A stretch of 64,000 nucleotides of DNA, from the NCBI GenBank assembly GCA_043804695.1, contig JAZDIV010000048.1, forward strand, positions 1 through 64,000. The letters are read 5' to 3'. Positions 1-64,000 of this stretch are shown in pieces. Position 1 is the stretch's first letter, and each line of letters opens with the position of its first letter. A program made the translations under genes and the position numbers. The stretch is from PVC group bacterium (GTDB taxonomy: Bacteria > Auribacterota > Erginobacteria > Erginobacterales > Erginobacteraceae). The notes beneath the pieces were generated by a model. It searched no databases. It saw nothing but the letters and a program-made list of their open reading frames with translations, and had not been told where the DNA came from.

Positions 1-139
1 GATCGCGGTCATTGCGAGCGTTAGCCGAAGCCGCGAGCAAAGCGTGGCGGGAAGCAATCTCTTGCTGTGCATAGAGTTGAGATTGCTTCGTCGCTTCGCT
101 CCTCGCAATGACATGTCCATACAATTATGGACTGACTAA
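1..139. mobile_element. MITE family 1 (truncated by window edge) with internal RPE-like palindrome
   Basis: Near-identical to the 3' part of 9196-9339; GTCATTGCGAG...CTCGCAATGAC palindrome; ends GGACTGACTAA followed by TA. Confidence 0.75.
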
Positions 140-264
140 TATATTACGGACAATAGTTGAAATAAAGTACCTGCAAAATATAATTTCGCTTTCAAGGTAT
201 CGCTATTCCTAACAGTTCGCTTAATTTGGGCCTAGGAATGGGCGCCTTTTGGCAGAAACCCGGT

Positions 265-330
265 GAGTTTGGATATTGGAATTTGAAATTTGTTTGAATT
301 TAGGTGCTTGGGATTTGAAATTTTGAATTA
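265..330. repeat. Degenerate TTGGAATTTG-type short tandem repeat
   Basis: Similar tracts at ~27095-27155 and ~29895-29960. Confidence 0.6.
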
Positions 331-373
331 CTGTGAACCAGAACAATATGTCCGATATTTTTCCATATAGAGA

Positions 374-946
374 ATGATTGAAAACCAGCAAACTTTGTAT
401 ATTCGCGACATGATCTGGGGAGGGGTCTGGGGGGCGCTGGCGCTTTTTCTCCCGCTCCTGCTTCATCCTTTCGGACTGGGGTCTCATCTGATGCCGATGT
501 TCCTGCCTCTCCTGGTCGCTGGCTGCACCCTCCAGCTCCGGACCGGCATCGTTCTTGCCGTCTCCATCCCGCTGATTTCATCTCTCTTCACCGGGATGCC
601 CCCATTCTACCCCCCGCTAGCGGTCCTGATGGTTCTGGAGGCGGTCTCGATGAACATCTGGCTCTTCTGGTCGTACCGGAAGAGGAGGTGGAATATTCAT
701 TTTTCCTTGATTGTCGCCTTCCTAATTCAGCGCGTGGTCAGGGTGCTTTTTATCCTCGCCGCCCGGGAAATTGTTCCTCTCCCGGCCGCCTGGCTTTTCA
801 TCCCGGCCCTGATCTGGGGGGTGCCGGGGGCGGTCATTCAGACGGGTGTCATCCCCTGGGTGGTGAGGGTGATCGAGGTGCAGTTCTGTCCGGTCGGTCC
901 CCGGCGTCCCGCCCGGGAGGACACCCGGAGGGAGATTGCCGGATGA
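374..946 (+). CDS. Multi-pass membrane protein resembling an ECF-transporter S component
   Basis: About 6 hydrophobic segments; LMPMFLPLL, PLISSLFTGMPP and PGAVIQ..IP motifs recalled from S-component-like proteins. Confidence 0.6.
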   Translation: MIENQQTLYIRDMIWGGVWGALALFLPLLLHPFGLGSHLMPMFLPLLVAGCTLQLRTGIVLAVSIPLISSLFTGMPPFYPPLAVLMVLEAVSMNIWLFWSYRKRRWNIHFSLIVAFLIQRVVRVLFILAAREIVPLPAAWLFIPALIWGVPGAVIQTGVIPWVVRVIEVQFCPVGPRRPAREDTRREIAG

Positions 947-1545
947 TGGAGAAGCAGCATTATTTTGACCGCCTCTCTTCCGGGTGGCATGAGAATAACA
1001 GCCTGACCATTCGCGAACGGGAACTTCTCCGGGATGTCCTGCCTCCCGGCGAACTCTCCCGGGGCGGCGTCGTCCTCGACCTGGGCGGGGGCACGGGACG
1101 GCTCGTCGAGTTTTTGCTGGCAGACTATCCTCTCTGCTGCCTGGTTCTGGACCTTTCCTACGGGATGCTCAAGGAAGGATGCCGCTGTTACGGGCATCCG
1201 TCCGCGGTCCGGATTCAGGCCGATGCCTGCCGCCTGCCGTTCTCCGGCGAGAGCGTCCGCTGCATCTTCAGTTTTTGCTCCTTTCCTCACTTTGACCGGC
1301 AAGAAGAGGTGCTCCGGGAGTGTCGGAGAGTCCTGGTCCCTTCCGGTGTGTTCGTGATCCTCCACAGCTGCAGCCGGGAGGAGATCAATCGTTTCCATGC
1401 CCTGCAATCGGCACCCGTCGCGAACGACCGCCTGCCTTCCCTGGAGCGTTTCCGGGACTGGGGAACGGCGCTGCGATGGATCCCCGAACGCCTGGAAAAC
1501 AGCCCTCAGCGATTCCTGGTCCGCTACCGCAAGCCCCCTGTCTGA
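943..1545 (+). CDS. Class I SAM-dependent methyltransferase
   Basis: VLDLGGGTG motif I, QADACRLPF, ECRRVLVPSG; ATGA overlap with the upstream stop supports a start at 943. Confidence 0.85.
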   Translation: MMEKQHYFDRLSSGWHENNSLTIRERELLRDVLPPGELSRGGVVLDLGGGTGRLVEFLLADYPLCCLVLDLSYGMLKEGCRCYGHPSAVRIQADACRLPFSGESVRCIFSFCSFPHFDRQEEVLRECRRVLVPSGVFVILHSCSREEINRFHALQSAPVANDRLPSLERFRDWGTALRWIPERLENSPQRFLVRYRKPPV

Positions 1546-1769
1546 TCGCCTCCGGGGCAAATTTATCCTTGACACATCTTCCGTTTGTATTAAAGATAGC
1601 CCGGTAATTAATAACCATATTCGTTCGATATCCTATTGTTGGGCAATTATGTGAATACGGTTACATCGTACTATTTTTTCTAAACCGGCAGGATAACGGT
1701 GTATTATGATGCGTAAAGGCACGTTTTATTTCCGTGTACAATTGATAACACTGATAGAGGAGGTATGTC

Positions 1770-2264
1770 ATGGCTGATATCGCGAAGGCATTGAAAGAAG
1801 AGATCGTCCGACTGTCCCGGAAAGAGGTGAAAAAGTCGGTTCTGCCGCTGCGCGGCCGGCTGCTGGCTCTGGTCCGGACGGTTGCCCGGCAGGAGAAAAC
1901 GATCACCGGTCTTCAGAAGGTAATCGCCCGCCAGAAAAAACTGCTGGCCGAAGCCGCCCCGGTTCCGGAAGCCGTTCCGGAAGAAGACGTCAGGAAGGCC
2001 CGGATCAGCCCCCGGCTGGTCAGGGCTCAGAGAAAACGGCTGAAACTGAAGCAGGGCGAGTTCGCCCGTCTCCTCGGCGTGAGCGTGGCCACGATCCGGT
2101 CCTGGGAGCAGGGACGGTCGCAGCCGCGGGGAGACAATCTGGCCATTTTTATCGCCGTGCGCAGGATGAAGCTGGCCGAGGCGCGGGAGCGGCTGGGGAT
2201 CACGCCGGCCTACCGGAAGAGGGGACGCCCGAAAAAGAAGGGAAGAAGGAAAAAGGGAAGCTGA
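1770..2264 (+). CDS. XRE-family HTH protein with N-terminal coiled coil and basic AT-hook-like tail
   Basis: LKQGEFARLLGVSVATIRSWEQGRSQP HTH; RKRGRPKKK tail; SD GAGGAGG. Confidence 0.85.
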   Translation: MADIAKALKEEIVRLSRKEVKKSVLPLRGRLLALVRTVARQEKTITGLQKVIARQKKLLAEAAPVPEAVPEEDVRKARISPRLVRAQRKRLKLKQGEFARLLGVSVATIRSWEQGRSQPRGDNLAIFIAVRRMKLAEARERLGITPAYRKRGRPKKKGRRKKGS

Positions 2265-2339
2265 CGCGCCGCTTCGGAATGAAGATCGGCTTAAAGAATA
2301 CGATCATCCATTGTGGTGAGGATAAAAACCGCATAAGCG

Positions 2340-2470
2340 GATCAGATAATCAGGGGACCAGTAGGCAGGGTATCAGAAAATCAGAGGATCAGTAGGAGTG
2401 GCCGGCCGCGCCTGATAATCTGATATCCTGATATTCTTCCCATTGAGATACTGATAAACTGATATCCAAT
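2340..2470. repeat. ATCAG/CTGAT-rich inverted tandem repeat tract
   Basis: ATCAG units followed by CTGATA units; same family at 25735-26060, 41730-41855, 44910-44990. Confidence 0.65.
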
Positions 2471-2507
2471 TCGCGCTCTTTAATCCCCGGATATGTTTCT
2501 AACAAGG

Positions 2508-4493
2508 TTAGTGCTCCTTCCGGAAGGCGGGGGGGCAGCGGCGGAGCTCCTCCTCGGCTTCAGATAACCGGTTGAGCTTCTGCAGGCAGAAGGCCGCCGA
2601 GAGGTGGATCCGTGCCAGCGACGGGTCGATCCGGAGCGCTTCTTTGAACTCGTTCAGGGCCGCTTCGAACTGTTCCTCCCGGACCAGGAGGTTTCCCAGG
2701 TTGGTATGAGCGGGGGCGTACTCCGGCTGCAGATCTAACGCCGTCAGGAAAGCGGTCCGGGCTTTCCCGGCCTCTCCTTCCTCGCGGTACACCATCCCCA
2801 GGTTGTTCCAAGCCCGGTGATGATCCGGCTTTTCACTCACTGCCGCCAGGTAGTGTTCCCGGGCTTGCCGGTAGAGACAGTGCTCGGCGTAGGCGTTCCC
2901 GATCTCGAAGTCGGGTTCCTGCCGCCCGCTCCGGTGCTCGCTCTTCAGCTGCCGGAACCCGGCTTGGGCCTTCTCCAGTTCTCCCTCCCCGAGATAGGCC
3001 TGCCCCAGAGCATACTGAATCCGGTAGCCGATAGGTATGGCCGGGGCCGGGGCCGTCTCGAGATCGGCCCGCGCTTTTTTCAGGTAATCGACGGCCCGGT
3101 GATACTGGCCGTCACGATAGTACACTTCTCCCGCGGAGAGGTGCGAGGCAGAGGAGGGGACCGCTTCCGGAACCAGCCCCGTACCGATGAAGAGAAACAC
3201 CCCGGCCAGAATGATCCCGGTCGCGGTCCGTGTCTGCTTCCGCCGGATCGAGCGGAAGAGAAAGGAAACAGCGCCGGCGGCGAAGAGCGCGAAGAAAGGA
3301 GCGGCCGGGAGCCGGAACCGGTCGGCGATAAAGAAGAGGGCGATCGAAGCGGCATAGCCGGCGGTGAGGAGATAGAGGAGCCCCAGCCGCTTCCTTTCCT
3401 TCCAGCCGGTGACCATCCCCAGGATACCGCCCGCCGACAGTACGTGCCAGGAGAAGGGCAGGCGCAGGATTGGGAGCTGATCCCGGAAGAAGGGGAGATG
3501 ATAGTTGTCGGAGAAGGAGCCGGCGCTGAAGAAGAGCGCTGTTTTCCGGACCAGCAGGCCGAGAAAGAGGAGTGGCCGGGAAACGGCGAACCGCCGGCCT
3601 TCCCGGAACCAGAAGCGGGAACTTTCGGAAGGGGAGAGCGGCCGCCCCGCGCGCCGCTCGGCTTCCCGCTGAAAATCATTGTGCTGGAGGGACGGGGTAC
3701 CGCGGGCAAAGTCCGGGATCCGGCTGACGCCGGTGGCAGCCGGATTATTGCCGATGTAAAAGTTCTCCCCGCCGTGGGAGGAGACGAAGACCAGCTCGCG
3801 CCGGGAGAGACTCAGGTAAAGAGAAACGGGGATGACCACGATCAGGATCCCGGACAGGAAAAGGAGGGACGCGTTTCGGCGCTCCGCGCCTCTCCCCCAA
3901 AATGAGATCAGGATCCAGGCCAGCGCCCCCAGTGGGAGCAGGGTCGGGCGGGCCAGAGTGAGCATCCCGCCGATGATCCCGCCGCCGAGCCATTGCCCGG
4001 GCCGCCGTCCGGCCGCGGCCGAAAGCAGGGACGAGAGCAGTGCCGCCGCCAGGAAAGCGGTCAGCGAAGCGGAGAGGAACCAGCCCTCGTAAAAGACCGC
4101 GGGGGTGTAGATGGCGTAGAAAAAGGCTGCCAGCAGGCCGGTTTTTACGCTGAAAAGACATTTTCCGGCCCGGAAGATCAGGAGACAGGTGACGACCCCG
4201 AGCCCGTGCTGGACAATCCGGAGCGCCAGCGGTCCGGCGTGCAGGAACCGGATCAGGAACGCCAGAAAGTAAGGGTAGAGGGGATTCCCCTGGTATTCGG
4301 GGAAGAAATGAAAGCCGCTCCGGGCCAGACTGGAGCCCCAGGACAGGTAGTACTGCGCGTCGAGAACCGGATGGCGGAAAAAGGGCGTGGAGGAAAGCTC
4401 GATTAAATAGGCGGCCCGCACCAGCGCCGCGATCACGATCACCCCCGCCAGCAAAACAGGGGTCGCGTTTGCTCTTTGCTCACCGCCTCTCAT
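2508..4493 (-). CDS. GT-C fold (PMT/ArnT-like) membrane glycosyltransferase with C-terminal TPR repeats
   Basis: Many TM helices, DAQYY, NFYIGNN, RFRLP motifs; TPR repeats AWNNLG/AHTNLG; start codon uncertain. Confidence 0.75.
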   Translation of the reverse strand: MRGGEQRANATPVLLAGVIVIAALVRAAYLIELSSTPFFRHPVLDAQYYLSWGSSLARSGFHFFPEYQGNPLYPYFLAFLIRFLHAGPLALRIVQHGLGVVTCLLIFRAGKCLFSVKTGLLAAFFYAIYTPAVFYEGWFLSASLTAFLAAALLSSLLSAAAGRRPGQWLGGGIIGGMLTLARPTLLPLGALAWILISFWGRGAERRNASLLFLSGILIVVIPVSLYLSLSRRELVFVSSHGGENFYIGNNPAATGVSRIPDFARGTPSLQHNDFQREAERRAGRPLSPSESSRFWFREGRRFAVSRPLLFLGLLVRKTALFFSAGSFSDNYHLPFFRDQLPILRLPFSWHVLSAGGILGMVTGWKERKRLGLLYLLTAGYAASIALFFIADRFRLPAAPFFALFAAGAVSFLFRSIRRKQTRTATGIILAGVFLFIGTGLVPEAVPSSASHLSAGEVYYRDGQYHRAVDYLKKARADLETAPAPAIPIGYRIQYALGQAYLGEGELEKAQAGFRQLKSEHRSGRQEPDFEIGNAYAEHCLYRQAREHYLAAVSEKPDHHRAWNNLGMVYREEGEAGKARTAFLTALDLQPEYAPAHTNLGNLLVREEQFEAALNEFKEALRIDPSLARIHLSAAFCLQKLNRLSEAEEELRRCPPAFRKEH

Positions 4494-4584
4494 CTCCGGT
4501 ATTCCCAGATCATTTTTATCGTTTGAGGAGTGTAACACAGTCTCCGACAGGAGCCAAGAGGCGAAGTGATCCCTATTTTATACT

Positions 4585-4611
4585 TTGAAAATTTCGGGAA
4601 CGTGATAGACT
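4585..4611 (+). promoter_or_regulatory. Possible extended -10 promoter
   Basis: TTGAAA ... TGaTAGACT upstream of the 4719 gene; spacer is short (15 nt). Confidence 0.35.
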
Positions 4612-4718
4612 AAAACACAAAATACCGAGTCGGGTCCCGCGCGCGAAGATCCACATCCCTGTTCCCGAAGAGGCCCGGGCTCGGAGTTTAACTTTTATAA
4701 CAAACATGATTCAGGAAG

Positions 4719-5840
4719 GTGATGAAAGTGAACCCGATTATTGAAAAGATGCGAAAAGACCCGGAATATTCCCGTTACGCCCTGCCGATCAACGAAGATG
4801 AAGATTTCCGGGATGCCATGTATTTTCTAAAAGATGACGGAACATTCATCTTTTCCGAGGGGTACTATCATCAGATCGAGAAACCCCGGGAGGAGAGGAT
4901 CGTCAATTCCCATTATTTTTACGTACCTCTGGACCCCGCCCGGAAGGTGCCGAAACACTGTATCAAGAAATTTTTCGGGCTGCCGTTCGAGAACATCACG
5001 AGAGACATCATGGAGAACGAGCCGCTCGATCAGCTCTACCCGTTGCAGCTGGCAAGATACATCGAGCTGGACCCGACCCAGAAAGAGATCGAGAGGCCGG
5101 TCTACGGGATATACAAGGCCCGGGTCCCCCTGACCTCGCTGGTGGCGTACTTTCCCCATAGAAACTCCCTGCAGCGCATCATGGAGAAAGCCGGCGAGGA
5201 CCTGGTCGCCGGCAAGATCAAGACCATCGCCGAGCACACGGCCGACCTGCTGGAGACCGACATCTCCCAGCTCGGCATTTCCGGCTCCGTCTCCCTGGGG
5301 ACATACGCCAATCCGCACGACCTTGATTTCGTTGTCTACACCTCCACCCCCGAGATAAAAAGGATCGTCGACTTCATGTACACCCTGACCGACGGGAACG
5401 AGGAACGGCAGGTATACGAATTCGGCAAGTACTGGCCGATCCGGTTCTGGGACCGGGTGGGGGATGAGAGATTCATGGTCTGCCCCTTCTTCTCTTTCCT
5501 CGATCCGGAAGAGGCTCCCCTGCGAAACTTCGACTGCGAGGATCGGGGGCCGGTTGTCGTGGAGGCCACCGTCGCCGACGACACCTTCAACGCCGTCAAC
5601 CCCACCATCCTGATGTTGGAGGACGTGAAGGTCGCGGGGAAGGCTGATCCCGAAATCAACCGCCTGATCATCCACCACGGGGCGGAGCGGGGAGACTGGC
5701 GGGAAGGGAACCGAATCCGGGTGAAGGGCCACCGGGTCTGGATCAGGACTTACCGGGTCGTCGAAAAGCAGCGTCAGCCCCTGGATGAGTACATCGCCGT
5801 TATGGAGGACAACCTGGGCGATGTCCGGCTGGCGGAGTAG
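4719..5840 (+). CDS. Predicted Pol-beta-superfamily nucleotidyltransferase (archaeal COG1665-like)
   Basis: LGISGSVSLG...HDLDFVVY = hG[GS]x9-13DhD motif; beta-rich C-terminus suggests an OB fold. Confidence 0.6.
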   Translation: MMKVNPIIEKMRKDPEYSRYALPINEDEDFRDAMYFLKDDGTFIFSEGYYHQIEKPREERIVNSHYFYVPLDPARKVPKHCIKKFFGLPFENITRDIMENEPLDQLYPLQLARYIELDPTQKEIERPVYGIYKARVPLTSLVAYFPHRNSLQRIMEKAGEDLVAGKIKTIAEHTADLLETDISQLGISGSVSLGTYANPHDLDFVVYTSTPEIKRIVDFMYTLTDGNEERQVYEFGKYWPIRFWDRVGDERFMVCPFFSFLDPEEAPLRNFDCEDRGPVVVEATVADDTFNAVNPTILMLEDVKVAGKADPEINRLIIHHGAERGDWREGNRIRVKGHRVWIRTYRVVEKQRQPLDEYIAVMEDNLGDVRLAE

Positions 5841-5954
5841 GGCGCCCGGGCCGGGTCAGATGCCCGCCGCTCTGCCGGCCGCGCGCGTTTCCCCCCGCCG
5901 TCCCCGTCCGCCGGCCGCGGAGCGGGCGCTGGAAAACATAAGCCAGGAGCAGAC

Positions 5955-7514
5955 GTGACCCCCATCTGGCATCACATAATTATCCGGGGCGCGCGGGTGG
6001 TGGACGGGAGCGTCGGACCTGCCTTCCGGGCGGATGTCGGGGTCCGGGACGGCGTGATCGCGGCGGTTGGCGATCTCAGGGAAGAAAAAGCTGATCGCGT
6101 TATCGACTGCCCCGGCTCCGTTCTCTGTCCCGGGTTCATCGACATTCACTCCCACTCCGACTTCACCATTCTGATCGATCCCCGGGCCGAGGGCAAGGTT
6201 CGGCAGGGGGTGACGACGGAGGCGATCGGGCAGTGCGGCGGTTCCGCGGCACCCCTTTTTGGCGAGAAGCTGGAGCGGGTGCGGGGACAGTACCCGGAAC
6301 TATCTATCAACTGGACGACACTCGGCGAGTACCGGAAGAGAGTCGAGGATCAGGGGACGGCGGTTAACCTCGTCCCTTTCACCGGGCAGGGAAATATCCG
6401 GGGATCGGTTATCGGGTATGGCGGGGGGGCGCCCTCGCGAGAGGAGATGAAGTGGATGCTCTCCCTCCTGGAGGAGGAAATCGCGGCGGGGAGCCGGGGC
6501 ATCTCGACCGGCTTGGTCTATCCACCCGGGAGCTTTGGCGGGTTCGGAGAACTGACTGAACTGCTCCGACTGGTCGCCGGGGCGGGGGGGATATACGCCA
6601 CCCACATGCGGAATGAAAGCGACCAGGTGGAGGCGGCGGTGGAGGAGGCGATCAGACTGGCCGAAGAGACCGGGATATCGCTTCAAATCTCCCACCTGAA
6701 AGCGCAGGGGCGGCGGAACTGGCACCGGCTCTCCGCCTGTTTCGAGAAGATCGAAGGCGCCCGGGCCCGGGGATTGAATGTCAACTGCGACCGGTACCCG
6801 TATCTCGCTTCGGCAACGGGACTCGACATCCTGCTGCCAGCGGGGGCCAGTGAAGGTGGCGCGGCGGAGGAACTGAGACGCTTGAAGGACCCTGCGGAAC
6901 GACGCAGGATGGCGGAGGAGGTCGACCGGGACGACTGGGACGGTGTGGTCGTCTCCCATGTCTCGACGGAGGCGAACCGTGATCTCGAAGGTTTGAACCT
7001 GGAAGAGATCGCGGAAAGGAGAGGCGTCTCCCCGCTCGACTGTTTCTTCGATATTTTGGTCGAGGAGGAGTTGAACGTGGAGGCGCTCTTCTTCGGGATG
7101 AGCCTCGACAACCTCCGGCGGATCCTGCAAAAGCCCTACTGCATGGTCGGGTCGGACGCCTCGGCGCGGGCGGTGACCGGACCGCTCTCCCGGGGCAAGC
7201 CCCACCCCCGGACCTTCGGGACCTTCCCCCGGGTCCTGGGCGAGTTCGTCAGGAACGGCACCCTGGCACTGGAAGAGGCGGTCTTCAAGATGACGGGTCT
7301 GCCGGCTCGAAAACTGGGACTGAAGGACTGCGGGGTCATCAGGGAAGGGGCGGTGGCCGACCTGGTCATCTTCAGCCCGGATAGAATCAAAGACCGGGCG
7401 ACCTACCGGGACCCGAAGCAGTACCCCTCCGGGATCGAGTACGTGATCGTCAACGGAGAGATCGTGGTGGAAGACGGGGAGCATACCGGGCGACTCCCCG
7501 GGCGCTTTCTGTAA
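5955..7514 (+). CDS. N-acyl-D-amino-acid deacylase (amidohydrolase family)
   Basis: PGFIDIHSHSD, GQCG, THMRNE, ISHLK, GSDA, HPRTFGTFPRVLG motifs. Confidence 0.9.
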   Translation: MTPIWHHIIIRGARVVDGSVGPAFRADVGVRDGVIAAVGDLREEKADRVIDCPGSVLCPGFIDIHSHSDFTILIDPRAEGKVRQGVTTEAIGQCGGSAAPLFGEKLERVRGQYPELSINWTTLGEYRKRVEDQGTAVNLVPFTGQGNIRGSVIGYGGGAPSREEMKWMLSLLEEEIAAGSRGISTGLVYPPGSFGGFGELTELLRLVAGAGGIYATHMRNESDQVEAAVEEAIRLAEETGISLQISHLKAQGRRNWHRLSACFEKIEGARARGLNVNCDRYPYLASATGLDILLPAGASEGGAAEELRRLKDPAERRRMAEEVDRDDWDGVVVSHVSTEANRDLEGLNLEEIAERRGVSPLDCFFDILVEEELNVEALFFGMSLDNLRRILQKPYCMVGSDASARAVTGPLSRGKPHPRTFGTFPRVLGEFVRNGTLALEEAVFKMTGLPARKLGLKDCGVIREGAVADLVIFSPDRIKDRATYRDPKQYPSGIEYVIVNGEIVVEDGEHTGRLPGRFL

Positions 7515-7653
7515 ATACGGCTTCTTTTAAGTGCGGATCAGTCAGATCGGACTGATCCGTTGAACGTAGAGCACACGATGTTCATCCTTCTTTACTTTCG
7601 TTGCCTCTTCACGGTTTCATGATACGGTTGTGTTCATGACCCATTTTCGCACA

Positions 7654-9213
7654 ATGAGATTGGCCGCACTGATGATTCTGCTGGCCTTTAGCGGGTGCGG
7701 TTCGCGGAATGGGGAGGAAGAGAACTTTCTCCGCCTCCGGCTGAAGGATGACCCGTCCACTCTCGACCCGGCCTACATCGTGGACGTTCCGGGCGGGGCG
7801 CTGGCGGCCAAGATCTTCAACGGGCTGGTTCGTTTCGATGCGGATGGGAAGATCGTGCCCGACCTCGCCGCTCGCTGGGAGGTCACGGAGGATAGCCGGA
7901 CCTACCGGTTTTTTCTGAGAGAAGGGGCGCGTTTCACCAACGGCCGGGAGGTGACGGCGGAGGATGCTGTCTTCTCCCTTCGCCGTATCCTCGATCCCGC
8001 GGTCAACTCGCCCCGGTCCTGGCTCCTGAAGGCGGTGCAGGGCGCCCCCGGCTTCATGGCCGGAGAATCGGCGGAACTGCCCGGGATCAGAGCGGCCGGT
8101 AAGAATACGGTCGAGATCGAACTGAGCGAGCCGTCCGCCCTTTTCCTGGATTTCCTGGCCATGCCCAACGCCTCCATCATCCCCCGGGAAGAGACGGAGA
8201 AACCCGGAGAGACGTTTTCGGATCATCCCTGCGGGACCGGTCCTTTCCGGCTCGTCGAGTGGGGGCACAACAACCGGATCGTCCTGGAGCGGAACCCGGA
8301 TTACTTTGACGGGCCGCCGCGCCTGGCGGGGATCCTCTACCGGGTGATCCCGGAAACGCTGACCGCGGTGGTGGAATTCGAGCAGGGGAACCTCGATATC
8401 ATGGAAGTTCCCCGGGCCGAGTTTGGCAAATACACGACCGAATCGCCCTGGAAAGAGATGGTCCAGAGCCGGGTCGGGCTCAACTGTTATTACCTCGGGT
8501 TTAACTGCCGGCGCCCCCCCTTCGACGATCCCCGGGTCCGTCAGGCCTTCAACTATGCGATCGATCGGGAGAAAATCATCGGCGTTCTCCTGGAGGGGGG
8601 GGCCGTCCCCGCCGCCGGCCCCGTGCCGCCGGGTCTTCTCCCGGCCCGCCCCGCCGGCTACCGGTATGACCCGGCCCGGGCCGGAGAGCTGCTGGCCCGG
8701 GCGGGGGTTGACCTCCCCCTCAGGGCCGCGTTTCTCTTCAAGGCCGACCGGGAGGTTCTCAGCATCGCCGAGGTGATCCAGGACTATCTGAAGAAGGTCG
8801 GCATCGAGCTGACCCTCGTTCAGCGGGAGTGGAGCTCGTTCAAGCAGCTGGTCGATGAAGGGGAGTTCGACATTTTCTACCTCTCCTGGTGGGGCGATTA
8901 CCCGGACGCGGAGAACTTTCTTTACCCGACATTCCACTCAACCAACATCGGACCCGGGGGCAACCGGTCCCGCTTCAGCGATCGGGAGGTTGATGAGAAG
9001 CTGGCCGCCGCCGGCCGGGAAACGGACGGGGAAGAGCGGACCCGGCTGCTGACAGAGGCGGCGGAACGGGTAGCCGAGCGTGCCCCCTGGGTTTTTCTCT
9101 GGCACAAGAAGGACGTGGTGATCTGCAGTCCCCGGGTGGAGAATTACCGGATCCCGCTCATCTACAACGGGGATAAGTTCACCGGCATTCAGTTATTAAT
9201 CCGACCGTGGTAG
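7654..9213 (+). CDS. Peptide/nickel ABC transporter substrate-binding lipoprotein (family 5)
   Basis: Lipobox FSGC; LDPA, PDLAARWEV, GTGPF, VRQAFNYAIDRE motifs; alternative start 7636. Confidence 0.9.
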   Translation: MRLAALMILLAFSGCGSRNGEEENFLRLRLKDDPSTLDPAYIVDVPGGALAAKIFNGLVRFDADGKIVPDLAARWEVTEDSRTYRFFLREGARFTNGREVTAEDAVFSLRRILDPAVNSPRSWLLKAVQGAPGFMAGESAELPGIRAAGKNTVEIELSEPSALFLDFLAMPNASIIPREETEKPGETFSDHPCGTGPFRLVEWGHNNRIVLERNPDYFDGPPRLAGILYRVIPETLTAVVEFEQGNLDIMEVPRAEFGKYTTESPWKEMVQSRVGLNCYYLGFNCRRPPFDDPRVRQAFNYAIDREKIIGVLLEGGAVPAAGPVPPGLLPARPAGYRYDPARAGELLARAGVDLPLRAAFLFKADREVLSIAEVIQDYLKKVGIELTLVQREWSSFKQLVDEGEFDIFYLSWWGDYPDAENFLYPTFHSTNIGPGGNRSRFSDREVDEKLAAAGRETDGEERTRLLTEAAERVAERAPWVFLWHKKDVVICSPRVENYRIPLIYNGDKFTGIQLLIRPW

Positions 9214-9339
9214 TATTTACATCAACGATTGCGGTCATTGCGAGCGCAGTGAAGCAATCTCTTGCTGTGCATAGAGTTGAGATTGCTTCGTCGCTCCGCT
9301 CCTCGCAATGACATGTCCATACAATTATGGACTGACTAA
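9196..9339. mobile_element. MITE family 1, full copy
   Basis: Imperfect TIRs TTAATCCGACCGT / ATGGACTGACTAA, TA on both sides, internal RPE-like palindrome. Confidence 0.8.
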
Positions 9340-9341
9340 TA

Positions 9342-9434
9342 AAATAGGGGTCGCGTCTGCCCGCGGCTGATTTCGTTCCATTTCCTAATGAGGTCTGATA
9401 GGTAATTAGCCGGGAGCAGACGTGACCCCTATTT
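9342..9434. repeat. REPIN-like inverted repeat pair
   Basis: ATAGGGGTCGCGTCTGCCCGCGGCTGATT and AATTAGCCGGGAGCAGACGTGACCCCTAT are near reverse complements; a single arm also occurs at ~5939-5967. Confidence 0.7.
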
Positions 9435-9513
9435 GCGGATTGCCTAACGGGGAGGGGAGTGCTATGCTGGGCGGCATAGTGAAGTTCCGGAACGGGAACC
9501 GGGAGGCCGGCGG

Positions 9514-10557
9514 ATGGCCATCGATCACAAGACGGTTGAAACAATCGAGCGCTTGCCCAAGGTGGAACTCCACCGGCACCTGGAAGGGTGCGTATCGGCG
9601 GAGCTCCTGCTGGAGATTGACCGGGAGTATCATATCAAGCTTCCCTCGAATAAGCTGGAGGAACTCCGTTCCCATGTCCAGATTAAAGGCCAGGCCGGAA
9701 GCTTGCGGGAGTTTTTAGAGAAATTTTTCTGGATCGGGATGGCCTTTCCCACCCTGGAGGCGATCGAGCATGTCTCCTACTGTGTCTGCCGGGACTGTGC
9801 CCGGGACAATATCCGGGTGCTCGAACTCCGGTTCAGCCCGGTCTTCATGACCCTGGAGACGCCTCACGGCTGGGAAGAACTGCTCCACGCGGTTTTGAAA
9901 GGCGCCCGGCAGGCGGAGGAAGAATTCAATATCGATGTCGGATTTATTGTTGGCATCTCCCGTTCCAACGGCCTGAAGCTCGCGCTGCGGGCCGTCAATA
10001 CCGCGGCCGATTACACCGGCCTGGGAGTGGTGGGGATCGACCTCTTCGGCGACGAAGCCGCCTTCGGGCCGGAACTCTTCATCACCGCGTTCAAGGTTGC
10101 CCAGGAGAACGGCCTCAATGTCACCATCCACGCCGGCGAGGGAGGGGGGGAGACCAATATCCGGGTCGCGATTGAAACGCTGGGAGCCCAGCGGATCGGC
10201 CACGGGATCCGGATCGTCAATGATCAGGAGATGATGGCCTGGGTGCGGGACCGGGGGATACCCCTGGAGATCTGCCTGACCAGCAACGTGAAGACGAAGA
10301 CCGTCCCCAATCTGCCTTCTCATCCGGTCCGGAGACTGTACGATTACGGGATCCGGATATCCCTCAACACCGACGATCCCGCCATCTGCGACACCACCTT
10401 CTCGAGAGAATTGCTGCTGGCGATGGAGTACTTTCACTTCACCCTGGATGAGATCAAGGGGCTGATGATCTCGGCGCTGGACCAGTCATTCCTGGAGCCG
10501 TACCGGAAGAAGATCCTCCGGCCGAAACTGGAGCGGGAACTGGCCGCGAGTAACTAA
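9514..10557 (+). CDS. add: Adenosine deaminase
   Basis: PKVELHRHLEG, TIHAGE, RIGHG, LNTDDP motifs. Confidence 0.9.
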   Translation: MAIDHKTVETIERLPKVELHRHLEGCVSAELLLEIDREYHIKLPSNKLEELRSHVQIKGQAGSLREFLEKFFWIGMAFPTLEAIEHVSYCVCRDCARDNIRVLELRFSPVFMTLETPHGWEELLHAVLKGARQAEEEFNIDVGFIVGISRSNGLKLALRAVNTAADYTGLGVVGIDLFGDEAAFGPELFITAFKVAQENGLNVTIHAGEGGGETNIRVAIETLGAQRIGHGIRIVNDQEMMAWVRDRGIPLEICLTSNVKTKTVPNLPSHPVRRLYDYGIRISLNTDDPAICDTTFSRELLLAMEYFHFTLDEIKGLMISALDQSFLEPYRKKILRPKLERELAASN

Positions 10558-10593
10558 ATTACATACAATCCATTCGTCAGCAGCTCTATATAC

Positions 10594-10682
10594 CCACGAA
10601 AATCACGAAGGACACGAAGAATAACGGGAAACCGGATTCAATTTTCCCCGCTTTCTTCGTGTCCTTCGCGTCCTTCGTGGTA
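10594..10682. repeat. CACGAA/TTCGTG inverted tandem repeat
   Basis: Three CACGAA units then three TTCG(T/C)G units; relatives at 53537-53615 and 54737-54820. Confidence 0.65.
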
Positions 10683-10790
10683 TTTTTATTTTTCCTCCGG
10701 AATAATAAAAAATATCAGGCTAATATAAAAGTTACATAGTGGGGGGGAGATGTGGGCTGGGGTGTTAAAGATGTCTTTTAATTGTGCAGC

Positions 10791-10967
10791 CTAGTGTCAC
10801 GTCTCAGAAATGTCTTGAATATTTTTGTCATTGCGAGCCGAAGCCGCGAGCGCAGCGTGGCGGGCAGCGAAGCAATCTCAATTCGTTGCAATACAATAGA
10901 TTGCTTCGTCGCTCTGCTCCTCGCAATGACCGAATTATCTAATGCGATTTCCGAGACGGCACACTAG
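10791..10967. mobile_element. MITE family 2 with internal RPE-like palindrome
   Basis: Ends CTAGTGTCACGTCTCAGAAAT / ATTTCCGAGACGGCACACTAG (18/21 inverted match). Confidence 0.75.
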
Positions 10968-11090
10968 GGATGGGAACTGAAAAAACCGCCAAGACGCAGA
11001 GAACGCAAAGATGAACGGCAAAAAAACAGACCCGGATGCATCTTTGCGATCTTTGCGGCCCGGCGGTTCGGAAAAATTGCCTGGCCCATC

Positions 11091-12335
11091 CTATCCGCGG
11101 AAGCGCCTGAAGATCAGGGTGCCGTTGTGTCCCCCGAAACCGAAAGAGTTGCTGAGGGCGAACTCGATCTCCGCTTCCCGGGGCTGGTTGGGAACATAGT
11201 CAAGATCGCAATCAGGATCCGGGAACTCATAGTTGATGGTGGGCGGAATCAGACTGTGTTCCATCGCAAGCAGACAGGCGACGGCTTCCACCGCGCCGGC
11301 TGCGCCCAGAAGATGGCCGTGCATCGACTTGGTGGAACTGATGGGGACCCTGGAAGCGTGGCTGCCGAAGACGGCCTTGATCGCCATGGTCTCAAACTTG
11401 TCGTTGAGCGGGGTCGATGTCCCGTGGGCGTTGATGTAATCCACGTCTTCCGGGGCGATCCGGGCGTAATCGAGCGCCATCTTCATGCTCCGCGCGGCTC
11501 CTTCCCCACCGGGGGCGGGCGCCGTCAGGTGATAGGCGTCGCACGAACAACCGTACCCGGTGAGCTCCCCGTATATCTTCGCACCCCGCCGGCGGGCATG
11601 CTCCAGTTCTTCCAGAACCAGCATCCCCGCGCCCTCGGACATGACGAATCCGTCGCGCTCCCGGTCGAACGGGCGGCTGGCCTTTTCCGGGGCGTCGTTC
11701 CGGGTGGAGAGGGCTTTCATCGAACAGAACCCGGCCAGCCCGAGTTTGGTGTTCGACGCTTCCGCGCCGCCGGCCACAATCACATCGGCCAGACCATTGC
11801 GGATGCCCCAGAGCGCATCGCCGATCGAATGGGTGGCGGTGGCGCAGGCGGTCACCACGGCCAGGTTGGGGCCCTTGAGGCCGAAGATCATGGCGATCTG
11901 CCCCGGCAGCAGATTGATGATCATCATGGGCACCAGCAGGGGAGAGACCCGGCCGGGTCCTTTCTCCAGCATGATCTGGTGCTGAGTTTCAATGGTATTG
12001 AGCCCGCCGATCCCGGAACCGGCGTAAACGCCGATCCGGTTCAGGTCTTCGAGTTCGAGATCCAGACCTGAGTCCTCCAGCGCCTGCTTGGCGGCGATCA
12101 CGCCCAGCTGACAGAACCGGTCCATTCTCTTCAATTGCTTCCGATCGAGGTGCTGGTCCGGGTCGAAGTTCTTGATCTCCCCGGCAATCTGGCTATCGAA
12201 GCCGGAAGGATCAAACGCCGTAATCCGGCCGATCCCGCTCCGGCAGGAAGCTAACGCATCCCAGAACTCAAACGGATTATTGCCGATCGGGGTTACGACT
12301 CCCATCCCGGTGATAACAACTCTCCGTTCGGCCAT
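11091..12335 (-). CDS. fabF: 3-oxoacyl-ACP synthase II
   Basis: TACAT, NAHGTST, KSMHGHLLGAAG, SNSFGFGGHN. Confidence 0.97.
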   Translation of the reverse strand: MAERRVVITGMGVVTPIGNNPFEFWDALASCRSGIGRITAFDPSGFDSQIAGEIKNFDPDQHLDRKQLKRMDRFCQLGVIAAKQALEDSGLDLELEDLNRIGVYAGSGIGGLNTIETQHQIMLEKGPGRVSPLLVPMMIINLLPGQIAMIFGLKGPNLAVVTACATATHSIGDALWGIRNGLADVIVAGGAEASNTKLGLAGFCSMKALSTRNDAPEKASRPFDRERDGFVMSEGAGMLVLEELEHARRRGAKIYGELTGYGCSCDAYHLTAPAPGGEGAARSMKMALDYARIAPEDVDYINAHGTSTPLNDKFETMAIKAVFGSHASRVPISSTKSMHGHLLGAAGAVEAVACLLAMEHSLIPPTINYEFPDPDCDLDYVPNQPREAEIEFALSNSFGFGGHNGTLIFRRFRG

Positions 12336-12355
12336 TCCTTCCTCCTTTTTTGGAA

Positions 12356-12405
12356 ATATAAAACCTGCCCGGACCCGCCGTCGAAAAGACGGCGGGTACG
12401 GGCCG
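12356..12405 (-). terminator. Probable intrinsic terminator/attenuator between acpP and fabF
   Basis: GC stem CCCGCCGTC-TTTTC-GACGGCGGG with outer pairing, followed by TTTTATATTT on the - strand. Confidence 0.55.
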
Positions 12406-12446
12406 GCCGGCTAATCCGGCTATGGGGCCGGAGCCCTCAGCCACGT

Positions 12447-12686
12447 TCAGGACTTGGCGTTTTCTTCGATGTACTTGATGGCGGCGCCGACGGTGGTGAG
12501 CTTCTCCGCTTCCTCATCGGGGACCTCGATCTCGAAGGCCTCTTCCAGGGCCATGACCAGCTCGACGGTATCCAGAGAGTCCGCTCCCAGATCGTCAATA
12601 AAAGACGCCTCCTCGGTCACCTCTTCCGGGTTGACGCCCAGCTGCTCCACGATGATATCCTTGACCTTCTGTGTCACTTCAGACAT
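12447..12686 (-). CDS. acpP: Acyl carrier protein
   Basis: [22 protein letters not shown]. Confidence 0.98.
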
Positions 12687-12894
12687 TTTTCTTCCTCCTT
12701 TTGCAGATTAAGCCGCCGCCCCGGGCGGGGCGGGACTTCATTGACTTCGATTTCGTTGCCGACAAACTGACTTTCGTTCTGCCTGATTGCCGCTACCGTG
12801 TGAAAAGCCGATCAAAATAAATAACCTTATCGCACCTCCCTGTTGTTTAAACAAAAGCTGCATCCTGGAGGCAACATCGTAAAAAGTAGCGCCG

Positions 12895-13635
12895 CTAAAT
12901 ATGCATGCCGCCGTCAACAACTAAAACCTGACCGGTGATATAGGAAGCGCCGGGGGAGGCCAGGAAGGAAACCGCCCCGGCCACGTCTTCCGGAGTCCCC
13001 ATCCTGGCCAGCGGAATCGCCCCTATCATCGCCTCCCTGATCTTCTCGGGGATCCGGTCGGTCATCTCGGTCGCGATGAACCCGGGAGCGACCGCGTTGA
13101 CCCGGATGCCGCGGGGGGCCATCTCCTTCGCCAGCGACTTGGTAAGAGCGATCAGGCCGCCCTTGGAAGCCGCGTAGTTGGCCTGGCCCGCGTTCCCCAT
13201 CAGCCCGATGATGGAGGCGATGTTGATAATGCAGCCGGACCGCTGTTTCATCATGCTCCTGGCGACGGCCCGGCTCAGATTAAAAGCTCCGCCGAGATTG
13301 ACCGCGATCACCTGCTGCCAATCTTCCTCGCTCATCCTGATCAAGAGCGCATCACGGGTGATCCCAGCGTTGTTGACCACTATATCCACGCTCCCCCAGA
13401 GGTCAAGCACTTTATTCACCGCCTCCTCAACCGCCGAAAACCGGGAGACGTCGACCGGAAAGGCCGGTGAATTCCGCCCGGACTTCTCGATCGAGGCGGC
13501 CGTTTCCCGCGCCCCCGTTTCATCCCTATCCAGGACCGCTATGTCAGCGCCCCTCCCGGCCAGTTCGATCGCGATCGCCCGGCCGATCCCTCTGCCGGCG
13601 CCGGTGACGATGGCCTTCTTGCCTTCTAAAAACAT
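12895..13635 (-). CDS. fabG: 3-oxoacyl-ACP reductase
   Basis: TGAGRGIG, NNAGITRD, YAASK. Confidence 0.97.
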   Translation of the reverse strand: MFLEGKKAIVTGAGRGIGRAIAIELAGRGADIAVLDRDETGARETAASIEKSGRNSPAFPVDVSRFSAVEEAVNKVLDLWGSVDIVVNNAGITRDALLIRMSEEDWQQVIAVNLGGAFNLSRAVARSMMKQRSGCIINIASIIGLMGNAGQANYAASKGGLIALTKSLAKEMAPRGIRVNAVAPGFIATEMTDRIPEKIREAMIGAIPLARMGTPEDVAGAVSFLASPGASYITGQVLVVDGGMHI

Positions 13636-13835
13636 ACCTCTTCTCCCGCTCAGTAAACAGATGATTAGATACTGTGTTTCCCTCTACCCCGGCCCCTTTT
13701 TTAACAGACGATTGAATGTGATTGAATAGGATTTATGGCCTATACCCGGGCCTCTAAAGACGGTAAACGATAAAAGTGCAGACCCGGTGCCGGGCCAACC
13801 GTTTACTGATCACTGCTTACTGATTACCTGTTTTC

Positions 13836-13880
13836 GGTTCAACGTTCAACGTTGGACGTTCGATGTTCGACGTTCATCCC
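13836..13880. repeat. (G)AACGTT-type heptamer tandem repeat
   Basis: GTTCAAC/GTTCGAC units; also 16945-17000, 61376-61410, 62760-62776. Confidence 0.65.
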
Positions 13881-13886
13881 TTATTG

Positions 13887-14873
13887 TTACCATCTGACCA
13901 GCGACGCCGCCCAGGTCAGTCCGCCCCCGAAGGCGACCATCAGGAGCAGATCGCCCCTCTTGAGAACTCCATTGTGATCCATCTCCGCCAGGCCGACCGG
14001 GACCGTCGCCCCGGACATGTTCCCATAGCGGTCCACGTTGATGTAGACCCGCTCTTCCGGTATCTTCAGGCCCTTGGCCACCGCTTTCATGATTCTCAGG
14101 TTCGCCTGATGAGGGAGAAGCCAGTCAACATCCTGCGGGGTCAGGCCGGCCTGGCTCAGGACCCGCCGGGCGGCGGAGACCATGGAGGAAACGGCGAGCT
14201 TGAAGACCTTGTTTCCTTCCATCCGTATGTACTGCCGGCGCTGGTCAAGAATCTGGTGAGTGATCGGGCAGGCTGAGCCGCCGGCTTCCACCTGCAGAAG
14301 CGAAGAGTACGCCCCGTCGGCCCCGATATAACAGTCGACGATCTCGCCGTTAGCCGCGCCCTTGCTCAGGACCGCCGCCCCGGCGCCGTCGCCGAAAAGA
14401 ACGCAGGTATTGCGATCCTCCCAGTCCGTCATCACCGAGAGCACTTCCGAGGCCGCGACCAGGGCGTGGCGGTATCTTCCCCCGCGCAGCAGCTTTTGTG
14501 CCAGCTCCAGGGCATAAATGAAACCGCAGCAGGCGGCGGAGATGTCGAAACAGGCAGCGGTCGTGTTCCCCAGCCGGGCCTGAAGCAGGCACGCGGCCGC
14601 GGGGAGCGGTGCATCGGGGGTAAAGGTGCCGAGAATGATCAGATCAAGCTGCTCCGGCTTCAGGCCGGCGCTTTTCAGGGCCTGCCGGGACGCTTGCTCG
14701 GCCATCGAGGCAGCCGTCTCTCCGGGAGCGGCAATCCGCCGCTCATTGATGCCGGTCCGGGCCAGAATCCATTCATTCGACGTGTCGACCATCTTCTCCA
14801 GGTCGGCATTGGTCAAGACTTTCTCGGGGACGTAAAAACCCGTTCCTGCAATCCCGATTTTTTCCTGGGCCAT
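13887..14873 (-). CDS. fabH: 3-oxoacyl-ACP synthase III
   Basis: AACCGF, FGDGAGA, PHQANLRI, YGNMSGA, AFGGGLTW. Confidence 0.96.
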   Translation of the reverse strand: MAQEKIGIAGTGFYVPEKVLTNADLEKMVDTSNEWILARTGINERRIAAPGETAASMAEQASRQALKSAGLKPEQLDLIILGTFTPDAPLPAAACLLQARLGNTTAACFDISAACCGFIYALELAQKLLRGGRYRHALVAASEVLSVMTDWEDRNTCVLFGDGAGAAVLSKGAANGEIVDCYIGADGAYSSLLQVEAGGSACPITHQILDQRRQYIRMEGNKVFKLAVSSMVSAARRVLSQAGLTPQDVDWLLPHQANLRIMKAVAKGLKIPEERVYINVDRYGNMSGATVPVGLAEMDHNGVLKRGDLLLMVAFGGGLTWAASLVRW

Positions 14874-14897
14874 GTCTTTCTCCCTTGAAATTCGAAT

Positions 14898-15080
14898 CTA
14901 TCCTTCCTTCACTTCCGCCGCCGCTCTCCCCTTGTAATAGCCGCAGTGCGGGCAGATCCGGTGCGGAGGACGGGGACGGCGGCAGTGCGGACAGAGGACG
15001 GTCCGGGGGAGGTCGTAGGCCTTCCCCGACTGACGATTTCTTTTTCGACTCTTGCTGATCTTTCTTTTCGGAACGGCCAT
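14898..15080 (-). CDS. rpmF: 50S ribosomal protein L32
   Basis: MAVPKRKISKSR, CxxC...HRICxxCGYY zinc ribbon. Confidence 0.95.
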   Translation of the reverse strand: MAVPKRKISKSRKRNRQSGKAYDLPRTVLCPHCRRPRPPHRICPHCGYYKGRAAAEVKEG

Positions 15081-15121
15081 GGCGGTACTATCCTTTTCAG
15101 TTCTAACTCATTTGTTTTATC

Positions 15122-15565
15122 CTATAACCCCGCAAACGGGGAGTCTTCCCGAGCAGACTGACAGCCGCATTGTTTCTCATTCAGATCCTGCCCGCAAACG
15201 GGGCAGATCCCCCGGCAGCCGGGCTGACAGAGCGGTTTGAGCGGGAGGGCGAGAATAATATCGGTCCTGATTTCATCTGTCAAGTCGATTGTGCCCGCAG
15301 GATCGGCAACCTCTTTCTGGACGTCAAAGCCCGGAACTTTGAGCGGAAGCTCAACATTTTTCAGGCAGCGGGCGCAGGAAAAGCGGACCCGGGTCTGCAG
15401 TCTTCCCCGGACCAGAAGCAGATGCCCGACCAGATCAACATTCAATTCATAATCGATCGGCTCCCGAAATTCGGTCCCCGGATCACCGATATCAATAATC
15501 GCGGGGGATTCCTTTCCCCGCACGGTCATCCCCCCGCGCGGGACCAGCTGCAGGTTAATGATCAT
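15122..15565 (-). CDS. yceD: YceD/DUF177 family protein
   Basis: CARCL, PLKPLC...CRGICPVCGQDLN; usual position before rpmF. Confidence 0.9.
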   Translation of the reverse strand: MIINLQLVPRGGMTVRGKESPAIIDIGDPGTEFREPIDYELNVDLVGHLLLVRGRLQTRVRFSCARCLKNVELPLKVPGFDVQKEVADPAGTIDLTDEIRTDIILALPLKPLCQPGCRGICPVCGQDLNEKQCGCQSAREDSPFAGL

Positions 15566-16055
15566 TGATCTCTTTGAAAGCTTCCACTACCGGGGGAGGG
15601 ACAAAATGGGAAACATCCCCTCCCAGGAAAAATATCTCTTTTACCATCCGGGAGCTGATGTAGGAATACGCTTCGGCGGGCATCAGGAAGATCGTTTCCA
15701 GGTCGGGGGAAAGCTTCCGGTTGGTGAGCGCCATCTGAAATTCATACTCAAAATCAGCGACCGCCCGCAGTCCCCGGATCACAACCCGCGCCCCCCGCCG
15801 GGCGGCAAAGTCGATCAGCAGCCCCGAGAATGACTCCACCTCAACCCCGGGGAAAGAGGAAACGCACTCCTGCACCAGAGCAAGTCTTCGGGGGAGGGGA
15901 AAACACGGGGTCTTCTCCATGTTCTCCGTGACGGCAATGGTCAGCCGGGGGAAGATCCGGATGGCCCGCCGGATCAGATCCAGATGCCCGAACGTGACCG
16001 GGTCGAAGCTCCCCGCGTAGACGGCGTGGTTGCCGTTGGATTGATTCTGGCTCAC
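15555..16055 (-). CDS. coaD: Phosphopantetheine adenylyltransferase
   Basis: GSFDPVTFGH, RGLRAVADFEYE, ISSRMVKE; GTG start chosen just after the rsmD stop. Confidence 0.95.
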   Translation of the reverse strand: MSQNQSNGNHAVYAGSFDPVTFGHLDLIRRAIRIFPRLTIAVTENMEKTPCFPLPRRLALVQECVSSFPGVEVESFSGLLIDFAARRGARVVIRGLRAVADFEYEFQMALTNRKLSPDLETIFLMPAEAYSYISSRMVKEIFFLGGDVSHFVPPPVVEAFKEINDH

Positions 16056-16059
16056 GGCA

Positions 16060-16635
16060 TTAAATCGCAATTATGCTATAAATCGTCAAGCCGGTCCGGC
16101 CATATCTCTTCGCTTGCAGCCGGCGCCAGGCGCCCGGGGGCAGGACAGGCTCCAACCCGTATAAGTGCTCGACCGCCACCAGCCCATCTTGCTGCAGGGT
16201 ACCAGAACCGTCGATCCGAGACAAGATATTTTCCCCCGGGGAACCGTTCATTTCTCCGCCGGCCCGATACGGCGGGTCGGCCAGAATCAGGCCGAATCTC
16301 TCCCCACGCTCTCCCAAGCGGGCCAGCGCGGAACGCCAGTCGGCGGCCATGATCTCGCTCTCCGCCTCCCGCCCGAGGCCGGAGATATTGGCCCTGATGA
16401 CTTCCAGGGCCGGGCGGTGGTTCTCCACGAAAACAACCTTCGCCGCCCCTCTGCTCAACGCTTCCAACCCCAGCGCCCCGGTCCCCGCGAAGAGATCCAG
16501 GACCCGGATCCCGGGAACCGCGCCGCCGAGGATGCTGAACAACGCCTCCCGGACCCGGTCGGCGGTCGGACGGGTTTTCTCGCCCGGAACCGACTTCAGC
16601 TTCCGGCCCTTAAATCGTCCCGCGATGATCCTCAT
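16060..16635 (-). CDS. rsmD: 16S rRNA m2G966 methyltransferase
   Basis: MRIIAG, RPTADRVREALF, LDLFAGTGALG, DPPY. Confidence 0.95.
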   Translation of the reverse strand: MRIIAGRFKGRKLKSVPGEKTRPTADRVREALFSILGGAVPGIRVLDLFAGTGALGLEALSRGAAKVVFVENHRPALEVIRANISGLGREAESEIMAADWRSALARLGERGERFGLILADPPYRAGGEMNGSPGENILSRIDGSGTLQQDGLVAVEHLYGLEPVLPPGAWRRLQAKRYGRTGLTIYSIIAI

Positions 16636-16636
16636 A

Positions 16637-16870
16637 ATAAATTAGCGCCTCCGGCGCTAATTTAGAAGAATTGGAGTGAATTGTACCTTTTAAACGTGTA
16701 ACAGACTGATAATTACCCAAGAATTAGTTTGAACGCAGCTGCTCAATAAACAACGGTAAGCCCTTAGTGTAATAAAACAAAATATTTTTTCCTGGTTGCT
16801 TTTTCGCCTGTTTCGGGAGTTCAATAATTGGATCTTTCCGATTATTGAAATTCCGAAACATGAACTTAGC
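16637..16870. repeat. Intergenic cassette type D, copy 1
   Basis: Highly similar to 33355-33595; carries both shared cassette ends. Confidence 0.85.
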
Positions 16871-17007
16871 TTCGCAACTGTGGGAGGGCTTTCCAAGCCC
16901 GATAATCGGGGTTCATCGGGGCTCCATTCGTTCTGCGGCGGGCACCGTTCGACGTTGGGCGTTGAACGTTGAACGTTGAACGTTCATTGTTCGATGTTCA
17001 TCCCTCC

Positions 17008-19080
17008 TTACCCCACATCCCCCAGCTCGAAGTTGTCCCCGTAGCGGCGCCGGAGACGGCGGCGGACCTCCTCCAGTCCCGGATCTTTCAGCCGGGGGTC
17101 TTTTTCGAGGAGATGAAAAGCCTGCCGGCGGGCGAACTCCATCAAACGCACATCCGCCACGATGTTCCCGATCCGGAGCTCGGGCAGCCCGGTCTGCTGG
17201 GTCCCGAAGAACTCCCCCGGTCCCCGGATCTCCAGATCCTCCCGGGCGATCAGGAAGCCGTCGTCTATATCCTTGATCGCCTGCAGGCGGCGGGCGGCAT
17301 CCTCCGTCCGCGGATTGCCCTGGAGAATGCAAAAGGCGGGGTAGCGGCTTCTCCCCACCCGGCCCCGGAGCTGATGAAGCTGGGCCAGGCCGAAGCGTTC
17401 GGCGTTCTCGATCAGCATGACAGTCGCGTCCGGGATGTCGATCCCGATCTCCACCACCACCGTTGAAACCAGGATCATCGTCTTCTGGCGGCGGAATTGC
17501 TCCATCGCTTTTTGCTTCTGATCGGACGGCAGTCGGCCGTGAATCAATCCCACCGGGATGCCGGGGAAAACCCGGCTCCGCAGGTGATCGAACATTGCGA
17601 CAGCGGCTTTTAACTCCAGCCCCTCCGATTCCTCCACCAGCGGGTAGACGATAAAAGCCTGCCTGCCTTCTTCCACCTGCCGCCGGATGAAGGCGTAGGC
17701 CCGGTCGAGACGGTCGGGGCTGATCCAGTAGGTCTTCACCTTTGCCCGCCCGGGGGGCATCTCGTCCAGAACCGAAAAATCGAGATCGCCATAGACGGTC
17801 AGGGTCAGGGTCCGGGGGATCGGCGTCGCCGTCATCACCAGCACGTGCGGCTGAACTCCCTTCTGTCTTAAATCCGCCCGCTGCCGGACGCCAAATTTAT
17901 GCTGCTCGTCGATCACGATCATCCCCAGGTGATGAAAGGAGACGTGCTTCTGGATCAGGGCGTGCGTCCCCGCCACCACCTGAATGGTCCCCGCCGCGAT
18001 CTCTTCCAGAGCCCGTCTCCGCTGCGCCCCCTTCACCCCCGACGTCAGCAGGACCGTCCGCACCCCCAGGGGGGAGAGCTCCCGATCGATGTTGGCATGA
18101 TGCTGAGCCGCCAGAATCTCCGTCGGGGCCATGATCGCCCCCTGGTAGCCGCTGTCCACCGTAGTCAAAAGAGCGCAGACGGCGACCACGGTCTTTCCGG
18201 ACCCGACGTCTCCCTGGAGCAGGCGGTTCATCGCCCGCGTCCCCGTCATGTCGTCCTTGATCTCCCGGACCGCCCGCTCTTGCGCCCCGGTCAGCCGGAA
18301 AGGGAGCCGCGCGATGTAGCGGTCGCGCAGGGGCGTATCGGTCGAATGGGGCAGGCTACGCACCTGCCGGGCCCGTTTCTCCCGGCGGGATCCCAGCGCC
18401 AGCTGAAGGATGAAAAATTCGTCAAGGATCAGTCGCTTGCGGGCCTCTTCCAGCGCGGAGGGATCGGACGGGTAGTGGATGTCCCTGACGGCCCGGTGGA
18501 GAGGAACAACCCGCCACCGTTCCCGGAGATCGCCGGGGAGCAGTTCGGGACAGGCAGGAAGGCACTCATCGAGGGCCCGTTCGATAATCCCCCGCAGCAT
18601 CTTCTGATTCAGCCCCTCGGTCAGGGGATAGACCGGAATAATCCGGCCGGCCTGGCTGAGGCCGTCTCCTTCCGGCCCGAGCCGTTCGTATTCAGGGTTC
18701 ACCATCTGGAGCGTGCGGTACCGATGCACCGGCCCGGTAAAGGCGGCCTCCTCTCCCTCCCGGAAGGTGTTTTCCAGGTAGGACTGATTGAACCAGATGC
18801 AGGATATTTTCCCGCTCCCGTCGGCAACCACCAGACGGAACACCTTTTTCCCCGATCGGGTCCTGCTCAGTTCCCGGGCCAGAATGTTACCCCTGACGGT
18901 GGCAAAGTCGCCTTCCCGGAGGGCGGCGATGGGAGATATCCGGCGGCGGTCCTGGTAATTCCGGGGGAAAAAATACAGAAGGTCCTCCACCGTCTCGACG
19001 CCCAGCCGCTGGAGAAGCATCGCCCGGCGGGGGCCGACTCCCTTGAGATACTGGACGCTGTTATGTAAAGGTGACTCCAT
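17008..19080 (-). CDS. recG: ATP-dependent DNA helicase RecG
   Basis: GDVGSGKT, DEQH, TATPIPRT, QLRGRVGR, GPGEFFGTQQTG. Confidence 0.98.
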   Translation of the reverse strand: MESPLHNSVQYLKGVGPRRAMLLQRLGVETVEDLLYFFPRNYQDRRRISPIAALREGDFATVRGNILARELSRTRSGKKVFRLVVADGSGKISCIWFNQSYLENTFREGEEAAFTGPVHRYRTLQMVNPEYERLGPEGDGLSQAGRIIPVYPLTEGLNQKMLRGIIERALDECLPACPELLPGDLRERWRVVPLHRAVRDIHYPSDPSALEEARKRLILDEFFILQLALGSRREKRARQVRSLPHSTDTPLRDRYIARLPFRLTGAQERAVREIKDDMTGTRAMNRLLQGDVGSGKTVVAVCALLTTVDSGYQGAIMAPTEILAAQHHANIDRELSPLGVRTVLLTSGVKGAQRRRALEEIAAGTIQVVAGTHALIQKHVSFHHLGMIVIDEQHKFGVRQRADLRQKGVQPHVLVMTATPIPRTLTLTVYGDLDFSVLDEMPPGRAKVKTYWISPDRLDRAYAFIRRQVEEGRQAFIVYPLVEESEGLELKAAVAMFDHLRSRVFPGIPVGLIHGRLPSDQKQKAMEQFRRQKTMILVSTVVVEIGIDIPDATVMLIENAERFGLAQLHQLRGRVGRSRYPAFCILQGNPRTEDAARRLQAIKDIDDGFLIAREDLEIRGPGEFFGTQQTGLPELRIGNIVADVRLMEFARRQAFHLLEKDPRLKDPGLEEVRRRLRRRYGDNFELGDVG

Positions 19081-19082
19081 TA

Positions 19083-19302
19083 ATAAATTAGCTCGCTGCG
19101 CTCGCTACTTTATAATGGACCCGATTGATTCAATCGGGGTCTGTTGGTTAATTAAGATATTTTCACCGAGGCAACAATATACAAAAGCCTTTCCAACATC
19201 AGCCAACATTTGTCTTCCGGGATATGATTTTTCTGTTGGCTTACGGTAACCCACTCTGATTTTTTCGAAGAAAAAATCAGATTATTGAAATTCCGAAACA
19301 GC
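19083..19302. repeat. Intergenic cassette type E, copy 1 (promoter-bearing)
   Basis: Similar to 49235-49410 and 53337-53530; ends in TTATTGAAATTCCGAAACAGC. Confidence 0.8.
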
Positions 19303-19398
19303 GAGATAACTTTATCCTTGTTTAACGTTCTTCCCTGTGCTAAACAAGGCTTCCTCAATCAACCGAAAAGGGATGACTTAATTAAGGATTATAACACC

Positions 19399-19626
19399 AT
19401 GTCACAAGTCTGCGCAATCTGCGGGAAGCAGCCTCATTCCGGGAACAAGATCAGCCGGCGTGGTCTGGCCAAAAAGAAAGGCGGGGTGGGAAAAAGAGTG
19501 ACCGGCGTCTCCCGGAGAACATTCTTACCCAACCTTCAGAAAGTCAGGGCCGTGATCGATGGCGAGGTCGTTTCCATCCGGGCCTGCACGCAATGCATCC
19601 GTTCCGGCAAGGTTGTCAAGCCTTGA
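19399..19626 (+). CDS. rpmB: 50S ribosomal protein L28
   Basis: MSQVCAICGK...RRTFLPNLQ...CTQCIRSG. Confidence 0.95.
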   Translation: MSQVCAICGKQPHSGNKISRRGLAKKKGGVGKRVTGVSRRTFLPNLQKVRAVIDGEVVSIRACTQCIRSGKVVKP

Positions 19627-19731
19627 ATTTCCCCTTTCAGATCAACTGATGTAAAAGGGGAAATGTAAACCGGGAATGCCGAAGGCATTCTGATCCAACA
19701 GGTCCCCTGTATAGCCGGGGACGAGACCGCA

Positions 19732-22467
19732 TCACTTCCCCCGCTTCCTCCGGTGCCAGAGGAGAAGCACCGGGCTGGCGATATAGATGGACGAGTATGT
19801 CCCCACCACCACCCCCACCATCAGCGCGAACGCGAAATCTTTGATCACCGCGCCCCCGAAAAGAAAGAGGAAAATCACCACGATCAGGGTGGTGAGCGAA
19901 GTCAGGAGCGTCCTGTTCAGCACCTGATTGATGCTGGTATTGATGATCGTCTCATCCGATTCTCCCCGCATCTCTTTCATATTCTCCCGGATCCGGACAA
20001 AGACCACGATGGTGTCGTTCAGGGAATACCCCACGATGGTGAGGAGGGCGGCGATAATCGGGATACTGAACTCCCGGATCGGGAGCAGGAAGAATCCCGA
20101 CAGGAAACCGACCGTGATGATAACATCGTGAACGAGGGCCAGAACCGCTCCCAGCGCGAACTTGAACTCATTAAACCTGAACCAGATATAGGCCCCGATC
20201 GCCAGGAAGGCCAGGATAATCGCCCCCAGCGCCTGGGTTCTCAGCCGGCTCCCCACTTTCGGCCCCACCATCTCGGTGCGCTGCTCGTAGGTTTCAGGAT
20301 CGAGAAGGGAGGGGAGCGCTTTCTTGATCGCGTCATCGATCTGCTGGGAAGAAGGCACGGAAGCCCGGATGATGACCCCCCTCCCTTCTCCGTACTGCTG
20401 GACCGAACTGCTTTCCAGGCCGATCCCGTTCAGGATCTCCCGGATTTTCACCGCCGGCACTTCCTCCGTGAACTGGCGCTGGATCAGAATCCCCCCGCTG
20501 AAATCGATGCCGAAGTTTTTCTCGCCGTTATAGATAAAGACGAGGATACTCCCGATCATCAGAATTCCGGAAATCAGGAATGCCGTCCGGAGTTTGCTGA
20601 TGAAAGCGAAGTTCGGGTTCTTAAACATCTGGAACATCTTGAGATCGGTAAACCGCGGGCTCAGGCAGAAGAGGTCGAAAACGACCCGGGTCACCACCAG
20701 GGCGGTGAACATGCTGGCGCAGATGCCGACCGACAGCGTCAAAGCGAACCCCTTGATCGGGCCCGACATGGGAAGGAAACTGAACCCCAGCGGGTTCAAA
20801 AGGACCAGGGCGGCGATCAGAGTCGTGAGGTTGGCGTCGAAAATCGTCAGAAACACCTTCTCATACCCGGCGGAGATGGCGCGCCGGATTCTCTTCCCGG
20901 CGGCCAGTTCCTCCCGGATCCTCTCAAAGATGAGAATGTTGGCGTCCACCGCCATTCCGATGGTCAGAATGATCCCGGCGATCCCGGGGAGGGTTAACGT
21001 CGCTTTGAAGCCTTTGAAGAGGAACGGCAGCAGGCAGAGGACCCCGATGATGAAACCGACATTCAGGCAGAGAGCGAAATCGGCCACCAGACCCGCGACC
21101 AGGTAATAGATGGCCATGAAGACAATGACGATGATCAGTCCGGCCAGGGCGGCTTTGATTCCCTGCCGGATGGAGTCTTCTCCCAGCGACGGGCCGACCG
21201 AGCGCTGCTCCTTGATCATCAGCGGGGCCGGGTAGGCTCCGGCGGAAAGCTGGCTGGCCAGGAGCTTGGCGGAGTCAAGGTCAAAGTTGCCCTCGATGTA
21301 TCCCTCCCCGCGCGGGATGTGGGTCCGGATCATCGGGGCCGAGAGAACATTGCCGTCAAGGATCATGGCCAGACGGCGGCCGGGAGGATTGTCATCCGCG
21401 TTGTACTGCTTGGTAATCCGCGAGAAGATCCGCGCTCCCTTGCGGTCGAACTTGAAATGAACGATCGGCTCGCCCGTTCCCCCTTTCGTCCCGAAATAAG
21501 CGGTGACCAGGCTTTCGCCGTTCAACTCGCTCTTGTCGACCAGGAGCAGGCTCTCCTCGCCAACCGTGCCGTCGGGGTTCACCTTCCCGTAGGTCTTCAG
21601 CGTGAAGCCGGGCGGGGCTTCGCCGTCCGCGATCGCCTTTTCCAGGCGTTTCTCATCGTCGTCAACCAGCTTGAATTCTAAAAATGCCTGGCCCTGAATC
21701 AGCTCCAGGGTCTGCTCCGGGTCCCTGACCCCGGGCAGCTGGATCAGGAGCTCGTTCCGGCCCTGCTTCTGGATCTCCGGCTCGGAGACGCCGAACTTGT
21801 CGACCCGGTTCCGGAGTATTTCCAGGGATCCCAGGTTGGCGGCCTGAATCTCCCGGGCGAAGTTGTCGAAAACCTGCTCGTTGTTCTCAATCTCATCTGC
21901 CTGAAGATCGTATTTATCCTGATAATGCTGCTGATAATACCTGGCCAGGCTGATACCCCGCTTTTTAACTGCTTCTTTCAAAACGTCCAGGGGTTCCCTG
22001 ACCGAGCCGGCGGCCTGTTCTTCAACAGTATCCATCAGGGCGGTGAAATCTTCGTCGACGTTGTCGGCCCCTTTCCGGATCAGCGCCAGCTCATCCACCG
22101 ACAGGATGACGTGCATCCCCCCGCGCAGATCAAGCCCCAGGTTCAGGTGTCCCTTGGTTTTCCGTTCGATCCGCTTGATGGCTTCCTTGTTATCCTCGCT
22201 TTCCGGGAAGTATCTGGTCAGGTCGATCCCGGAAGCCCGGACTTCCTTTTTCAAAAGCTCGATCCCGGAGATGGGGATCTTGCGTTCTTCCATCCCGTAC
22301 TCGCGGTCCATCGCCTGGAGCAGCCGCTGAAACGCCTCATCCTGGTTAACCGCTTCCTTCTTCAGATACTCCCGAACGTTCAGCTCGGTCAGCGGGAAGG
22401 AAATCACGGCCAGGAGGGCGACAACCCCCAGGATAACCAGGATCTTCCATCTCAGCCCTTTTGACAT
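19732..22467 (-). CDS. secDF: Protein translocase subunit SecDF (fused)
   Basis: LGLDLRGG, VGPSLG, GMAVDANILIFERIREE, GIDFSGG, GYSLNDTIVVF. Confidence 0.96.
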   Translation of the reverse strand: MSKGLRWKILVILGVVALLAVISFPLTELNVREYLKKEAVNQDEAFQRLLQAMDREYGMEERKIPISGIELLKKEVRASGIDLTRYFPESEDNKEAIKRIERKTKGHLNLGLDLRGGMHVILSVDELALIRKGADNVDEDFTALMDTVEEQAAGSVREPLDVLKEAVKKRGISLARYYQQHYQDKYDLQADEIENNEQVFDNFAREIQAANLGSLEILRNRVDKFGVSEPEIQKQGRNELLIQLPGVRDPEQTLELIQGQAFLEFKLVDDDEKRLEKAIADGEAPPGFTLKTYGKVNPDGTVGEESLLLVDKSELNGESLVTAYFGTKGGTGEPIVHFKFDRKGARIFSRITKQYNADDNPPGRRLAMILDGNVLSAPMIRTHIPRGEGYIEGNFDLDSAKLLASQLSAGAYPAPLMIKEQRSVGPSLGEDSIRQGIKAALAGLIIVIVFMAIYYLVAGLVADFALCLNVGFIIGVLCLLPFLFKGFKATLTLPGIAGIILTIGMAVDANILIFERIREELAAGKRIRRAISAGYEKVFLTIFDANLTTLIAALVLLNPLGFSFLPMSGPIKGFALTLSVGICASMFTALVVTRVVFDLFCLSPRFTDLKMFQMFKNPNFAFISKLRTAFLISGILMIGSILVFIYNGEKNFGIDFSGGILIQRQFTEEVPAVKIREILNGIGLESSSVQQYGEGRGVIIRASVPSSQQIDDAIKKALPSLLDPETYEQRTEMVGPKVGSRLRTQALGAIILAFLAIGAYIWFRFNEFKFALGAVLALVHDVIITVGFLSGFFLLPIREFSIPIIAALLTIVGYSLNDTIVVFVRIRENMKEMRGESDETIINTSINQVLNRTLLTSLTTLIVVIFLFLFGGAVIKDFAFALMVGVVVGTYSSIYIASPVLLLWHRRKRGK

Positions 22468-22473
22468 TATAAA

Positions 22474-22830
22474 TTAACTCCCTTCGGGTTTTCTTTCCAC
22501 GGCGGAGACATTGCTGCGGTTGACCTCCAGCTTCACATTATCGGCCACCTTGACGATGATCGTCTTTTCCTTCACGCTGCTGATGACCCCGTGAATGCCC
22601 CCCGTGGTCACCACCAGGTCTCCTTTCTGGAGTTCCGAGACCAGCTTCTGATGCTCTTTCTGCCGCTTCTGCTGGGGACGGATCAGGAGGAAATAAAAAA
22701 CGGCAAACATCAATATCAGGGGAATCAGCATCCCCCCCAGTCCGCCTTTCCCCCCTTCACCCTGCTGGCATCCCATGCCGCCGCCTTCGCCGCCTCCCGG
22801 CGCCATCGCGATTGGTATATACTGCATCAT
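22474..22830 (-). CDS. yajC: Preprotein translocase subunit YajC
   Basis: FYFLLIRPQQKRQKEH, VVTTGGIHG. Confidence 0.96.
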   Translation of the reverse strand: MMQYIPIAMAPGGGEGGGMGCQQGEGGKGGLGGMLIPLILMFAVFYFLLIRPQQKRQKEHQKLVSELQKGDLVVTTGGIHGVISSVKEKTIIVKVADNVKLEVNRSNVSAVERKPEGS

Positions 22831-22933
22831 TGACCTCCTTTCAATATTTTTTCCTTGTTCTTGTATTCCTGTTTAACAGGTAAAGGCGTCGATAGTACTA
22901 CAACCACCCGGTCAGCGCAACCCACAACCGTTC

Positions 22934-24109
<1,176 letters not shown>

Positions 24110-24136
24110 TCAAGAAAAACAAAGATTTATAAAATA

Positions 24137-25174
24137 TTAAATTATCAGCATGGCATCGCCGTAACTGTAGAAACGATACTTCTCCCTGATCGCCTCCCGG
24201 TACGCCTCCATGATTGTCTCTCTCCCAGCCAGGGCAGAAACCAGCATGAGCAATGTTGAGCGGGGGAGGTGGAAGTTGGTGATCAGGTTGAAATCATTCC
24301 TGAAACGGTAGCCGGGGTAGATGAAGATACCGGTTGCGGCCGCCCCGTGTTCCACCCTCCCGTCCTCCCGGGTGCCGCTCTCCAGGGCACGCACGGTCGT
24401 GGTGCCCACCACCCAGAAACGTCCCCGGCGGGAGTTGATCCGGTCCGCGGTCTCCAGGCTTATCTCATAATACTCTTCATGCATCCGGTGCTCTTCCACC
24501 AGGTCGGCCTTGACTGGCTGGAAGGTGCCGTAGCCCACGTAGAGCGTCAGACAGACGATTTCCACGCCCTTATTCCTGATTCCATCCAGGAGTTCCTCAG
24601 TAAAATGGAGCCCGGCGGTCGGAGCGGCGACAGCGCCGGGTCGATGGGAGAAGACCGTCTGGTATCTCTCCCGGTCCATCCGGCGCATTTCCTCCGGATA
24701 GTTTTCCGGGTCACGTTTGATATACGGCGGCAGCGGCGGCAGCCCGATCTTTTCAACGGCTTCGAGAACGCTGCCGGCCCCGGGAAAATCGATAACGACC
24801 ATCCCTCCCGACCGCTCCCGGATCACGCCGACGATCCCTTCTCCGAAATCGATCTCCGTCCCCGGCCGGGACCGACGGGCGGGTCTGATCAGGGCGTTCC
24901 ATCCGCTTTCATCCGCCGGCTGCAGGAGCAGGACCTCCACCCTCCCCCCCGTGGGGATTCTCCGGCCGTAGAGCCGGGCGGGGATGACGCGGGCATTATT
25001 GAGAACCAGCAGATCCCCCTTGGAAAAATATTCCAGAAGGTCGGGGAATTGACGATGCTCAACCCCGCCGGTCTTTCGATTCAAGACCATCAGGCGAGCA
25101 TCTTCTCTCTTCCCGGGAGGATGCTGGGCGATGAGTTCGGTGGGAAAATCGTAATCGAAATCAGCTGTCTTCAT
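24137..25174 (-). CDS. queA: SAM:tRNA ribosyltransferase-isomerase
   Basis: LIAQHP, PLPPYI, AAPTAGLHF, TNFHLPRSTL, YRFYSYGDAM. Confidence 0.97.
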   Translation of the reverse strand: MKTADFDYDFPTELIAQHPPGKREDARLMVLNRKTGGVEHRQFPDLLEYFSKGDLLVLNNARVIPARLYGRRIPTGGRVEVLLLQPADESGWNALIRPARRSRPGTEIDFGEGIVGVIRERSGGMVVIDFPGAGSVLEAVEKIGLPPLPPYIKRDPENYPEEMRRMDRERYQTVFSHRPGAVAAPTAGLHFTEELLDGIRNKGVEIVCLTLYVGYGTFQPVKADLVEEHRMHEEYYEISLETADRINSRRGRFWVVGTTTVRALESGTREDGRVEHGAAATGIFIYPGYRFRNDFNLITNFHLPRSTLLMLVSALAGRETIMEAYREAIREKYRFYSYGDAMLII

Positions 25175-25719
25175 TGTTTTAAATTTTTCCCGGGAAATTT
25201 AAAACGCTCGTACTCGCTGTAGAGACATCCGCAGTACTGCTGCTTATAGAGACCATATCGCTCGGTCAGGTCCCAGTGCTCCTTCCATCCTTCCCGGAAA
25301 TCCCGGTAGAGGAATTCGATCCCTGTCTCCCGGGAAACGTCTTCGGCAATCTTCCTGGCCAGCTCATGCTTCTGCTGCTTGCTGATCAATAAAGTGGTTG
25401 TAAACGCATCGTACCGCCCCTTCCGGGCAACCGCGGTGGTCTGCCTCAGACGCAGATAATAACAGTAGCGGCAGCGGGCAGCCTCCCGGAAGGCCGTCAG
25501 GCGGAAGAACTCTTCCATATCGTAACGGGGGGCAAAGATTACCTTCACGCCCGTCTTCTCCGCGTACCCGCCGACGGCTTCTTTGCGCTTCAGATATTCC
25601 CGGTAAGGGTGAATGTTGGGGTTGTAGAAATAGCCGTCAACCTGATGCCCTTCTTCGGAGAGAATCTTGAATGGATAGGTGGCACAGGGCCCGCAGCAGA
25701 TGTGGAGTAAGATCCTCAT
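25171..25719 (-). CDS. queH: Epoxyqueuosine reductase QueH (DUF208)
   Basis: LLHICCGPC, YNPNIHP, RCRYCYYLRL, QQYCGCLYS; adjacent to queA/tgt. Confidence 0.92.
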   Translation of the reverse strand: MRILLHICCGPCATYPFKILSEEGHQVDGYFYNPNIHPYREYLKRKEAVGGYAEKTGVKVIFAPRYDMEEFFRLTAFREAARCRYCYYLRLRQTTAVARKGRYDAFTTTLLISKQQKHELARKIAEDVSRETGIEFLYRDFREGWKEHWDLTERYGLYKQQYCGCLYSEYERFKFPGKNLKQ

Positions 25720-25734
25720 AACATTAAAAAATGG

Positions 25735-26060
25735 AGATCAGATAATCAGTAGGGAGTTGATCAGGAAATACATAAGAAGGTTATCGGATGATCAGGAAAT
25801 CAGCAGGCAGATTATCGGGGTATTAAGGTTATCAGTCAGGGGGGCTCGCAATCTGATCACCTGATCTTCCGGTATCCCTTCCAAGGATATCAGATGATCA
25901 GGAAATCAGTAGGCAGATGATCAGGGTATAAGGTTATCAGGCAAGGGGGCCTCGCAATCTGATCACCTGATCCTCCGGTATCCCTCCCACTGATACCCTG
26001 ATCACCTGATATCCCTTCCTTAGGTATCCCTCCCACTGATATCATGTTTTCCTGATACGC
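25735..26060. repeat. Long ATCAG/CTGAT repeat tract with an internal ~90 bp duplication
   Basis: GATGATCAGGAAATCAG...CTCGCAATCTGATCACCTGATC..CCGGTATCCCT occurs twice. Confidence 0.75.
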
Positions 26061-26073
26061 TATCTTCCCCTCT

Positions 26074-27093
26074 TTACAACAACTCACCCTGAGAACCCCG
26101 GGGCAGTTTTATCTCCAGGTGGCGGTAGGCGAGAGGTGTGGCGCAGCGTCCGGTGCGGGTGCGCTTGAGGTAACCCTGCTGAATCAGGTACGGTTCGTAC
26201 ACTTCGGCCAGGGTGTCTCCTTCTTCGCCGATGGCAACGGCGATGGTCTCGATTCCGACCGGTCCCCCCTCAAACTTCCGGATGATCGTTTCCAGGATGC
26301 GCTTGTCCATCTCATCGAGGCCTTTCTCATCGACGTCCAGCATGCTGAGCGCCCGGTGGGCGATCTCCGGGGTGATCTTATTATCCGCCCTGACCTGGGC
26401 GTAATCTCTCCCCCGCTTGAGAAGGGAATTGGCGATCCGGGGCGTACCCCGCGAGCGACGGGCGATCTCCCAGGCGCCATCCCCGGTAATCTCGACCTGG
26501 AGAATACCGGCCGCGCGGAGCACTATCTCCTTCGGTTCTTCCGGCCGGTAAAAATCCAGCCGGTTGACCAGGCCGAAACGGTTCCGGAAAGGCGCCGTCA
26601 GCAGACCGTACCGGGTGGTCGCGCCAACGAGGGTGAAATGAGAGAGATTGAGACGCACCGAGCGGGCCGACGGGCCCTGATCGATCATGATATCGATCAC
26701 GAAATCCTCCATGGCCGGGTAGAGATATTCCTCCACGATATGGGTCAGGCGATGAATCTCGTCAATAAACAGGATATCCCCGGTCTTCAGATTGGTTAAA
26801 AGGCCCGCCAGGTCTCCCGGTTTTTCGATGGTGGGCCCCGAGGTGGTTTTGATATCACAATTCATCTCCGAGGCGATGATATAGGCAAGGGTGGTCTTGC
26901 CGAGTCCGGGCGGCCCGAAAAAGAGAAGATGATCCAGAGGTTCGTTCCGCCCCCGGGCGGCCTGGAGCGCGATCTGGAGCCGGTCCTTGATCTTTTCCTG
27001 CCCGGTGAACTGATCAAAGGCGGACGGCCGCAGCTGGCGATCGAGCGAGGCATCATGCTCTTTCAAGGTCTGATTGATAAACCGATCTGACAT
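26074..27093 (-). CDS. ruvB: Holliday junction helicase RuvB
   Basis: [30 protein letters not shown]. Confidence 0.97.
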
Positions 27094-27205
27094 CGAATTT
27101 GGGATTTGTGATTTGTAATTTATTTGTTATTTGGAATTTGTGATTTGTAATTTATTCCCATTAATCGCATTAACGTATTAGTTAATAAGTATCAATCACT
27201 GTGTT

Positions 27206-27805
27206 CTATAAGTACTTGAGAGCCCCTTTTAACAACCTCTCCACCGGCCAATCCGGTTCAGAGCCGGCCAGCGCCCGGCTCAATGCCTGCTGAGCCGCCG
27301 ACTGCCGGTAACCGAGAGAGAGGAGCGCCCGCATCACGTCGGCGATTTTATCCTCGGCCCCCTCGAGGCCGGCCTTCCCCGCCGCTTTTCGGAGACGGGG
27401 GAGGAGTGTGATTTTATCCTTCAATTCGAGAATCAACCGTTCCGCGGTTTTTTTCCCGATTCCATGGATCGTAGAGAGGAGGTCAACGTCACCGGATACG
27501 ACCGCCGTCTGGAAGGCGGAGACCGTGATCCCGCCGAGCACTCCGAGAGCTACTTTCGGTCCTATTCTCGAAACACCGAGAAGCATTCTGAAGAGCTCCC
27601 TCTCCTCCCCGGTGGCGAAACCGTAAAGGGTTTGCTCATCTTCGCGAACGTACAGGTGGGTCAGAATGGTTAATTCCGTTTCGGGAACCGGGAGTCGTTC
27701 AAACGTGCTGACCGGGATGAGGAGGCGATAGCCGGTATTATTTACCTCCACAACGGCGTAATCAGGAGCCGAGCTGACCAGTGTGCCTTTCAGATACTCG
27801 ATCAT
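27206..27805 (-). CDS. ruvA: Holliday junction DNA-binding protein RuvA
   Basis: VRED..TLYGF, IGPKVAL, GIGKKTAERL. Confidence 0.96.
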   Translation of the reverse strand: MIEYLKGTLVSSAPDYAVVEVNNTGYRLLIPVSTFERLPVPETELTILTHLYVREDEQTLYGFATGEERELFRMLLGVSRIGPKVALGVLGGITVSAFQTAVVSGDVDLLSTIHGIGKKTAERLILELKDKITLLPRLRKAAGKAGLEGAEDKIADVMRALLSLGYRQSAAQQALSRALAGSEPDWPVERLLKGALKYL

Positions 27806-28150
27806 AAATAACTAAGCTCCGCAACTTTTTTGACAGGACGATTTGGGGACAGGACGATTACCCCCAACCTCACCCCCTTTTTAGCAGGACGATTATACGG
27901 CAGGACTATTAATTATAAGGGTTTTATTTTGTCTGAATTATTTATCCTTCATCGTACTGTCGATAAATCGTCCTGCTTATACTCAGGAGAACATTAAATA
28001 GTACACATGTCATTGCGAGGAACGAAGTGACGAAGCAATCTTAGCCAATTTAAAAACAAGAGATTGCTTCGCTCCGCTCGCAATGACCATCACAAAAGAT
28101 GTAATCTATTTAATGTTCTTCTTAGTAAGTCGATTATTTAAATTCCGAAC
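27806..28150. repeat. Divergent intergenic cassette (type F) with CAGGACGAT repeats, interrupted by a MITE
   Basis: Left end ATAACTAAGCTCCGCAACTT and right end ATTATTTAAATTCCGAAC resemble the shared cassette ends. Confidence 0.5.
27982..28125. mobile_element. MITE family 3 with internal RPE-like palindrome
   Basis: TIRs CTCAGGAGAACATTAAATAG / CTATTTAATGTTCTTCTTAG (18/20), flanked by TA. Confidence 0.78.
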
Positions 28151-28153
28151 ACC

Positions 28154-28654
28154 TTATTTTTCCGCAGGAAAAATAGTATCGTGAAAGTACGTAATCCCCA
28201 GGGCCAGGGCGTCCGAAACATCGAATGGAGTGGGGAGCGCATCCAGTTTCAGCAGGACCTGAACCATTTTCTGGACCTGTCTTTTATCAGCCGCGCCGTT
28301 CCCGACCACGGCTTTCTTTACCCGTCGGGCGGCATAGGTGGAGACCGGGATATCCCGCCGGGCCGCGGCCAGACTGCACACACCCCGTACCTCTCCCAGG
28401 GTTAATGTCGATCTGATGTTCTTATGATAAAAGACGTCTTCGAGAATAAATCTCCGGGGATGGTACCGCTCAATCAGTCCTTCTATTGCGGAGTGGATAC
28501 GGGCCAATTTTTCCGCCGAAGTCTTCAGCCCCTTGCCGGTAATTGTACCGGCAGCCAGGAGAATTATATCTTCGCCCCGTTTCTCGAGAACGCCATAGCC
28601 GGTCACATTGATTCCAGGGTCAACGGCGATGATGCGAAGGGCATTAGGGGTCAC
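28154..28654 (-). CDS. ruvC: Holliday junction resolvase RuvC
   Basis: AVDPG..TGYG, LEDVF, VKKAVVGNGAADK, DVSDALA. Confidence 0.95.
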   Translation of the reverse strand: MTPNALRIIAVDPGINVTGYGVLEKRGEDIILLAAGTITGKGLKTSAEKLARIHSAIEGLIERYHPRRFILEDVFYHKNIRSTLTLGEVRGVCSLAAARRDIPVSTYAARRVKKAVVGNGAADKRQVQKMVQVLLKLDALPTPFDVSDALALGITYFHDTIFPAEK

Positions 28655-28677
28655 GGTTTCTCCCTGAAGGTTTCCAT

Positions 28678-29424
28678 CTATTCCAACTCGGCAAGAATCT
28701 CCTCGGGGATATCACAGTTTGAATAGACATTCTGCACATCGTCATGCTCTTCCAGCTCTTCGAGAAGTCCGAGCACCCGGCGGGCGTCATTCCCCTTGAC
28801 GGGAACTTCATTGGTGGGGATCTCGGTGACCTCTCCGTGACTGATCTGATACCCGTTCTCCAGCAGAGTGCTCTTAACCGCTTCGAAGTCAGACGGATCG
28901 GTATAAATTTCGAAACCGTCTTCCTCGGCTTTGAAGTCTTCCACCCCCGCATCCAGGACCAGAGAGAACAGCGCTTCCTCATTGACGCCGGAGGCGCCCA
29001 CAGTGATAAAGCCTTTCTTCTCGAACAGATATGACACGCTTCCCGGGCCGGCAATGCTCCCCCCCTTTTTATCAAAGATGTGCCGGATCTCGGCGACGGT
29101 CCGGTTCTTGTTGTCGGTCAGCCCCCGGATCAGGATGGCAACGCCTCCCGGGCCGTATCCTTCATACGCGGTTTCTTCGTAACTGGCGCCGGGAAGCTCG
29201 CCGGTGCCTTTTTTAATGGCCCGTTCGATATTCTCCACCGGCATGTTGGCGTCACGAGCAGCCTGCACCACGGCCCGCAGCTGCGAATTGGCGTCGATCT
29301 CCCCGCCCCCGCGGCGGGCGGCCACGGTGATCTCTTTCACCAGCTTGCTGAAAAGCTTGCCGCGTTTCGCGTCCTTCGCTCCTTTCTTGTGCTTGATACT
29401 CGCCCACTTTGAATGACCGCTCAT
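28678..29424 (-). CDS. yebC: YebC/PmpR family protein
   Basis: MSGHSKWASIKHKK, YEGYGPGG, TDNKNRT, DDVQNVY. Confidence 0.97.
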   Translation of the reverse strand: MSGHSKWASIKHKKGAKDAKRGKLFSKLVKEITVAARRGGGEIDANSQLRAVVQAARDANMPVENIERAIKKGTGELPGASYEETAYEGYGPGGVAILIRGLTDNKNRTVAEIRHIFDKKGGSIAGPGSVSYLFEKKGFITVGASGVNEEALFSLVLDAGVEDFKAEEDGFEIYTDPSDFEAVKSTLLENGYQISHGEVTEIPTNEVPVKGNDARRVLGLLEELEEHDDVQNVYSNCDIPEEILAELE

Positions 29425-29531
29425 TTGTTCCTCCGGAACAGTTTTAAGTGTAAAGTTTAAAGTGTAAGGTGTAAAGAATTCGCTTCTCTTGGCATTTAGA
29501 CAGCAGCAGCAATCTTTACACTTTACACTTA

Positions 29532-29695
29532 TCAGTCAGTCCATAATTATATGGACATGTCATTGCGAGGAGCGAAGCGACGAAGCAATCTCAACCCCAT
29601 GCGCGGCAAGGGATTGCTTCGCGTAGTCTACCCCGATTTATCGGGGCTCGCAATGACCGCAATCGTTGATGTAATTACTATAACGGTCGGATTAA
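29532..29695. mobile_element. MITE family 1, reverse copy, inserted in a TTTACAC heptamer tract
   Basis: Reverse complement of 9196-9339; TA on both sides; removing it restores TTTACAC-TTTACAC-TTAACAC. Confidence 0.8.
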
Positions 29696-29985
29696 TAACA
29701 CTTAATACATCCACACATCGCACATCCCCCCTCCTCCCGCGCCGGCGCGGGAGGAGGGGAGTGGTTTAGGAGAGATAGCAAAATAGTCACCAGTCATATC
29801 TCCCTCGACGCAGGGTCGTTGGTGGATAAAAAAAATTTCAAAGAACTAAAGTGTTACCAATAATCCAGATATCGCGGCTTTCGGTGTTACTGTTTTGGAT
29901 TTGGAATTTTGGTCATTTGAAATTATTTTAGGATTTAGATATTATGATTTAGGATTTTAAAGCTTACGAGCTTGGCGAGCAAGCT

Positions 29986-32076
29986 CTACCCCTCTTCTTC
30001 CTTCTCATTTTTGGTCAACGCGATTACCTTCTGAGAGATCGTGGCAGGAACTTCCTCATACCTCTCGAACTCCATCGTGAACACCCCCTTGCCCCCGGTC
30101 AGCGATCGGAGTTCCGGGGTATACTTCAACATCTCCGCCATCGGCACCTGAGCCTGGACGATCTGGCGGGAGCCGTCGGGCGTCATCCCCAAAATGCGGC
30201 CGCGCCGGGAGTTCAGGTCGCCGGTGATGGCCCCCATGTACTCGGTGGGGACGGTGATCGAGACATTCATTATCGGCTCCATCAGAACCGGCTGGGCGCT
30301 CCGGGCACATTCCTTGAAGCCCTGGCGCCCCGCGATCTGAAAGGCGATGTCCTTGGAATCAACCGGATGGGTCTTGCCGTCATAAACGGTGGCGATGACA
30401 TCCATCATGGGGTAACCGGCCAGCACCCCGCTTCCCATGGCGCTCAAATAGCCTTTCTTGACGCTCTGGACCAGCTGAGCCGGTATGTGGCCTCCCACTA
30501 CCGCATCGGAGAAAAGCAGCTTCCCCCCCCAGGGGAGCTCAATCAGCTCTCTTTTCGCCTTGCCTTCCGCGTTTTCCGCCCCGGTGGTGTAAGGCTGAAC
30601 GTGCATCCAGACCTCGGCGAACTGCCCCGCGCCGCCGGTTTGTTTCTTGTGGCGGTACTTGGTCTCCCCCTTTCCCCTGATCGTTTCCTTGTAAGCGACC
30701 CGGGGCGTTCTCAATTCGACATCGACATTGAAGATCTTGCTGAGCCGGTTGACGACGATCTGGATCTGGACCTCGCCCATCCCCGAGAGAACGTACTCTT
30801 TCGTCAGCGGGTCGAGGCGCCCCTTCAGGGTCGGATCTTCGTCGATCAGCTTGTGAAGCCCCTCGGCGATCTTGTCCTCGTCCCCCCGGTTCCTGGCGTA
30901 GACCGCCATCAGGGCGGTCGGCGAAGGAAAACGGAGCGCAGGAAACTGGCAGCTCTGCCCCGGCGCGCAGAGGGTGTCTCCGACCGACGTCTCCTTGAGC
31001 TTGGTCAGGGCGATGATATACCCGGGTATCGCCTGGGGGATTTTAATCTGCTCCTTGCCCCGGAGGACGAAGAGATGGCTGACCCGCTCCTTGTGGCCGC
31101 TGGTGGAATTGAAGACCTCCGACTCCGCCGGAAGACAGCCTGACCAGACCCGGATGTACGACAGCTGCCCGACAAAAGGATCGTTGACGCTCTTGAAGAC
31201 CCGGGCGCAGAAAGGAGCGTCTTTTCCGGGGGACATCCTGTCGTCTCCGACGGTTATCTCCCCCCGATCAGCCGGGGAGGGGAAGAGATCGCAGAAGCTC
31301 TGGAGCAGCTCATCCACCCCGACGGCGGTCAGGGCGCTGCCACAGAAGACCGGGCAGACGCCGCCGCGGGCGAAAGCGGCCCGGAAACCATCCCGGATTT
31401 CCGCCGGCTCCAGGGTTCCGTTCTCCAGGTATTTCTCGATCAGGCTGTCCTGCGTCTCCGCGGCCGCTTCCATGATCTTCTCCCGGAAACCGTTGATTTG
31501 ATCCCTCAAGCCGGCGGCGGCGGTATCCCCGGCCTTGCCGTCGAGGAGCCCGCACACCGTCGTGAAGGAGGAGTGATCCCCGCCGGGAAGGCATACCGGA
31601 AGCACGGGCGCCCCCAGTTCATCCCGGATGGCGGCCAGCGCTTTCGAGAACTGGGAATTCTCCCGGTCAAGCTTGTTGACAAAAAAAGCGACCGGCAGAT
31701 TCCGGGAACGGGCCTCTTCCCATATCCGCCGGCTGCCGGTGTCGATCTCCCCCGTTCCGTCCACCACAATCAGAACGCTGTCCACCACTTCCAGGGCCAC
31801 GACGACCTCTCCCCAGAAATCCATGTATCCCGGCGCATCCAGCAGAAAGAGATTCTTTCCCGCGACGGCACAGTTCAGGGGCGTGGTGCGCACGCTGCCT
31901 TTACGGGCCTTCTCCTCCTCATCGGTGTCCGAGATCGAATTCCCTTCATCGACGCTGCCCTGCCGGCTGTTGGCCCCGGCCTTGTACATCAGGGCGTCGG
32001 CCAGGGTGGTCTTGCCGCAGCCGTTGCCGCCGAAAATCCCGATGGTCCGGACGTCCTTCACTTCATAATCAGCCAT
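29986..32076 (-). CDS. Elongation factor G paralog (EF-G2-like)
   Basis: GxxxxGKTT, DAPGYMDF, NKLD, GMGE, KKQTGGAGQF, EPIM; divergent G motifs; not in an rpsL-rpsG operon. Confidence 0.9.
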   Translation of the reverse strand: MADYEVKDVRTIGIFGGNGCGKTTLADALMYKAGANSRQGSVDEGNSISDTDEEEKARKGSVRTTPLNCAVAGKNLFLLDAPGYMDFWGEVVVALEVVDSVLIVVDGTGEIDTGSRRIWEEARSRNLPVAFFVNKLDRENSQFSKALAAIRDELGAPVLPVCLPGGDHSSFTTVCGLLDGKAGDTAAAGLRDQINGFREKIMEAAAETQDSLIEKYLENGTLEPAEIRDGFRAAFARGGVCPVFCGSALTAVGVDELLQSFCDLFPSPADRGEITVGDDRMSPGKDAPFCARVFKSVNDPFVGQLSYIRVWSGCLPAESEVFNSTSGHKERVSHLFVLRGKEQIKIPQAIPGYIIALTKLKETSVGDTLCAPGQSCQFPALRFPSPTALMAVYARNRGDEDKIAEGLHKLIDEDPTLKGRLDPLTKEYVLSGMGEVQIQIVVNRLSKIFNVDVELRTPRVAYKETIRGKGETKYRHKKQTGGAGQFAEVWMHVQPYTTGAENAEGKAKRELIELPWGGKLLFSDAVVGGHIPAQLVQSVKKGYLSAMGSGVLAGYPMMDVIATVYDGKTHPVDSKDIAFQIAGRQGFKECARSAQPVLMEPIMNVSITVPTEYMGAITGDLNSRRGRILGMTPDGSRQIVQAQVPMAEMLKYTPELRSLTGGKGVFTMEFERYEEVPATISQKVIALTKNEKEEEG

Positions 32077-32316
32077 GGTCTTAACCTCGAAGATAGCCCT
32101 CGATAGTCCAGGCATAGTTAGAAACGGATTGAAATAAGTGCCTAAAGTTCAAAGTGCCTAAAGTGCCTAAAGTTAAAACTGCCCGCCGTGACTCTTGGCC
32201 GGGCGGGCCGGAACCGCCGGCGGAGCAATACTATAATTACCGCAAGGAATGCCGAAGGCATTCCGATCCGGCAAGTCCCGGAGCGAAGCGACTGGACGAT
32301 ACTACATCTGTTCCAT

Positions 32317-32877
32317 TCACGCCCGCCCCAGGTATTCGCCGGTTCGGGTGTCGATCTTTATCTTCTCCCCCTCTCGGATGAAAAGCGGAACATTCAGCTC
32401 GAGGCCGGTCTCCATCCGGGCCGGCTTGCGGACATTGGTGGCGCTGTCCCCCTTCAGTCCTTCCGGCGCGGCGGTCACCGTCAGCGCCACGCTGGAGGGG
32501 AGTTCCAGCTGAATCGGGACATCCTCGTCGCTGCAGACCAGGTCATACTCGGCTCCCTCGACAATGTAATCCTGAGCAGATCCGACCAGGTTCTCATCGA
32601 CCGTGACCTGATCAAATGTCTCGGGGTCAACAAAGACATAACCCGGCCCGTCCCGGTAGCTGTACTGCAGCTTCTTCCTGGTCAGTGAAACGATCTCCAC
32701 CGGCTCGGTGGACGAGAACCTGACCTGGGAAGAGCGGCCGTTCCGCAGATTGCGCAGAACCGCCTGAACATACGCGCCGCCCTTGCCCGGCTTGACCCGA
32801 TCGAGGTCGAGGACCAGGCAGATATCGTCGTTATAACGGACGGCATTCCCCCGTTTCATATCGTTGGCGATGGCCAT
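32317..32877 (-). CDS. efp: Elongation factor P
   Basis: VKPGKGGAYV, KGDSATN..KPA.METG, DTRTGEYLGR. Confidence 0.96.
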   Translation of the reverse strand: MAIANDMKRGNAVRYNDDICLVLDLDRVKPGKGGAYVQAVLRNLRNGRSSQVRFSSTEPVEIVSLTRKKLQYSYRDGPGYVFVDPETFDQVTVDENLVGSAQDYIVEGAEYDLVCSDEDVPIQLELPSSVALTVTAAPEGLKGDSATNVRKPARMETGLELNVPLFIREGEKIKIDTRTGEYLGRA

Positions 32878-32998
32878 ATAAGTTAGCGCCTCCGGCGCAA
32901 CTTGGTGTAAAGTTTAAAGTGGAAAATGTAAGGGATCTTTACACTTTACACCTGACACTTTACACAGCTGTATTGAAATTCCGAAGCAGCAAGTTAGC
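32878..32998. repeat. Intergenic cassette type C, solo copy
   Basis: Nearly identical to 41565-41668; TTAGCGCCTCC at both boundaries. Confidence 0.85.
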
Positions 32999-33047
32999 GC
33001 CTCCGAAGCTGCTAATGATATTATTTTTGCACAGCAAAAATAATAAC

Positions 33048-33338
33048 TCAGCCTTTCACCGCCACCTCGAACCCCTCCCGGACCGGGGCTTCGCGGTAGA
33101 GCGGGTAGGAGGCGCGCTGCTCGAGATAGAGATTTACCTCCTCGCTCGCCTCGGCGTCCTTCCTGCTCTCCCAGATGGTGACGGAAATCGCTTTCGATCG
33201 TTCCCGGTCGATGAGCAGGTAAAAGTTCCGGTACCCTTTCTGAACCTTGATCTCGGGGTTGATATACTCCTCGTACAGCTCCCGGAACTCGTCGATCTTA
33301 TCCGGCTTGATCGAGATCGTAATAAGCTGGGCGTACAT
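33048..33338 (-). CDS. ABM-domain (dimeric alpha-beta barrel) protein
   Basis: IKPDKIDEF...QKGYR...ISVTIWESRKDAEA pattern; SD GGGAGGG. Confidence 0.75.
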   Translation of the reverse strand: MYAQLITISIKPDKIDEFRELYEEYINPEIKVQKGYRNFYLLIDRERSKAISVTIWESRKDAEASEEVNLYLEQRASYPLYREAPVREGFEVAVKG

Positions 33339-33354
33339 ATGATACCCTCCCCTT

Positions 33355-33595
33355 ATAAATTAGCGCCTCCGGCGCTAATTTAGAAGAATTTGGAGTGAAT
33401 TGTACCTTTTAAACGTGTAACAGACTGATGATTACCCAAGAATTAGTTTGAATGTAACTGCTCAATAAACAACGGTAAGCCTTGAGTGTAATAAAATAAA
33501 ACAAAATATTTTTTCCTGGTTGCTTTTTCGCCTGTTTCGGGAGTTCAATAATCGGATCTTTCCGATTATTGAAATTCCGAAACAGGCACGTTAGC
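33355..33595. repeat. Intergenic cassette type D, copy 2
   Basis: Matches 16637-16870; contains the long hairpin GCCTGTTTCGGGAGTTCAATAATCGGA / TCCGATTATTGAAATTCCGAAACAGGC. Confidence 0.85.
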
Positions 33596-33773
33596 TCACG
33601 CATTAGATACTACAAAGCATACTCTCACGTCAATAAAACAAACGTACGGGCGGCACGTGGTGGAGAAAAAAGCAGGACTTCCGTTACATAAAAAAACCAG
33701 ATAGACGAATCTATCCGGGAAAAAAGATTACTACAGCCACAGTTTAAGAGAGAGAGACTGTGTAACAGTTTAA

Positions 33774-34031
33774 TCATGTTCTGATTATCTGCTCGTGCTC
33801 CTCCACTTTTTCGCCTATCGTATCTAACTTTTGATCTATTTTGCCTATTTGCTCTTGCAAATTTTTTGCCACCAAATTAAGTTTTAGCTCAGTTTCCCGA
33901 TTAAGCTCCCGAGCCTCTTCCCTCACTTCACCGATGTCCCTCCTTAAAACTTGATGGCCCTCCAAGATCACATCAAATTTCCGGTCCATATGTTCCATGA
34001 GCACTTCAAATCTTTCTTTTTCATCCGGCAC
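33774..34031 (-). CDS. Small coiled-coil hypothetical protein (AT-rich gene)
   Basis: Heptad-like charged helix; SD AAGGA before a GTG start. Confidence 0.6.
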   Translation of the reverse strand: MPDEKERFEVLMEHMDRKFDVILEGHQVLRRDIGEVREEARELNRETELKLNLVAKNLQEQIGKIDQKLDTIGEKVEEHEQIIRT

Positions 34032-34162
34032 AGCTTTATTTCCTTTTGTTATTTATCGGCAATTATTATGGCTTAAACTTAAAATTTTAACAAGATATTT
34101 TTAATCGGACATAAAATAAGGGAGTGATTGCGCATTTTCGAAGAAAATGCGCAAAAAAATAG

Positions 34163-34278
34163 CCCCGCGGCAACCTACTCTCCCCCCCAGTCTCCCGGGA
34201 AGTACCATCGGCTCAGAAGGGCTTCACGACCGTGTTCGGGATGGGAACGGGTGTTTCCCCTTCGATATGGCCACGGGA
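34163..34278 (-). rRNA. rrf: 5S rRNA
   Basis: Conserved CCTACTCTCCC, AGTACCATCGGC, GTTCGGGATGGGAACGGGTG (reverse-strand reading). Confidence 0.95.
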
Positions 34279-34462
34279 CTAATTTTTTCGCTTCGCGAAA
34301 AAATTATTGTTATCTCAAGCCAACAATTTCTCCACGAAGCACAAATAAATTAAGGTCAGTATCTTGTCTGTTAACTACTTCAAAAAGCTTCGGCGGGGAT
34401 CTTAAACTATTTTATTTATCCCTCCCCGGAACGAACGTTCCGGGGAGGGAAAATAAAATATA

Positions 34463-37531
<3,069 letters not shown>

Positions 37532-37630
37532 AGTAAATAATAATTTACCGATCTGCCTCGACTTCTTGCAGTACTCAAGACTTCCCGGAGGACAGACACT
37601 GCTCCCCCGGAATGCCTCAAGACCCTGACC

Positions 37631-37647
37631 TCAATTGTCAAAGAACA
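37631..37647 (-). promoter_or_regulatory. BoxA antiterminator (spacer)
   Basis: TGTTCTTTGACAATTGA, identical to the leader copy. Confidence 0.8.
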
Positions 37648-37685
37648 TAAAATTTTTCCGTACCGGAAAAATTTTATTAATAAAA

Positions 37686-37758
37686 TGGAGCTGAGGGGTT
37701 TCGAACCCCTGACCTCAGGCTTGCAAAGCCCGCGCTCTCCCAGCTGAGCTACAGCCCC
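37686..37758 (-). tRNA. tRNA-Ala(TGC), CCA not encoded
   Basis: GGGGCTGTAGCTCAGCTGGGAGAGCG...TTGCAA...TTCGAAACCCC cloverleaf. Confidence 0.96.
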
Positions 37759-37863
37759 TTAAAATTTTTTCCGAAGAAAAAATTTTAAGGACACATTACC
37801 ATACCAGACATTTAATCAAAAGAGCAAATATCCAACAATACTTCGCATCAGTCCACTCAGACA

Positions 37864-37937
<74 letters not shown>

Positions 37938-38176
37938 TTATTTTTTTGCTCCGCAAAAAAATAATGTGTAGCGCCTTCGTCGCTACCAATTCTAATTCAA
38001 GGCGTTGATCTCAATTATCAAATCTTTATATAGATCCCGCTGAATATATTTTTTATTACGACGCAAAGCGTCGTAATCGCCTTTTTATTTCCTCCGCCGT
38101 TTTCCCTTGGAAAACGGCGGAGGAATATAAAAAGAATGGCAAGACGGGTCCAGCACGGAAGCCGTTGCTACTCTTT

Positions 38177-39775
<1,599 letters not shown>

Positions 39776-39821
39776 TGATTAAGAATTGATCCGGCTTCCG
39801 TACTGGAGCCCGTCTTACCAT

Positions 39822-39838
39822 TCAATTGTCAAAGAACA
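39822..39838 (-). promoter_or_regulatory. BoxA antiterminator (leader)
   Basis: TGTTCTTTGACAATTGA upstream of 16S. Confidence 0.8.
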
Positions 39839-39936
39839 AAAAAAATGCATCCGCAGATGCATCGATGAATACCTGCGAAGAAATGTGGTGCTGCTTACAT
39901 TGTAAAGGAACACCTCAATTTCATCAGCTTGCCATT

Positions 39937-39965
39937 ACCATATACCACGAGGCGTCGTCTGTCAA
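39937..39965 (-). promoter_or_regulatory. rRNA operon sigma70 promoter
   Basis: TTGACA-17nt-TATGGT. Confidence 0.75.
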
Positions 39966-39994
39966 GAGGAAAATGAAATTATTTTTTCGGGATA

Positions 39995-41218
39995 TCACCC
40001 AGCCAGCGCGATCCGGCAAAAATGCCGTTTGCCCAGCTTGAGAACGTCATTAGCTTTGACCGCGATCAGGGCCTCGTGTTCAACTATTTTTTCTCCGTTT
40101 AAACTGACCGCTCCCTCCTTGATCTTCCGGCGGGCCTCCGCGTTGCTGGAGACCAGCGATGCCTTCCGGAGCAGGGTTACGATGTTGATCATGCCTTCGG
40201 CCAGATCATCCGGCCCCAGCCGGAGAGACGGCATCTCCCGGGGCGCTTTTTTCTTCTGGTGGACCGTCTCAAAAGTCCGCTGCGCCTCGCGGGCGTCCTG
40301 ACTCGAAGTAAACCGTTCGGCGATCTCGAAGGCCAGGTTCTTCTTCCAGATCAGGGGATTGGTCCCCGCGGCGCAGGCCCGCTTCGCCTCTCCGATTTCC
40401 TCGGCGCTCCGATCGGACAGCAGCTCGAAATAGCGCCACATCATGTTGTCGGAGATGGACATTATCTTGCCGTAGATATCCCGGGCCGGCTCGCTGATCC
40501 CCACGTAGTTCCCCAGGCTCTTGCTCATTTTCTGCACCCCATCGGTCCCTTCCAGCAGGGGGAGGGTCATGACCGTCTGCGGGGGCTGCCGGTATTCCCG
40601 TTGAATTTCCCGGGCCAGGAGCAGGTTAAAGGTTTGATCGGTCCCCCCCAGCTCCAGGTCGGACCGGACGATAACCGAGTCATACCCCTGCATCAGGGGA
40701 TAGAGGAACTCCAGCACGCTGATCGGGCGCCCCGCCCGGTAGCGTTCCGAGAAATCATCGCGTTCCAGCATGCGGGCCACCGTATACTTGGAGGTGAGCT
40801 CAATGATATCGGAAAACTTCAGCGGCGAGAGCCAGGAGCTGTTGTAAACCACCTCGGTCTTTTCCCGGTCGAGAATCTTGAACACCTGCTCCTGATAGGT
40901 GCGGGCGTTCTCCATGATTTCGTCCCGGGAGAGGCGGCGGCGGGTCCTGGTTCTTCCGGAAGGATCGCCGACCAGCGCGGTGAAGTCACCGATGATGAAT
41001 ACGACCAGGTGGCCCAGATTCTGGAACTCGCGCAGCTTGCGGAGGGGAACGGTATGCCCGAGATGGATGTCGGGAGCCGAGGGGTCGGCGCCGTACTTGA
41101 CCCGGAGCGGCCGCCCGGAGGAGAGGGAACCTCGGATTTTGACCGCCAGATCGTCTTCCGGAATGATCTCGACGGCGCCCCGCCGGATGATTTTCAGTTG
41201 CTGTTCTACCGGATCCAT
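39995..41218 (-). CDS. tyrS: Tyrosine--tRNA ligase
   Basis: GADPSAPDIHLGH, YPLMQGYDS, GGTDQ, KMSKS, C-terminal S4 domain. Confidence 0.97.
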   Translation of the reverse strand: MDPVEQQLKIIRRGAVEIIPEDDLAVKIRGSLSSGRPLRVKYGADPSAPDIHLGHTVPLRKLREFQNLGHLVVFIIGDFTALVGDPSGRTRTRRRLSRDEIMENARTYQEQVFKILDREKTEVVYNSSWLSPLKFSDIIELTSKYTVARMLERDDFSERYRAGRPISVLEFLYPLMQGYDSVIVRSDLELGGTDQTFNLLLAREIQREYRQPPQTVMTLPLLEGTDGVQKMSKSLGNYVGISEPARDIYGKIMSISDNMMWRYFELLSDRSAEEIGEAKRACAAGTNPLIWKKNLAFEIAERFTSSQDAREAQRTFETVHQKKKAPREMPSLRLGPDDLAEGMINIVTLLRKASLVSSNAEARRKIKEGAVSLNGEKIVEHEALIAVKANDVLKLGKRHFCRIALAG

Positions 41219-41220
41219 CT

Positions 41221-41673
41221 ATAAATTAGCGCCTTCGGCGCAACTTGGTTACGGCCAGGGTAACGATGCCCGTTTCGGCAAAGGTAACGGTAACGGCCAC
41301 TCCGCCTGGCGCACGTAACCGTAACCGGCAGACGAAACCCCGATAAATCGGGGCAGGCTGGGCCTCGTAACCGTAACCGTAGCCGTTATTGAAATTCCAA
41401 AGCAGGAACTTAGCCCTCACTTCGCTCGGGCGACTAAATAAAACTACGAATTACGCGAATTACACGAATTTTCTTTAAAATATCCCTGCACTGTCGGTTC
41501 AATGCTTGCACATTCTTATTTTTCCGGAGGAAAAATAAGATTATTGAAATTCCGAAACAGCAAGTTAGCGCCTCCGGCGCAACTTGGTGTAAAGTTTAAA
41601 GTGTAAGGAATCTTTACACTTTACACCTGACACTTTACACAGCTTTATTGAACTCCCGAAACAGGGAATGAGC
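41221..41673. repeat. Tandem array of three different intergenic cassettes (A 41226-41409, B 41410-41564, C 41565-41668)
   Basis: Junction TTATTGAAATTCC(G/A)AA(A/G)CAG-n4-T(T/G)AGC repeated three times with unrelated interiors. Confidence 0.85.
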
Positions 41674-41857
41674 GCCTTCGGGGATGACTTCTATTCCGGC
41701 AAAGGTTGGGGTGATTACTTCCAAAATGGATATCGGATTATCAGCATATCAGTGGGAAGGACATCAGGAACTTAGGAGAACAGGTAAGGGCTCGGCCTCG
41801 CCTGATAATCTGATATCCTGAGGCCCTTCCCACAGATATGCTGATTCCCTGGTATCC

Positions 41858-43663
41858 TTATTTCTCTTCTCCCCCTTCATCCGCGGGGGCGGTGTCTTCC
41901 CCTGACATTTCAGAAGCCGGGGTGGCCGGCCCGGCTATCGATTCGGCCAGTTTTTCCAGGCCGTCCTTGAGGCGGGTGTCGACATCTTTCATCCGGGGCC
42001 GCACCGTCTCCGCACCGGCGGGCGGTTCCTGCTCCAGCCCTTTTCCCTGGAGATAGTTTTTAATGCTCAGGGCGATCCGCCGCTCGTCCTTATCGATATT
42101 GATCACCTGCGCCTTGACCGCGGCGCCTTCCGCAATGACGTCTTTAATGTTCTCAAACGGCTTGTCGCTGACCTGGGAGATATGCACCAGCCCCTCGATG
42201 CCGGAGTCAAGCTCCACAAACACGCCGAAGCCGGTGACCTTGGTCACCTTCCCTTCGACAACATCGCCCGGCATATACCTGCTGGTGACCTCCTCCCAGG
42301 GATCGATCCCCATCTGCTTGGTCCCCAGGGAGATTTTTTTATTTTCAGCGTCAATCGAAAGAACAACCGCCTCCACCTTGTCGCCCCGCTTGAACAGCTG
42401 AGAAGGATGGGCTATCTTCTTCGTCCAGGACATGTCGGAGACGTGAATCAACCCGTCGATGCCCTCCTCCAGCTCAAGAAACGCCCCGTAGGAGGTCATG
42501 TTCCGGATCTTCCCCTTAACGACACTGCCCACCGGGAACCTGTCGGCAACCTGCGTCCAGGGGTTGACCTCGAGCTGCTTGATCCCGAGCGAGATTTTTT
42601 CTTCTTCCGGCTGAGTCTTCAGGACCACGATCTCGATGACATCGCCGATCGCGAGAATATCGGTCGGGTGGTTGATCTTGCGGGTCCAGGAGAGCTCGGA
42701 GATGTGGACCAGTCCCTCCACTCCGTCTTCCAGCTCGACAAAAGCCCCGTAGGGCATGATGTTCACCACCCGTCCCTGGACTTTCTTGCCGGGAGGATAC
42801 TTTTCGCCCACCGACTCCCAGGGGTTGGGGGTCTTCTGCTTGAGTCCCAATGAGACCCGTTCCCGTTCCCGGTCATACTTCAGAATCTTGACTTCGACCT
42901 CATCCCCCACCGCCAGCAGCTCGGAGGGATGGCTGATCCGGCCCCAGGACATGTCCGTGATATGGAGGAGGCCGTCCAATCCTCCCAGATCTACGAAAAC
43001 CCCGAAGTCGGTTATGTTCTTGACCACGCCTTTCCTGATGTCGCCTTCCGCGATCTCGGAGAGGAGCTTGGTCCGGGCACGGGTGCGCTCTTCTTCCAGA
43101 AGTTCCCGGCGGGACAAAACGATATTCCGCCGGCGTTCATTGATTTTGATGATTTTGAACGCGAATTCCCGGCCCATCAGGCTGTCTTTATCTTTAATGT
43201 AGTGGATGTCGATCTGGGAGGCGGGCAGAAAAGCGTCCAGGCCGATATCGACCATCATCCCGCCTTTCACCCGCCGGGAGATAACCCCGGAAATGCTGTC
43301 CCCTTCCTGATACTGGGAGACGACCCGCTCCCAGTTTTTCAGCTTGTCCGCCTTCTGCTTGGAGATGCAGACCATCCCGTCCCTGTCTTCCAGACGCTCG
43401 AGGAAAACCTCCACCGTGTCCCCGGTCTGGAGGCTGGTCTCGGTCTCAAATTCACTCAGGGGGATCAGGCCCTCGGACTTGTAGCCGATATCGATAACCA
43501 CGTATTCAGAACGGATCCCGTAAATCCGGCCGGTTACCATCTTCCCTTCTTCGAGATGCTGCATGGTCGCCTCGACCATCCCCGCCAGCTCTTCCCGGGA
43601 CATCGTCTCCCCGGCGCCGCTTTCTTGAATCGGTTGGGTTGTTTCGTTCGTCAGTTCCGTCAT
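41858..43663 (-). CDS. rpsA: 30S ribosomal protein S1
   Basis: Six S1 repeats (DGLLHITDMSW, EGLVHISELSW). Confidence 0.97.
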   Translation of the reverse strand: MTELTNETTQPIQESGAGETMSREELAGMVEATMQHLEEGKMVTGRIYGIRSEYVVIDIGYKSEGLIPLSEFETETSLQTGDTVEVFLERLEDRDGMVCISKQKADKLKNWERVVSQYQEGDSISGVISRRVKGGMMVDIGLDAFLPASQIDIHYIKDKDSLMGREFAFKIIKINERRRNIVLSRRELLEEERTRARTKLLSEIAEGDIRKGVVKNITDFGVFVDLGGLDGLLHITDMSWGRISHPSELLAVGDEVEVKILKYDRERERVSLGLKQKTPNPWESVGEKYPPGKKVQGRVVNIMPYGAFVELEDGVEGLVHISELSWTRKINHPTDILAIGDVIEIVVLKTQPEEEKISLGIKQLEVNPWTQVADRFPVGSVVKGKIRNMTSYGAFLELEEGIDGLIHVSDMSWTKKIAHPSQLFKRGDKVEAVVLSIDAENKKISLGTKQMGIDPWEEVTSRYMPGDVVEGKVTKVTGFGVFVELDSGIEGLVHISQVSDKPFENIKDVIAEGAAVKAQVINIDKDERRIALSIKNYLQGKGLEQEPPAGAETVRPRMKDVDTRLKDGLEKLAESIAGPATPASEMSGEDTAPADEGGEEK

Positions 43664-43819
43664 CTCACGTATTCCTTCCTGTTGCGGATATCCCATCCGG
43701 GGACAACCGCCGCGGTTGCGCCGGCCGCTAGGACGACCGGCGGGGTTGTGTTATTTTTGCCGCCCCGGCAAAATCGGGGCGGTAAAAACAACGGTGTATT
43801 TTTGAGCCAAAGGGGGCGG

Positions 43820-43848
43820 AGGATAGCACCGGAGCGTTTCTGAGTCAA
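43820..43848 (-). promoter_or_regulatory. rpsA promoter
   Basis: TTGACT-17nt-TATCCT with extended TG. Confidence 0.7.
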
Positions 43849-43889
43849 TATCTAACTGGATTCGGTGTCCGACAATTGTCCGCCTATGA

Positions 43890-44050
43890 TAAATGACGAA
43901 ACTCGAATGTCGAATGACGAAAGAATGACAAATTTAAAATGACCAATGACGAACCCTCCCCGCCTGGGTGATGGGTTTATTTGTCATTAGACATTCTTTC
44001 GGCATTCGTTATTCGGATTTCGTCATTCGTCACTCATTCCTCATTGCGAT
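43890..44050. repeat. GAATGACGAA/TTCGTCATTC inverted tandem repeat
   Basis: Same family at 45950-46080 and 56720-56790. Confidence 0.7.
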
Positions 44051-44058
44051 CTCGATTA

Positions 44059-44733
44059 TTACTTAATGTACTCCAGTATCTTCCGCAAGTTGACCTCCAC
44101 ATCATCCGTGTCCCCGGTATCGATCACGATCCCGTCTTCGGCCAGGCGGAGAGCCCCGACCGGCCGGGTCTTGTCCGCGTGATCCCTTTTGATCAAATCT
44201 TTTTCGACTTCCTCCCGGGTGGTTTTGAGACCATTCTGGAGGAATTCCCGGTGGCGCCGGCCGGTCCTTATTTCAAGGGGAGCATCCACGAAAAACTTAT
44301 AGTCGGCATCCGGGAAGACGACGGTGCCGGTGTCCCTCCCTTCCGCCACCACGCTCCTCGAGGCGGCGATCGCCCGCTGCTGGGTAACCAGCTCCTTCCT
44401 GACCTCCGGGACATCCGCCAGAAATTTTACCGTGTTGGTCACTTCCGGGGTACGGATCACCCTGGTCACCTCCTGGCCGTCGACAAAAACCCGGGTCCCC
44501 TCCTCCCCCTTTCTCAAGCGGATCTCGGTGTTCTTCGCCAGTTCGATCAGGCCGTCTTTATCCTCCATCTCCACCGGCGACCGGAGCGCCTTCCAGGTGA
44601 TCGCCCGGTAGATGGCGCCGGTGTCGAGATAAATCACCCCCAGCCGTTCGGCCAGGCGCCGGGCGATCGTGCTCTTCCCCGAGCCGCAGGTCCCATCCAT
44701 GGTTATTGTAATCCTTCTTTCTTGTGCGCTCAT
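44059..44733 (-). CDS. cmk: Cytidylate kinase
   Basis: GSGKST, DTGAIYRA, EGRDTGTVVFPDA; upstream of rpsA. Confidence 0.95.
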   Translation of the reverse strand: MSAQERRITITMDGTCGSGKSTIARRLAERLGVIYLDTGAIYRAITWKALRSPVEMEDKDGLIELAKNTEIRLRKGEEGTRVFVDGQEVTRVIRTPEVTNTVKFLADVPEVRKELVTQQRAIAASRSVVAEGRDTGTVVFPDADYKFFVDAPLEIRTGRRHREFLQNGLKTTREEVEKDLIKRDHADKTRPVGALRLAEDGIVIDTGDTDDVEVNLRKILEYIK

Positions 44734-44751
44734 GGATAATATTCTTATCAT

Positions 44752-44911
44752 TCAGTGCCTTCGGCGCAACTCGGTTACGGCAAGGGTAACGATGCCCGTT
44801 TCGGGAAAGGTAACGGTAACGGCCGCCCCGCTTGGCGCACGTAACCTTAACCGGCAGACGAAACAGGCCTCGTAACCGTAGCCGTAGCCGTAGCCGTTAT
44901 TGAAATTCCGA
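44752..44911. repeat. Intergenic cassette type A, solo copy
   Basis: Matches 41226-41400 except for two indels and a few substitutions. Confidence 0.85.
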
Positions 44912-44999
44912 TGATATTCTGATCCCCTTCCCACTAATCTCCTGATTATCTGATCCCCTTATATTATATGACTTTGATCCCCTGATGCTTTTTGTTTCT

Positions 45000-45911
45000 T
45001 TATCCTTCGCGCCTGCGCGCTGTAGCGCTTCGGCGCGCAAGCGTACTCTTTGTGGTTTTACTGAGTTTCTGCCGGCGGAGGCTGGCCTTCCGCAGCCAGG
45101 CGCTGATCCGGGACGGATCACCTGACTGCATCTGTTCCCTGACCAAAACCAGGGTCTCGAGCAGGCCGTCGATCTGCCCGAGCACCTCTTTTTTGTTTTC
45201 CATGATGATCTCCGTCCAGAGGAGGGGGCTGGCGGCGGCGATCCGGGTCATGTCCATCAGTCCGGGACCACTGAACTGCAGAAGATTTTCATCGCCGATC
45301 CGGTTGATCAGGGCCGCGGCGGCCAGATGAGGGAGGTGGCTGACGGCGGCGACCACCCGGTCATGCCGGGCCGGCGCCAGGGAGATAACATTCATTCCCA
45401 GCGCCTGCCAGAGTTTCTGGATCTCACCGATGGCGGGTTTCTTGGTAGAGCGCACCGGCGTGATCAGGCAAACCCGGCCGGCGAACAAATCGGCCCGGGC
45501 TGACGCCGCGCCGGACTCATCCGAGCCGCCCAGAGGATGGGAACTCACGTAATATCGTCTGGGGCCGGTCAAACCGGTCAGGGTATCAACCACTCCGCCC
45601 TTGACGGAGAGGAGGTCGGTGATCAGGCACCCGGGGGGTGCCTGGGCGAACCATTCCGGAGCCAGACGGAGAGTGGCCGCGGACGGGGTGGCGAAAACCA
45701 GCAGATCAGCCCCGGCCAGCGCGTCCTCCCGTTCCAGCGTCCCCCGATCGATCGCCCCCCGTTCCCGGGCTTTTTCTATCCTCTCCCTGCTCCTGCCCCA
45801 CCCGACAACTTCCCCGGCCAGATTTTTCAGCTTAAGGGCCAGCCCCAGCGAGCCTCCCATCAGACCGACGCCGACGATCGTAACCTTCTTATAGAGCGTT
45901 TTCTCCGGCAT
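45000..45911 (-). CDS. tyrA: Prephenate/arogenate dehydrogenase
   Basis: GVGLMGGS, SHPLGG, HDRVVAAVSHLPH, DMTRIA. Confidence 0.92.
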   Translation of the reverse strand: MPEKTLYKKVTIVGVGLMGGSLGLALKLKNLAGEVVGWGRSRERIEKARERGAIDRGTLEREDALAGADLLVFATPSAATLRLAPEWFAQAPPGCLITDLLSVKGGVVDTLTGLTGPRRYYVSSHPLGGSDESGAASARADLFAGRVCLITPVRSTKKPAIGEIQKLWQALGMNVISLAPARHDRVVAAVSHLPHLAAAALINRIGDENLLQFSGPGLMDMTRIAAASPLLWTEIIMENKKEVLGQIDGLLETLVLVREQMQSGDPSRISAWLRKASLRRQKLSKTTKSTLARRSATARRREG

Positions 45912-46083
45912 TGAAATCTCACATTGAGTTAATTGCCCAAAGAGAAAAATGACGAGAACCGAATGACGAAATCCGAATGACGAATCCCCTCCCCCGGCGG
46001 CGGGGTGGGTGTATATGTTACCTGGTCATTTGTCATTAATACATTCTTTCGGATTTCGTCATTCGGGTTTCGACATTCTTATG

Positions 46084-47076
46084 TCATTTCTCCACGATGC
46101 TCTCCCTGATCTTCGTCCCGAAGTGCCTTCCCCCCTCCTCAAAGTATGCCATCACCTCGTCACCTTTTTTCAGCGCCGCCACCGAGACCGGCCGGCCGGA
46201 AGGGCGGACCAGGCGGATGGTCTCCGCGTTCTGGAGGATCAGGCTGACCTCGCTCTTTTTCGCTTTCGCCTTTACCAGGAGCATCGGGCGTTTCTCCACT
46301 TTCGTCCGGCCGACAATGGCCGGCCGGGTCACTCCCCGGAAAGTCACCGCGAGCACCTCGCTCCCGATCGCGATCTCGGAGAGATAGCAGGTTTTTCCGT
46401 CCGGGAGCAGGGTATAGGCGTGGATGCCCCCGGCATTGACCCGGAAGGGACGGGGAGCCACATAGGGGTTCCTGACGCTCTCGGCGTGGACCAGAAAGAA
46501 AGCCGAACCGGTGTTCCCCACCAGCATCCCCTCCCCCGGGCCCATTGCGGTGCAGGTGTCGACACAGACCCGGTCGCCCAGACCGAGTTCCCTGATCTCC
46601 GTGACCCGGGCCGGGGACGGAGCCAGTTTTTCCCGGGCGCCCTTGACCAGGTTGATGATCGCCCCGATCACCGCCGGATCCGCATTTTTCACCACCACCC
46701 CGGCAACGCCCTTTTCCAGGATTCCCAGGGCGGTCCGGGCCGCGGAGAGACTTTCCACGCGTGCCATCACCGCCCCCGATCGGGCGATGATATTTTCAAG
46801 CGGGATGATCTTCCAGTTCCCTCCGGAGACGATCACCGTCTTGCCCTTGCCCAGGGCCAGGATCCTGTCTTCGTCCGCCTGTTTTTTGATCTCGATCTCG
46901 ACCACCGCCCTTCCCATTTTCAGGTCGCCGTCCGGACCGACCGTGGTCAGCCTCCCCAGCTCCCGGACCGCTCCGGTCTTGCCCCGGGGGACGATGACTG
47001 CATCGGCGCCGTTTTCCAGGGCGGTCAACACCTTCTTCTTCGACCAGGGGCGGCAGTCTACCCATACTTTTTTCAT
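46084..47076 (-). CDS. 3-dehydroquinate synthase II (archaeal-type AroB')
   Basis: WKIIPLEN, GDRVCVDT, PFRVNAG, ILQNAETIRL, GRHFG. Confidence 0.92.
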   Translation of the reverse strand: MKKVWVDCRPWSKKKVLTALENGADAVIVPRGKTGAVRELGRLTTVGPDGDLKMGRAVVEIEIKKQADEDRILALGKGKTVIVSGGNWKIIPLENIIARSGAVMARVESLSAARTALGILEKGVAGVVVKNADPAVIGAIINLVKGAREKLAPSPARVTEIRELGLGDRVCVDTCTAMGPGEGMLVGNTGSAFFLVHAESVRNPYVAPRPFRVNAGGIHAYTLLPDGKTCYLSEIAIGSEVLAVTFRGVTRPAIVGRTKVEKRPMLLVKAKAKKSEVSLILQNAETIRLVRPSGRPVSVAALKKGDEVMAYFEEGGRHFGTKIRESIVEK

Positions 47077-47093
47077 TAATCTTACCTATTTAG

Positions 47094-47285
47094 CCACCAA
47101 GACACTAAGGCACCAAGGAAATAATTAGGAAGAGCGCCTAAAAAGAACTAATATGAAACGACGTGCCTGAAGTTGCAGTAATCTAATTCCTATTAGACGC
47201 GACCGCATGGGCCGGAATTATAATCATCCCGTAGCCCTGGCGTCATTACTTTACTCTTTTCTTCGTGCCTTGGTGCCTTGGTGGC
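47094..47285. repeat. CACCAAG/CTTGGTG inverted repeat bracket
   Basis: CCACCAAGACACTAAGGCACCAAG ... CTTCGTGCCTTGGTGCCTTGGTGG. Confidence 0.6.
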
Positions 47286-47287
47286 AT

Positions 47288-48085
47288 TTATTTTTTCTCC
47301 AGCAGTTGCATAGCCTCGGAAATGGACTTGTTCTCATGGACCAAAAGATCGATGGACTTGATGATGGCGATCGGGTCTTCATGCTGGAAGACGTTTCTGC
47401 CGATGGAGACGCCACAGGCGCCCGCCTCCAGCGCCCCCCGGACCATGGCGAGCAGTTCCCGGTCGGTCTCCATCTTTTCCCCGCCCGCGATCACCACCGG
47501 GACCGGGCAGCCGGCGATCACCTCCCGGAAGCTCTCCGGAGTGCCGGTGTAATTAACCTTGACGATGTCCGCCCCCAGCTCCGCCCCGACCCGGGCGGCA
47601 TGCTTGACGTACTTGACGTCGAACTGGTCCGTGATCCCTTCGCCCCGGGTGTACATCATCGCCAGCAGCGGCATCCCCCAGTCCCGGCAGTTCCTGGCCA
47701 CGGTTCCCATGATTCCGAGCATCCGGCTGTCGGTCGGCGCGCCCAGGTTGACGTGGATGGAGACCGCGTCGGCGCCGAGCCGGACCGCCTCCGCCACCGT
47801 GCAGACCAGCACTTTGTCATGGGGATCGGGGCTCAAAATCGTGCTGGCGGAGAGATGGATGATCAGACCCACATCCTTGCCGCGCCCCCGATGTCCGGCC
47901 TTGACCATCCCCTTGTGCATGATGATCGCATTTGCCCCTCCGTTGACCACCCGGTCGATGGCCCGGCTCATGTCGGTCAAACCCGGGATCGGACCCAGAG
48001 TGATGCCATGGTCCATGGGGATGATGATGGTCCGGGCCGAGTCCCGGTTCATGATCCGTTCCATCCTGATTTCTTTGCCAACCAT
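47288..48085 (-). CDS. 2-amino-3,7-dideoxy-D-threo-hept-6-ulosonate synthase (AroA', class I aldolase)
   Basis: [38 protein letters not shown]; adjacent to DHQS II. Confidence 0.9.
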
Positions 48086-48166
48086 TTTCTTCTCCTCCCT
48101 TCAACATCAATACTGAATTATTATCCTGGAGAGATCATACATGTTTCCTGAATCCAATAGTTTATT

Positions 48167-49231
48167 TCATACCTGACCTGCCGGATAGGAGCCGAGAAGC
48201 TTCATGAACGTGCTGTTGCGCTCCAGCTCCTCCAGAGCTTCCCGGACTTTTTTCGATCGCCGATGGCCCTCCAGGTCGACAAAGAAGTAATACTCCCACG
48301 CCTTCTTCCGGGACGGCCTCGACTCTATTTTGGTCAGGTTGATCCCGCGCTTTTTGAACGCGTTGAGGGCGTCATGAAGAGAGCCGGCCCGGTGGGGAAG
48401 CGAAAAAAGAACCGAGGTGCGATCCCGGCCGGTGGGAAGCGGAGCGGTCTTCCCGATGACCAGGAAGCGGGTAATGTTGCTGGCGCTGTCCTCCACGTTC
48501 CGGCGGACGATCTTCAGTCCGTAGATCGAGGCGGAGAGGCTTCCGGCCAGGGCGGCGCTTCTCTTCTCCGCGGCGGCGATCTCCGCCGCCCGGGCGGTGC
48601 TGGCAGCCTCCCTCAATTCGGCCCGGGGCAGGTTCTTCTGCAGAAAACGCCGGCATTGGCCGAAGACACTGGGGTGGGAATAGACCCTTTCGATCCGGGA
48701 GAGGGCCGCGGTGGAGAGCAGGCAGTGAGAGACCCGGGGAAAAACCTCCGAGCAGACCTGAAGAGGAGAATCCAGGAGCATGTCAAGGGTGGAGGTGACC
48801 GCCCCCTCCAGAGAGTTCTCTATCGGGACCACCCCGTAGTCGGCGGCGCCGGTCTCCGCTTCCTGAAAGACCCCGCCGACGCTCTCCGCCGGAATGAAGA
48901 CCGCGGCCGCTCCGAATTGTTTCCGGGCGGCGGCATGGGTGAAGGTCGGCTCCGGTCCCAGATAGGCAACCCGGACCGGACCCGACAGCTTTCGACAGAC
49001 GGACAGTATCTCTCGGTACACAGCCCGGACCGAAGAGTTCTCCAGGGGGCCGGTATTCTGCCGTATCACCTTCCGGAGGACCTTTTCTTCACCGGCCGGA
49101 TTATATCCGGCGGTTTCTTTTTTCCCGGCCGCACCGCCGGCCTGACGGGCAAGCCGGCCCCTCCGATTGAGAAGGTGGAGCACCTTCTCATCCAGCCCGG
49201 CGATCTTTTTTTGAATATCTTTGCGGTCCAT
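48167..49231 (-). CDS. pheA: P-protein (chorismate mutase-like domain + prephenate dehydratase + ACT)
   Basis: PIENSLEG, NITRF, TKIESRP, FFVD. Confidence 0.92.
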   Translation of the reverse strand: MDRKDIQKKIAGLDEKVLHLLNRRGRLARQAGGAAGKKETAGYNPAGEEKVLRKVIRQNTGPLENSSVRAVYREILSVCRKLSGPVRVAYLGPEPTFTHAAARKQFGAAAVFIPAESVGGVFQEAETGAADYGVVPIENSLEGAVTSTLDMLLDSPLQVCSEVFPRVSHCLLSTAALSRIERVYSHPSVFGQCRRFLQKNLPRAELREAASTARAAEIAAAEKRSAALAGSLSASIYGLKIVRRNVEDSASNITRFLVIGKTAPLPTGRDRTSVLFSLPHRAGSLHDALNAFKKRGINLTKIESRPSRKKAWEYYFFVDLEGHRRSKKVREALEELERNSTFMKLLGSYPAGQV

Positions 49232-49234
49232 TTT

Positions 49235-49410
49235 ATAAATTAGCTCGCTGCGCTCGCTACTTTATAATGGACCCGACTGCGTCGGGTCTGTTGGTTAACT
49301 AAGATATTTTCACCGAGGCAACATTATAAAAAAGCCTTATAATCTCAGCCAACATTTACCCCATGGAATATAATTTATCTATCGGTTTCAAAAATACCAT
49401 TCTTATTTTT
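49235..49410. repeat. Intergenic cassette type E, copy 2
   Basis: Matches 19083-19260. Confidence 0.8.
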
Positions 49411-49426
49411 TCGCCCCGCCCCGAAG

Positions 49427-50089
49427 TTACACGTTCGACGCCGGACGTTCATCCTTTTCTTCTGAATTCTGACTCCCGACTTCTGGCTCCCGACTCCCGA
49501 CTTCCGATTCCTCGCTTCTCAGGTCGCTGCTGGAGGCAATCTTTTTCGCCGTCGGCCGCTCCCTCGATTCCAGGGAAGGCAGATCGGCGAGAGAGTTGAG
49601 CCCGAAATACTCCAGAAACATCCGGCAGGTCCGGTAGAGGTAAGGGCGCCCCACGACTTCCTTCTGCCCTGCTATCTTGATCAGTTCCCGTTCCAGCAAG
49701 CTCTTCAGGATGCCGTCCACGCTCACGCCCCGGATCAGTTCAATCTCGGTCTTGGTGATCGGCTGCTTGTAGGCGATGATCGCCAGGGTTTCCAGCGCCG
49801 GTTTGGAGAGATGCACCGTCCGGCGGGTCTGGTAGAGTTTCCTGATCCAGGGGGCATAGACATCCCTGGTCCTCAGCTGGTAGCCGTTGGCCACCTTCCT
49901 GATCGAGAAACTCCTCCCCTCTTCCTCGTATTCACGCTCCAGGTCCGTCAAAACCTCTTTCACGCTCTCCCCCTCCTGCCATATCCCTCCGGTCATCTCC
50001 TCCAGCCGGGAGGGGGGAAGGGGCTCCGAGGCAACGAAGAGAATCGCTTCCACCACGCGCTTTAAATCAAGCTGTTTCTTTATACCCAT
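49427..50089 (-). CDS. scpB: SMC-Scp complex subunit ScpB
   Basis: EAILF, ALETLAIIAYKQPIT, IRGV, FGLNSLADLP. Confidence 0.95.
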   Translation of the reverse strand: MGIKKQLDLKRVVEAILFVASEPLPPSRLEEMTGGIWQEGESVKEVLTDLEREYEEEGRSFSIRKVANGYQLRTRDVYAPWIRKLYQTRRTVHLSKPALETLAIIAYKQPITKTEIELIRGVSVDGILKSLLERELIKIAGQKEVVGRPYLYRTCRMFLEYFGLNSLADLPSLESRERPTAKKIASSSDLRSEESEVGSREPEVGSQNSEEKDERPASNV

Positions 50090-50092
50090 ACA

Positions 50093-50249
50093 TTAGCTCA
50101 CTCCGCTCGGGCAATTCAATAGAACTACGAATTACGCGAATTACACGAATTTACTTTAAAATAAGTCAACGATATTAGTTCAATGCTTACACACTATTAT
50201 TTTTTAGCCCCGAGCCAAAGTATTAATCGGGGGAGAAAAAAATAATACA
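50093..50249. repeat. Intergenic cassette type B, solo copy
   Basis: AACTACGAATTACGCGAATTACACGAATTT...GTTCAATGCTT shared with 41410-41564. Confidence 0.8.
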
Positions 50250-50981
50250 TTACTGCACCGCCGCCTCGACCTTCCTGATCATGATCTCGCTGAAATGGCC
50301 CCGCTGGAAAACCTGCACCAGCTTCTGCCGGATCAGCTCCAGCAGGGCTAAAAAAACCACCACCACCCGGGTCCGGGATTCTCCTTTTTCGAACAGGCGG
50401 TGAAACAAAATCGGGCCCCGGCGCTGTAATCTCTCCAGCACCCGGTGACGGCCGTCCTCCAGGGTAAAGTTGTCCGGTTCGAACTCGGGGGGACGCCGTT
50501 TTTCAGCTTCGTTCAAAACCTGGGAGAAAGCGTCGAGCAGCTGGAACAGGTCGATCTCTTCCAGGGGGAGTTCCCGGGAAGGGGGGGCCTCGACGGGAAC
50601 CCGGTTCCGGGGGAAGGTTTTTTCCTGATCCAGTTCCAGGACATGAAAAACGTCCGCCGCCTCCTTAAACTGCTTGTATTCCAAAAGCTGCCGGACCAGG
50701 TCCCAGCGGGGGTCTTCTTCTTCCTCCTCCTCTCCTCTCTCCTCGGGAGGGAGGAGGAGGCGCGATTTGATATGCATCAGCGTCGTCGCCATGGCCAGGA
50801 ATTCACCGGCGATGTCCAGATCGAGGATTTTCATCAGCTCCAGATACTTCAGGTACTGCTCGGTGATCTTCTGGATGGGGATGTTATAGATATCGACCTC
50901 GTTCTTCCTGATCAGGTAAAGCAGGAGGTCGAGCGGCCCCTCGAAAATTTCCAGATGGAATTGCTGGTTTTGGTCGATCAT
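50250..50981 (-). CDS. scpA: Segregation/condensation protein ScpA
   Basis: FEGPLDLLL, IKSRLLLP, FLALLEL. Confidence 0.95.
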   Translation of the reverse strand: MIDQNQQFHLEIFEGPLDLLLYLIRKNEVDIYNIPIQKITEQYLKYLELMKILDLDIAGEFLAMATTLMHIKSRLLLPPEERGEEEEEEDPRWDLVRQLLEYKQFKEAADVFHVLELDQEKTFPRNRVPVEAPPSRELPLEEIDLFQLLDAFSQVLNEAEKRRPPEFEPDNFTLEDGRHRVLERLQRRGPILFHRLFEKGESRTRVVVVFLALLELIRQKLVQVFQRGHFSEIMIRKVEAAVQ

Positions 50982-50992
50982 TATAAATTAGC

Positions 50993-51991
50993 TCAGAATT
51001 TGATTGCTGCCCGTACCAGCTCCATGGTCTCGGCGGCGGCGGAGCGGGCCCGGGCCGCGCCTTCTGCCAGCACGTCCTCAATCCGGTGATCCCGGAGCCA
51101 GTAGTTTCGCTGTTCCTGAAGCGGCTCTAAAAACCTGATCAGGGCGCCGGCCAGGCAGTTCTTGCACTCCGTGCATCCCCGCTTCGCGTTCCGGCACCAA
51201 TCCTCGACCTCCGGCAGCATCCCGGCGTTGAGAAGCCGGTGATAGGCAAAGACGGTGCAGTCCTCCGGATGGCCCGGATCCCGGAGCCGGATCCGGCGGG
51301 TGTCGGTTATCATCCCCCCGACTTTGTTCCGGATCACTTCCGGCGGATCGGCCAGGGCGATAAAATTGTCGTAGCTCTTGCTCATCTTCCGGTTATCCAG
51401 ACCCGGCAGCCTCGATGACGCGGTGAACAGGGGCCGGGGCTCCGGGAAAACGGGCGCATACAGGTTATTGAAGCGCCGGGCGATCTCCCGGGTCAGCTCC
51501 AGGTGCGGGACCTGGTCAATCCCGACCGGCACCGCCGTCGCCCGGTAGATCATGATGTCCGCCGCCTGGAGGACGGGATACCCCAGGAAACCATAGGTCA
51601 GAAGGTCTCTCCCCCTGATCTCCCTCAGCTGCTCCTTGTACGTCGGACACCGCTCCAGCCACGGCAGGGGGGTCAGGGACGACAGCAAGAGGTGCAGCTC
51701 GGCGTGTTCTTTCACGTCGGACTGGACGAAGATAGTGCTTCTTGCCGGATCGAGCCCGGCGCTGAGCCAGTCGGCGGCACATTCCCGGACATATTTCCTG
51801 ATCAGGCCGGGGTTTTCATACTCGCTTAAAAAAGCGTGCCAGTCGGCCACCATGTAAAAACACTGATATTCGTCCTGGAGCGAGACCCAGTTGAAGAGAG
51901 CGCCGAAGAGGTGCCCGAGATGGAGAGGCCCGGTCGGCCGCATCCCGCTTAAAATTTTTCTTCGAAAAATCTTATTATTATCTTTTTCCAT
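50993..51991 (-). CDS. trpS: Tryptophan--tRNA ligase
   Basis: SGMRPTG.LHLGH, YPVLQAADI, VPVGIDQ, KMSKS. Confidence 0.97.
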   Translation of the reverse strand: MEKDNNKIFRRKILSGMRPTGPLHLGHLFGALFNWVSLQDEYQCFYMVADWHAFLSEYENPGLIRKYVRECAADWLSAGLDPARSTIFVQSDVKEHAELHLLLSSLTPLPWLERCPTYKEQLREIRGRDLLTYGFLGYPVLQAADIMIYRATAVPVGIDQVPHLELTREIARRFNNLYAPVFPEPRPLFTASSRLPGLDNRKMSKSYDNFIALADPPEVIRNKVGGMITDTRRIRLRDPGHPEDCTVFAYHRLLNAGMLPEVEDWCRNAKRGCTECKNCLAGALIRFLEPLQEQRNYWLRDHRIEDVLAEGAARARSAAAETMELVRAAIKF

Positions 51992-52025
51992 AAATAAACC
52001 CGGAATTATTGAGTCTCCGTTTATA

Positions 52026-53336
52026 TCAATGCTTTTTTAACTTGTCAACCAACTGATGAGCCAACCTGAGTTCTTCTTCCCGCGACCGAACCATACCGTC
52101 GAGGCGGGCGGCGAGCAGCTCGTGCAGGATCCTTTTGTATGCCGGCCCCGGGGGCAGACCGAGTTCTTTCAGGTCTTCGCCCCCCACCTCGCCCGCGGCC
52201 GACCGGTAGCCGCTCAGGTAGGTTCTGATCCGGCGGTCGGACTCATCCGAGCCGATCCGGGACATGATAATCAAAACGATCTCCGGGGAGCGCCCCTGGA
52301 GGAGGAAGAAAATCCGGCTGGGCGGGACATCATCCGGGGAAGACAACACCCGGGCGATCTCCCTTGCGTCTTTTTTCCCGGCCAGCAGCTGATCGAGGTA
52401 CTGCCGGGACAGATTGAACTTCTCCCCGGTCCGGGCGGTATCAGCCGCCGAGAGGGGGACCAGGAGGGCGCCGAAGTACAGCCGGAAACGGCTGACATCC
52501 TCAGCGGGAAAGGCCCGCCTGAACCAGTCGTGATTCCGATTGACCCGGTCCAGAAGAGCCGCCAGTTCCCGGGAGTAGGCAAGACGGGGGTGGATAAACC
52601 GGAGTTCGTCATACCGGGCCATGGCGGCGACCGCGGACGGAGGATCCGGCTCCCGGAAGATCAGTTCCAGCTCATGCCGCAGCCGTTCCGGAGACACCTT
52701 CTCGAAGAGCCGGAGATCGACCGCGGTCCTCATCAGCTCTTCCGTCCGCGGCTCGATCATGAAACCGAGCCGCTGCTGGAAACGGACGGCCCGGAAAATG
52801 CGGGTCGGATCATCCCGGAAGCTCCGCTCGTGCAGCACCCTGATAACGCGGGCCCGGAGATCGGCCAGCCCTCCGCAGAGATCGATCAGCCGGCCGAACC
52901 GCCCCTCGTTCAGAGAGAAGGCCATGGCGTTGATGGTGAAGTCCCTGCGGAGCAGATCCTCTTTCAGCGATCCGGGCAGGATCCGGGGGAGAGCTCCGGG
53001 CTCGGGGTAATATTCCTCCCGGGTGGTGGTGACATCAATCTTGATCCCGCCGGGCATGATCACCAGGGCGGTGGCGAAGCGTCGATAGAGCTTATAACAG
53101 CCGCCGACCGAGCGGGCGAATTCGCGGGCGAACTGGAGACCATGAGCCTCGACCAGGATGTCGAGGTCGAAGTTGTCTCTTCCCCCTTCCAGCAAGTCCC
53201 GCACCGAGCCGCCCACGCAGAAGACGTTCCAGCCCCGGGCATCGGCAAAGCGGCCGATCATACGCAGGATTTTTATCAGGCGGGGAGACAGCCTCTCGCT
53301 GATGATCGGGTTCAGGTCAATTGATTCATCCATCAT
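52026..53336 (-). CDS. cca: Class II tRNA nucleotidyltransferase (CCA- or A-adding)
   Basis: VGGSVRD, DLD, RRDFTINAMA, DDPTRIFRAVRF. Confidence 0.85.
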   Translation of the reverse strand: MMDESIDLNPIISERLSPRLIKILRMIGRFADARGWNVFCVGGSVRDLLEGGRDNFDLDILVEAHGLQFAREFARSVGGCYKLYRRFATALVIMPGGIKIDVTTTREEYYPEPGALPRILPGSLKEDLLRRDFTINAMAFSLNEGRFGRLIDLCGGLADLRARVIRVLHERSFRDDPTRIFRAVRFQQRLGFMIEPRTEELMRTAVDLRLFEKVSPERLRHELELIFREPDPPSAVAAMARYDELRFIHPRLAYSRELAALLDRVNRNHDWFRRAFPAEDVSRFRLYFGALLVPLSAADTARTGEKFNLSRQYLDQLLAGKKDAREIARVLSSPDDVPPSRIFFLLQGRSPEIVLIIMSRIGSDESDRRIRTYLSGYRSAAGEVGGEDLKELGLPPGPAYKRILHELLAARLDGMVRSREEELRLAHQLVDKLKKH

Positions 53337-53530
53337 ATTAATTAGCGCCTTCGGCGCTACTTAATAGCGGACCCCGATTGATTCAATCGGGGTCTGTTGG
53401 TTAACTAAAATTCTTACATCGATTCGCCATTATACAAAGGCCCCATAACCTCAGCCAACTTTTATTCTTGAAGTATCCGTTAGCCGCAGGCCACAAGTTT
53501 CACAATTTTTTATTTTTTCACAGAAAAAAT
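53337..53530. repeat. Intergenic cassette type E, copy 3
   Basis: CCCCGATTGATTCAATCGGGGTCTGTTGGTTAA shared with copy 1. Confidence 0.75.
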
Positions 53531-53667
53531 AAAAAACCACGAAGAGCACGAAGAGCACGAAGAGGGAAAAACACCTTATCCCGGTTTTCTTCGTGACCTT
53601 CGCGAGCTTCGTGGCAAATTGCTTTCTTCTGACTGCCGGGAGAATAACTCTCTCCGATCAGACCGGG

Positions 53668-54588
53668 TTACGGGATATGCGCTTTTTGGCTATCCTTCCG
53701 GGGGCGGCCTTTTTTTCTCCGCAACAGGCCGAAAATACCCCGCGCTTCGAACGCGCGATAATTCTGATAAAAGGCTTCACGGGTTATCCCGTATTTCTTG
53801 CAGATCGATCCGACATGGGGTTTGGGGGAGGTCGCCGACTCGCGGATCATCTCCAGCTTGACCTGGGCGGGATCCTGCCAGTTGAGAAAAGAATGGAGGC
53901 TGTAGGTCCTCGCTTCCGGCTTTTTCTCCAGGAAAGGGAACGGGATGAAGCCCGGCAGCTGCTTCAGGTATAGCCGGGTCTCTCCGTATTGAGCGATCAG
54001 TTTCTTCAGTTCCCGCTGGCCGATGACCCCGAGCAATCCCCACACTTTAAACTTATTCAGATAGTTGTAGAAATCCTGGCGGGAGAAACTGAAGAAAGAG
54101 CTGATGGCCTTCACCCTCAGCTCCGGCTGCGCGTGCACCAGACGGAGATATTCGTATCGGTTGAGGAACTCATCTTCCAGAGGATAGTGGTACTTCCCGT
54201 TCAGCCGGATCAGCTCATTCCGCTGCTGGTCAAGGTAATACCGGACCGCGTCGCGGATCCGGGACAGCTCGAACGGCTTGGTGATATAATCATCCACCCC
54301 CGCTTTCAGGGCCCGGACCGCGATCTCTTCCGAACCCCTCCCGGTCAAAATGATTACCTTGGCGAAAGGGAAGAGCTCCTTGATCTCCGGGAACAGTGCC
54401 AGCCCGTCAACGCCCGGCATCATGTAATCAAGCAGCACCAGGTTGGGAATAAAATCCTCCATTTTCCGCAATGCTTCTTTCCCCGAAGAGACCGCGTTGA
54501 CCGAAAACCCCAGCCGCTGGAAATACTGGACGAGTAGCTCCCGGACCTGTTTTTCATCATCAACAATCAATATCTTTTTTGAGAACAT
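53668..54588 (-). CDS. Response regulator (REC) with tandem HTH-like output domains
   Basis: ILIVDDE, LLDYMMPGVDG, ILTG, YITKPF; SD AAGGAGG. Confidence 0.85.
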   Translation of the reverse strand: MFSKKILIVDDEKQVRELLVQYFQRLGFSVNAVSSGKEALRKMEDFIPNLVLLDYMMPGVDGLALFPEIKELFPFAKVIILTGRGSEEIAVRALKAGVDDYITKPFELSRIRDAVRYYLDQQRNELIRLNGKYHYPLEDEFLNRYEYLRLVHAQPELRVKAISSFFSFSRQDFYNYLNKFKVWGLLGVIGQRELKKLIAQYGETRLYLKQLPGFIPFPFLEKKPEARTYSLHSFLNWQDPAQVKLEMIRESATSPKPHVGSICKKYGITREAFYQNYRAFEARGIFGLLRRKKGRPRKDSQKAHIP

Positions 54589-54655
54589 GGTATGCTGGCC
54601 TCCTTCATAAATTTGCTCACTTCGCTTGCAAATTAATGTTAATCACGACTTCAAT

Positions 54656-54684
54656 ATAATAAACATACATTGCTGTTGAGACAA
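54656..54684 (-). promoter_or_regulatory. Possible promoter of the response regulator
   Basis: TTGTCT-17nt-TATTAT. Confidence 0.45.
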
Positions 54685-55063
54685 TAGCTATACCCTATTC
54701 GAAAAACTTATCCCTTGGAAACAAAACTAATTAAAACCACGGAGGACACAGAGCACACGGAGAATTTTAAAAAAATGTGCGAAATCTATTCATTAACATC
54801 TATTTTTTCTCCGTGATCTCCGAGATAGAATTCAAGCCATATTCGAGAATAAGCCGCTTAAAATACCTTTTCGAGTAAGGTATCACTATCCTTACCATAG
54901 TTAAAAGGTTTACAGATAGCAAGGATAATTTTTCCTCCGGGGAAACGGCCCCGCGCAACGCCGCCCCTCCGCGCGCCGCCGACCGCCCGCCTCCCCGGCC
55001 GGGGGACGGCGATTTCTCCGCCGGCCGGCGCCCGGGGGGACAGCGCGAGACAATGACCGGCTT

Positions 55064-56005
55064 CTATCCGCGGGGATGAAAGCGCCGGTGCACTTCCTTG
55101 AGGCGCTCGCGGTCAACATGGGTGTAGATCTGGGTGGTGCTGATGTTGGAGTGGCCGAGCAGCTCCTGGACCACCCGGAGGTCCGCCCCCTGGCTGAGGA
55201 GATGGGTGGCGAACGAATGGCGGAGCGTATGGGGGCCGGCCTTTTTCTTGATCCCGGCCCGGCGAAGGTAGGTCTTCACCAGACACCAGAGCCATTGCCG
55301 CGTAAAGTGCTTTCCCTGCCGGGAGAGGAAAAGGTCCGGGGAGGCGGACTTCTTGAGCAGAAGCGGACGGGACCACTCCAGGTAATCGGAAAGGGCCCGG
55401 GCGGCTTTCCGGCCCAGGGGCACTATCCGCTCCCGGGCTCCCTTCCCCCAGGCGCGGACAAACCCCGACTGCAGGTTGACGTCATCGACCCGGAGACCGA
55501 TCAGTTCGGAAGCCCGCAGCCCGCTGGCATACAGCAGCTCCAGAACCGCCCGGTCTCTTAAACCCAGGGGGGTGGAAAGATCCGGCTGGCCGAGAAGAGA
55601 TTCCACTTCCGCGATGGAGAGGACCTGGGGGAGTATCTTCCAGAGACGGGGAGACTCCACCACCTCGGTCACATCCCGCCTCAGGTATCCCTCCAGGGTC
55701 AGAAACCGGAAGAGCATCCGGATCGAGACGAGCGTCCGGGAGAGGGAACGAGGTGTCAGACCGCGATCCTTCTCGGCCAGCAAAAAATCCATCACGTCGT
55801 CCCGCTCGACGGCCGCCAATCCTCCTGGGCCCTTCCGGCTCAAGAACGTGATGAACTTCTCCAGATCGGTCCGGTAACTGCAGGTCGTGTTGGGGCTCAA
55901 CCCCCGTTCGACATCGAGGTAGCGGATGAACTCATCCAGGTAGATTTTTCCCGAGGGGAAAAATCTATCGAGTGAAGAAGCCTGGGTAACGTTATCTCGC
56001 CCCAT
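55064..56005 (-). CDS. xerD: Tyrosine recombinase XerD
   Basis: GLRASEL, GKG..ERIVP, HTLRHSFATHLL, LGHS, TQIYTHV, HPR; start uncertain. Confidence 0.92.
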   Translation of the reverse strand: MGRDNVTQASSLDRFFPSGKIYLDEFIRYLDVERGLSPNTTCSYRTDLEKFITFLSRKGPGGLAAVERDDVMDFLLAEKDRGLTPRSLSRTLVSIRMLFRFLTLEGYLRRDVTEVVESPRLWKILPQVLSIAEVESLLGQPDLSTPLGLRDRAVLELLYASGLRASELIGLRVDDVNLQSGFVRAWGKGARERIVPLGRKAARALSDYLEWSRPLLLKKSASPDLFLSRQGKHFTRQWLWCLVKTYLRRAGIKKKAGPHTLRHSFATHLLSQGADLRVVQELLGHSNISTTQIYTHVDRERLKEVHRRFHPRG

Positions 56006-56030
56006 AGCTGCGCCGGTTACATTTCCACTA

Positions 56031-56678
56031 TTATTTTTCACCAGGAAAAATAATAAAGGGGTTGGAATTCCTTTCTTCGCCGATGGTAGAATGGGGGCCA
56101 TGACCGGGAAGAATCATCGTATCATCCGGGAAAGACAGCAGGCGATTCTTGATGCTCGCCATGAGTTGATTCATGGATCCTCCGGGAAAATCAGTGCGGC
56201 CGACTCCCCCCGCGAAGAGGGTGTCGCCGGTGAAGACAAGATCCGGCTCATCGCCGCGGGGAAGCCGGAGACAGACACTTCCCGGGCTGTGCCCGGGAGT
56301 GGACACGACCTTCAGCTTCAGCCGGCCGACCTCGACCTCATCATCATCCTGAAGTTCCCGGTCGCAGGCAGGCGAATCGATTCGCCCGAGGCCGAGCAGA
56401 CTCAAATTACGATCCGGATCGGCCAGAGCACCGGCATCCGCATGATGAATGAGCAAAGGAACCCCGTACTGCTCTTTCAACGCCCGGTTGGCGGCGATGT
56501 GATCGATATGGCCGTGGGTGTTGATCAAGACGACCGGGGTGAGGTTCTCCCTTTCGATCACCGAGACAATCACATCCGGGTCCCCGCCGGGATCGATGAT
56601 TGCAGCCTGCCCGTCGTCATCGGCCAGAATGTAACAGTTAGCCTGAAGAGTCCCGACGACCAGCCTTTTAATCTTCAT
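56031..56678 (-). CDS. MBL-fold metallo-hydrolase (glyoxalase II-like)
   Basis: THGHIDHI, TPGHSPG, GDTLF, GRTDFPGG, PGHG. Confidence 0.92.
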   Translation of the reverse strand: MKIKRLVVGTLQANCYILADDDGQAAIIDPGGDPDVIVSVIERENLTPVVLINTHGHIDHIAANRALKEQYGVPLLIHHADAGALADPDRNLSLLGLGRIDSPACDRELQDDDEVEVGRLKLKVVSTPGHSPGSVCLRLPRGDEPDLVFTGDTLFAGGVGRTDFPGGSMNQLMASIKNRLLSFPDDTMILPGHGPHSTIGEERNSNPFIIFPGEK

Positions 56679-56791
56679 CTGACGCTTCTCTCCTCTTAAA
56701 AAGTATTTTTAACTTGTTATCAGGTATTCTTTCGGATTGCGTCATTCGTAATTCGACATTCCTTCGGATTTCCTCATTTGAATTTCGGAAT

Positions 56792-57478
56792 TTACATCAT
56801 GCCATGCTCCGCCATGCTGAAATATCCGTCCGTGGTCACGATGATATGGTCCAGGATGTCGATCCCGACCGCCCCGCAGGCAGTTTTCAGGCGGACGGTG
56901 ATCTCCCTGTCCTCGGGGCTGGGGCGCAGGCTTCCTCCCGGATGGTTGTGGGCGAAGATCAGGCGGGTGGCGTTGTTTCTCAAAGCCGCCGAGATGACTT
57001 CCCGGGGATGGACGGCCGACCGGTCGACCGTACCCTGGAAAAGCTGCTCCGCCTCGATGATCATGTTGGCGTTGTTCAGAAAGACGACCTGGAAAACCTC
57101 TTTCTGAAGGCCTCCCAATGACTGCCGGAGGAAATGAAAGACCGCCCGGGGAGAACCGGCCAGGGGCCGGGACGCGGCCTCCTCCTTCAGGTAAAGGCCG
57201 ACCGCCTCCCGTATCAACTGGAGGCCGAATATGTTCTTCGGCCCCAGCCCCTCGATCTCGCACAGCTGCCCGGGGTCGGCGTTCAAAACCCCTTTCACCG
57301 ATCCGAATTTTTTGAGCGCGGCCTTGGCCGGGCCCTTGGTGTCCGTCCGGGGAGTCCCCAGAGACAGAAGAAGTTCAATCACCTCATAATCCTGAAAGCC
57401 GCTCAGCCCGGTCCGCCGGAATCGTTCTCTGAGACGCTGCCGGTGGCCGGATGCGTCGTCTGCCTGCTGTTTCTCCAT
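56792..57478 (-). CDS. radC: RadC (JAB domain) protein
   Basis: GHRQRLRERF, AHNHPGG..PSPED, LDHII. Confidence 0.93.
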   Translation of the reverse strand: MEKQQADDASGHRQRLRERFRRTGLSGFQDYEVIELLLSLGTPRTDTKGPAKAALKKFGSVKGVLNADPGQLCEIEGLGPKNIFGLQLIREAVGLYLKEEAASRPLAGSPRAVFHFLRQSLGGLQKEVFQVVFLNNANMIIEAEQLFQGTVDRSAVHPREVISAALRNNATRLIFAHNHPGGSLRPSPEDREITVRLKTACGAVGIDILDHIIVTTDGYFSMAEHGMM

Positions 57479-57594
57479 TGCCGGTCTCCCGAAAAAATAT
57501 CTTTATTAATTCCGTTATAATATATTACTATATGGGCTCTCATCAAACTAACCTAACAACATACTATAAATGAATTGGGTTAAGGAGGCTTCTC

Positions 57595-57924
57595 ATGGAA
57601 ATAAAAAAATGCGACGGGATCCTGGTAGTGTCGATGGTCCCGCGGTTCGATGCTTATTCCGCCAAGGAGGTGGAAGCGGACCTGAATCAAGCCATTCTAT
57701 CCGGAACCGAAAAAATTCTCTGCGATTTTTCCGATACCGAATACATATCCTCGGCAGGGCTGAGGGTGCTTCTCGCTACCGCCAAGGCGCTCAAGAAGAT
57801 CAGGGGAGAGATCGCTCTCTGCGCTCTTAAACCATCCGTTAAAGAAGTGTTTGAAACAGCCGGCTTCACCCCCCTCTTCAATATCTATGACGGGGAGAAA
57901 GAAGCCCTGGCCGGGATGGCGTAA
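57595..57924 (+). CDS. STAS-domain anti-sigma factor antagonist
   Basis: DFSDTEYISSAGLRVL; SD AAGGAGG. Confidence 0.9.
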   Translation: MEIKKCDGILVVSMVPRFDAYSAKEVEADLNQAILSGTEKILCDFSDTEYISSAGLRVLLATAKALKKIRGEIALCALKPSVKEVFETAGFTPLFNIYDGEKEALAGMA

Positions 57925-58009
57925 TAATCCCGTCCCCGGTTAACGCCGGCACCAGGTAATCGGAGCCAGCATGCTCACGGCCCCGGCGAGAAATTCGCCG
58001 GGGCTGTTT

Positions 58010-58882
58010 TTATGGAACGGAGCAGCGAATGTCGACATGGTCCCGACGTTCGGCAGTATTCTTCTTCAAGCCCGCGGCGAAATACACCAGCGCCGCCATC
58101 AGAAGCAGATACCCGTATGCATTGAGCAGAACGCTCAACCCGGGGGCTAAAAAGCCTGCACCGATGTCTCCAGTTTTGAGCCACCCATTGATCAACAGCG
58201 AGATTAAAAGCGGGGAACCGGAAAGAACCACTACAAAGGATAAAGTGGAATACAGGTTGGCCCGCACCACCCGGAAACTGTACACGACCGCTTCCACGAT
58301 CCCGGCGCCTTCAACAACCACGCCCGGGTAAGAAAAGACCAGGGCGAACATGAGTGCAACTCTCCCCCAGTTGACCACCAGGAGTATGAGGTAATACATG
58401 ATCCTCTCGCTCGTCAGAGACAGTAAAACTCGCGCTATGGCCGTTGGTATCAGTATTACCGCCGCCTGCACTATCCCGACCCCGAGGAAACGCCAGAAAT
58501 AATGCTTCCCGCTCTCCATGACCGCGGCCAGGCTCCATCCTCCCAGGCCGAGAATAACATCCAGACTTCCCATAATCCCGGCATGAAAAAAGACCAAGAC
58601 CAATCCAAGGCAGACTATAAAGAATACACTCGTCCAGACCGGGAGCCCGGCAACATTAAAAATATACCTGCCGGCCGCACAGAAGATGGCGATACCCAGC
58701 CACAAAATAACCAGGCAGGGATGTGAATGTACCATCCTCAGCGCCTGGATGATGGTCTCACCCCTTGGAGGACCTTCAGGCATTCTTCCGGTCATACCGG
58801 GAGCTTCACCGATTTTCCGTCGTAGCGCTGCCCCTCTGTCTGTCTCATGATCGTTCATTTCAAGGCGAGGCACCCCCGTCAC
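58010..58882 (-). CDS. Multi-pass membrane protein of unknown function
   Basis: About 6 TM segments; YFWRFLG motif; ATGA overlap with the upstream gene. Confidence 0.7.
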   Translation of the reverse strand: MTGVPRLEMNDHETDRGAALRRKIGEAPGMTGRMPEGPPRGETIIQALRMVHSHPCLVILWLGIAIFCAAGRYIFNVAGLPVWTSVFFIVCLGLVLVFFHAGIMGSLDVILGLGGWSLAAVMESGKHYFWRFLGVGIVQAAVILIPTAIARVLLSLTSERIMYYLILLVVNWGRVALMFALVFSYPGVVVEGAGIVEAVVYSFRVVRANLYSTLSFVVVLSGSPLLISLLINGWLKTGDIGAGFLAPGLSVLLNAYGYLLLMAALVYFAAGLKKNTAERRDHVDIRCSVP

Positions 58883-59913
58883 GACCCGGGGGTATTTTCT
58901 TTACCTCTCAGGCTGAAAAGCCTGGACTCGATCATGTCATTCACAACAAGCCTGATCTGGGGATCGTTGGGGTCGAAGCCCCGGTAAACCAGCAGGTCCC
59001 GGGCGATCGAGAGGGCGCGGGACTTTTTCTCCTCCGGGGTAATCCGGGAGGGGGCGACTCCTCCTTTCATCGCCGACCGGGAGGCCTGCTCGGCAGCCTC
59101 CACCGCGGTCTCCGTCAGGCTCTTGATCACCTCGAAAACGAAGTCCCTTCCCTTGACGTCATCGATCAGCCGGGTCCAGATCAGGGTAAACCAGCGCTGA
59201 TAGTGCCGGCCCAGCCAGGGAAGGTTGCTCAGGATAAAATGAAGAATCAGGAGAAGCACAGCCGAGGCGGCGTAGGTACTGACGGTAAGGAAATGAGCGA
59301 CAAAATCCTCCCGGAAAGTCCTCAGGAATGCCGACGCCATATCGGCGAATGATTCATAGCGGGGACGGTCGAGTTCCTCCTTTATCTCGCGGACCTGTTT
59401 GGCCTCCGGCGGTGATCCGTAAAAGAACAGGGAGCCCCCGGCACCGGAGGGATAAATAACCAGCTGATCCGGTTCGATTCCCAGGGAAATCCGGTCGGAG
59501 AGGTTCAGTAACTTTTCCCTCATCGAAGAGCCGCTCAGATGGAGAAGCGGAAGGGGCACCAGTACGGGTGGGCCTTCGGCGGGAGGGTAGAGCCGGTCCA
59601 GGTACTCAGCGACGCGCAGCGCTTCCTCGACCTCGTCCCCCCTCCCCCGCAGGAAGAGCATTCCCTCTTCAGTGCCGAGGATCGGGAGATGAAGGTACTG
59701 CAGGGAAGAGAATATCCCCCAGGTCCGGGCAATGAGATCGAGGGCGCCCTCGATCTGAGCGGGGGTGGCATTGCGGACCACGACCGGGGCTACCGTCCGG
59801 TCATAGGCAGCGGGAGGCTGTCCGACGCCGGCCCGGGCCTCCTCGGGAGGTTGAGAAAAGCCGGCGGCGGCAGAGAAAACAAACCCGAGAATGACACCGG
59901 CAAGGAGCTTCAT
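58879..59913 (-). CDS. Signal peptide + two secretin-N/NolW-like repeats + TM + LL-H holin-like domain
   Basis: Repeats ending LFLRG..DEVEEALRVAEYLD and LFFYGSPPEAKQVREIKEELD; AVEAAEQ...EEKK..A...MIE. Confidence 0.6.
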   Translation of the reverse strand: MKLLAGVILGFVFSAAAGFSQPPEEARAGVGQPPAAYDRTVAPVVVRNATPAQIEGALDLIARTWGIFSSLQYLHLPILGTEEGMLFLRGRGDEVEEALRVAEYLDRLYPPAEGPPVLVPLPLLHLSGSSMREKLLNLSDRISLGIEPDQLVIYPSGAGGSLFFYGSPPEAKQVREIKEELDRPRYESFADMASAFLRTFREDFVAHFLTVSTYAASAVLLLILHFILSNLPWLGRHYQRWFTLIWTRLIDDVKGRDFVFEVIKSLTETAVEAAEQASRSAMKGGVAPSRITPEEKKSRALSIARDLLVYRGFDPNDPQIRLVVNDMIESRLFSLRGKENTPGS

Positions 59914-59916
59914 GAC

Positions 59917-60543
59917 CTATCCTTCCGGGGCCGGGCCGGGAAAATCCTTCTTTAAAATCTTCTTTTCCGCTTCCATGTGACTGAGTTCCCCCTTGAATAT
60001 CTTCCGGTCGGTCTCTTCGGCCGCCAGTTCTTTCTCCAGCCCGGCAACTCTTTTTTCTTCCATCTCCTTCTGCTTCTTCAGCCTGATATCTTCCGCCTTT
60101 TCTTTCTCGAGCCGTTCCTTCAGTTTCCCCGGACCGGGGGTTTTCTTCCCTGCTTTTATTTCCCCGGCACACCTCTCCTGATCGGCGTGAAGCTTACCTT
60201 CCACTTCCTCCAGTTTTGCCGAGATATCTTCGACCTCGGCCTTTTCCTCCCGGAGCTGGCCCTTGAAAGTATTTACTTCCTTCACCGAGAAGGCCAGCTC
60301 TTCATGGAGCCTGCCGTCCAGATCTTCGACCAGCTCCCGGGCCACCGGCCTGAGCCGGTTCAGCTCTGCGGAGTACCTCGCGGCGGTCGCAAGGTATTTC
60401 TTGTGATGGCGACGGTTCCGGCAGTTTGCCGCCAGCTGACGGTACTCCTCCCCCCGGCGATTCATCCGTCGGATCTTCTTCAGGAGTGTGTTTTTACGAA
60501 TAATGTCCGTCTTGATGGCGTTTTCTATTGCAGTGTGATTCAT
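59917..60543 (-). CDS. Highly charged coiled-coil protein
   Basis: E/K-rich heptads; SD GGGGGA. Confidence 0.7.
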   Translation of the reverse strand: MNHTAIENAIKTDIIRKNTLLKKIRRMNRRGEEYRQLAANCRNRRHHKKYLATAARYSAELNRLRPVARELVEDLDGRLHEELAFSVKEVNTFKGQLREEKAEVEDISAKLEEVEGKLHADQERCAGEIKAGKKTPGPGKLKERLEKEKAEDIRLKKQKEMEEKRVAGLEKELAAEETDRKIFKGELSHMEAEKKILKKDFPGPAPEG

Positions 60544-60603
60544 GATGTCCCCCTTTCTTGTTTTTCCTCCGGAAAAACAAGAATAACATTAATCGTTCTT
60601 ATC

Positions 60604-61359
60604 TCATTTTTCAAGCTCATTCACATCTGAGTATGTTAAAACTTCCAAGTTGTCATGATAAACCGTGCCCGTCCGGCCGGAATGATGGCCCAGGAGAAGG
60701 GGAAGATGCGACCTGCCGTAGGTCAGGCGTTTGCGGGAATAATACACCAGATCGCCATCAATCCGGAACTCGACAAAGCCGCTGTCTGTAACCAGTATCT
60801 CGTAGGTGTGCCACCCGCCAAGATAATGATCGCGATAGGGCCGCCGGCTGATCTCCAGGTCTCCGTCTTCATCCACCAGGCAGCAGGTGAGAGTGCCTCC
60901 TTCCGGGATGATCCCCCCCGTCCATCCGAGATGGCCGAGGTAGTCGTAGCTCATCCCGACCAGCCAGTCCGGCCAGACACCCTGTAGAAAAGCGTCCGGG
61001 TTCCGGGGGAATCCGAAGGAACCCCCGAAGCAGACGGAACCGCTTCGGCCGGAAATAAATAGATCGCAGCGGACAACCATCCCCGGAGAGAGATGAAAGA
61101 CCCGCTTGCTCAGCAACCCGTTCTTCTCCCCGGCGGCGCCGGTGTCCAGGGCGGGGGCGGGATTGCCGTGACGAGCGTTGATCCGCGGACCGGGCCGAGC
61201 AAAGAAATGCCACTTCTGTTCCGGCTCACCGGAAAAATCGTCATGAAATATCCGGTGCCCGGACGGCGACGCGACGGAGGCCGGCGGGCAGGAGAGAGCG
61301 GAGAGGCAGAGGAGAACAAGCGGGCAGGGAACGATCCTCAACAGGACTGCTCGTCTCAA
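60604..61359 (-). CDS. Exported beta-sandwich (ConA/LamG-like) hypothetical protein
   Basis: Signal-like N-terminus; FHDDFS, WHTYEI, VEFRIDG, YHDNLEV. Confidence 0.55.
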   Translation of the reverse strand: MRRAVLLRIVPCPLVLLCLSALSCPPASVASPSGHRIFHDDFSGEPEQKWHFFARPGPRINARHGNPAPALDTGAAGEKNGLLSKRVFHLSPGMVVRCDLFISGRSGSVCFGGSFGFPRNPDAFLQGVWPDWLVGMSYDYLGHLGWTGGIIPEGGTLTCCLVDEDGDLEISRRPYRDHYLGGWHTYEILVTDSGFVEFRIDGDLVYYSRKRLTYGRSHLPLLLGHHSGRTGTVYHDNLEVLTYSDVNELEK

Positions 61360-61412
61360 CTGCAGCCTCTTCTGATGTTGAACGATGAACCTTGGACGTT
61401 GAAGTTCATCTC

Positions 61413-62066
61413 TTATTCCCTGACCAGTTCCTCCTCCACCTGCGCGATCAGCTTCTTCAGAGTTTCAATCCCCGCCGCGGGAAGAAGCTGAGAAAGCTCA
61501 ACAGTATTTTTCACCGTCCGCAGGGAACCGAGCACTCGTTTCAGCGCCTCCTGCCGCTTCGTTGCCCAGGCTTCCTCGGGATCGAGAGTCGATTCCCGGG
61601 CGGCCTGGAGGAGACTCCGGTACTGGCGGCCGATTTCTTTCGGCCGCATCTCATCATCAAAGACCGCCGAGCGGAGTTTACCGTAATCTTCTTCGGAGAT
61701 CGCCTTTTTGGCCCGGGCCATCCGGAGGACGTTGACGCTCTCATAATCCGGAAGCTTCTCGATCCGGTCTCCATCTTCCAGGAAGGCGGAAAGACTGGCC
61801 GGTTCTTCCCTCTTCAAGAACAGGTACGAGCGGAGGAGCTTGTCCACCGTCTGCTGCCGCAGCTTCAGTTCCCGGGTGCAGTAGCTCTCAAAGGTCGGGA
61901 ACCCCCACTCCCGGAAGGACTGCTTTTTCCCCACCACGCTCACGAACCGGCCCAGTTCCAGCCAGTTTCCCTTGAACTTCCTGACCGCATCCAGCACCTG
62001 GAAACGGAGGCTCTCCGGGTCCAGGTGTTCCATTTTTCCCTCGATCTCGCTGATTGTTCTCGTCAT
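61413..62066 (-). CDS. Conserved-looking alpha-helical hypothetical protein, possibly DNA-binding
   Basis: WLELG...FREWGFPTFESYCTRELKL..TVDKL pattern; SD GGAG. Confidence 0.7.
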   Translation of the reverse strand: MTRTISEIEGKMEHLDPESLRFQVLDAVRKFKGNWLELGRFVSVVGKKQSFREWGFPTFESYCTRELKLRQQTVDKLLRSYLFLKREEPASLSAFLEDGDRIEKLPDYESVNVLRMARAKKAISEEDYGKLRSAVFDDEMRPKEIGRQYRSLLQAARESTLDPEEAWATKRQEALKRVLGSLRTVKNTVELSQLLPAAGIETLKKLIAQVEEELVRE

Positions 62067-62186
62067 TATTTTTTACTCCGTAAAAAATGAATACTTCCGA
62101 TTGTCCGGAGTTTAACATAATTGAAGTTCGGCTGGTAGAAAATATGTCATATTTACCTTCTTCACCACGGGTGGTATTCTCCCTCC

Positions 62187-62807
62187 ATGTCCGGGAATAA
62201 CGAATCGAAGACGGCCCTGACCCGACCGGGCTTTTTCCACCGGAGCCATAAGCCGCTGGCGGCGGCGGTGGCGGTCCTGATTCTCTCCTACGCGCCGGTG
62301 GCTCGTCCGATTCAGTTCTTCCTGCGAACGTCGCTGGGGCCGGAAGGAATGATGCTGTTTGTTCTGCTCATCTTCCTGGCCGGCGGCGTTCTTTTCTTTT
62401 CCTCCTCCCGTCTCTGGAAACTTCCGTTGAAGAATATCATTCTTACGATCACGGTCTTTCTGGCCGGGCTTATTTACTCCTTCACCCTCCGCCTCCCCGA
62501 AGAAAGAATCCACCTGGTGCAGTTCGGACTGCTGGGCCTGCTGGCCTGTCCCAGCCTGAAGGGGCAGGCCTCCGGTGGATGGAGATGGCTCTGGAAGCCG
62601 CTGCTCTTTGTCTCCCTGGTCGGGGCGGCCGATGAAGTTTTTCAGTGGTTCCTGCCGGACCGGTTCTTTGATCTCCGCGACATCCTCTTCAACGCCCTCG
62701 GCGGCGTCTGGGGGATACTGCTTTACATGACGGTGAGGGGGAGAAGCGGTGAAAAGATGAACATCGAACGTTCAACGCATAAAGATACGGTGATCCGTTA
62801 TCAGTAA
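62187..62807 (+). CDS. VanZ-like membrane protein
   Basis: HLVQFGLLG, DEVFQWFLPDRFFDLRDILFN. Confidence 0.8.
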   Translation: MSGNNESKTALTRPGFFHRSHKPLAAAVAVLILSYAPVARPIQFFLRTSLGPEGMMLFVLLIFLAGGVLFFSSSRLWKLPLKNIILTITVFLAGLIYSFTLRLPEERIHLVQFGLLGLLACPSLKGQASGGWRWLWKPLLFVSLVGAADEVFQWFLPDRFFDLRDILFNALGGVWGILLYMTVRGRSGEKMNIERSTHKDTVIRYQ

Positions 62808-62880
62808 TCAGTTGTCAGTACCTCTCCCGGTCGGCCGATACTGATTACCGATCACCGATTACTGATTACCGTCATTACAT

Positions 62881-63789
62881 ATGAAAATAATCTCCTGTAT
62901 CTTGCTCTGGATCTTTTTTCTCCTTCCCACGATCAGGGCGGAAGATAACAGCGCTCTGGAGCTGCATTTCATCGACGTCGGTTACGGGGACGCCATCCTG
63001 ATCAAATCCCCTTCGGGGCGATTCGCCTTGATCGACACCGGGTATCCGGAAGCCGCCGGCCGTGTATCCGCCTACCTCAGGGAGAGGAATGTCGAAACGC
63101 TTGATCACCTGATCATCACCCACCCGCATCCCGACCATCTGGGAGGAGCGGCCGGTCTGCTGAAACAATTCCGGGTTGAGCAAATATACGACAACGGCCA
63201 GAAAATCGATCAATTTGATGAAAGGCTGACCGTGTCCAGGGGCCGAGAATACGAAAGATCGGTCCGGGAACGGGAGTCGTACCGGGTGCTAAAGGCGGGT
63301 GACACGATTCAATGGGATGGGGTCTCCCTGGAAGTCCTCTGGCCCCCGGACACCCGGGCGGGAAGAGACTGGAACGCGAACTCGCTGTCAATCATGCTTT
63401 GCTATGACGGTTTCCGGGCGTTCCTGGCGGCCGACAACAATACGGTCAGCGAACAGGAACTCTTGAAAAAGGGCGAACAGGCCCTGAAAGCCGGCCTTCT
63501 GAAAGTCGGCCACCATGACGCCGGGGACGCCACCGGGCCGGCGTTTCTCCGCGCGGTTTCCCCCCGCTGGGCGGTCGTCTCGGTCGGAGAGAGCCCCTGG
63601 AACTATCCCTCGCCGGCGGTGCTGCGCCGGCTGGAGGGTCAGTGCGAGCGGGTCTTCCGGACCGACCGGGACGGGAACATTATCGTCATGATTCTCCCTT
63701 CCGGGGAAATCCGGACAATAAAGACCAGCCGGAGTAGTGTGCCCGTATGGCACTGCATCGATACCGGCTCCGGCATTGTTCAAAATTAA
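62881..63789 (+). CDS. Exported ComEC/Rec2-type MBL hydrolase
   Basis: FIDVGYGDA, LIDTG, THPHPDHLGG, LKVGHH, RTDRDG. Confidence 0.88.
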   Translation: MKIISCILLWIFFLLPTIRAEDNSALELHFIDVGYGDAILIKSPSGRFALIDTGYPEAAGRVSAYLRERNVETLDHLIITHPHPDHLGGAAGLLKQFRVEQIYDNGQKIDQFDERLTVSRGREYERSVRERESYRVLKAGDTIQWDGVSLEVLWPPDTRAGRDWNANSLSIMLCYDGFRAFLAADNNTVSEQELLKKGEQALKAGLLKVGHHDAGDATGPAFLRAVSPRWAVVSVGESPWNYPSPAVLRRLEGQCERVFRTDRDGNIIVMILPSGEIRTIKTSRSSVPVWHCIDTGSGIVQN

Positions 63790-63835
63790 CCCGATTTATT
63801 CCTGCCTGCCGGCAGGCAGGAATAAATCGGGTTAA
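63786..63835. repeat. Perfect 50-bp palindrome
   Basis: TTAACCCGATTTATTCCTGCCTGCC|GGCAGGCAGGAATAAATCGGGTTAA. Confidence 0.9.
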
Positions 63836-63859
63836 GGTTAACAGCCAAGGCTGACCTCA

Positions 63860-64000
63860 ATGAAACGTACGATAAAAATTATTATCTTCGCTTCCTTTAT
63901 TCTTGGGATTGCGTTACTGCTAACCGCATTGGTATACCGCGGTGAATTGCTCGGGCATTTCCATGCCCGGGCCGGCATCTCCGATCTAAGGAACGGGAAT
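63860..64000 (+). CDS. 5' part of a membrane-anchored protein (runs off the window)
   Basis: MKRTIKIIIFASFILGIALLLTALVYRG... open to the window end. Confidence 0.6.
   Translation, partial: MKRTIKIIIFASFILGIALLLTALVYRGELLGHFHARAGISDLRNGN

Follow-up and report, generated by a model that had tools for sequence, protein, structure and literature searches.

The cassettes analysed here lie in the 639-bp gap between two minus-strand genes assigned with Pfam, tyrS (tyrosine-tRNA ligase; 39995..41218) and, upstream of it, rpsA (ribosomal protein S1 with six S1 domains; 41858..43696). The gap is part of a 64,000-nucleotide stretch from a PVC group bacterium (GCA_043804695.1, JAZDIV010000048.1:1-64000), to which we refer in its entirety as the window. 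From the plus-strand start of the gap, three elements (A, B, and C) follow each other head to tail, all on the plus strand. Element A (41222..41405; family 7 in the classification given below) starts with the left end TAAA-TTAGCGCC-TTC-GGCGC-AACTT, which forms a hairpin (H1) at approximately 41222-41247, and its interior is a long imperfect hairpin. Near 41339-41359 it has a nested REP-like insert of ∼21 nt, which is absent from the four other family 7 copies. Element B (41406..41560; family 4) has the left end GAAC followed by TTAGCCCTCACTTCGCTCGGGC (GAAC-TTAGC) and an interior that terminates in an AT-rich hairpin, and element C (41561..41664; family 5) combines the left end CAAG plus TTAGCGCC-TCC-GGCGC with an interior hairpin of the GTGTAAAG type. 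The three interiors are thus all hairpins and mutually unrelated, and what the elements share is a left end composed of NAAN-TTAGC and a GC stem-loop (H1) and a right end, TTATTGAAATTCCGAARCAG, that we named T. T is found at 41386-41405 in A, at 41541-41560 in B, and in a variant form (TTATTGAACTCCCGAAACAG) at 41645-41664 in C. Directly after this last T lies a degenerate hairpin (GGAATGAGCGCCTTCGGGG...; 41665..41690, plus strand), which is probably the remnant of the hairpin that was used as the original target. The ATG of tyrS is located 3 nt from the left end of A; this start is conserved across three related genomes, and a separate Shine-Dalgarno sequence is present there in none of the three.

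An initial annotation of this DNA had described A, B, and C as unrelated interiors linked by a repeated junction. That description was borne out, with coordinates 41222-41664: T (a 20-mer, allowing up to 3 mismatches) occurs nine times in the window against 0.01 occurrences expected, and none of 100 shuffled sequences reached nine. The Rfam check that the annotation had advised was run as well; the covariance models returned only rRNA and tRNA at gathering score, and nothing overlapped any of the elements even at E values up to 1. A scan of positions 41150-41900 for sigma-70-type promoter consensus sequences yielded 0 sites, with 0.9 expected.

All of the solo copies that had been listed in the annotation exist, but several of them lack a proper right end. 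The solo A copy (44752..44915; 91% identity over 119 nt) has its T cut after 15 nt by another repeat, and the solo B copy (50093..50250; 82% over 108 nt) is without T and carries a REP-like insert in its AT-rich hairpin. Solo C (32879..32989; 85-98% identity) is followed at 32990 by a hairpin-like CAAGTTAGCGCC. Element D (16638..16861) consists of the complete hairpin TAAATTAGCGCCTCCGGCGCTAATTTA, a conserved body, and a right-end palindrome (16808-16861) in which the reverse complement of T, 13 nt, and T succeed each other, and it is followed by a truncated family 3 (REP doublet) unit. A second D element (33356..33585) is 94-97% identical to the first. Two of the nine T matches in the window are on the minus strand because D carries this palindromic right end. 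Element E has an intact T at 19084..19301, and is without T in the copies at 49235..49420 and 53337..53535. Finally, the F element (27806..28153) has divergent ends, a degenerate T, and a nested hairpin repeat of the GCAATCTC type. All these copies are on the plus strand, as had been noted, but this common orientation holds within the window only: genome-wide, the 160 T occurrences in the 2.97-Mb draft assembly (155 contigs, 88% complete; G000) are divided into 80 on the plus and 80 on the minus strand, following the neighbouring gene.

Of these 160 matches, 53 are arms of the palindrome formed by reverse-complement T, 13 nt, and T, and the remaining 107 are single. Families were defined by clustering the 80 nt upstream of the 107 single motifs, which resulted in 11 families with 14, 13, 12, 11, 9, 6, 5, 5, 4, 2, and 2 copies, respectively, and 24 singletons. 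T therefore closes at least 11 interior families. The D family (∼235 nt, approximately two dozen copies, with complete hairpin, conserved body, and palindromic right end) comes in addition to these 11. Within a family the lengths agree, with ranges of, for instance, 157-167 nt, 139-148 nt, and 104-113 nt. The boundaries were evaluated by mean pairwise identity in six families with 3-9 copies each. This identity was 0.19-0.46 in the 30 nt on the outer side of the left end, 0.64-0.92 in the first 30 nt within the element, 0.86-0.95 in T, and 0.27-0.44 from +10 to +40 past T. The element boundaries are precise, and the earlier view of non-coding units without terminal inverted repeats is supported; the two ends of a unit differ.

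The hairpin of the left end is also present in the genome as a complete palindrome, approximately 170 times, with arms AAATTAGC and GCTAATTT and a variable loop. About 145 of them are solo hairpins with no adjoining T. Further complexity stems from nesting and decay. T is split by a 29-nt double hairpin in several copies, REP-like pieces are nested within A and B, and many copies have a T that is truncated, interrupted, or missing; much of the element population may be fossil. A class of elements with a hairpin and without T at first seemed large; in the two families inspected, E and family 0, most of its members proved to be copies whose T has diverged or is truncated or interrupted. For several of the interior hairpins free-standing copies are known, such as the REP doublet (17 of 26 loci), and these fit capture by one-ended transposition and later nesting equally well. 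Several other interpretations were considered and rejected. For a full-length insertion sequence between inverted T motifs, no ORF pattern of transposase size was seen. A sigma-54 or sigma-70 promoter in D and B was dismissed, as the GG-N10-GC motif upstream of the palindrome varies among D copies, and so was D as a small RNA gene, for which there was no Rfam match and an apparent -10 box that was unsupported.

We examined the bases that abut the right end. The four bases after 136 outward T ends were TAAA in 24 cases, GAAC in 22, CAAG in 18, CAAA in 7, and TAAG in 4. Among the 78 T ends without a following hairpin, GAAC or CAAG was found in 14 (intergenic background 0.64%, p 1.5e-16), and [CGT]AA[ACG] in 31 (background 4.1%, p 7e-23). 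The left ends were tabulated for the 37 elements with a unique left flank, and these start with TAAA (17), GAAC (11), CAAG (4), TAAG (3), or another tetranucleotide (2), so that 35 of 37 read NAAN followed by TTAGC and the GC stem-loop. A flanking direct repeat of at least 4 nt was found in none of the 37, and since the left and right tetranucleotides agree in only seven of them, there is no 4-bp duplication. A classical MITE was rejected on these grounds, with no terminal inverted repeats between the ends and no flanking direct repeats.

The precise head-to-tail stacking is accounted for by tetranucleotides of one class at the left end and at the target; the genome contains seven stacks (six doublets and the A-B-C triplet, which is the largest). 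This supports the earlier proposal that each insertion regenerates its target. The base preceding the left end is an A in 29 of the 37 elements, in agreement with insertion at the foot of a ATAAATTAGC hairpin that was already present. Moreover, the last T is usually followed by a complete hairpin whose arms co-vary, as would fit a role of this hairpin as the original target.

To describe how these sequences are distributed, we counted T (up to 2 mismatches) and the exact hairpin in 41 genomes. The counts for T and hairpin were 147 and 87 in G000, 131 and 46 in the same-genus genome G001, 148 and 44 in G003, and 30 and 3 in G004, with 0-6 and 0-2 in the other 37 genomes. Because both ends occur in these four genomes and are essentially missing from the other 37, we conclude that T and the hairpin travel together, in their own genus and in two related genera of an uncultured PVC-group lineage. 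Public genome records carrying T include metagenome-assembled genomes labelled as candidate genera of Candidatus Auribacterota.

Across the window, 29 blocks of 75-93% identity run collinear with a G001 contig, which allowed presence and absence to be compared between relatives as the initial annotation had proposed. In 28 syntenic gaps, T-bearing elements were present in G000 only in three, in G001 only in three, and in both in two. The 347-bp F element, for instance, faces an orthologous gap of 11 bp in G001. In the rpsA-tyrS gap, the A-B-C triplet of G000 is matched in G001 by a C-like unit plus another unit, and in two other genera by unrelated repeats. At 32878, G000 and G001 have in common a hairpin beside the start codon, and their interiors differ. 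Copies of B in G001 are 92-100% identical to the B of the window over 66-183 nt, compared with 80-82% for the flanking genes, which suggests recent spread or constraint.

Candidate enzymes were sought across the genome among Y1_Tnp, IS110-type, XerC/XerD-type, IntI-like, and IS91-family proteins. This resulted in six Y1_Tnp genes, one IS110-type match, XerC/XerD-type recombinases, an IntI-like remnant, and one IS91-family gene. The latter, on contig C70, is decayed. Its N-terminal 144 amino acids contain a zinc finger and an HxH motif and score 165 bits against the NCBIfam IS91 family transposase model (cut-off 125), and the gene also matches Pfam Zn_Tnp_IS91 (E 3.9e-26) and Y2_Tnp. After an internal deletion follows a C-terminal piece (RYYG...CPQC), whose stop codon TAA lies within the left arm of a palindrome; the right arm of this palindrome is T, and GAAC-TTAGC comes next. 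An H1-type end is present upstream of the gene. D and the C70 remnant share 60 of 63 nt of the palindrome and T end, and this is the only part that aligns. A D body homologous to the transposase gene was therefore rejected; a blastn search with 7-nt words gave short, non-collinear matches with E values of 0.02 or more. The subterminal palindrome at this end is found in D and the C70 remnant, and the other families have their own family-specific hairpin in its place.

When the C70 piece was used in a tblastn search, 4153 plasmid records matched, and the examples listed were annotated as IS91 family transposase. As a reference we used an annotated, multi-copy IS91-family element from a Piscirickettsia plasmid, with its ends set where six copies diverge. 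In tnpA sense, it starts with CAAG-AATAGGCTCGCACAGCTCGCGACTTT and ends with TTTTTTGAAATTCCTGAATC, followed by TAAAT. Its left end is identical to the family 2 H1 (AATTAGCTCGCTGCGCTCGCAACTTT) in 20 of 26 positions, and its right end (TTTTTTGAAATTCC...) aligns with T plus TAAAT; in both cases, 0 of 5000 shuffles reached the score. The left end and T are unrelated in sequence, without terminal inverted repeats, and cross-controls of left against right ends gave scores at chance level. Because the alignments outscored all 5000 shuffles with the cross-controls at chance, both termini are homologous to the ends of a transposase-bearing IS91-family member. The initial annotation had recognised no named family, and had listed a match of the ends to a known IS as evidence against its reading; the match to IS91 removes the notion of an unknown system.

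These properties can be compared with what is described for IS91 and IS801. Passages of PMC13181058 and PMC3189936 describe distinct oriIS and terIS ends without target duplication, with one or two subterminal palindromes at oriIS. The targets adjoining oriIS are given in part of PMC13181058 as 5'-CTTG/GTTC, which reads GAAC/CAAG on the other strand, and for IS801 a section of PMC3189936 mentions GAAC, GGAC, CAAG, and CGAC as targets, together with a GC-rich stem-loop left end that begins with GAAC. We took the strand of the target relative to tnpA from these same passages of PMC13181058 and PMC3189936 and from the one Piscirickettsia element. One-ended transposition, according to the portions of PMC13181058 and PMC3189936 that deal with it, is frequent and results in miniature right-end fragments or in recruited neighbouring DNA.

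Altogether, we consider it probable that the cassettes derive from an IS91-family insertion sequence (HUH Y2, rolling circle) as non-autonomous, MITE-like elements. T, with or without the subterminal palindrome, would then represent the origin end (oriIS), and the tetranucleotide with TTAGC and the GC stem-loop the termination end (terIS). If the process resembles that of IS91 and IS801, the transposase would nick between T and the target tetranucleotide, one strand would be displaced up to the hairpin end, and this strand would insert next to a further TAAA, GAAC, or CAAG, which reads NTTN in the strand that moves. Since all elements begin with a target-class tetranucleotide, a next insertion could target the left boundary of each resident copy as well as the foot of each solo hairpin, and insertion at a resident left boundary would produce the junction T|NAAN-TTAGC-hairpin without extra bases. 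The ter-ori junction of a single-strand circle is predicted to look identical to such a tandem junction. For the interiors, capture in one-ended transposition, from a T end up to the next terminator of the hairpin type, is one possible source, and later nesting as REP-like repeats is the other.

The mobiliser would be an HUH-type enzyme encoded beyond the window, which had been anticipated in the initial annotation and which we regard as likely in view of the C70 remnant and the IS91-like ends. An intact transposase with H1/T ends was found in none of nine genomes of the family (G000, G001, G003, and G004 among them) and at none of 26 metagenome loci, and the elements may be orphans or may have a partner that is unassembled. 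Several candidate partners were discarded. Other Y2 transposase loci (G001 C20 and C21, G004 C45, G007, and G002) are GC-rich or without T-like ends, the best match among the metagenome relatives is 47% identical, and the T-like motif plus TAAA just 3' of a frameshifted tnpA at metagenome locus L122 is an arrangement of which ∼0.5 cases are expected by chance. Further observations count against the IS91 explanation. Of the origin end, most families retain no more than the last 20 nt, with a hairpin of their own in front of them, and the explanation does not account for the ∼145 solo hairpins. In addition, the left tetranucleotide varies within one family (TAAA, GAAC, CAAG), which the simple model does not predict. 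With respect to the first of these, IS91 experiments cited in a passage of PMC13181058 employed 82 bp of the origin end.

The hairpin end showed an unexpected association with gene starts. For 139 intergenic hairpins, the nearest gene end was a start in 93 cases and a stop in 46, and in 48 of the 93 start-nearest cases the hairpin is at most 5 nt from the called start codon, with the hairpin end 0-5 nt upstream. The loop on the mRNA strand was purine-rich in all 54 start-adjacent hairpins and never on the opposite strand (54:0); these loops read GGAGG, GAAGGGAG, or GAGCGCAGCGAG, as in the example TAAATTAGCGCCGGAGGCGCTAATTTATAATG, and the 3' end of the 16S rRNA is CCUCC. The spacing between hairpin and ATG varies by 0-3 nt, which places the start codon outside the repeat. 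Read on the gene strand, the hairpin is also compatible with a simple terminator pattern. Among the non-palindromic left ends, 94 of 126 face a gene start, and 30 of 39 do so when T lies within 320 nt. Because the ends face gene starts and most genes of the window are on the minus strand, all window copies point in the same direction. Likewise, most of the 70:37 orientation bias toward the strand with negative GC skew is due to this coupling of element direction to the neighbouring gene, which explains the bias better than a replication-strand preference.

The loop sequences suggest that the termination-end hairpin can act as a ribosome-binding site. Insertion right before a start codon would be tolerated, because the hairpin end would bring along a Shine-Dalgarno-like loop and an A/T spacer and serve as a putative ribosome-binding site. 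A more far-reaching version, which we offer tentatively and hold to be less probable than its opposite, is that the elements are mobile translation-start cassettes, which insert between the start codon of a gene and its own ribosome-binding site and take the place of that site by means of the Shine-Dalgarno sequence and A/U spacer of the hairpin. If so, selfish DNA would be able to settle, and form stacks, at the intergenic position under the strongest constraint, even before essential genes such as tyrS, and the ∼145 solo hairpins would be left-behind ribosome-binding sites that are now used by the host.

The same data bear on the question whether the elements are host modules in origin, that is, regulatory leaders (RNA hairpins, terminators, or ribosome-binding cassettes) that were duplicated by recombination and have IS-like ends only secondarily. 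The proximity to start codons (48 of 93) and the purine loop on the mRNA strand (54 of 54) speak for this possibility, as do the terminator pattern on the gene strand and the stronger conservation of B copies between species than of the flanking genes. Against it, the genes that follow the elements are unrelated, the boundaries are sharp, presence and absence differ between species, the flanks show a GAAC/CAAG preference, and the transposase remnant on C70 has the same right end; moreover, there is no Rfam match at E values up to 1 and no sigma-70-type promoter pattern in the array. We therefore regard a purely host-derived origin as unlikely. Co-option for a host function is compatible with the IS91 explanation and does not replace it.

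Other mobile systems, some of which had been named in the initial annotation, were weighed in the same way. Spread of REP/BIME-like mosaic repeats by a RAYT (Y1 HUH) enzyme, with the hairpin acting as REP, would be in line with the REP-like pieces nested in A and B and with the family 3 interior, which is the GTGGGAGGGG...CCCCGAT REP doublet that flanks a RAYT gene on contig C62. Five of the six Y1_Tnp genes were scanned against the NCBIfam model for REP-associated tyrosine transposases, with two above and three below the cut-off. However, none of the six RAYT-like genes is flanked by the hairpin or T, each bearing other repeats; two different ends and a GAAC/CAAG target are foreign to RAYT, and both ends align with IS91-family termini, which makes this explanation very unlikely. 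IS200/IS605-type palindrome-associated elements, with a Y1 TnpA and insertion 3' of a fixed penta- or tetranucleotide, would have in common with the present elements a subterminal hairpin, asymmetric ends, the lack of target duplication, and possibly the 70:37 strand bias. Elements of this type have similar hairpins at both ends, whereas the hairpin is found here at just one; no IS200-type tnpA adjoins these ends, and the bias is explained by gene-direction coupling (94 of 126 left ends facing a gene start), so that we attach extremely little probability to them. The suggestion of an IS110-type element found no support, with a single DEDD transposase match on contig C43. A further suggestion was that of gene-less integron-type cassettes, with T plus hairpin as an attC site recombined by an integron integrase, and one-way arrays with a conserved junction would be in keeping with it. 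The sole IntI-like gene found is a remnant on contig C32 that scores 183 bits against TIGR02249, under the cut-off of 265. An attC site is ordered R''...AAC to GTT...R'; the hairpin shows the reverse order whichever strand is read, with GTT placed in its 5' arm and AAC in its 3' arm. Since, in addition, the interiors are without ORFs, the elements are dispersed as single copies over more than 100 loci with no single array beside an attI site, and the ends match IS91 termini, the integron reading has next to no likelihood and is the least probable of all.

The derivation from an IS91-family element has several implications. IS91-type elements are known mainly as low-copy, gene-carrying elements that mobilise neighbouring genes. 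The present data indicate that IS91 chemistry can yield high-copy, gene-less, modular repeats in an uncultured PVC-group lineage, with a simple stacking rule in that left-end and target tetranucleotides are of one class. With the hairpin end located on ribosome-binding sites, it can be tested here whether transposon ends serve as translation signals. Repeats of this kind disrupt assemblies and may be mistaken for integron cassettes, CRISPR-like arrays, or regulatory RNAs, and their recognition should aid annotation. In the literature on IS91-family MITEs, our searches retrieved just the IS801 miniatures discussed below, and in the main text of the paper describing the candidate phylum the words 'transposase' and 'repetitive' are absent. 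Relative to the literature found, the high copy number, the modular hairpin interiors, the regular stacks, and the fixed placement at translation starts are new.

Among known systems, IS91, IS801, and IS1294 (HUH Y2) are the most similar in the features covered by the portions of the literature on which we drew. They likewise have two functionally different ends, no terminal inverted repeats, and no target duplication, with a GAAC/CAAG-type tetranucleotide abutting the end downstream of tnpA and a left end that consists of the same tetranucleotide followed by a GC-rich stem-loop. Their subterminal palindrome at the origin end has its counterpart here in D and the C70 remnant. Unlike the IS91 family, the present copies are gene-less, 100-240 nt in length, and number ∼150 per genome; they mostly keep 20 nt of the origin end, and TAAA is a main target beside GAAC and CAAG. 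In Pseudomonas syringae, IS801 miniatures that arise via one-ended transposition were reported by Bardaji et al. (2011, PMC3189936). As described in sections of that paper, these are, like the elements studied here, short and non-autonomous, with the right (origin) end and a target-like left tetranucleotide, and are mobilised in trans, and IS801 is also able to recruit neighbouring DNA. The same sections present the IS801 miniatures as plain right-end fragments of the IS in few copies, in contrast to the at least 11 families with unrelated hairpin interiors, the conserved hairpin left end, the stacks, and the gene-start position that we observed.

The non-autonomous Helitrons and Helentrons (such as DINE-1), to the extent that they are portrayed in the abstracts of PMC4067079 and PMC7492417, are alike in their rolling-circle HUH mode, asymmetric ends, and absence of target duplication; they also have a termination end with a subterminal hairpin, interiors that are captured or repetitive, and many copies. 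They differ in belonging to a Rep/helicase lineage, in their eukaryotic host, and in scale, and the likeness is confined to the working principle. REP/BIME mosaics and REPINs also form intergenic mosaics of short hairpin modules with nesting and arrays, and a genuine REPIN/RAYT system coexists in the present genome and supplies at least one of the interiors. Unlike in REPs, the shared ends of the elements described here are not REPs themselves, and no RAYT gene is flanked by them.

A genuine REPIN/RAYT system is formed by locus L001 on contig C62 of the draft genome together with its flanking repeats. In this locus, a REP-associated tyrosine transposase gene (C62:5669-6157; NCBIfam, 134 bits vs a cut-off of 80) carries on both sides GTGGGAGGGG...CCCCGAT repeats, which have more than 100 occurrences and also constitute the family 3 interior. 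The window itself holds a REPIN/RAYT-type repeat at about 16880-16925. An integron-integrase-like ORF on contig C32 (positions 273-1178, locus L114) was matched by the IntI model TIGR02249 in two separated pieces and with 183 bits, under the cut-off of 265, and for these reasons it is probably a decayed intI.

Several other repeats were found besides the gene-less mini-elements, which are probably of IS91 type. A separate hairpin family, CGAAGCAATCTC...GAGATTGCTTCG followed by GCTCCTCGCAATGAC, was observed at window positions 50-149, 9250-9349, 10868-10930, 28031-28071 and 29581-29621; this repeat is also nested within the F element and adjoins family 1 copies. Ten AT-rich hairpins (TTATTTTTC-loop-GAAAAATAA) lie at 10683, 22930, 25177, 28151, 33018, 37937, 41513, 53507, 56028 and 60555, some of them supplying the 3' portion of interiors in B and E elements, others standing solo 3' of genes, where they look terminator-like. 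Repeats rich in GATATC/CTGATA (41793-41857, 2403-2467 and 25950-26014) make up the remainder of the rpsA-tyrS gap, and one such repeat cuts off T, the 20-nt right (putative origin) end, of the A copy at 44752. T is itself the target of a further small site-specific repeat, a double hairpin of ∼29 nt (TGCGCCAGAGGCGCATCAGCCTCAGGCTG) that interrupts it at one fixed point, TTATTG / AAATTCC, in several independent copies (C40:78, C122:39468, C27:2462, C46:12317 and C9:22744 of the draft genome).

With regard to the neighboring gene, tyrS starts were compared between the window (41219-41221) and the orthologous positions in the same-genus genome G001 and the related genomes G003 and G004. Apart from the hairpin loop, where present, a recognisable Shine-Dalgarno sequence was found in the 12 nt 5' of the ATG in none of the four orthologues, which suggests that translation-start signals in this lineage are unusual. 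Elsewhere in the window (14515-14610, + strand), a NiCo riboswitch aptamer match covered the whole length of the model at a sub-threshold 30.3 bits (E 0.0097), the gathering score being 37.

In the IS91-family element of Piscirickettsia (L159, plasmid NZ_CP039243.1), a 290-bp left-end segment is duplicated as a tandem repeat that immediately precedes the complete copy (about 4985-5274 vs 4699-4988). Left-end-to-left-end stacking is therefore also found in a classical member of the IS91 family.

What the first reader, a model, noticed from the sequence alone, without database searches (positions are those of the whole stretch)
58879..59913. Apparent fusion of secretin N-domain-like repeats to a holin-like domain
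Seen: a signal peptide, two ~65-aa repeats (VVVRNATPAQIEGAL...MLFLRGRGDEVEEALRVAEYLD and LPLLHLSGSSMREKL...LFFYGSPPEAKQVREIKEELD), one TM helix, then AVEAAEQ...EEKKSRALSIARDLLVYRGF...MIESRL. From recalled consensus, the repeats fit Secretin_N/NolW ring-building domains and the tail fits LL-H family phage holins. There is no secretin barrel and there are no phage genes nearby. Inference: an inner-membrane ring or pore-forming protein with an architecture I do not recognise.
Basis: inference. Interest (0 to 1): 0.75.

Follow-up and report, generated by a model that had tools for sequence, protein, structure and literature searches.

The report
Secretin-domain and holin-like membrane chimera
An uncultured PVC-group bacterium carries a conserved inner-membrane protein that joins two periplasmic ring domains of the kind found in secretin pores to a tail resembling a phage holin, a combination I found described nowhere and whose job is still unknown.

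Summary
Window 58879-59913 (-) is a real 344-aa gene: N-terminal hydrophobic leader, two ~70-aa beta-alpha-beta-beta-alpha domains, one TM helix, then a helical tail.

The two domains are true Secretin_N homologues. The family profile reaches bona fide secretins at E down to 1e-14, and the best fold matches are the N domains of EscC, GspD and PilQ.

The tail (residues ~251-339) resembles the cytoplasmic domain of LL-H-type phage holins. This is a remote similarity that several methods repeat. 21 of 28 family members hit holin phrog_608 (best E 2.9e-5), about what the LL-H holin itself scores there. Holins fill the viral fold-search list. But hhalign gives only P=0.02, Pfam's cut-off is not met, and the TM helix is not part of the match.

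There is no secretin barrel, no endolysin and no phage context. The gene is single-copy in all 14 searched genomes of its order (own genome included) plus one further family, in a housekeeping syntenic block.

Both secretin systems of this genome have their own inner-membrane partners. Function is not shown. My best guess is a self-assembling inner-membrane platform. The scan has not met this family on other DNA.

The parts
58879..59913 (-). Whole gene, 344 aa plus stop (protein P0001)
   Evidence: conserved family
59920..59926 (-). GGAAGGA ribosome-binding-site-like motif, 6 nt before the ATG
   Evidence: read from the sequence
59848..59913 (-). Residues 1-22: hydrophobic leader. Probably a cleavable Sec signal peptide; cleavage is inferred. 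No conserved Cys, so it is not a lipoprotein.
   Evidence: hydropathy; helix 2-17; poorly conserved (0.42 mean column conservation)
59590..59805 (-). Residues 37-108: Secretin_N-like domain 1 (beta-alpha-beta-beta-alpha)
   Evidence: (EscC N domain 3gr5_A, Z 8.1, rmsd 2.2 A over 67 residues)
59359..59565 (-). Residues 117-185: Secretin_N-like domain 2
   Evidence: Pfam PF03958 stretch 145-185 (PilQ 6w6m_A Z 7.5, pIV 7ofh_A Z 6.8)
59221..59358 (-). Residues 186-231: conserved juxtamembrane helix running into the single TM helix (~205-231)
   Evidence: TM mean column conservation 0.77
59128..59220 (-). Residues 232-262: PWLG..YQRWFTLIWTRLI..DVKGRDF, an amphipathic helix just inside the membrane and the most conserved stretch of the protein
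   Evidence: (0.86; 15 of 31 columns >=90%)
58897..59163 (-). Residues 251-339: helical cytoplasmic domain resembling the cytoplasmic domain of LL-H-type phage holins
   Evidence: (own-genome phrog_608 match at 58945-59151)
59917..60543 (-). Neighbour: 208-aa coiled-coil protein, stop 3 nt before the target's ATG. A functional link is not shown, and it is present in only 2 of 11 related loci.
58010..58882 (-). Neighbour: multi-pass membrane protein with a sub-threshold DUF7847 match; its GTG overlaps the target's stop. It is present in only 1 of 11 related loci.
60604..61359 (-). Neighbour: exported 251-aa LamG-like jelly-roll protein, directly upstream in 7 of 11 related loci. A link is not shown.

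Best explanation
Shown or well supported: the gene encodes a vertically inherited, single-copy protein. Its predicted topology is bitopic, with the N-terminus in the periplasm and the C-terminus in the cytoplasm. It is a chimera of two periplasmic Secretin_N domains (the N1/N3-type ring-building domains of secretins, about 0.95 sure) and a module of one TM helix plus a three-helix cytoplasmic domain. That cytoplasmic domain is probably a remote homologue of the cytoplasmic domain of LL-H-type phage holins (about 0.7).

Inferred: it is a domesticated cellular protein, not a lysis gene. It self-assembles in the inner membrane through the highly conserved TM and amphipathic segment and the ring-building domains. 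This would put a ring or platform of secretin-type domains on the periplasmic face and a holin-type helical domain on the cytoplasmic face. It would therefore act as a fixed envelope platform or gate rather than a lethal hole. What passes through it or binds to it is unknown.
For: Secretin_N:
- 22 of 28 family members match PF03958 at E<=1, best 3.4e-7.
- The family profile, searched against 1.84 billion representatives, gave 83 hits at E<=1e-3. 19 are family members or fragments. The other 64 match only profile positions 17-211, best E 1.1e-14.
- All 10 of those 64 that I scanned carry Secretin_N above Pfam's cut-off, up to 39 copies.
- All 3 Foldseek-PDB matches at E<=1e-3 are secretin N regions (3ezj, 8co1).
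- VIA-align's top matches are EscC, GspD and PilQ N domains: Z 8.1, 7.8 and 7.5.

Holin-like tail:
- The three PHROG families hit by most members are all holins: phrog_608 21/28 (best 2.9e-5), phrog_2609 13/28 (best 2.1e-4), phrog_6918 5/28 (best 1.2e-3).
- The LL-H holin itself belongs to phrog_2609 (1.5e-26) and scores 4.2e-5 and 2.9e-5 on the other two.
- Whole-genome six-frame searches with phrog_608 put their three best matches (6.1e-5, 7.9e-4, 1.7e-3) on the tail of this gene's orthologues. The only match in the own genome is this gene (E 0.14).
- With the tail folded alone (pLDDT 80.6), 9 of the top 20 BFVD rows are named holins, the other 11 are unnamed, and no row bears another function.
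- hhalign aligns residues 252-338 end to end with holin positions 39-109.

Cellular, not phage:
- The gene was found in 17 of 41 related genomes: 8/8, 1/1, 2/2 and 2/2 in the four families of its order, 3/3 in one further family, one copy each (two matches only in G008, where the gene lies cut at the ends of two contigs).
- It sits in a syntenic block with radC, xerD, a response regulator and the CCA enzyme.
- The strongest conservation is in the TM (0.77) and the post-TM amphipathic helix (0.86).
Against: - No result here shows oligomerisation, a ring or a pore.
- The window's own protein is below Pfam's cut-off for Secretin_N (16 vs 28.2 bits). It has no PF09682 match at E<=1 and none in the own-genome search at E<=10.
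- hhalign against two LL-H alignments gives P 0.06 and 0.021, with probabilities of 0.9% and 2.2%.
- HMMs I built from Lactobacillus LL-H holins give no significant hit to the family: best E 1.0 and 14 among 23,129 sequences, and with the second profile unrelated frames rank higher.
- Conserved columns of the two families do not co-locate more than chance (P 0.30).
- Only 4 of the 17 genomes holding the gene give a phrog_608 match at E<=0.1 on it.
- No BFVD match reaches E<=1e-3. Simple helical bundles match many things: PDB Z<=7.1 and generic.
- The holin TM segment is not in the aligned part.
- No neighbour is conserved across the whole family, so context gives no function.
- Both secretin systems of the genome already have inner-membrane partners: a GspC next to GspD, and PilM and PilO next to the second secretin.
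Confidence: 0.4

Rival explanations
1. An accessory or sensor of a secretin machine. The two Secretin_N domains dock onto, or stand in for, the N-domain rings of one of the cell's own secretins (T2SS GspD or the pilus secretin). The helical tail is merely a cytoplasmic interaction or signalling domain, and its likeness to holins is convergent or irrelevant.
For: The Secretin_N homology is the firmest result. Secretin N domains pack against like domains in solved secretins (established knowledge; fold matches). All 41 of 41 related genomes have secretins, and the own genome has two complete ones plus a fragment. Earlier scan notes describe other inner-membrane proteins carrying copied secretin domains as periplasmic sensors (a lead, unchecked).
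Against: The gene is never next to a secretin operon in the 11 loci examined. Both secretin clusters have their own partners (T2SSC+PDZ protein; PilM, PilO). Secretins occur in all 41 genomes but this gene in only 17, so there is no co-occurrence signal. The family HMM hits nothing else in the own genome at E<=10, so the domains are not recent copies of its own secretins. The holin signal recurs in several methods.
Confidence: 0.25
2. A working holin put to cellular use. The protein makes holes in the inner membrane for programmed lysis, vesicle or DNA release, or non-lytic export in the manner of type 10 secretion. The periplasmic Secretin_N domains set the size or timing of the hole, or sense the envelope.
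For: The tail resembles LL-H holins. The topology is the same: a single TM with N out and C in, predicted; for LL-H holins this is recalled and seen in alignment A3. Holin-derived secretion systems exist in bacteria (search listing and abstracts only: PMC4259817, PMC13284979, PMC10847048).
Against: No endolysin, peptidoglycan hydrolase or spanin appears among the 18+4 neighbours scanned. The shared part is the cytoplasmic domain, not the TM helix. A 22-residue, highly conserved amphipathic insert separates the TM from the shared domain. The hole-forming activity of LL-H-family proteins themselves rests mostly on annotation (recalled).
Confidence: 0.12
3. A relic: a decayed prophage lysis gene or a truncated secretin with no function of its own.
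For: It has domains of phage and secretin ancestry. No conserved partner gene was found.
Against: Full-length conservation runs across two family-level groups, with 44 invariant columns. It is single-copy and syntenic. The frame is intact in 16 of the 17 genomes holding it, with one in-frame TGA in G023; in G008 it lies cut at the ends of two contigs. It has a good ribosome-binding site. There is no phage context.
Confidence: 0.03

Closest known systems
N1/N2/N3 (Secretin_N, PF03958) domains of secretins: GspD (3ezj, 5wq8), EscC (3gr5), InvG, PilQ (6w6m, 8co1), phage f1 pIV (7ofh)
   Same: Same ~65-70-aa beta-alpha-beta-beta-alpha fold, in tandem and in the periplasm. Sequence homology is shown by the profile search.
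   Different: There is no N0 domain, no C-terminal beta-barrel (Secretin) domain and no outer-membrane part. Instead the protein is anchored in the inner membrane by a TM helix after the domains.
LL-H family phage holins (PF09682 Phage_holin_6_1; phrog_2609, phrog_608, phrog_6918), e.g. ORF107 of Lactobacillus phage LL-H
   Same: One TM helix followed by a helical, charged cytoplasmic domain. There is collinear similarity over ~70 residues, with shared conserved L, A, E, K, A and G positions.
   Different: It is three times longer, with a 185-residue periplasmic extension. A conserved 22-residue amphipathic insert follows the TM, and the TM itself is not alignable. It is chromosomal and syntenic, has no endolysin neighbour, and scores below Pfam's cut-off.
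SctJ/PrgK/EscJ inner-membrane ring lipoproteins of type III secretion (and FliF, SpoIIIAG/AH ring-building-motif proteins)
   Same: Same overall design (recalled): leader, two small alpha/beta ring-building domains in the periplasm, one TM helix, cytoplasmic tail. This is the best model for how the protein might work.
   Different: No sequence match to PF01514 at E<=1. There is no conserved lipobox Cys. The nearest fold matches are secretin N domains, not SctJ. No injectisome genes are nearby.
GspC / PilP-type inner-membrane connectors of secretins
   Same: They are bitopic inner-membrane proteins that reach the secretin's periplasmic domains (established knowledge).
   Different: The topology is opposite (GspC has its TM at the N-terminus) and the domains differ (HR+PDZ). 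The genome has its own GspC next to GspD.

Membership tests
Secretin_N domain (PF03958) | Match to the Pfam profile above the gathering score (28.2 bits) | tested here: inconclusive
   The window's protein scores 16 bits, E 0.014, below the cut-off. 22 of 28 relatives match at E<=1, best 3.4e-7. 4 of the 31 hits carry a precomputed PF03958 label.
Secretin_N domain (PF03958) | Reciprocal sequence homology to domains of bona fide secretins | tested here: met
   The family profile finds 64 non-family proteins, matching only through positions 17-211, best E 1.1e-14. All 10 of them that I scanned have Secretin_N above the cut-off.
Secretin_N domain (PF03958) | beta-alpha-beta-beta-alpha fold of ~65 residues | tested here: met
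   AF2 elements E39-44 H51-65 E72-76 E85-91 H92-108 and E117-121 H128-142 E151-154 E161-166 H168-181. EscC N domain Z 8.1, rmsd 2.2 A over 67 residues; PilQ Z 7.5. GspD E 4.2e-4.
Secretin (outer-membrane pore, PF00263) | C-terminal secretin beta-barrel domain | tested here: not met
   No PF00263 match at E<=1. The C-terminal half is all-helical. True secretins of the genome lie elsewhere, on C2, C62 and C116.
LL-H family holin (PF09682 / phrog_2609-608-6918) | Profile match | tested here: inconclusive
   PF09682: 6 of 28 members, best E 0.0061; none for the window's protein. PHROG holins: 21/28, 13/28 and 5/28, best 2.9e-5; the window's own protein scores 0.15 and 0.38. hhalign P 0.021. My own narrow HMMs are not significant.
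LL-H family holin (PF09682 / phrog_2609-608-6918) | Single TM helix directly followed by the helical cytoplasmic domain, in a small protein of ~100-150 aa | tested here: not met
   It has one TM before the domain. But the protein is 344 aa, with 185 periplasmic residues before the TM and a 22-residue conserved insert after it.
LL-H family holin (PF09682 / phrog_2609-608-6918) | Phage or prophage gene next to an endolysin | tested here: not met
   Neighbours are housekeeping or unknown, with no lysin. The chromosomal synteny is conserved. In phage LL-H the holin sits directly before the muramidase gene.
LL-H family holin (PF09682 / phrog_2609-608-6918) | Forms lethal holes in the cytoplasmic membrane | not testable with these tools
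   Needs expression and permeability assays.
SctJ/YscJ/FliF ring family (PF01514) | Profile match and lipoprotein leader | tested here: inconclusive
   No PF01514 match at E<=1. There is no conserved Cys after the leader. No SctJ chain is among the 50 rows, which does not exclude the fold.

The most novel reading that the evidence does not exclude
A domesticated holin whose assembly is templated by secretin-type ring domains. The protein would form a fixed-size, non-lethal portal in the inner membrane. Its periplasmic ring could stack under an outer-membrane secretin, giving a two-membrane export route with an inner gate of phage-holin ancestry. That would be a link between holin-based (type 10) and secretin-based secretion.
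Probability: 0.1. Interest if true: 0.85.

Novelty: new variant of a known kind. Interest (0 to 1): 0.6.

Why it matters
Secretin N domains are known as parts of outer-membrane pores, and LL-H-type holins as small phage lysis proteins. Here both are welded into one conserved chromosomal inner-membrane protein. That shows these modules are reused outside their textbook settings. It also gives a defined, small (344-aa) candidate for a new envelope assembly in a phylum with no cultured member.

The family also offers a way to learn what the cytoplasmic domain of LL-H holins does, because here that domain is kept under selection without any lysis cassette. If the protein forms a ring or gate, it would be a new kind of inner-membrane portal.

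Tried and rejected
- **Homo-oligomer prediction.** 3 copies of residues 37-344 with alignment A1: no verdict (score 0.26, mark 0.42). This is not evidence either way.
- **Sequencing runs.** For window 57900-62200, none was listed and no RNA holder was listed.
- **tblastn of the tail against 50,697 phage records.** Only 28 Brucella-phage tailspike matches at E=3, which is chance.
- **PDB by sequence profile.** Best hit is Deinococcus PilQ at E 0.046, not significant.
- **PDB by fold for the tail alone.** Z<=7.1, generic helical rows, no holin structure.
- **NCBIfam and PADLOC.** No match for the protein, so there is no sign of a defence system.
- **'Missing GspC/PilP' idea.** Rejected as the simple form: the genome has a T2SSC+PDZ protein beside GspD, and PilM and PilO beside the second secretin.
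- **'Recent copy of the cell's own secretin N domains'.** Rejected: the family HMM hits only itself among 23,101 frames at E<=10.
- **Stand-alone short forms of the tail.** The three short hits (124, 141 and 79 aa) look like fragments of family members.
- **Neighbour proteins.** PDB sequence search found nothing for them.
- **Literature.** 'holin'+'secretin'+'fusion': 196 papers, 10 listed, none describing such a protein by title or abstract start. 'ring-building motif'+'holin': 0 papers. 'Phage_holin_6_1': 1 paper, on a prophage. 'LL-H'+'holin'+'transmembrane': 14 papers; the passages of PMC4299906 that I read were irrelevant.
- **Architecture search.** I could not search by domain architecture (PF03958 together with PF09682), so independent fusions elsewhere are not excluded.
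Full report
**1. The observation**

Window 58879-59913 on the minus strand is an ATG-started ORF of 344 codons. A GGAAGGA motif lies 6 nt before the ATG, which itself follows the stop of the upstream ORF by 3 nt. The stop overlaps a GTG that opens the downstream ORF.

Hydropathy gives two hydrophobic stretches only, residues 1-22 and 204-236. The two proposed repeats align to each other with a local score of 41, against 22.6 +/- 4.1 for shuffles; 2 of 2000 shuffles reach it.

AlphaFold2 on a 28-sequence alignment (mean pLDDT 79.3, pTM 0.36) gives these elements:
- a leader helix, then a disordered linker;
- two beta-alpha-beta-beta-alpha domains (39-108 and 117-181);
- one long helix that crosses the membrane (189-229);
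- three further helices (235-283, 293-310, 318-339).

**2. It is a real, conserved gene**

A word-seeded search found 31 proteins at E<=1e-3, itself included. Most are 311-361 aa long (four are shorter, 215-277 aa) and unnamed; the two that sources place taxonomically are called Candidatus Auribacterota and Proteobacteria. 28 of them align with 63% mean column identity and 44 invariant columns.

Eleven loci in reference genomes carry it. They include MAGs titled Candidatus Euphemobacter frigidus, Candidatus Erginobacter occultus and 'PVC group bacterium'.

In whole-genome searches of 41 related genomes it was found in 17:
- all four families of its order: 8/8, 1/1, 2/2 and 2/2, plus the own genome;
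- one further family: 3/3;
- none of the 24 genomes of the 13 other families sampled.

There is one copy per genome. One orthologue has an in-frame TGA, and in G008 the gene lies cut at the ends of two contigs.

Conservation is highest in the TM helix (0.77) and above all in the amphipathic stretch just after it (residues 232-262, 0.86). It is lowest in the leader and linkers.

**3. The periplasmic repeats are Secretin_N domains**

The window's own protein scores only 16 bits on PF03958 (E 0.014, cut-off 28.2). At family level the link is firm:
- 22 of 28 members match, best E 3.4e-7.
- The family profile, run by HMMER over 1.84 billion cluster representatives, returned 83 proteins at E<=1e-3. 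19 are family members or fragments. The other 64 match only through profile positions 17-211, best E 1.1e-14.
- I scanned 10 of those 64. All carry Secretin_N far above the cut-off, with up to 39 copies. One (P0049) also has the Secretin barrel and an N0 domain; another (P0073) has AMIN, STN and N0.
- By fold, all 3 Foldseek-PDB matches at E<=1e-3 are secretin N regions: GspD 3ezj twice, and 8co1.
- An exhaustive VIA-align pass over 48,161 chains ranks EscC (Z 8.1, rmsd 2.2 A over 67 residues), GspD, Deinococcus PilQ, GspD-GspC and Vibrio PilQ first. Z near 8 is not exceptional in itself, as the tool notes, but here it agrees with the sequence evidence.

No Secretin barrel is present.

**4. 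The tail and the LL-H holins: evidence for**

I fetched phage LL-H, whose ORF107 lies directly before the muramidase gene and matches PF09682 at 8e-10. I then collected its relatives.

- Scanning all 28 family members against PHROGs, the three families hit by most members are all holins: phrog_608 (21/28, best 2.9e-5), phrog_2609 (13/28, best 2.1e-4) and phrog_6918 (5/28, best 1.2e-3).
- These three are the LL-H holin's own family and its sisters. ORF107 scores 1.5e-26, 4.2e-5 and 2.9e-5 on 2609, 608 and 6918. The best family members are therefore as close to phrog_608 as the founding holin is.
- Six-frame searches of whole genomes with phrog_608 place their three best matches (6.1e-5, 7.9e-4, 1.7e-3) on the tail of this gene's orthologues. 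The single match in the own genome is this gene (E 0.14).
- Pfam PF09682 is matched by 6 of 28 members, best E 0.0061.
- Folded alone (pLDDT 80.6), the tail retrieves from the viral structure library a list in which 9 of the top 20 rows are named holins and the other 11 are unnamed. With the full-length model an LL-H holin is rank 2.
- The ESM Atlas gives small viral proteins at feature scores 0.79-0.81, below its 0.9 bar. Its first structural neighbour is a 'Holin family protein' cluster (TM 0.56 by that row).

**5. The tail and the LL-H holins: evidence against**

- hhalign of the family against two LL-H alignments gives only P 0.06 and 0.021, with probabilities of 0.9% and 2.2%. The second alignment is collinear over 71 columns (residues 252-338 against holin 39-109).
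- In that register the two consensus sequences agree at 20 of 71 columns, against 1-9 in twelve shifted registers. This is expected in part because the register was optimised. Six strongly conserved positions are the same residue. Conserved columns do not co-locate beyond chance (P 0.30).
- HMMs that I built from the Lactobacillus holins find nothing significant among 23,129 sequences: best E 1.0, and unrelated frames rank first with the broader profile.
- Only 4 of the 17 genomes with the gene give a phrog_608 match at E<=0.1 on it.
- tblastn against phage genomes finds nothing. No BFVD match reaches E<=1e-3.

The shared part is the cytoplasmic helical domain. The TM helix is not aligned, and a 22-residue conserved amphipathic insert sits between the TM and the shared domain. 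I put homology of the tail with LL-H-type holins at about 0.7.

**6. Context**

The 18 flanking genes scanned are housekeeping: rpsA, cmk, aromatic amino-acid genes, scpAB, trpS, the CCA enzyme, a response regulator, xerD-type recombinase, an MBL hydrolase, radC, a STAS protein, vanZ. There is no endolysin, spanin or phage structural gene.

The gene order is conserved in the order. Counts over the 11 loci:

| Neighbour | Position | Present in |
|---|---|---|
| Unknown 217-aa protein | upstream | 8 of 11 |
| Exported LamG-like jelly-roll protein | upstream | 7 of 11 |
| Coiled-coil protein | abuts the gene here | 2 of 11 |
| Membrane protein | abuts the gene here | 1 of 11 |

No partner is conserved through the whole family.

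The genome has a complete T2SS-like operon on another contig, with its own T2SSC+PDZ protein before GspD. It also has a pilus-type cluster with PilM, PilO and a second secretin. Secretins occur in 41 of 41 related genomes, so co-occurrence says nothing. The family HMM hits nothing else in the own genome.

Passages of PMC9324843 report type IV pili in Auribacterota MAGs and draw an outer membrane.

**7. Reading**

What is shown is an architecture: leader, two periplasmic Secretin_N domains, one TM, a strongly conserved amphipathic helix and an LL-H-holin-like cytoplasmic domain. It is chromosomal, single-copy and vertically inherited.

How it works is inferred. Both parental modules act as homo-oligomers in their native settings: rings of N domains in secretins, and holin assemblies in the membrane (both established knowledge, not tested here). 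The overall design copies that of the SctJ/PrgK inner-membrane ring proteins (recalled).

My best guess (0.4) is therefore a self-assembling inner-membrane platform or gate, not a lysis protein. The rivals are:
- a secretin-machine accessory or sensor whose holin likeness is incidental (0.25);
- a working holin used for release or export (0.12);
- a relic (0.03).

**8. Novelty**

I found no description of such a protein in the searches, and none in the scan's earlier notes. The exhaustive profile search found the full architecture only in this ~340-aa family.

Its parts are known families, so I class it as a new variant of a known kind. It is of real but moderate interest until a function or an assembly is shown.

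Noticed in passing
proteins P0048-P0111 (not in the window): The nearest non-family relatives of the repeats are giant proteins of up to 4808 aa built from many Secretin_N copies. Examples: P0049, 3735 aa, with 39 matched stretches plus N0 and a Secretin barrel; P0048, 2199 aa, with 28; P0052, 1794 aa, with 18. An earlier scan note reports a similar planctomycete giant.
   Followed up: partly
window 60604-61359 (-): Exported 251-aa protein with no Pfam match. The ESM Atlas places it among LamG-like jelly-roll proteins. Its structural neighbours include the N-terminal parts of OmpA-family and peptidoglycan-binding proteins. It lies directly upstream of the target in 7 of 11 related loci.
   Followed up: partly
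window 61413-62066 (-): Conserved 217-aa protein with no Pfam, NCBIfam, PADLOC or PDB match. It is present upstream of the target in 8 of 11 related loci, including the most distant ones.
   Followed up: partly
L012:2900-4345 (-): In one distant relative the VanZ-like and signal-peptide MBL-hydrolase genes, which are separate in the window (62187-62807 and 62881-63789), match a single 481-aa frame. This suggests a fusion.
   Followed up: no
L027 (G000:C2) 6721-10865: The T2SS-like operon of this genome is directly preceded by a zf-HC2 anti-sigma-like gene. The 203-aa frame before that looks like an ECF sigma factor but was not scanned. Regulation of a secretion operon by its own sigma/anti-sigma pair may be worth a look.
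   Followed up: no
L028 (G000:C62) 9503-15180: The second secretin cluster has a 623-aa PilM with a long C-terminal extension (a possible PilM-PilN fusion), a PilO, an unassigned 187-aa gene in the PilP position, and a ParA/MinD-like ATPase beside the T2SSE ATPase.
   Followed up: no
window 57977-58007: A 14-bp GC-rich hairpin followed by T's lies between the convergent STAS gene and the end of the target's gene string. It is a likely two-way terminator.
   Followed up: no
G023:C165:1143-2048: The orthologue in one genome of the distant family carries one in-frame TGA. This could be a sequencing error, a pseudogene or a recoding event.
   Followed up: no
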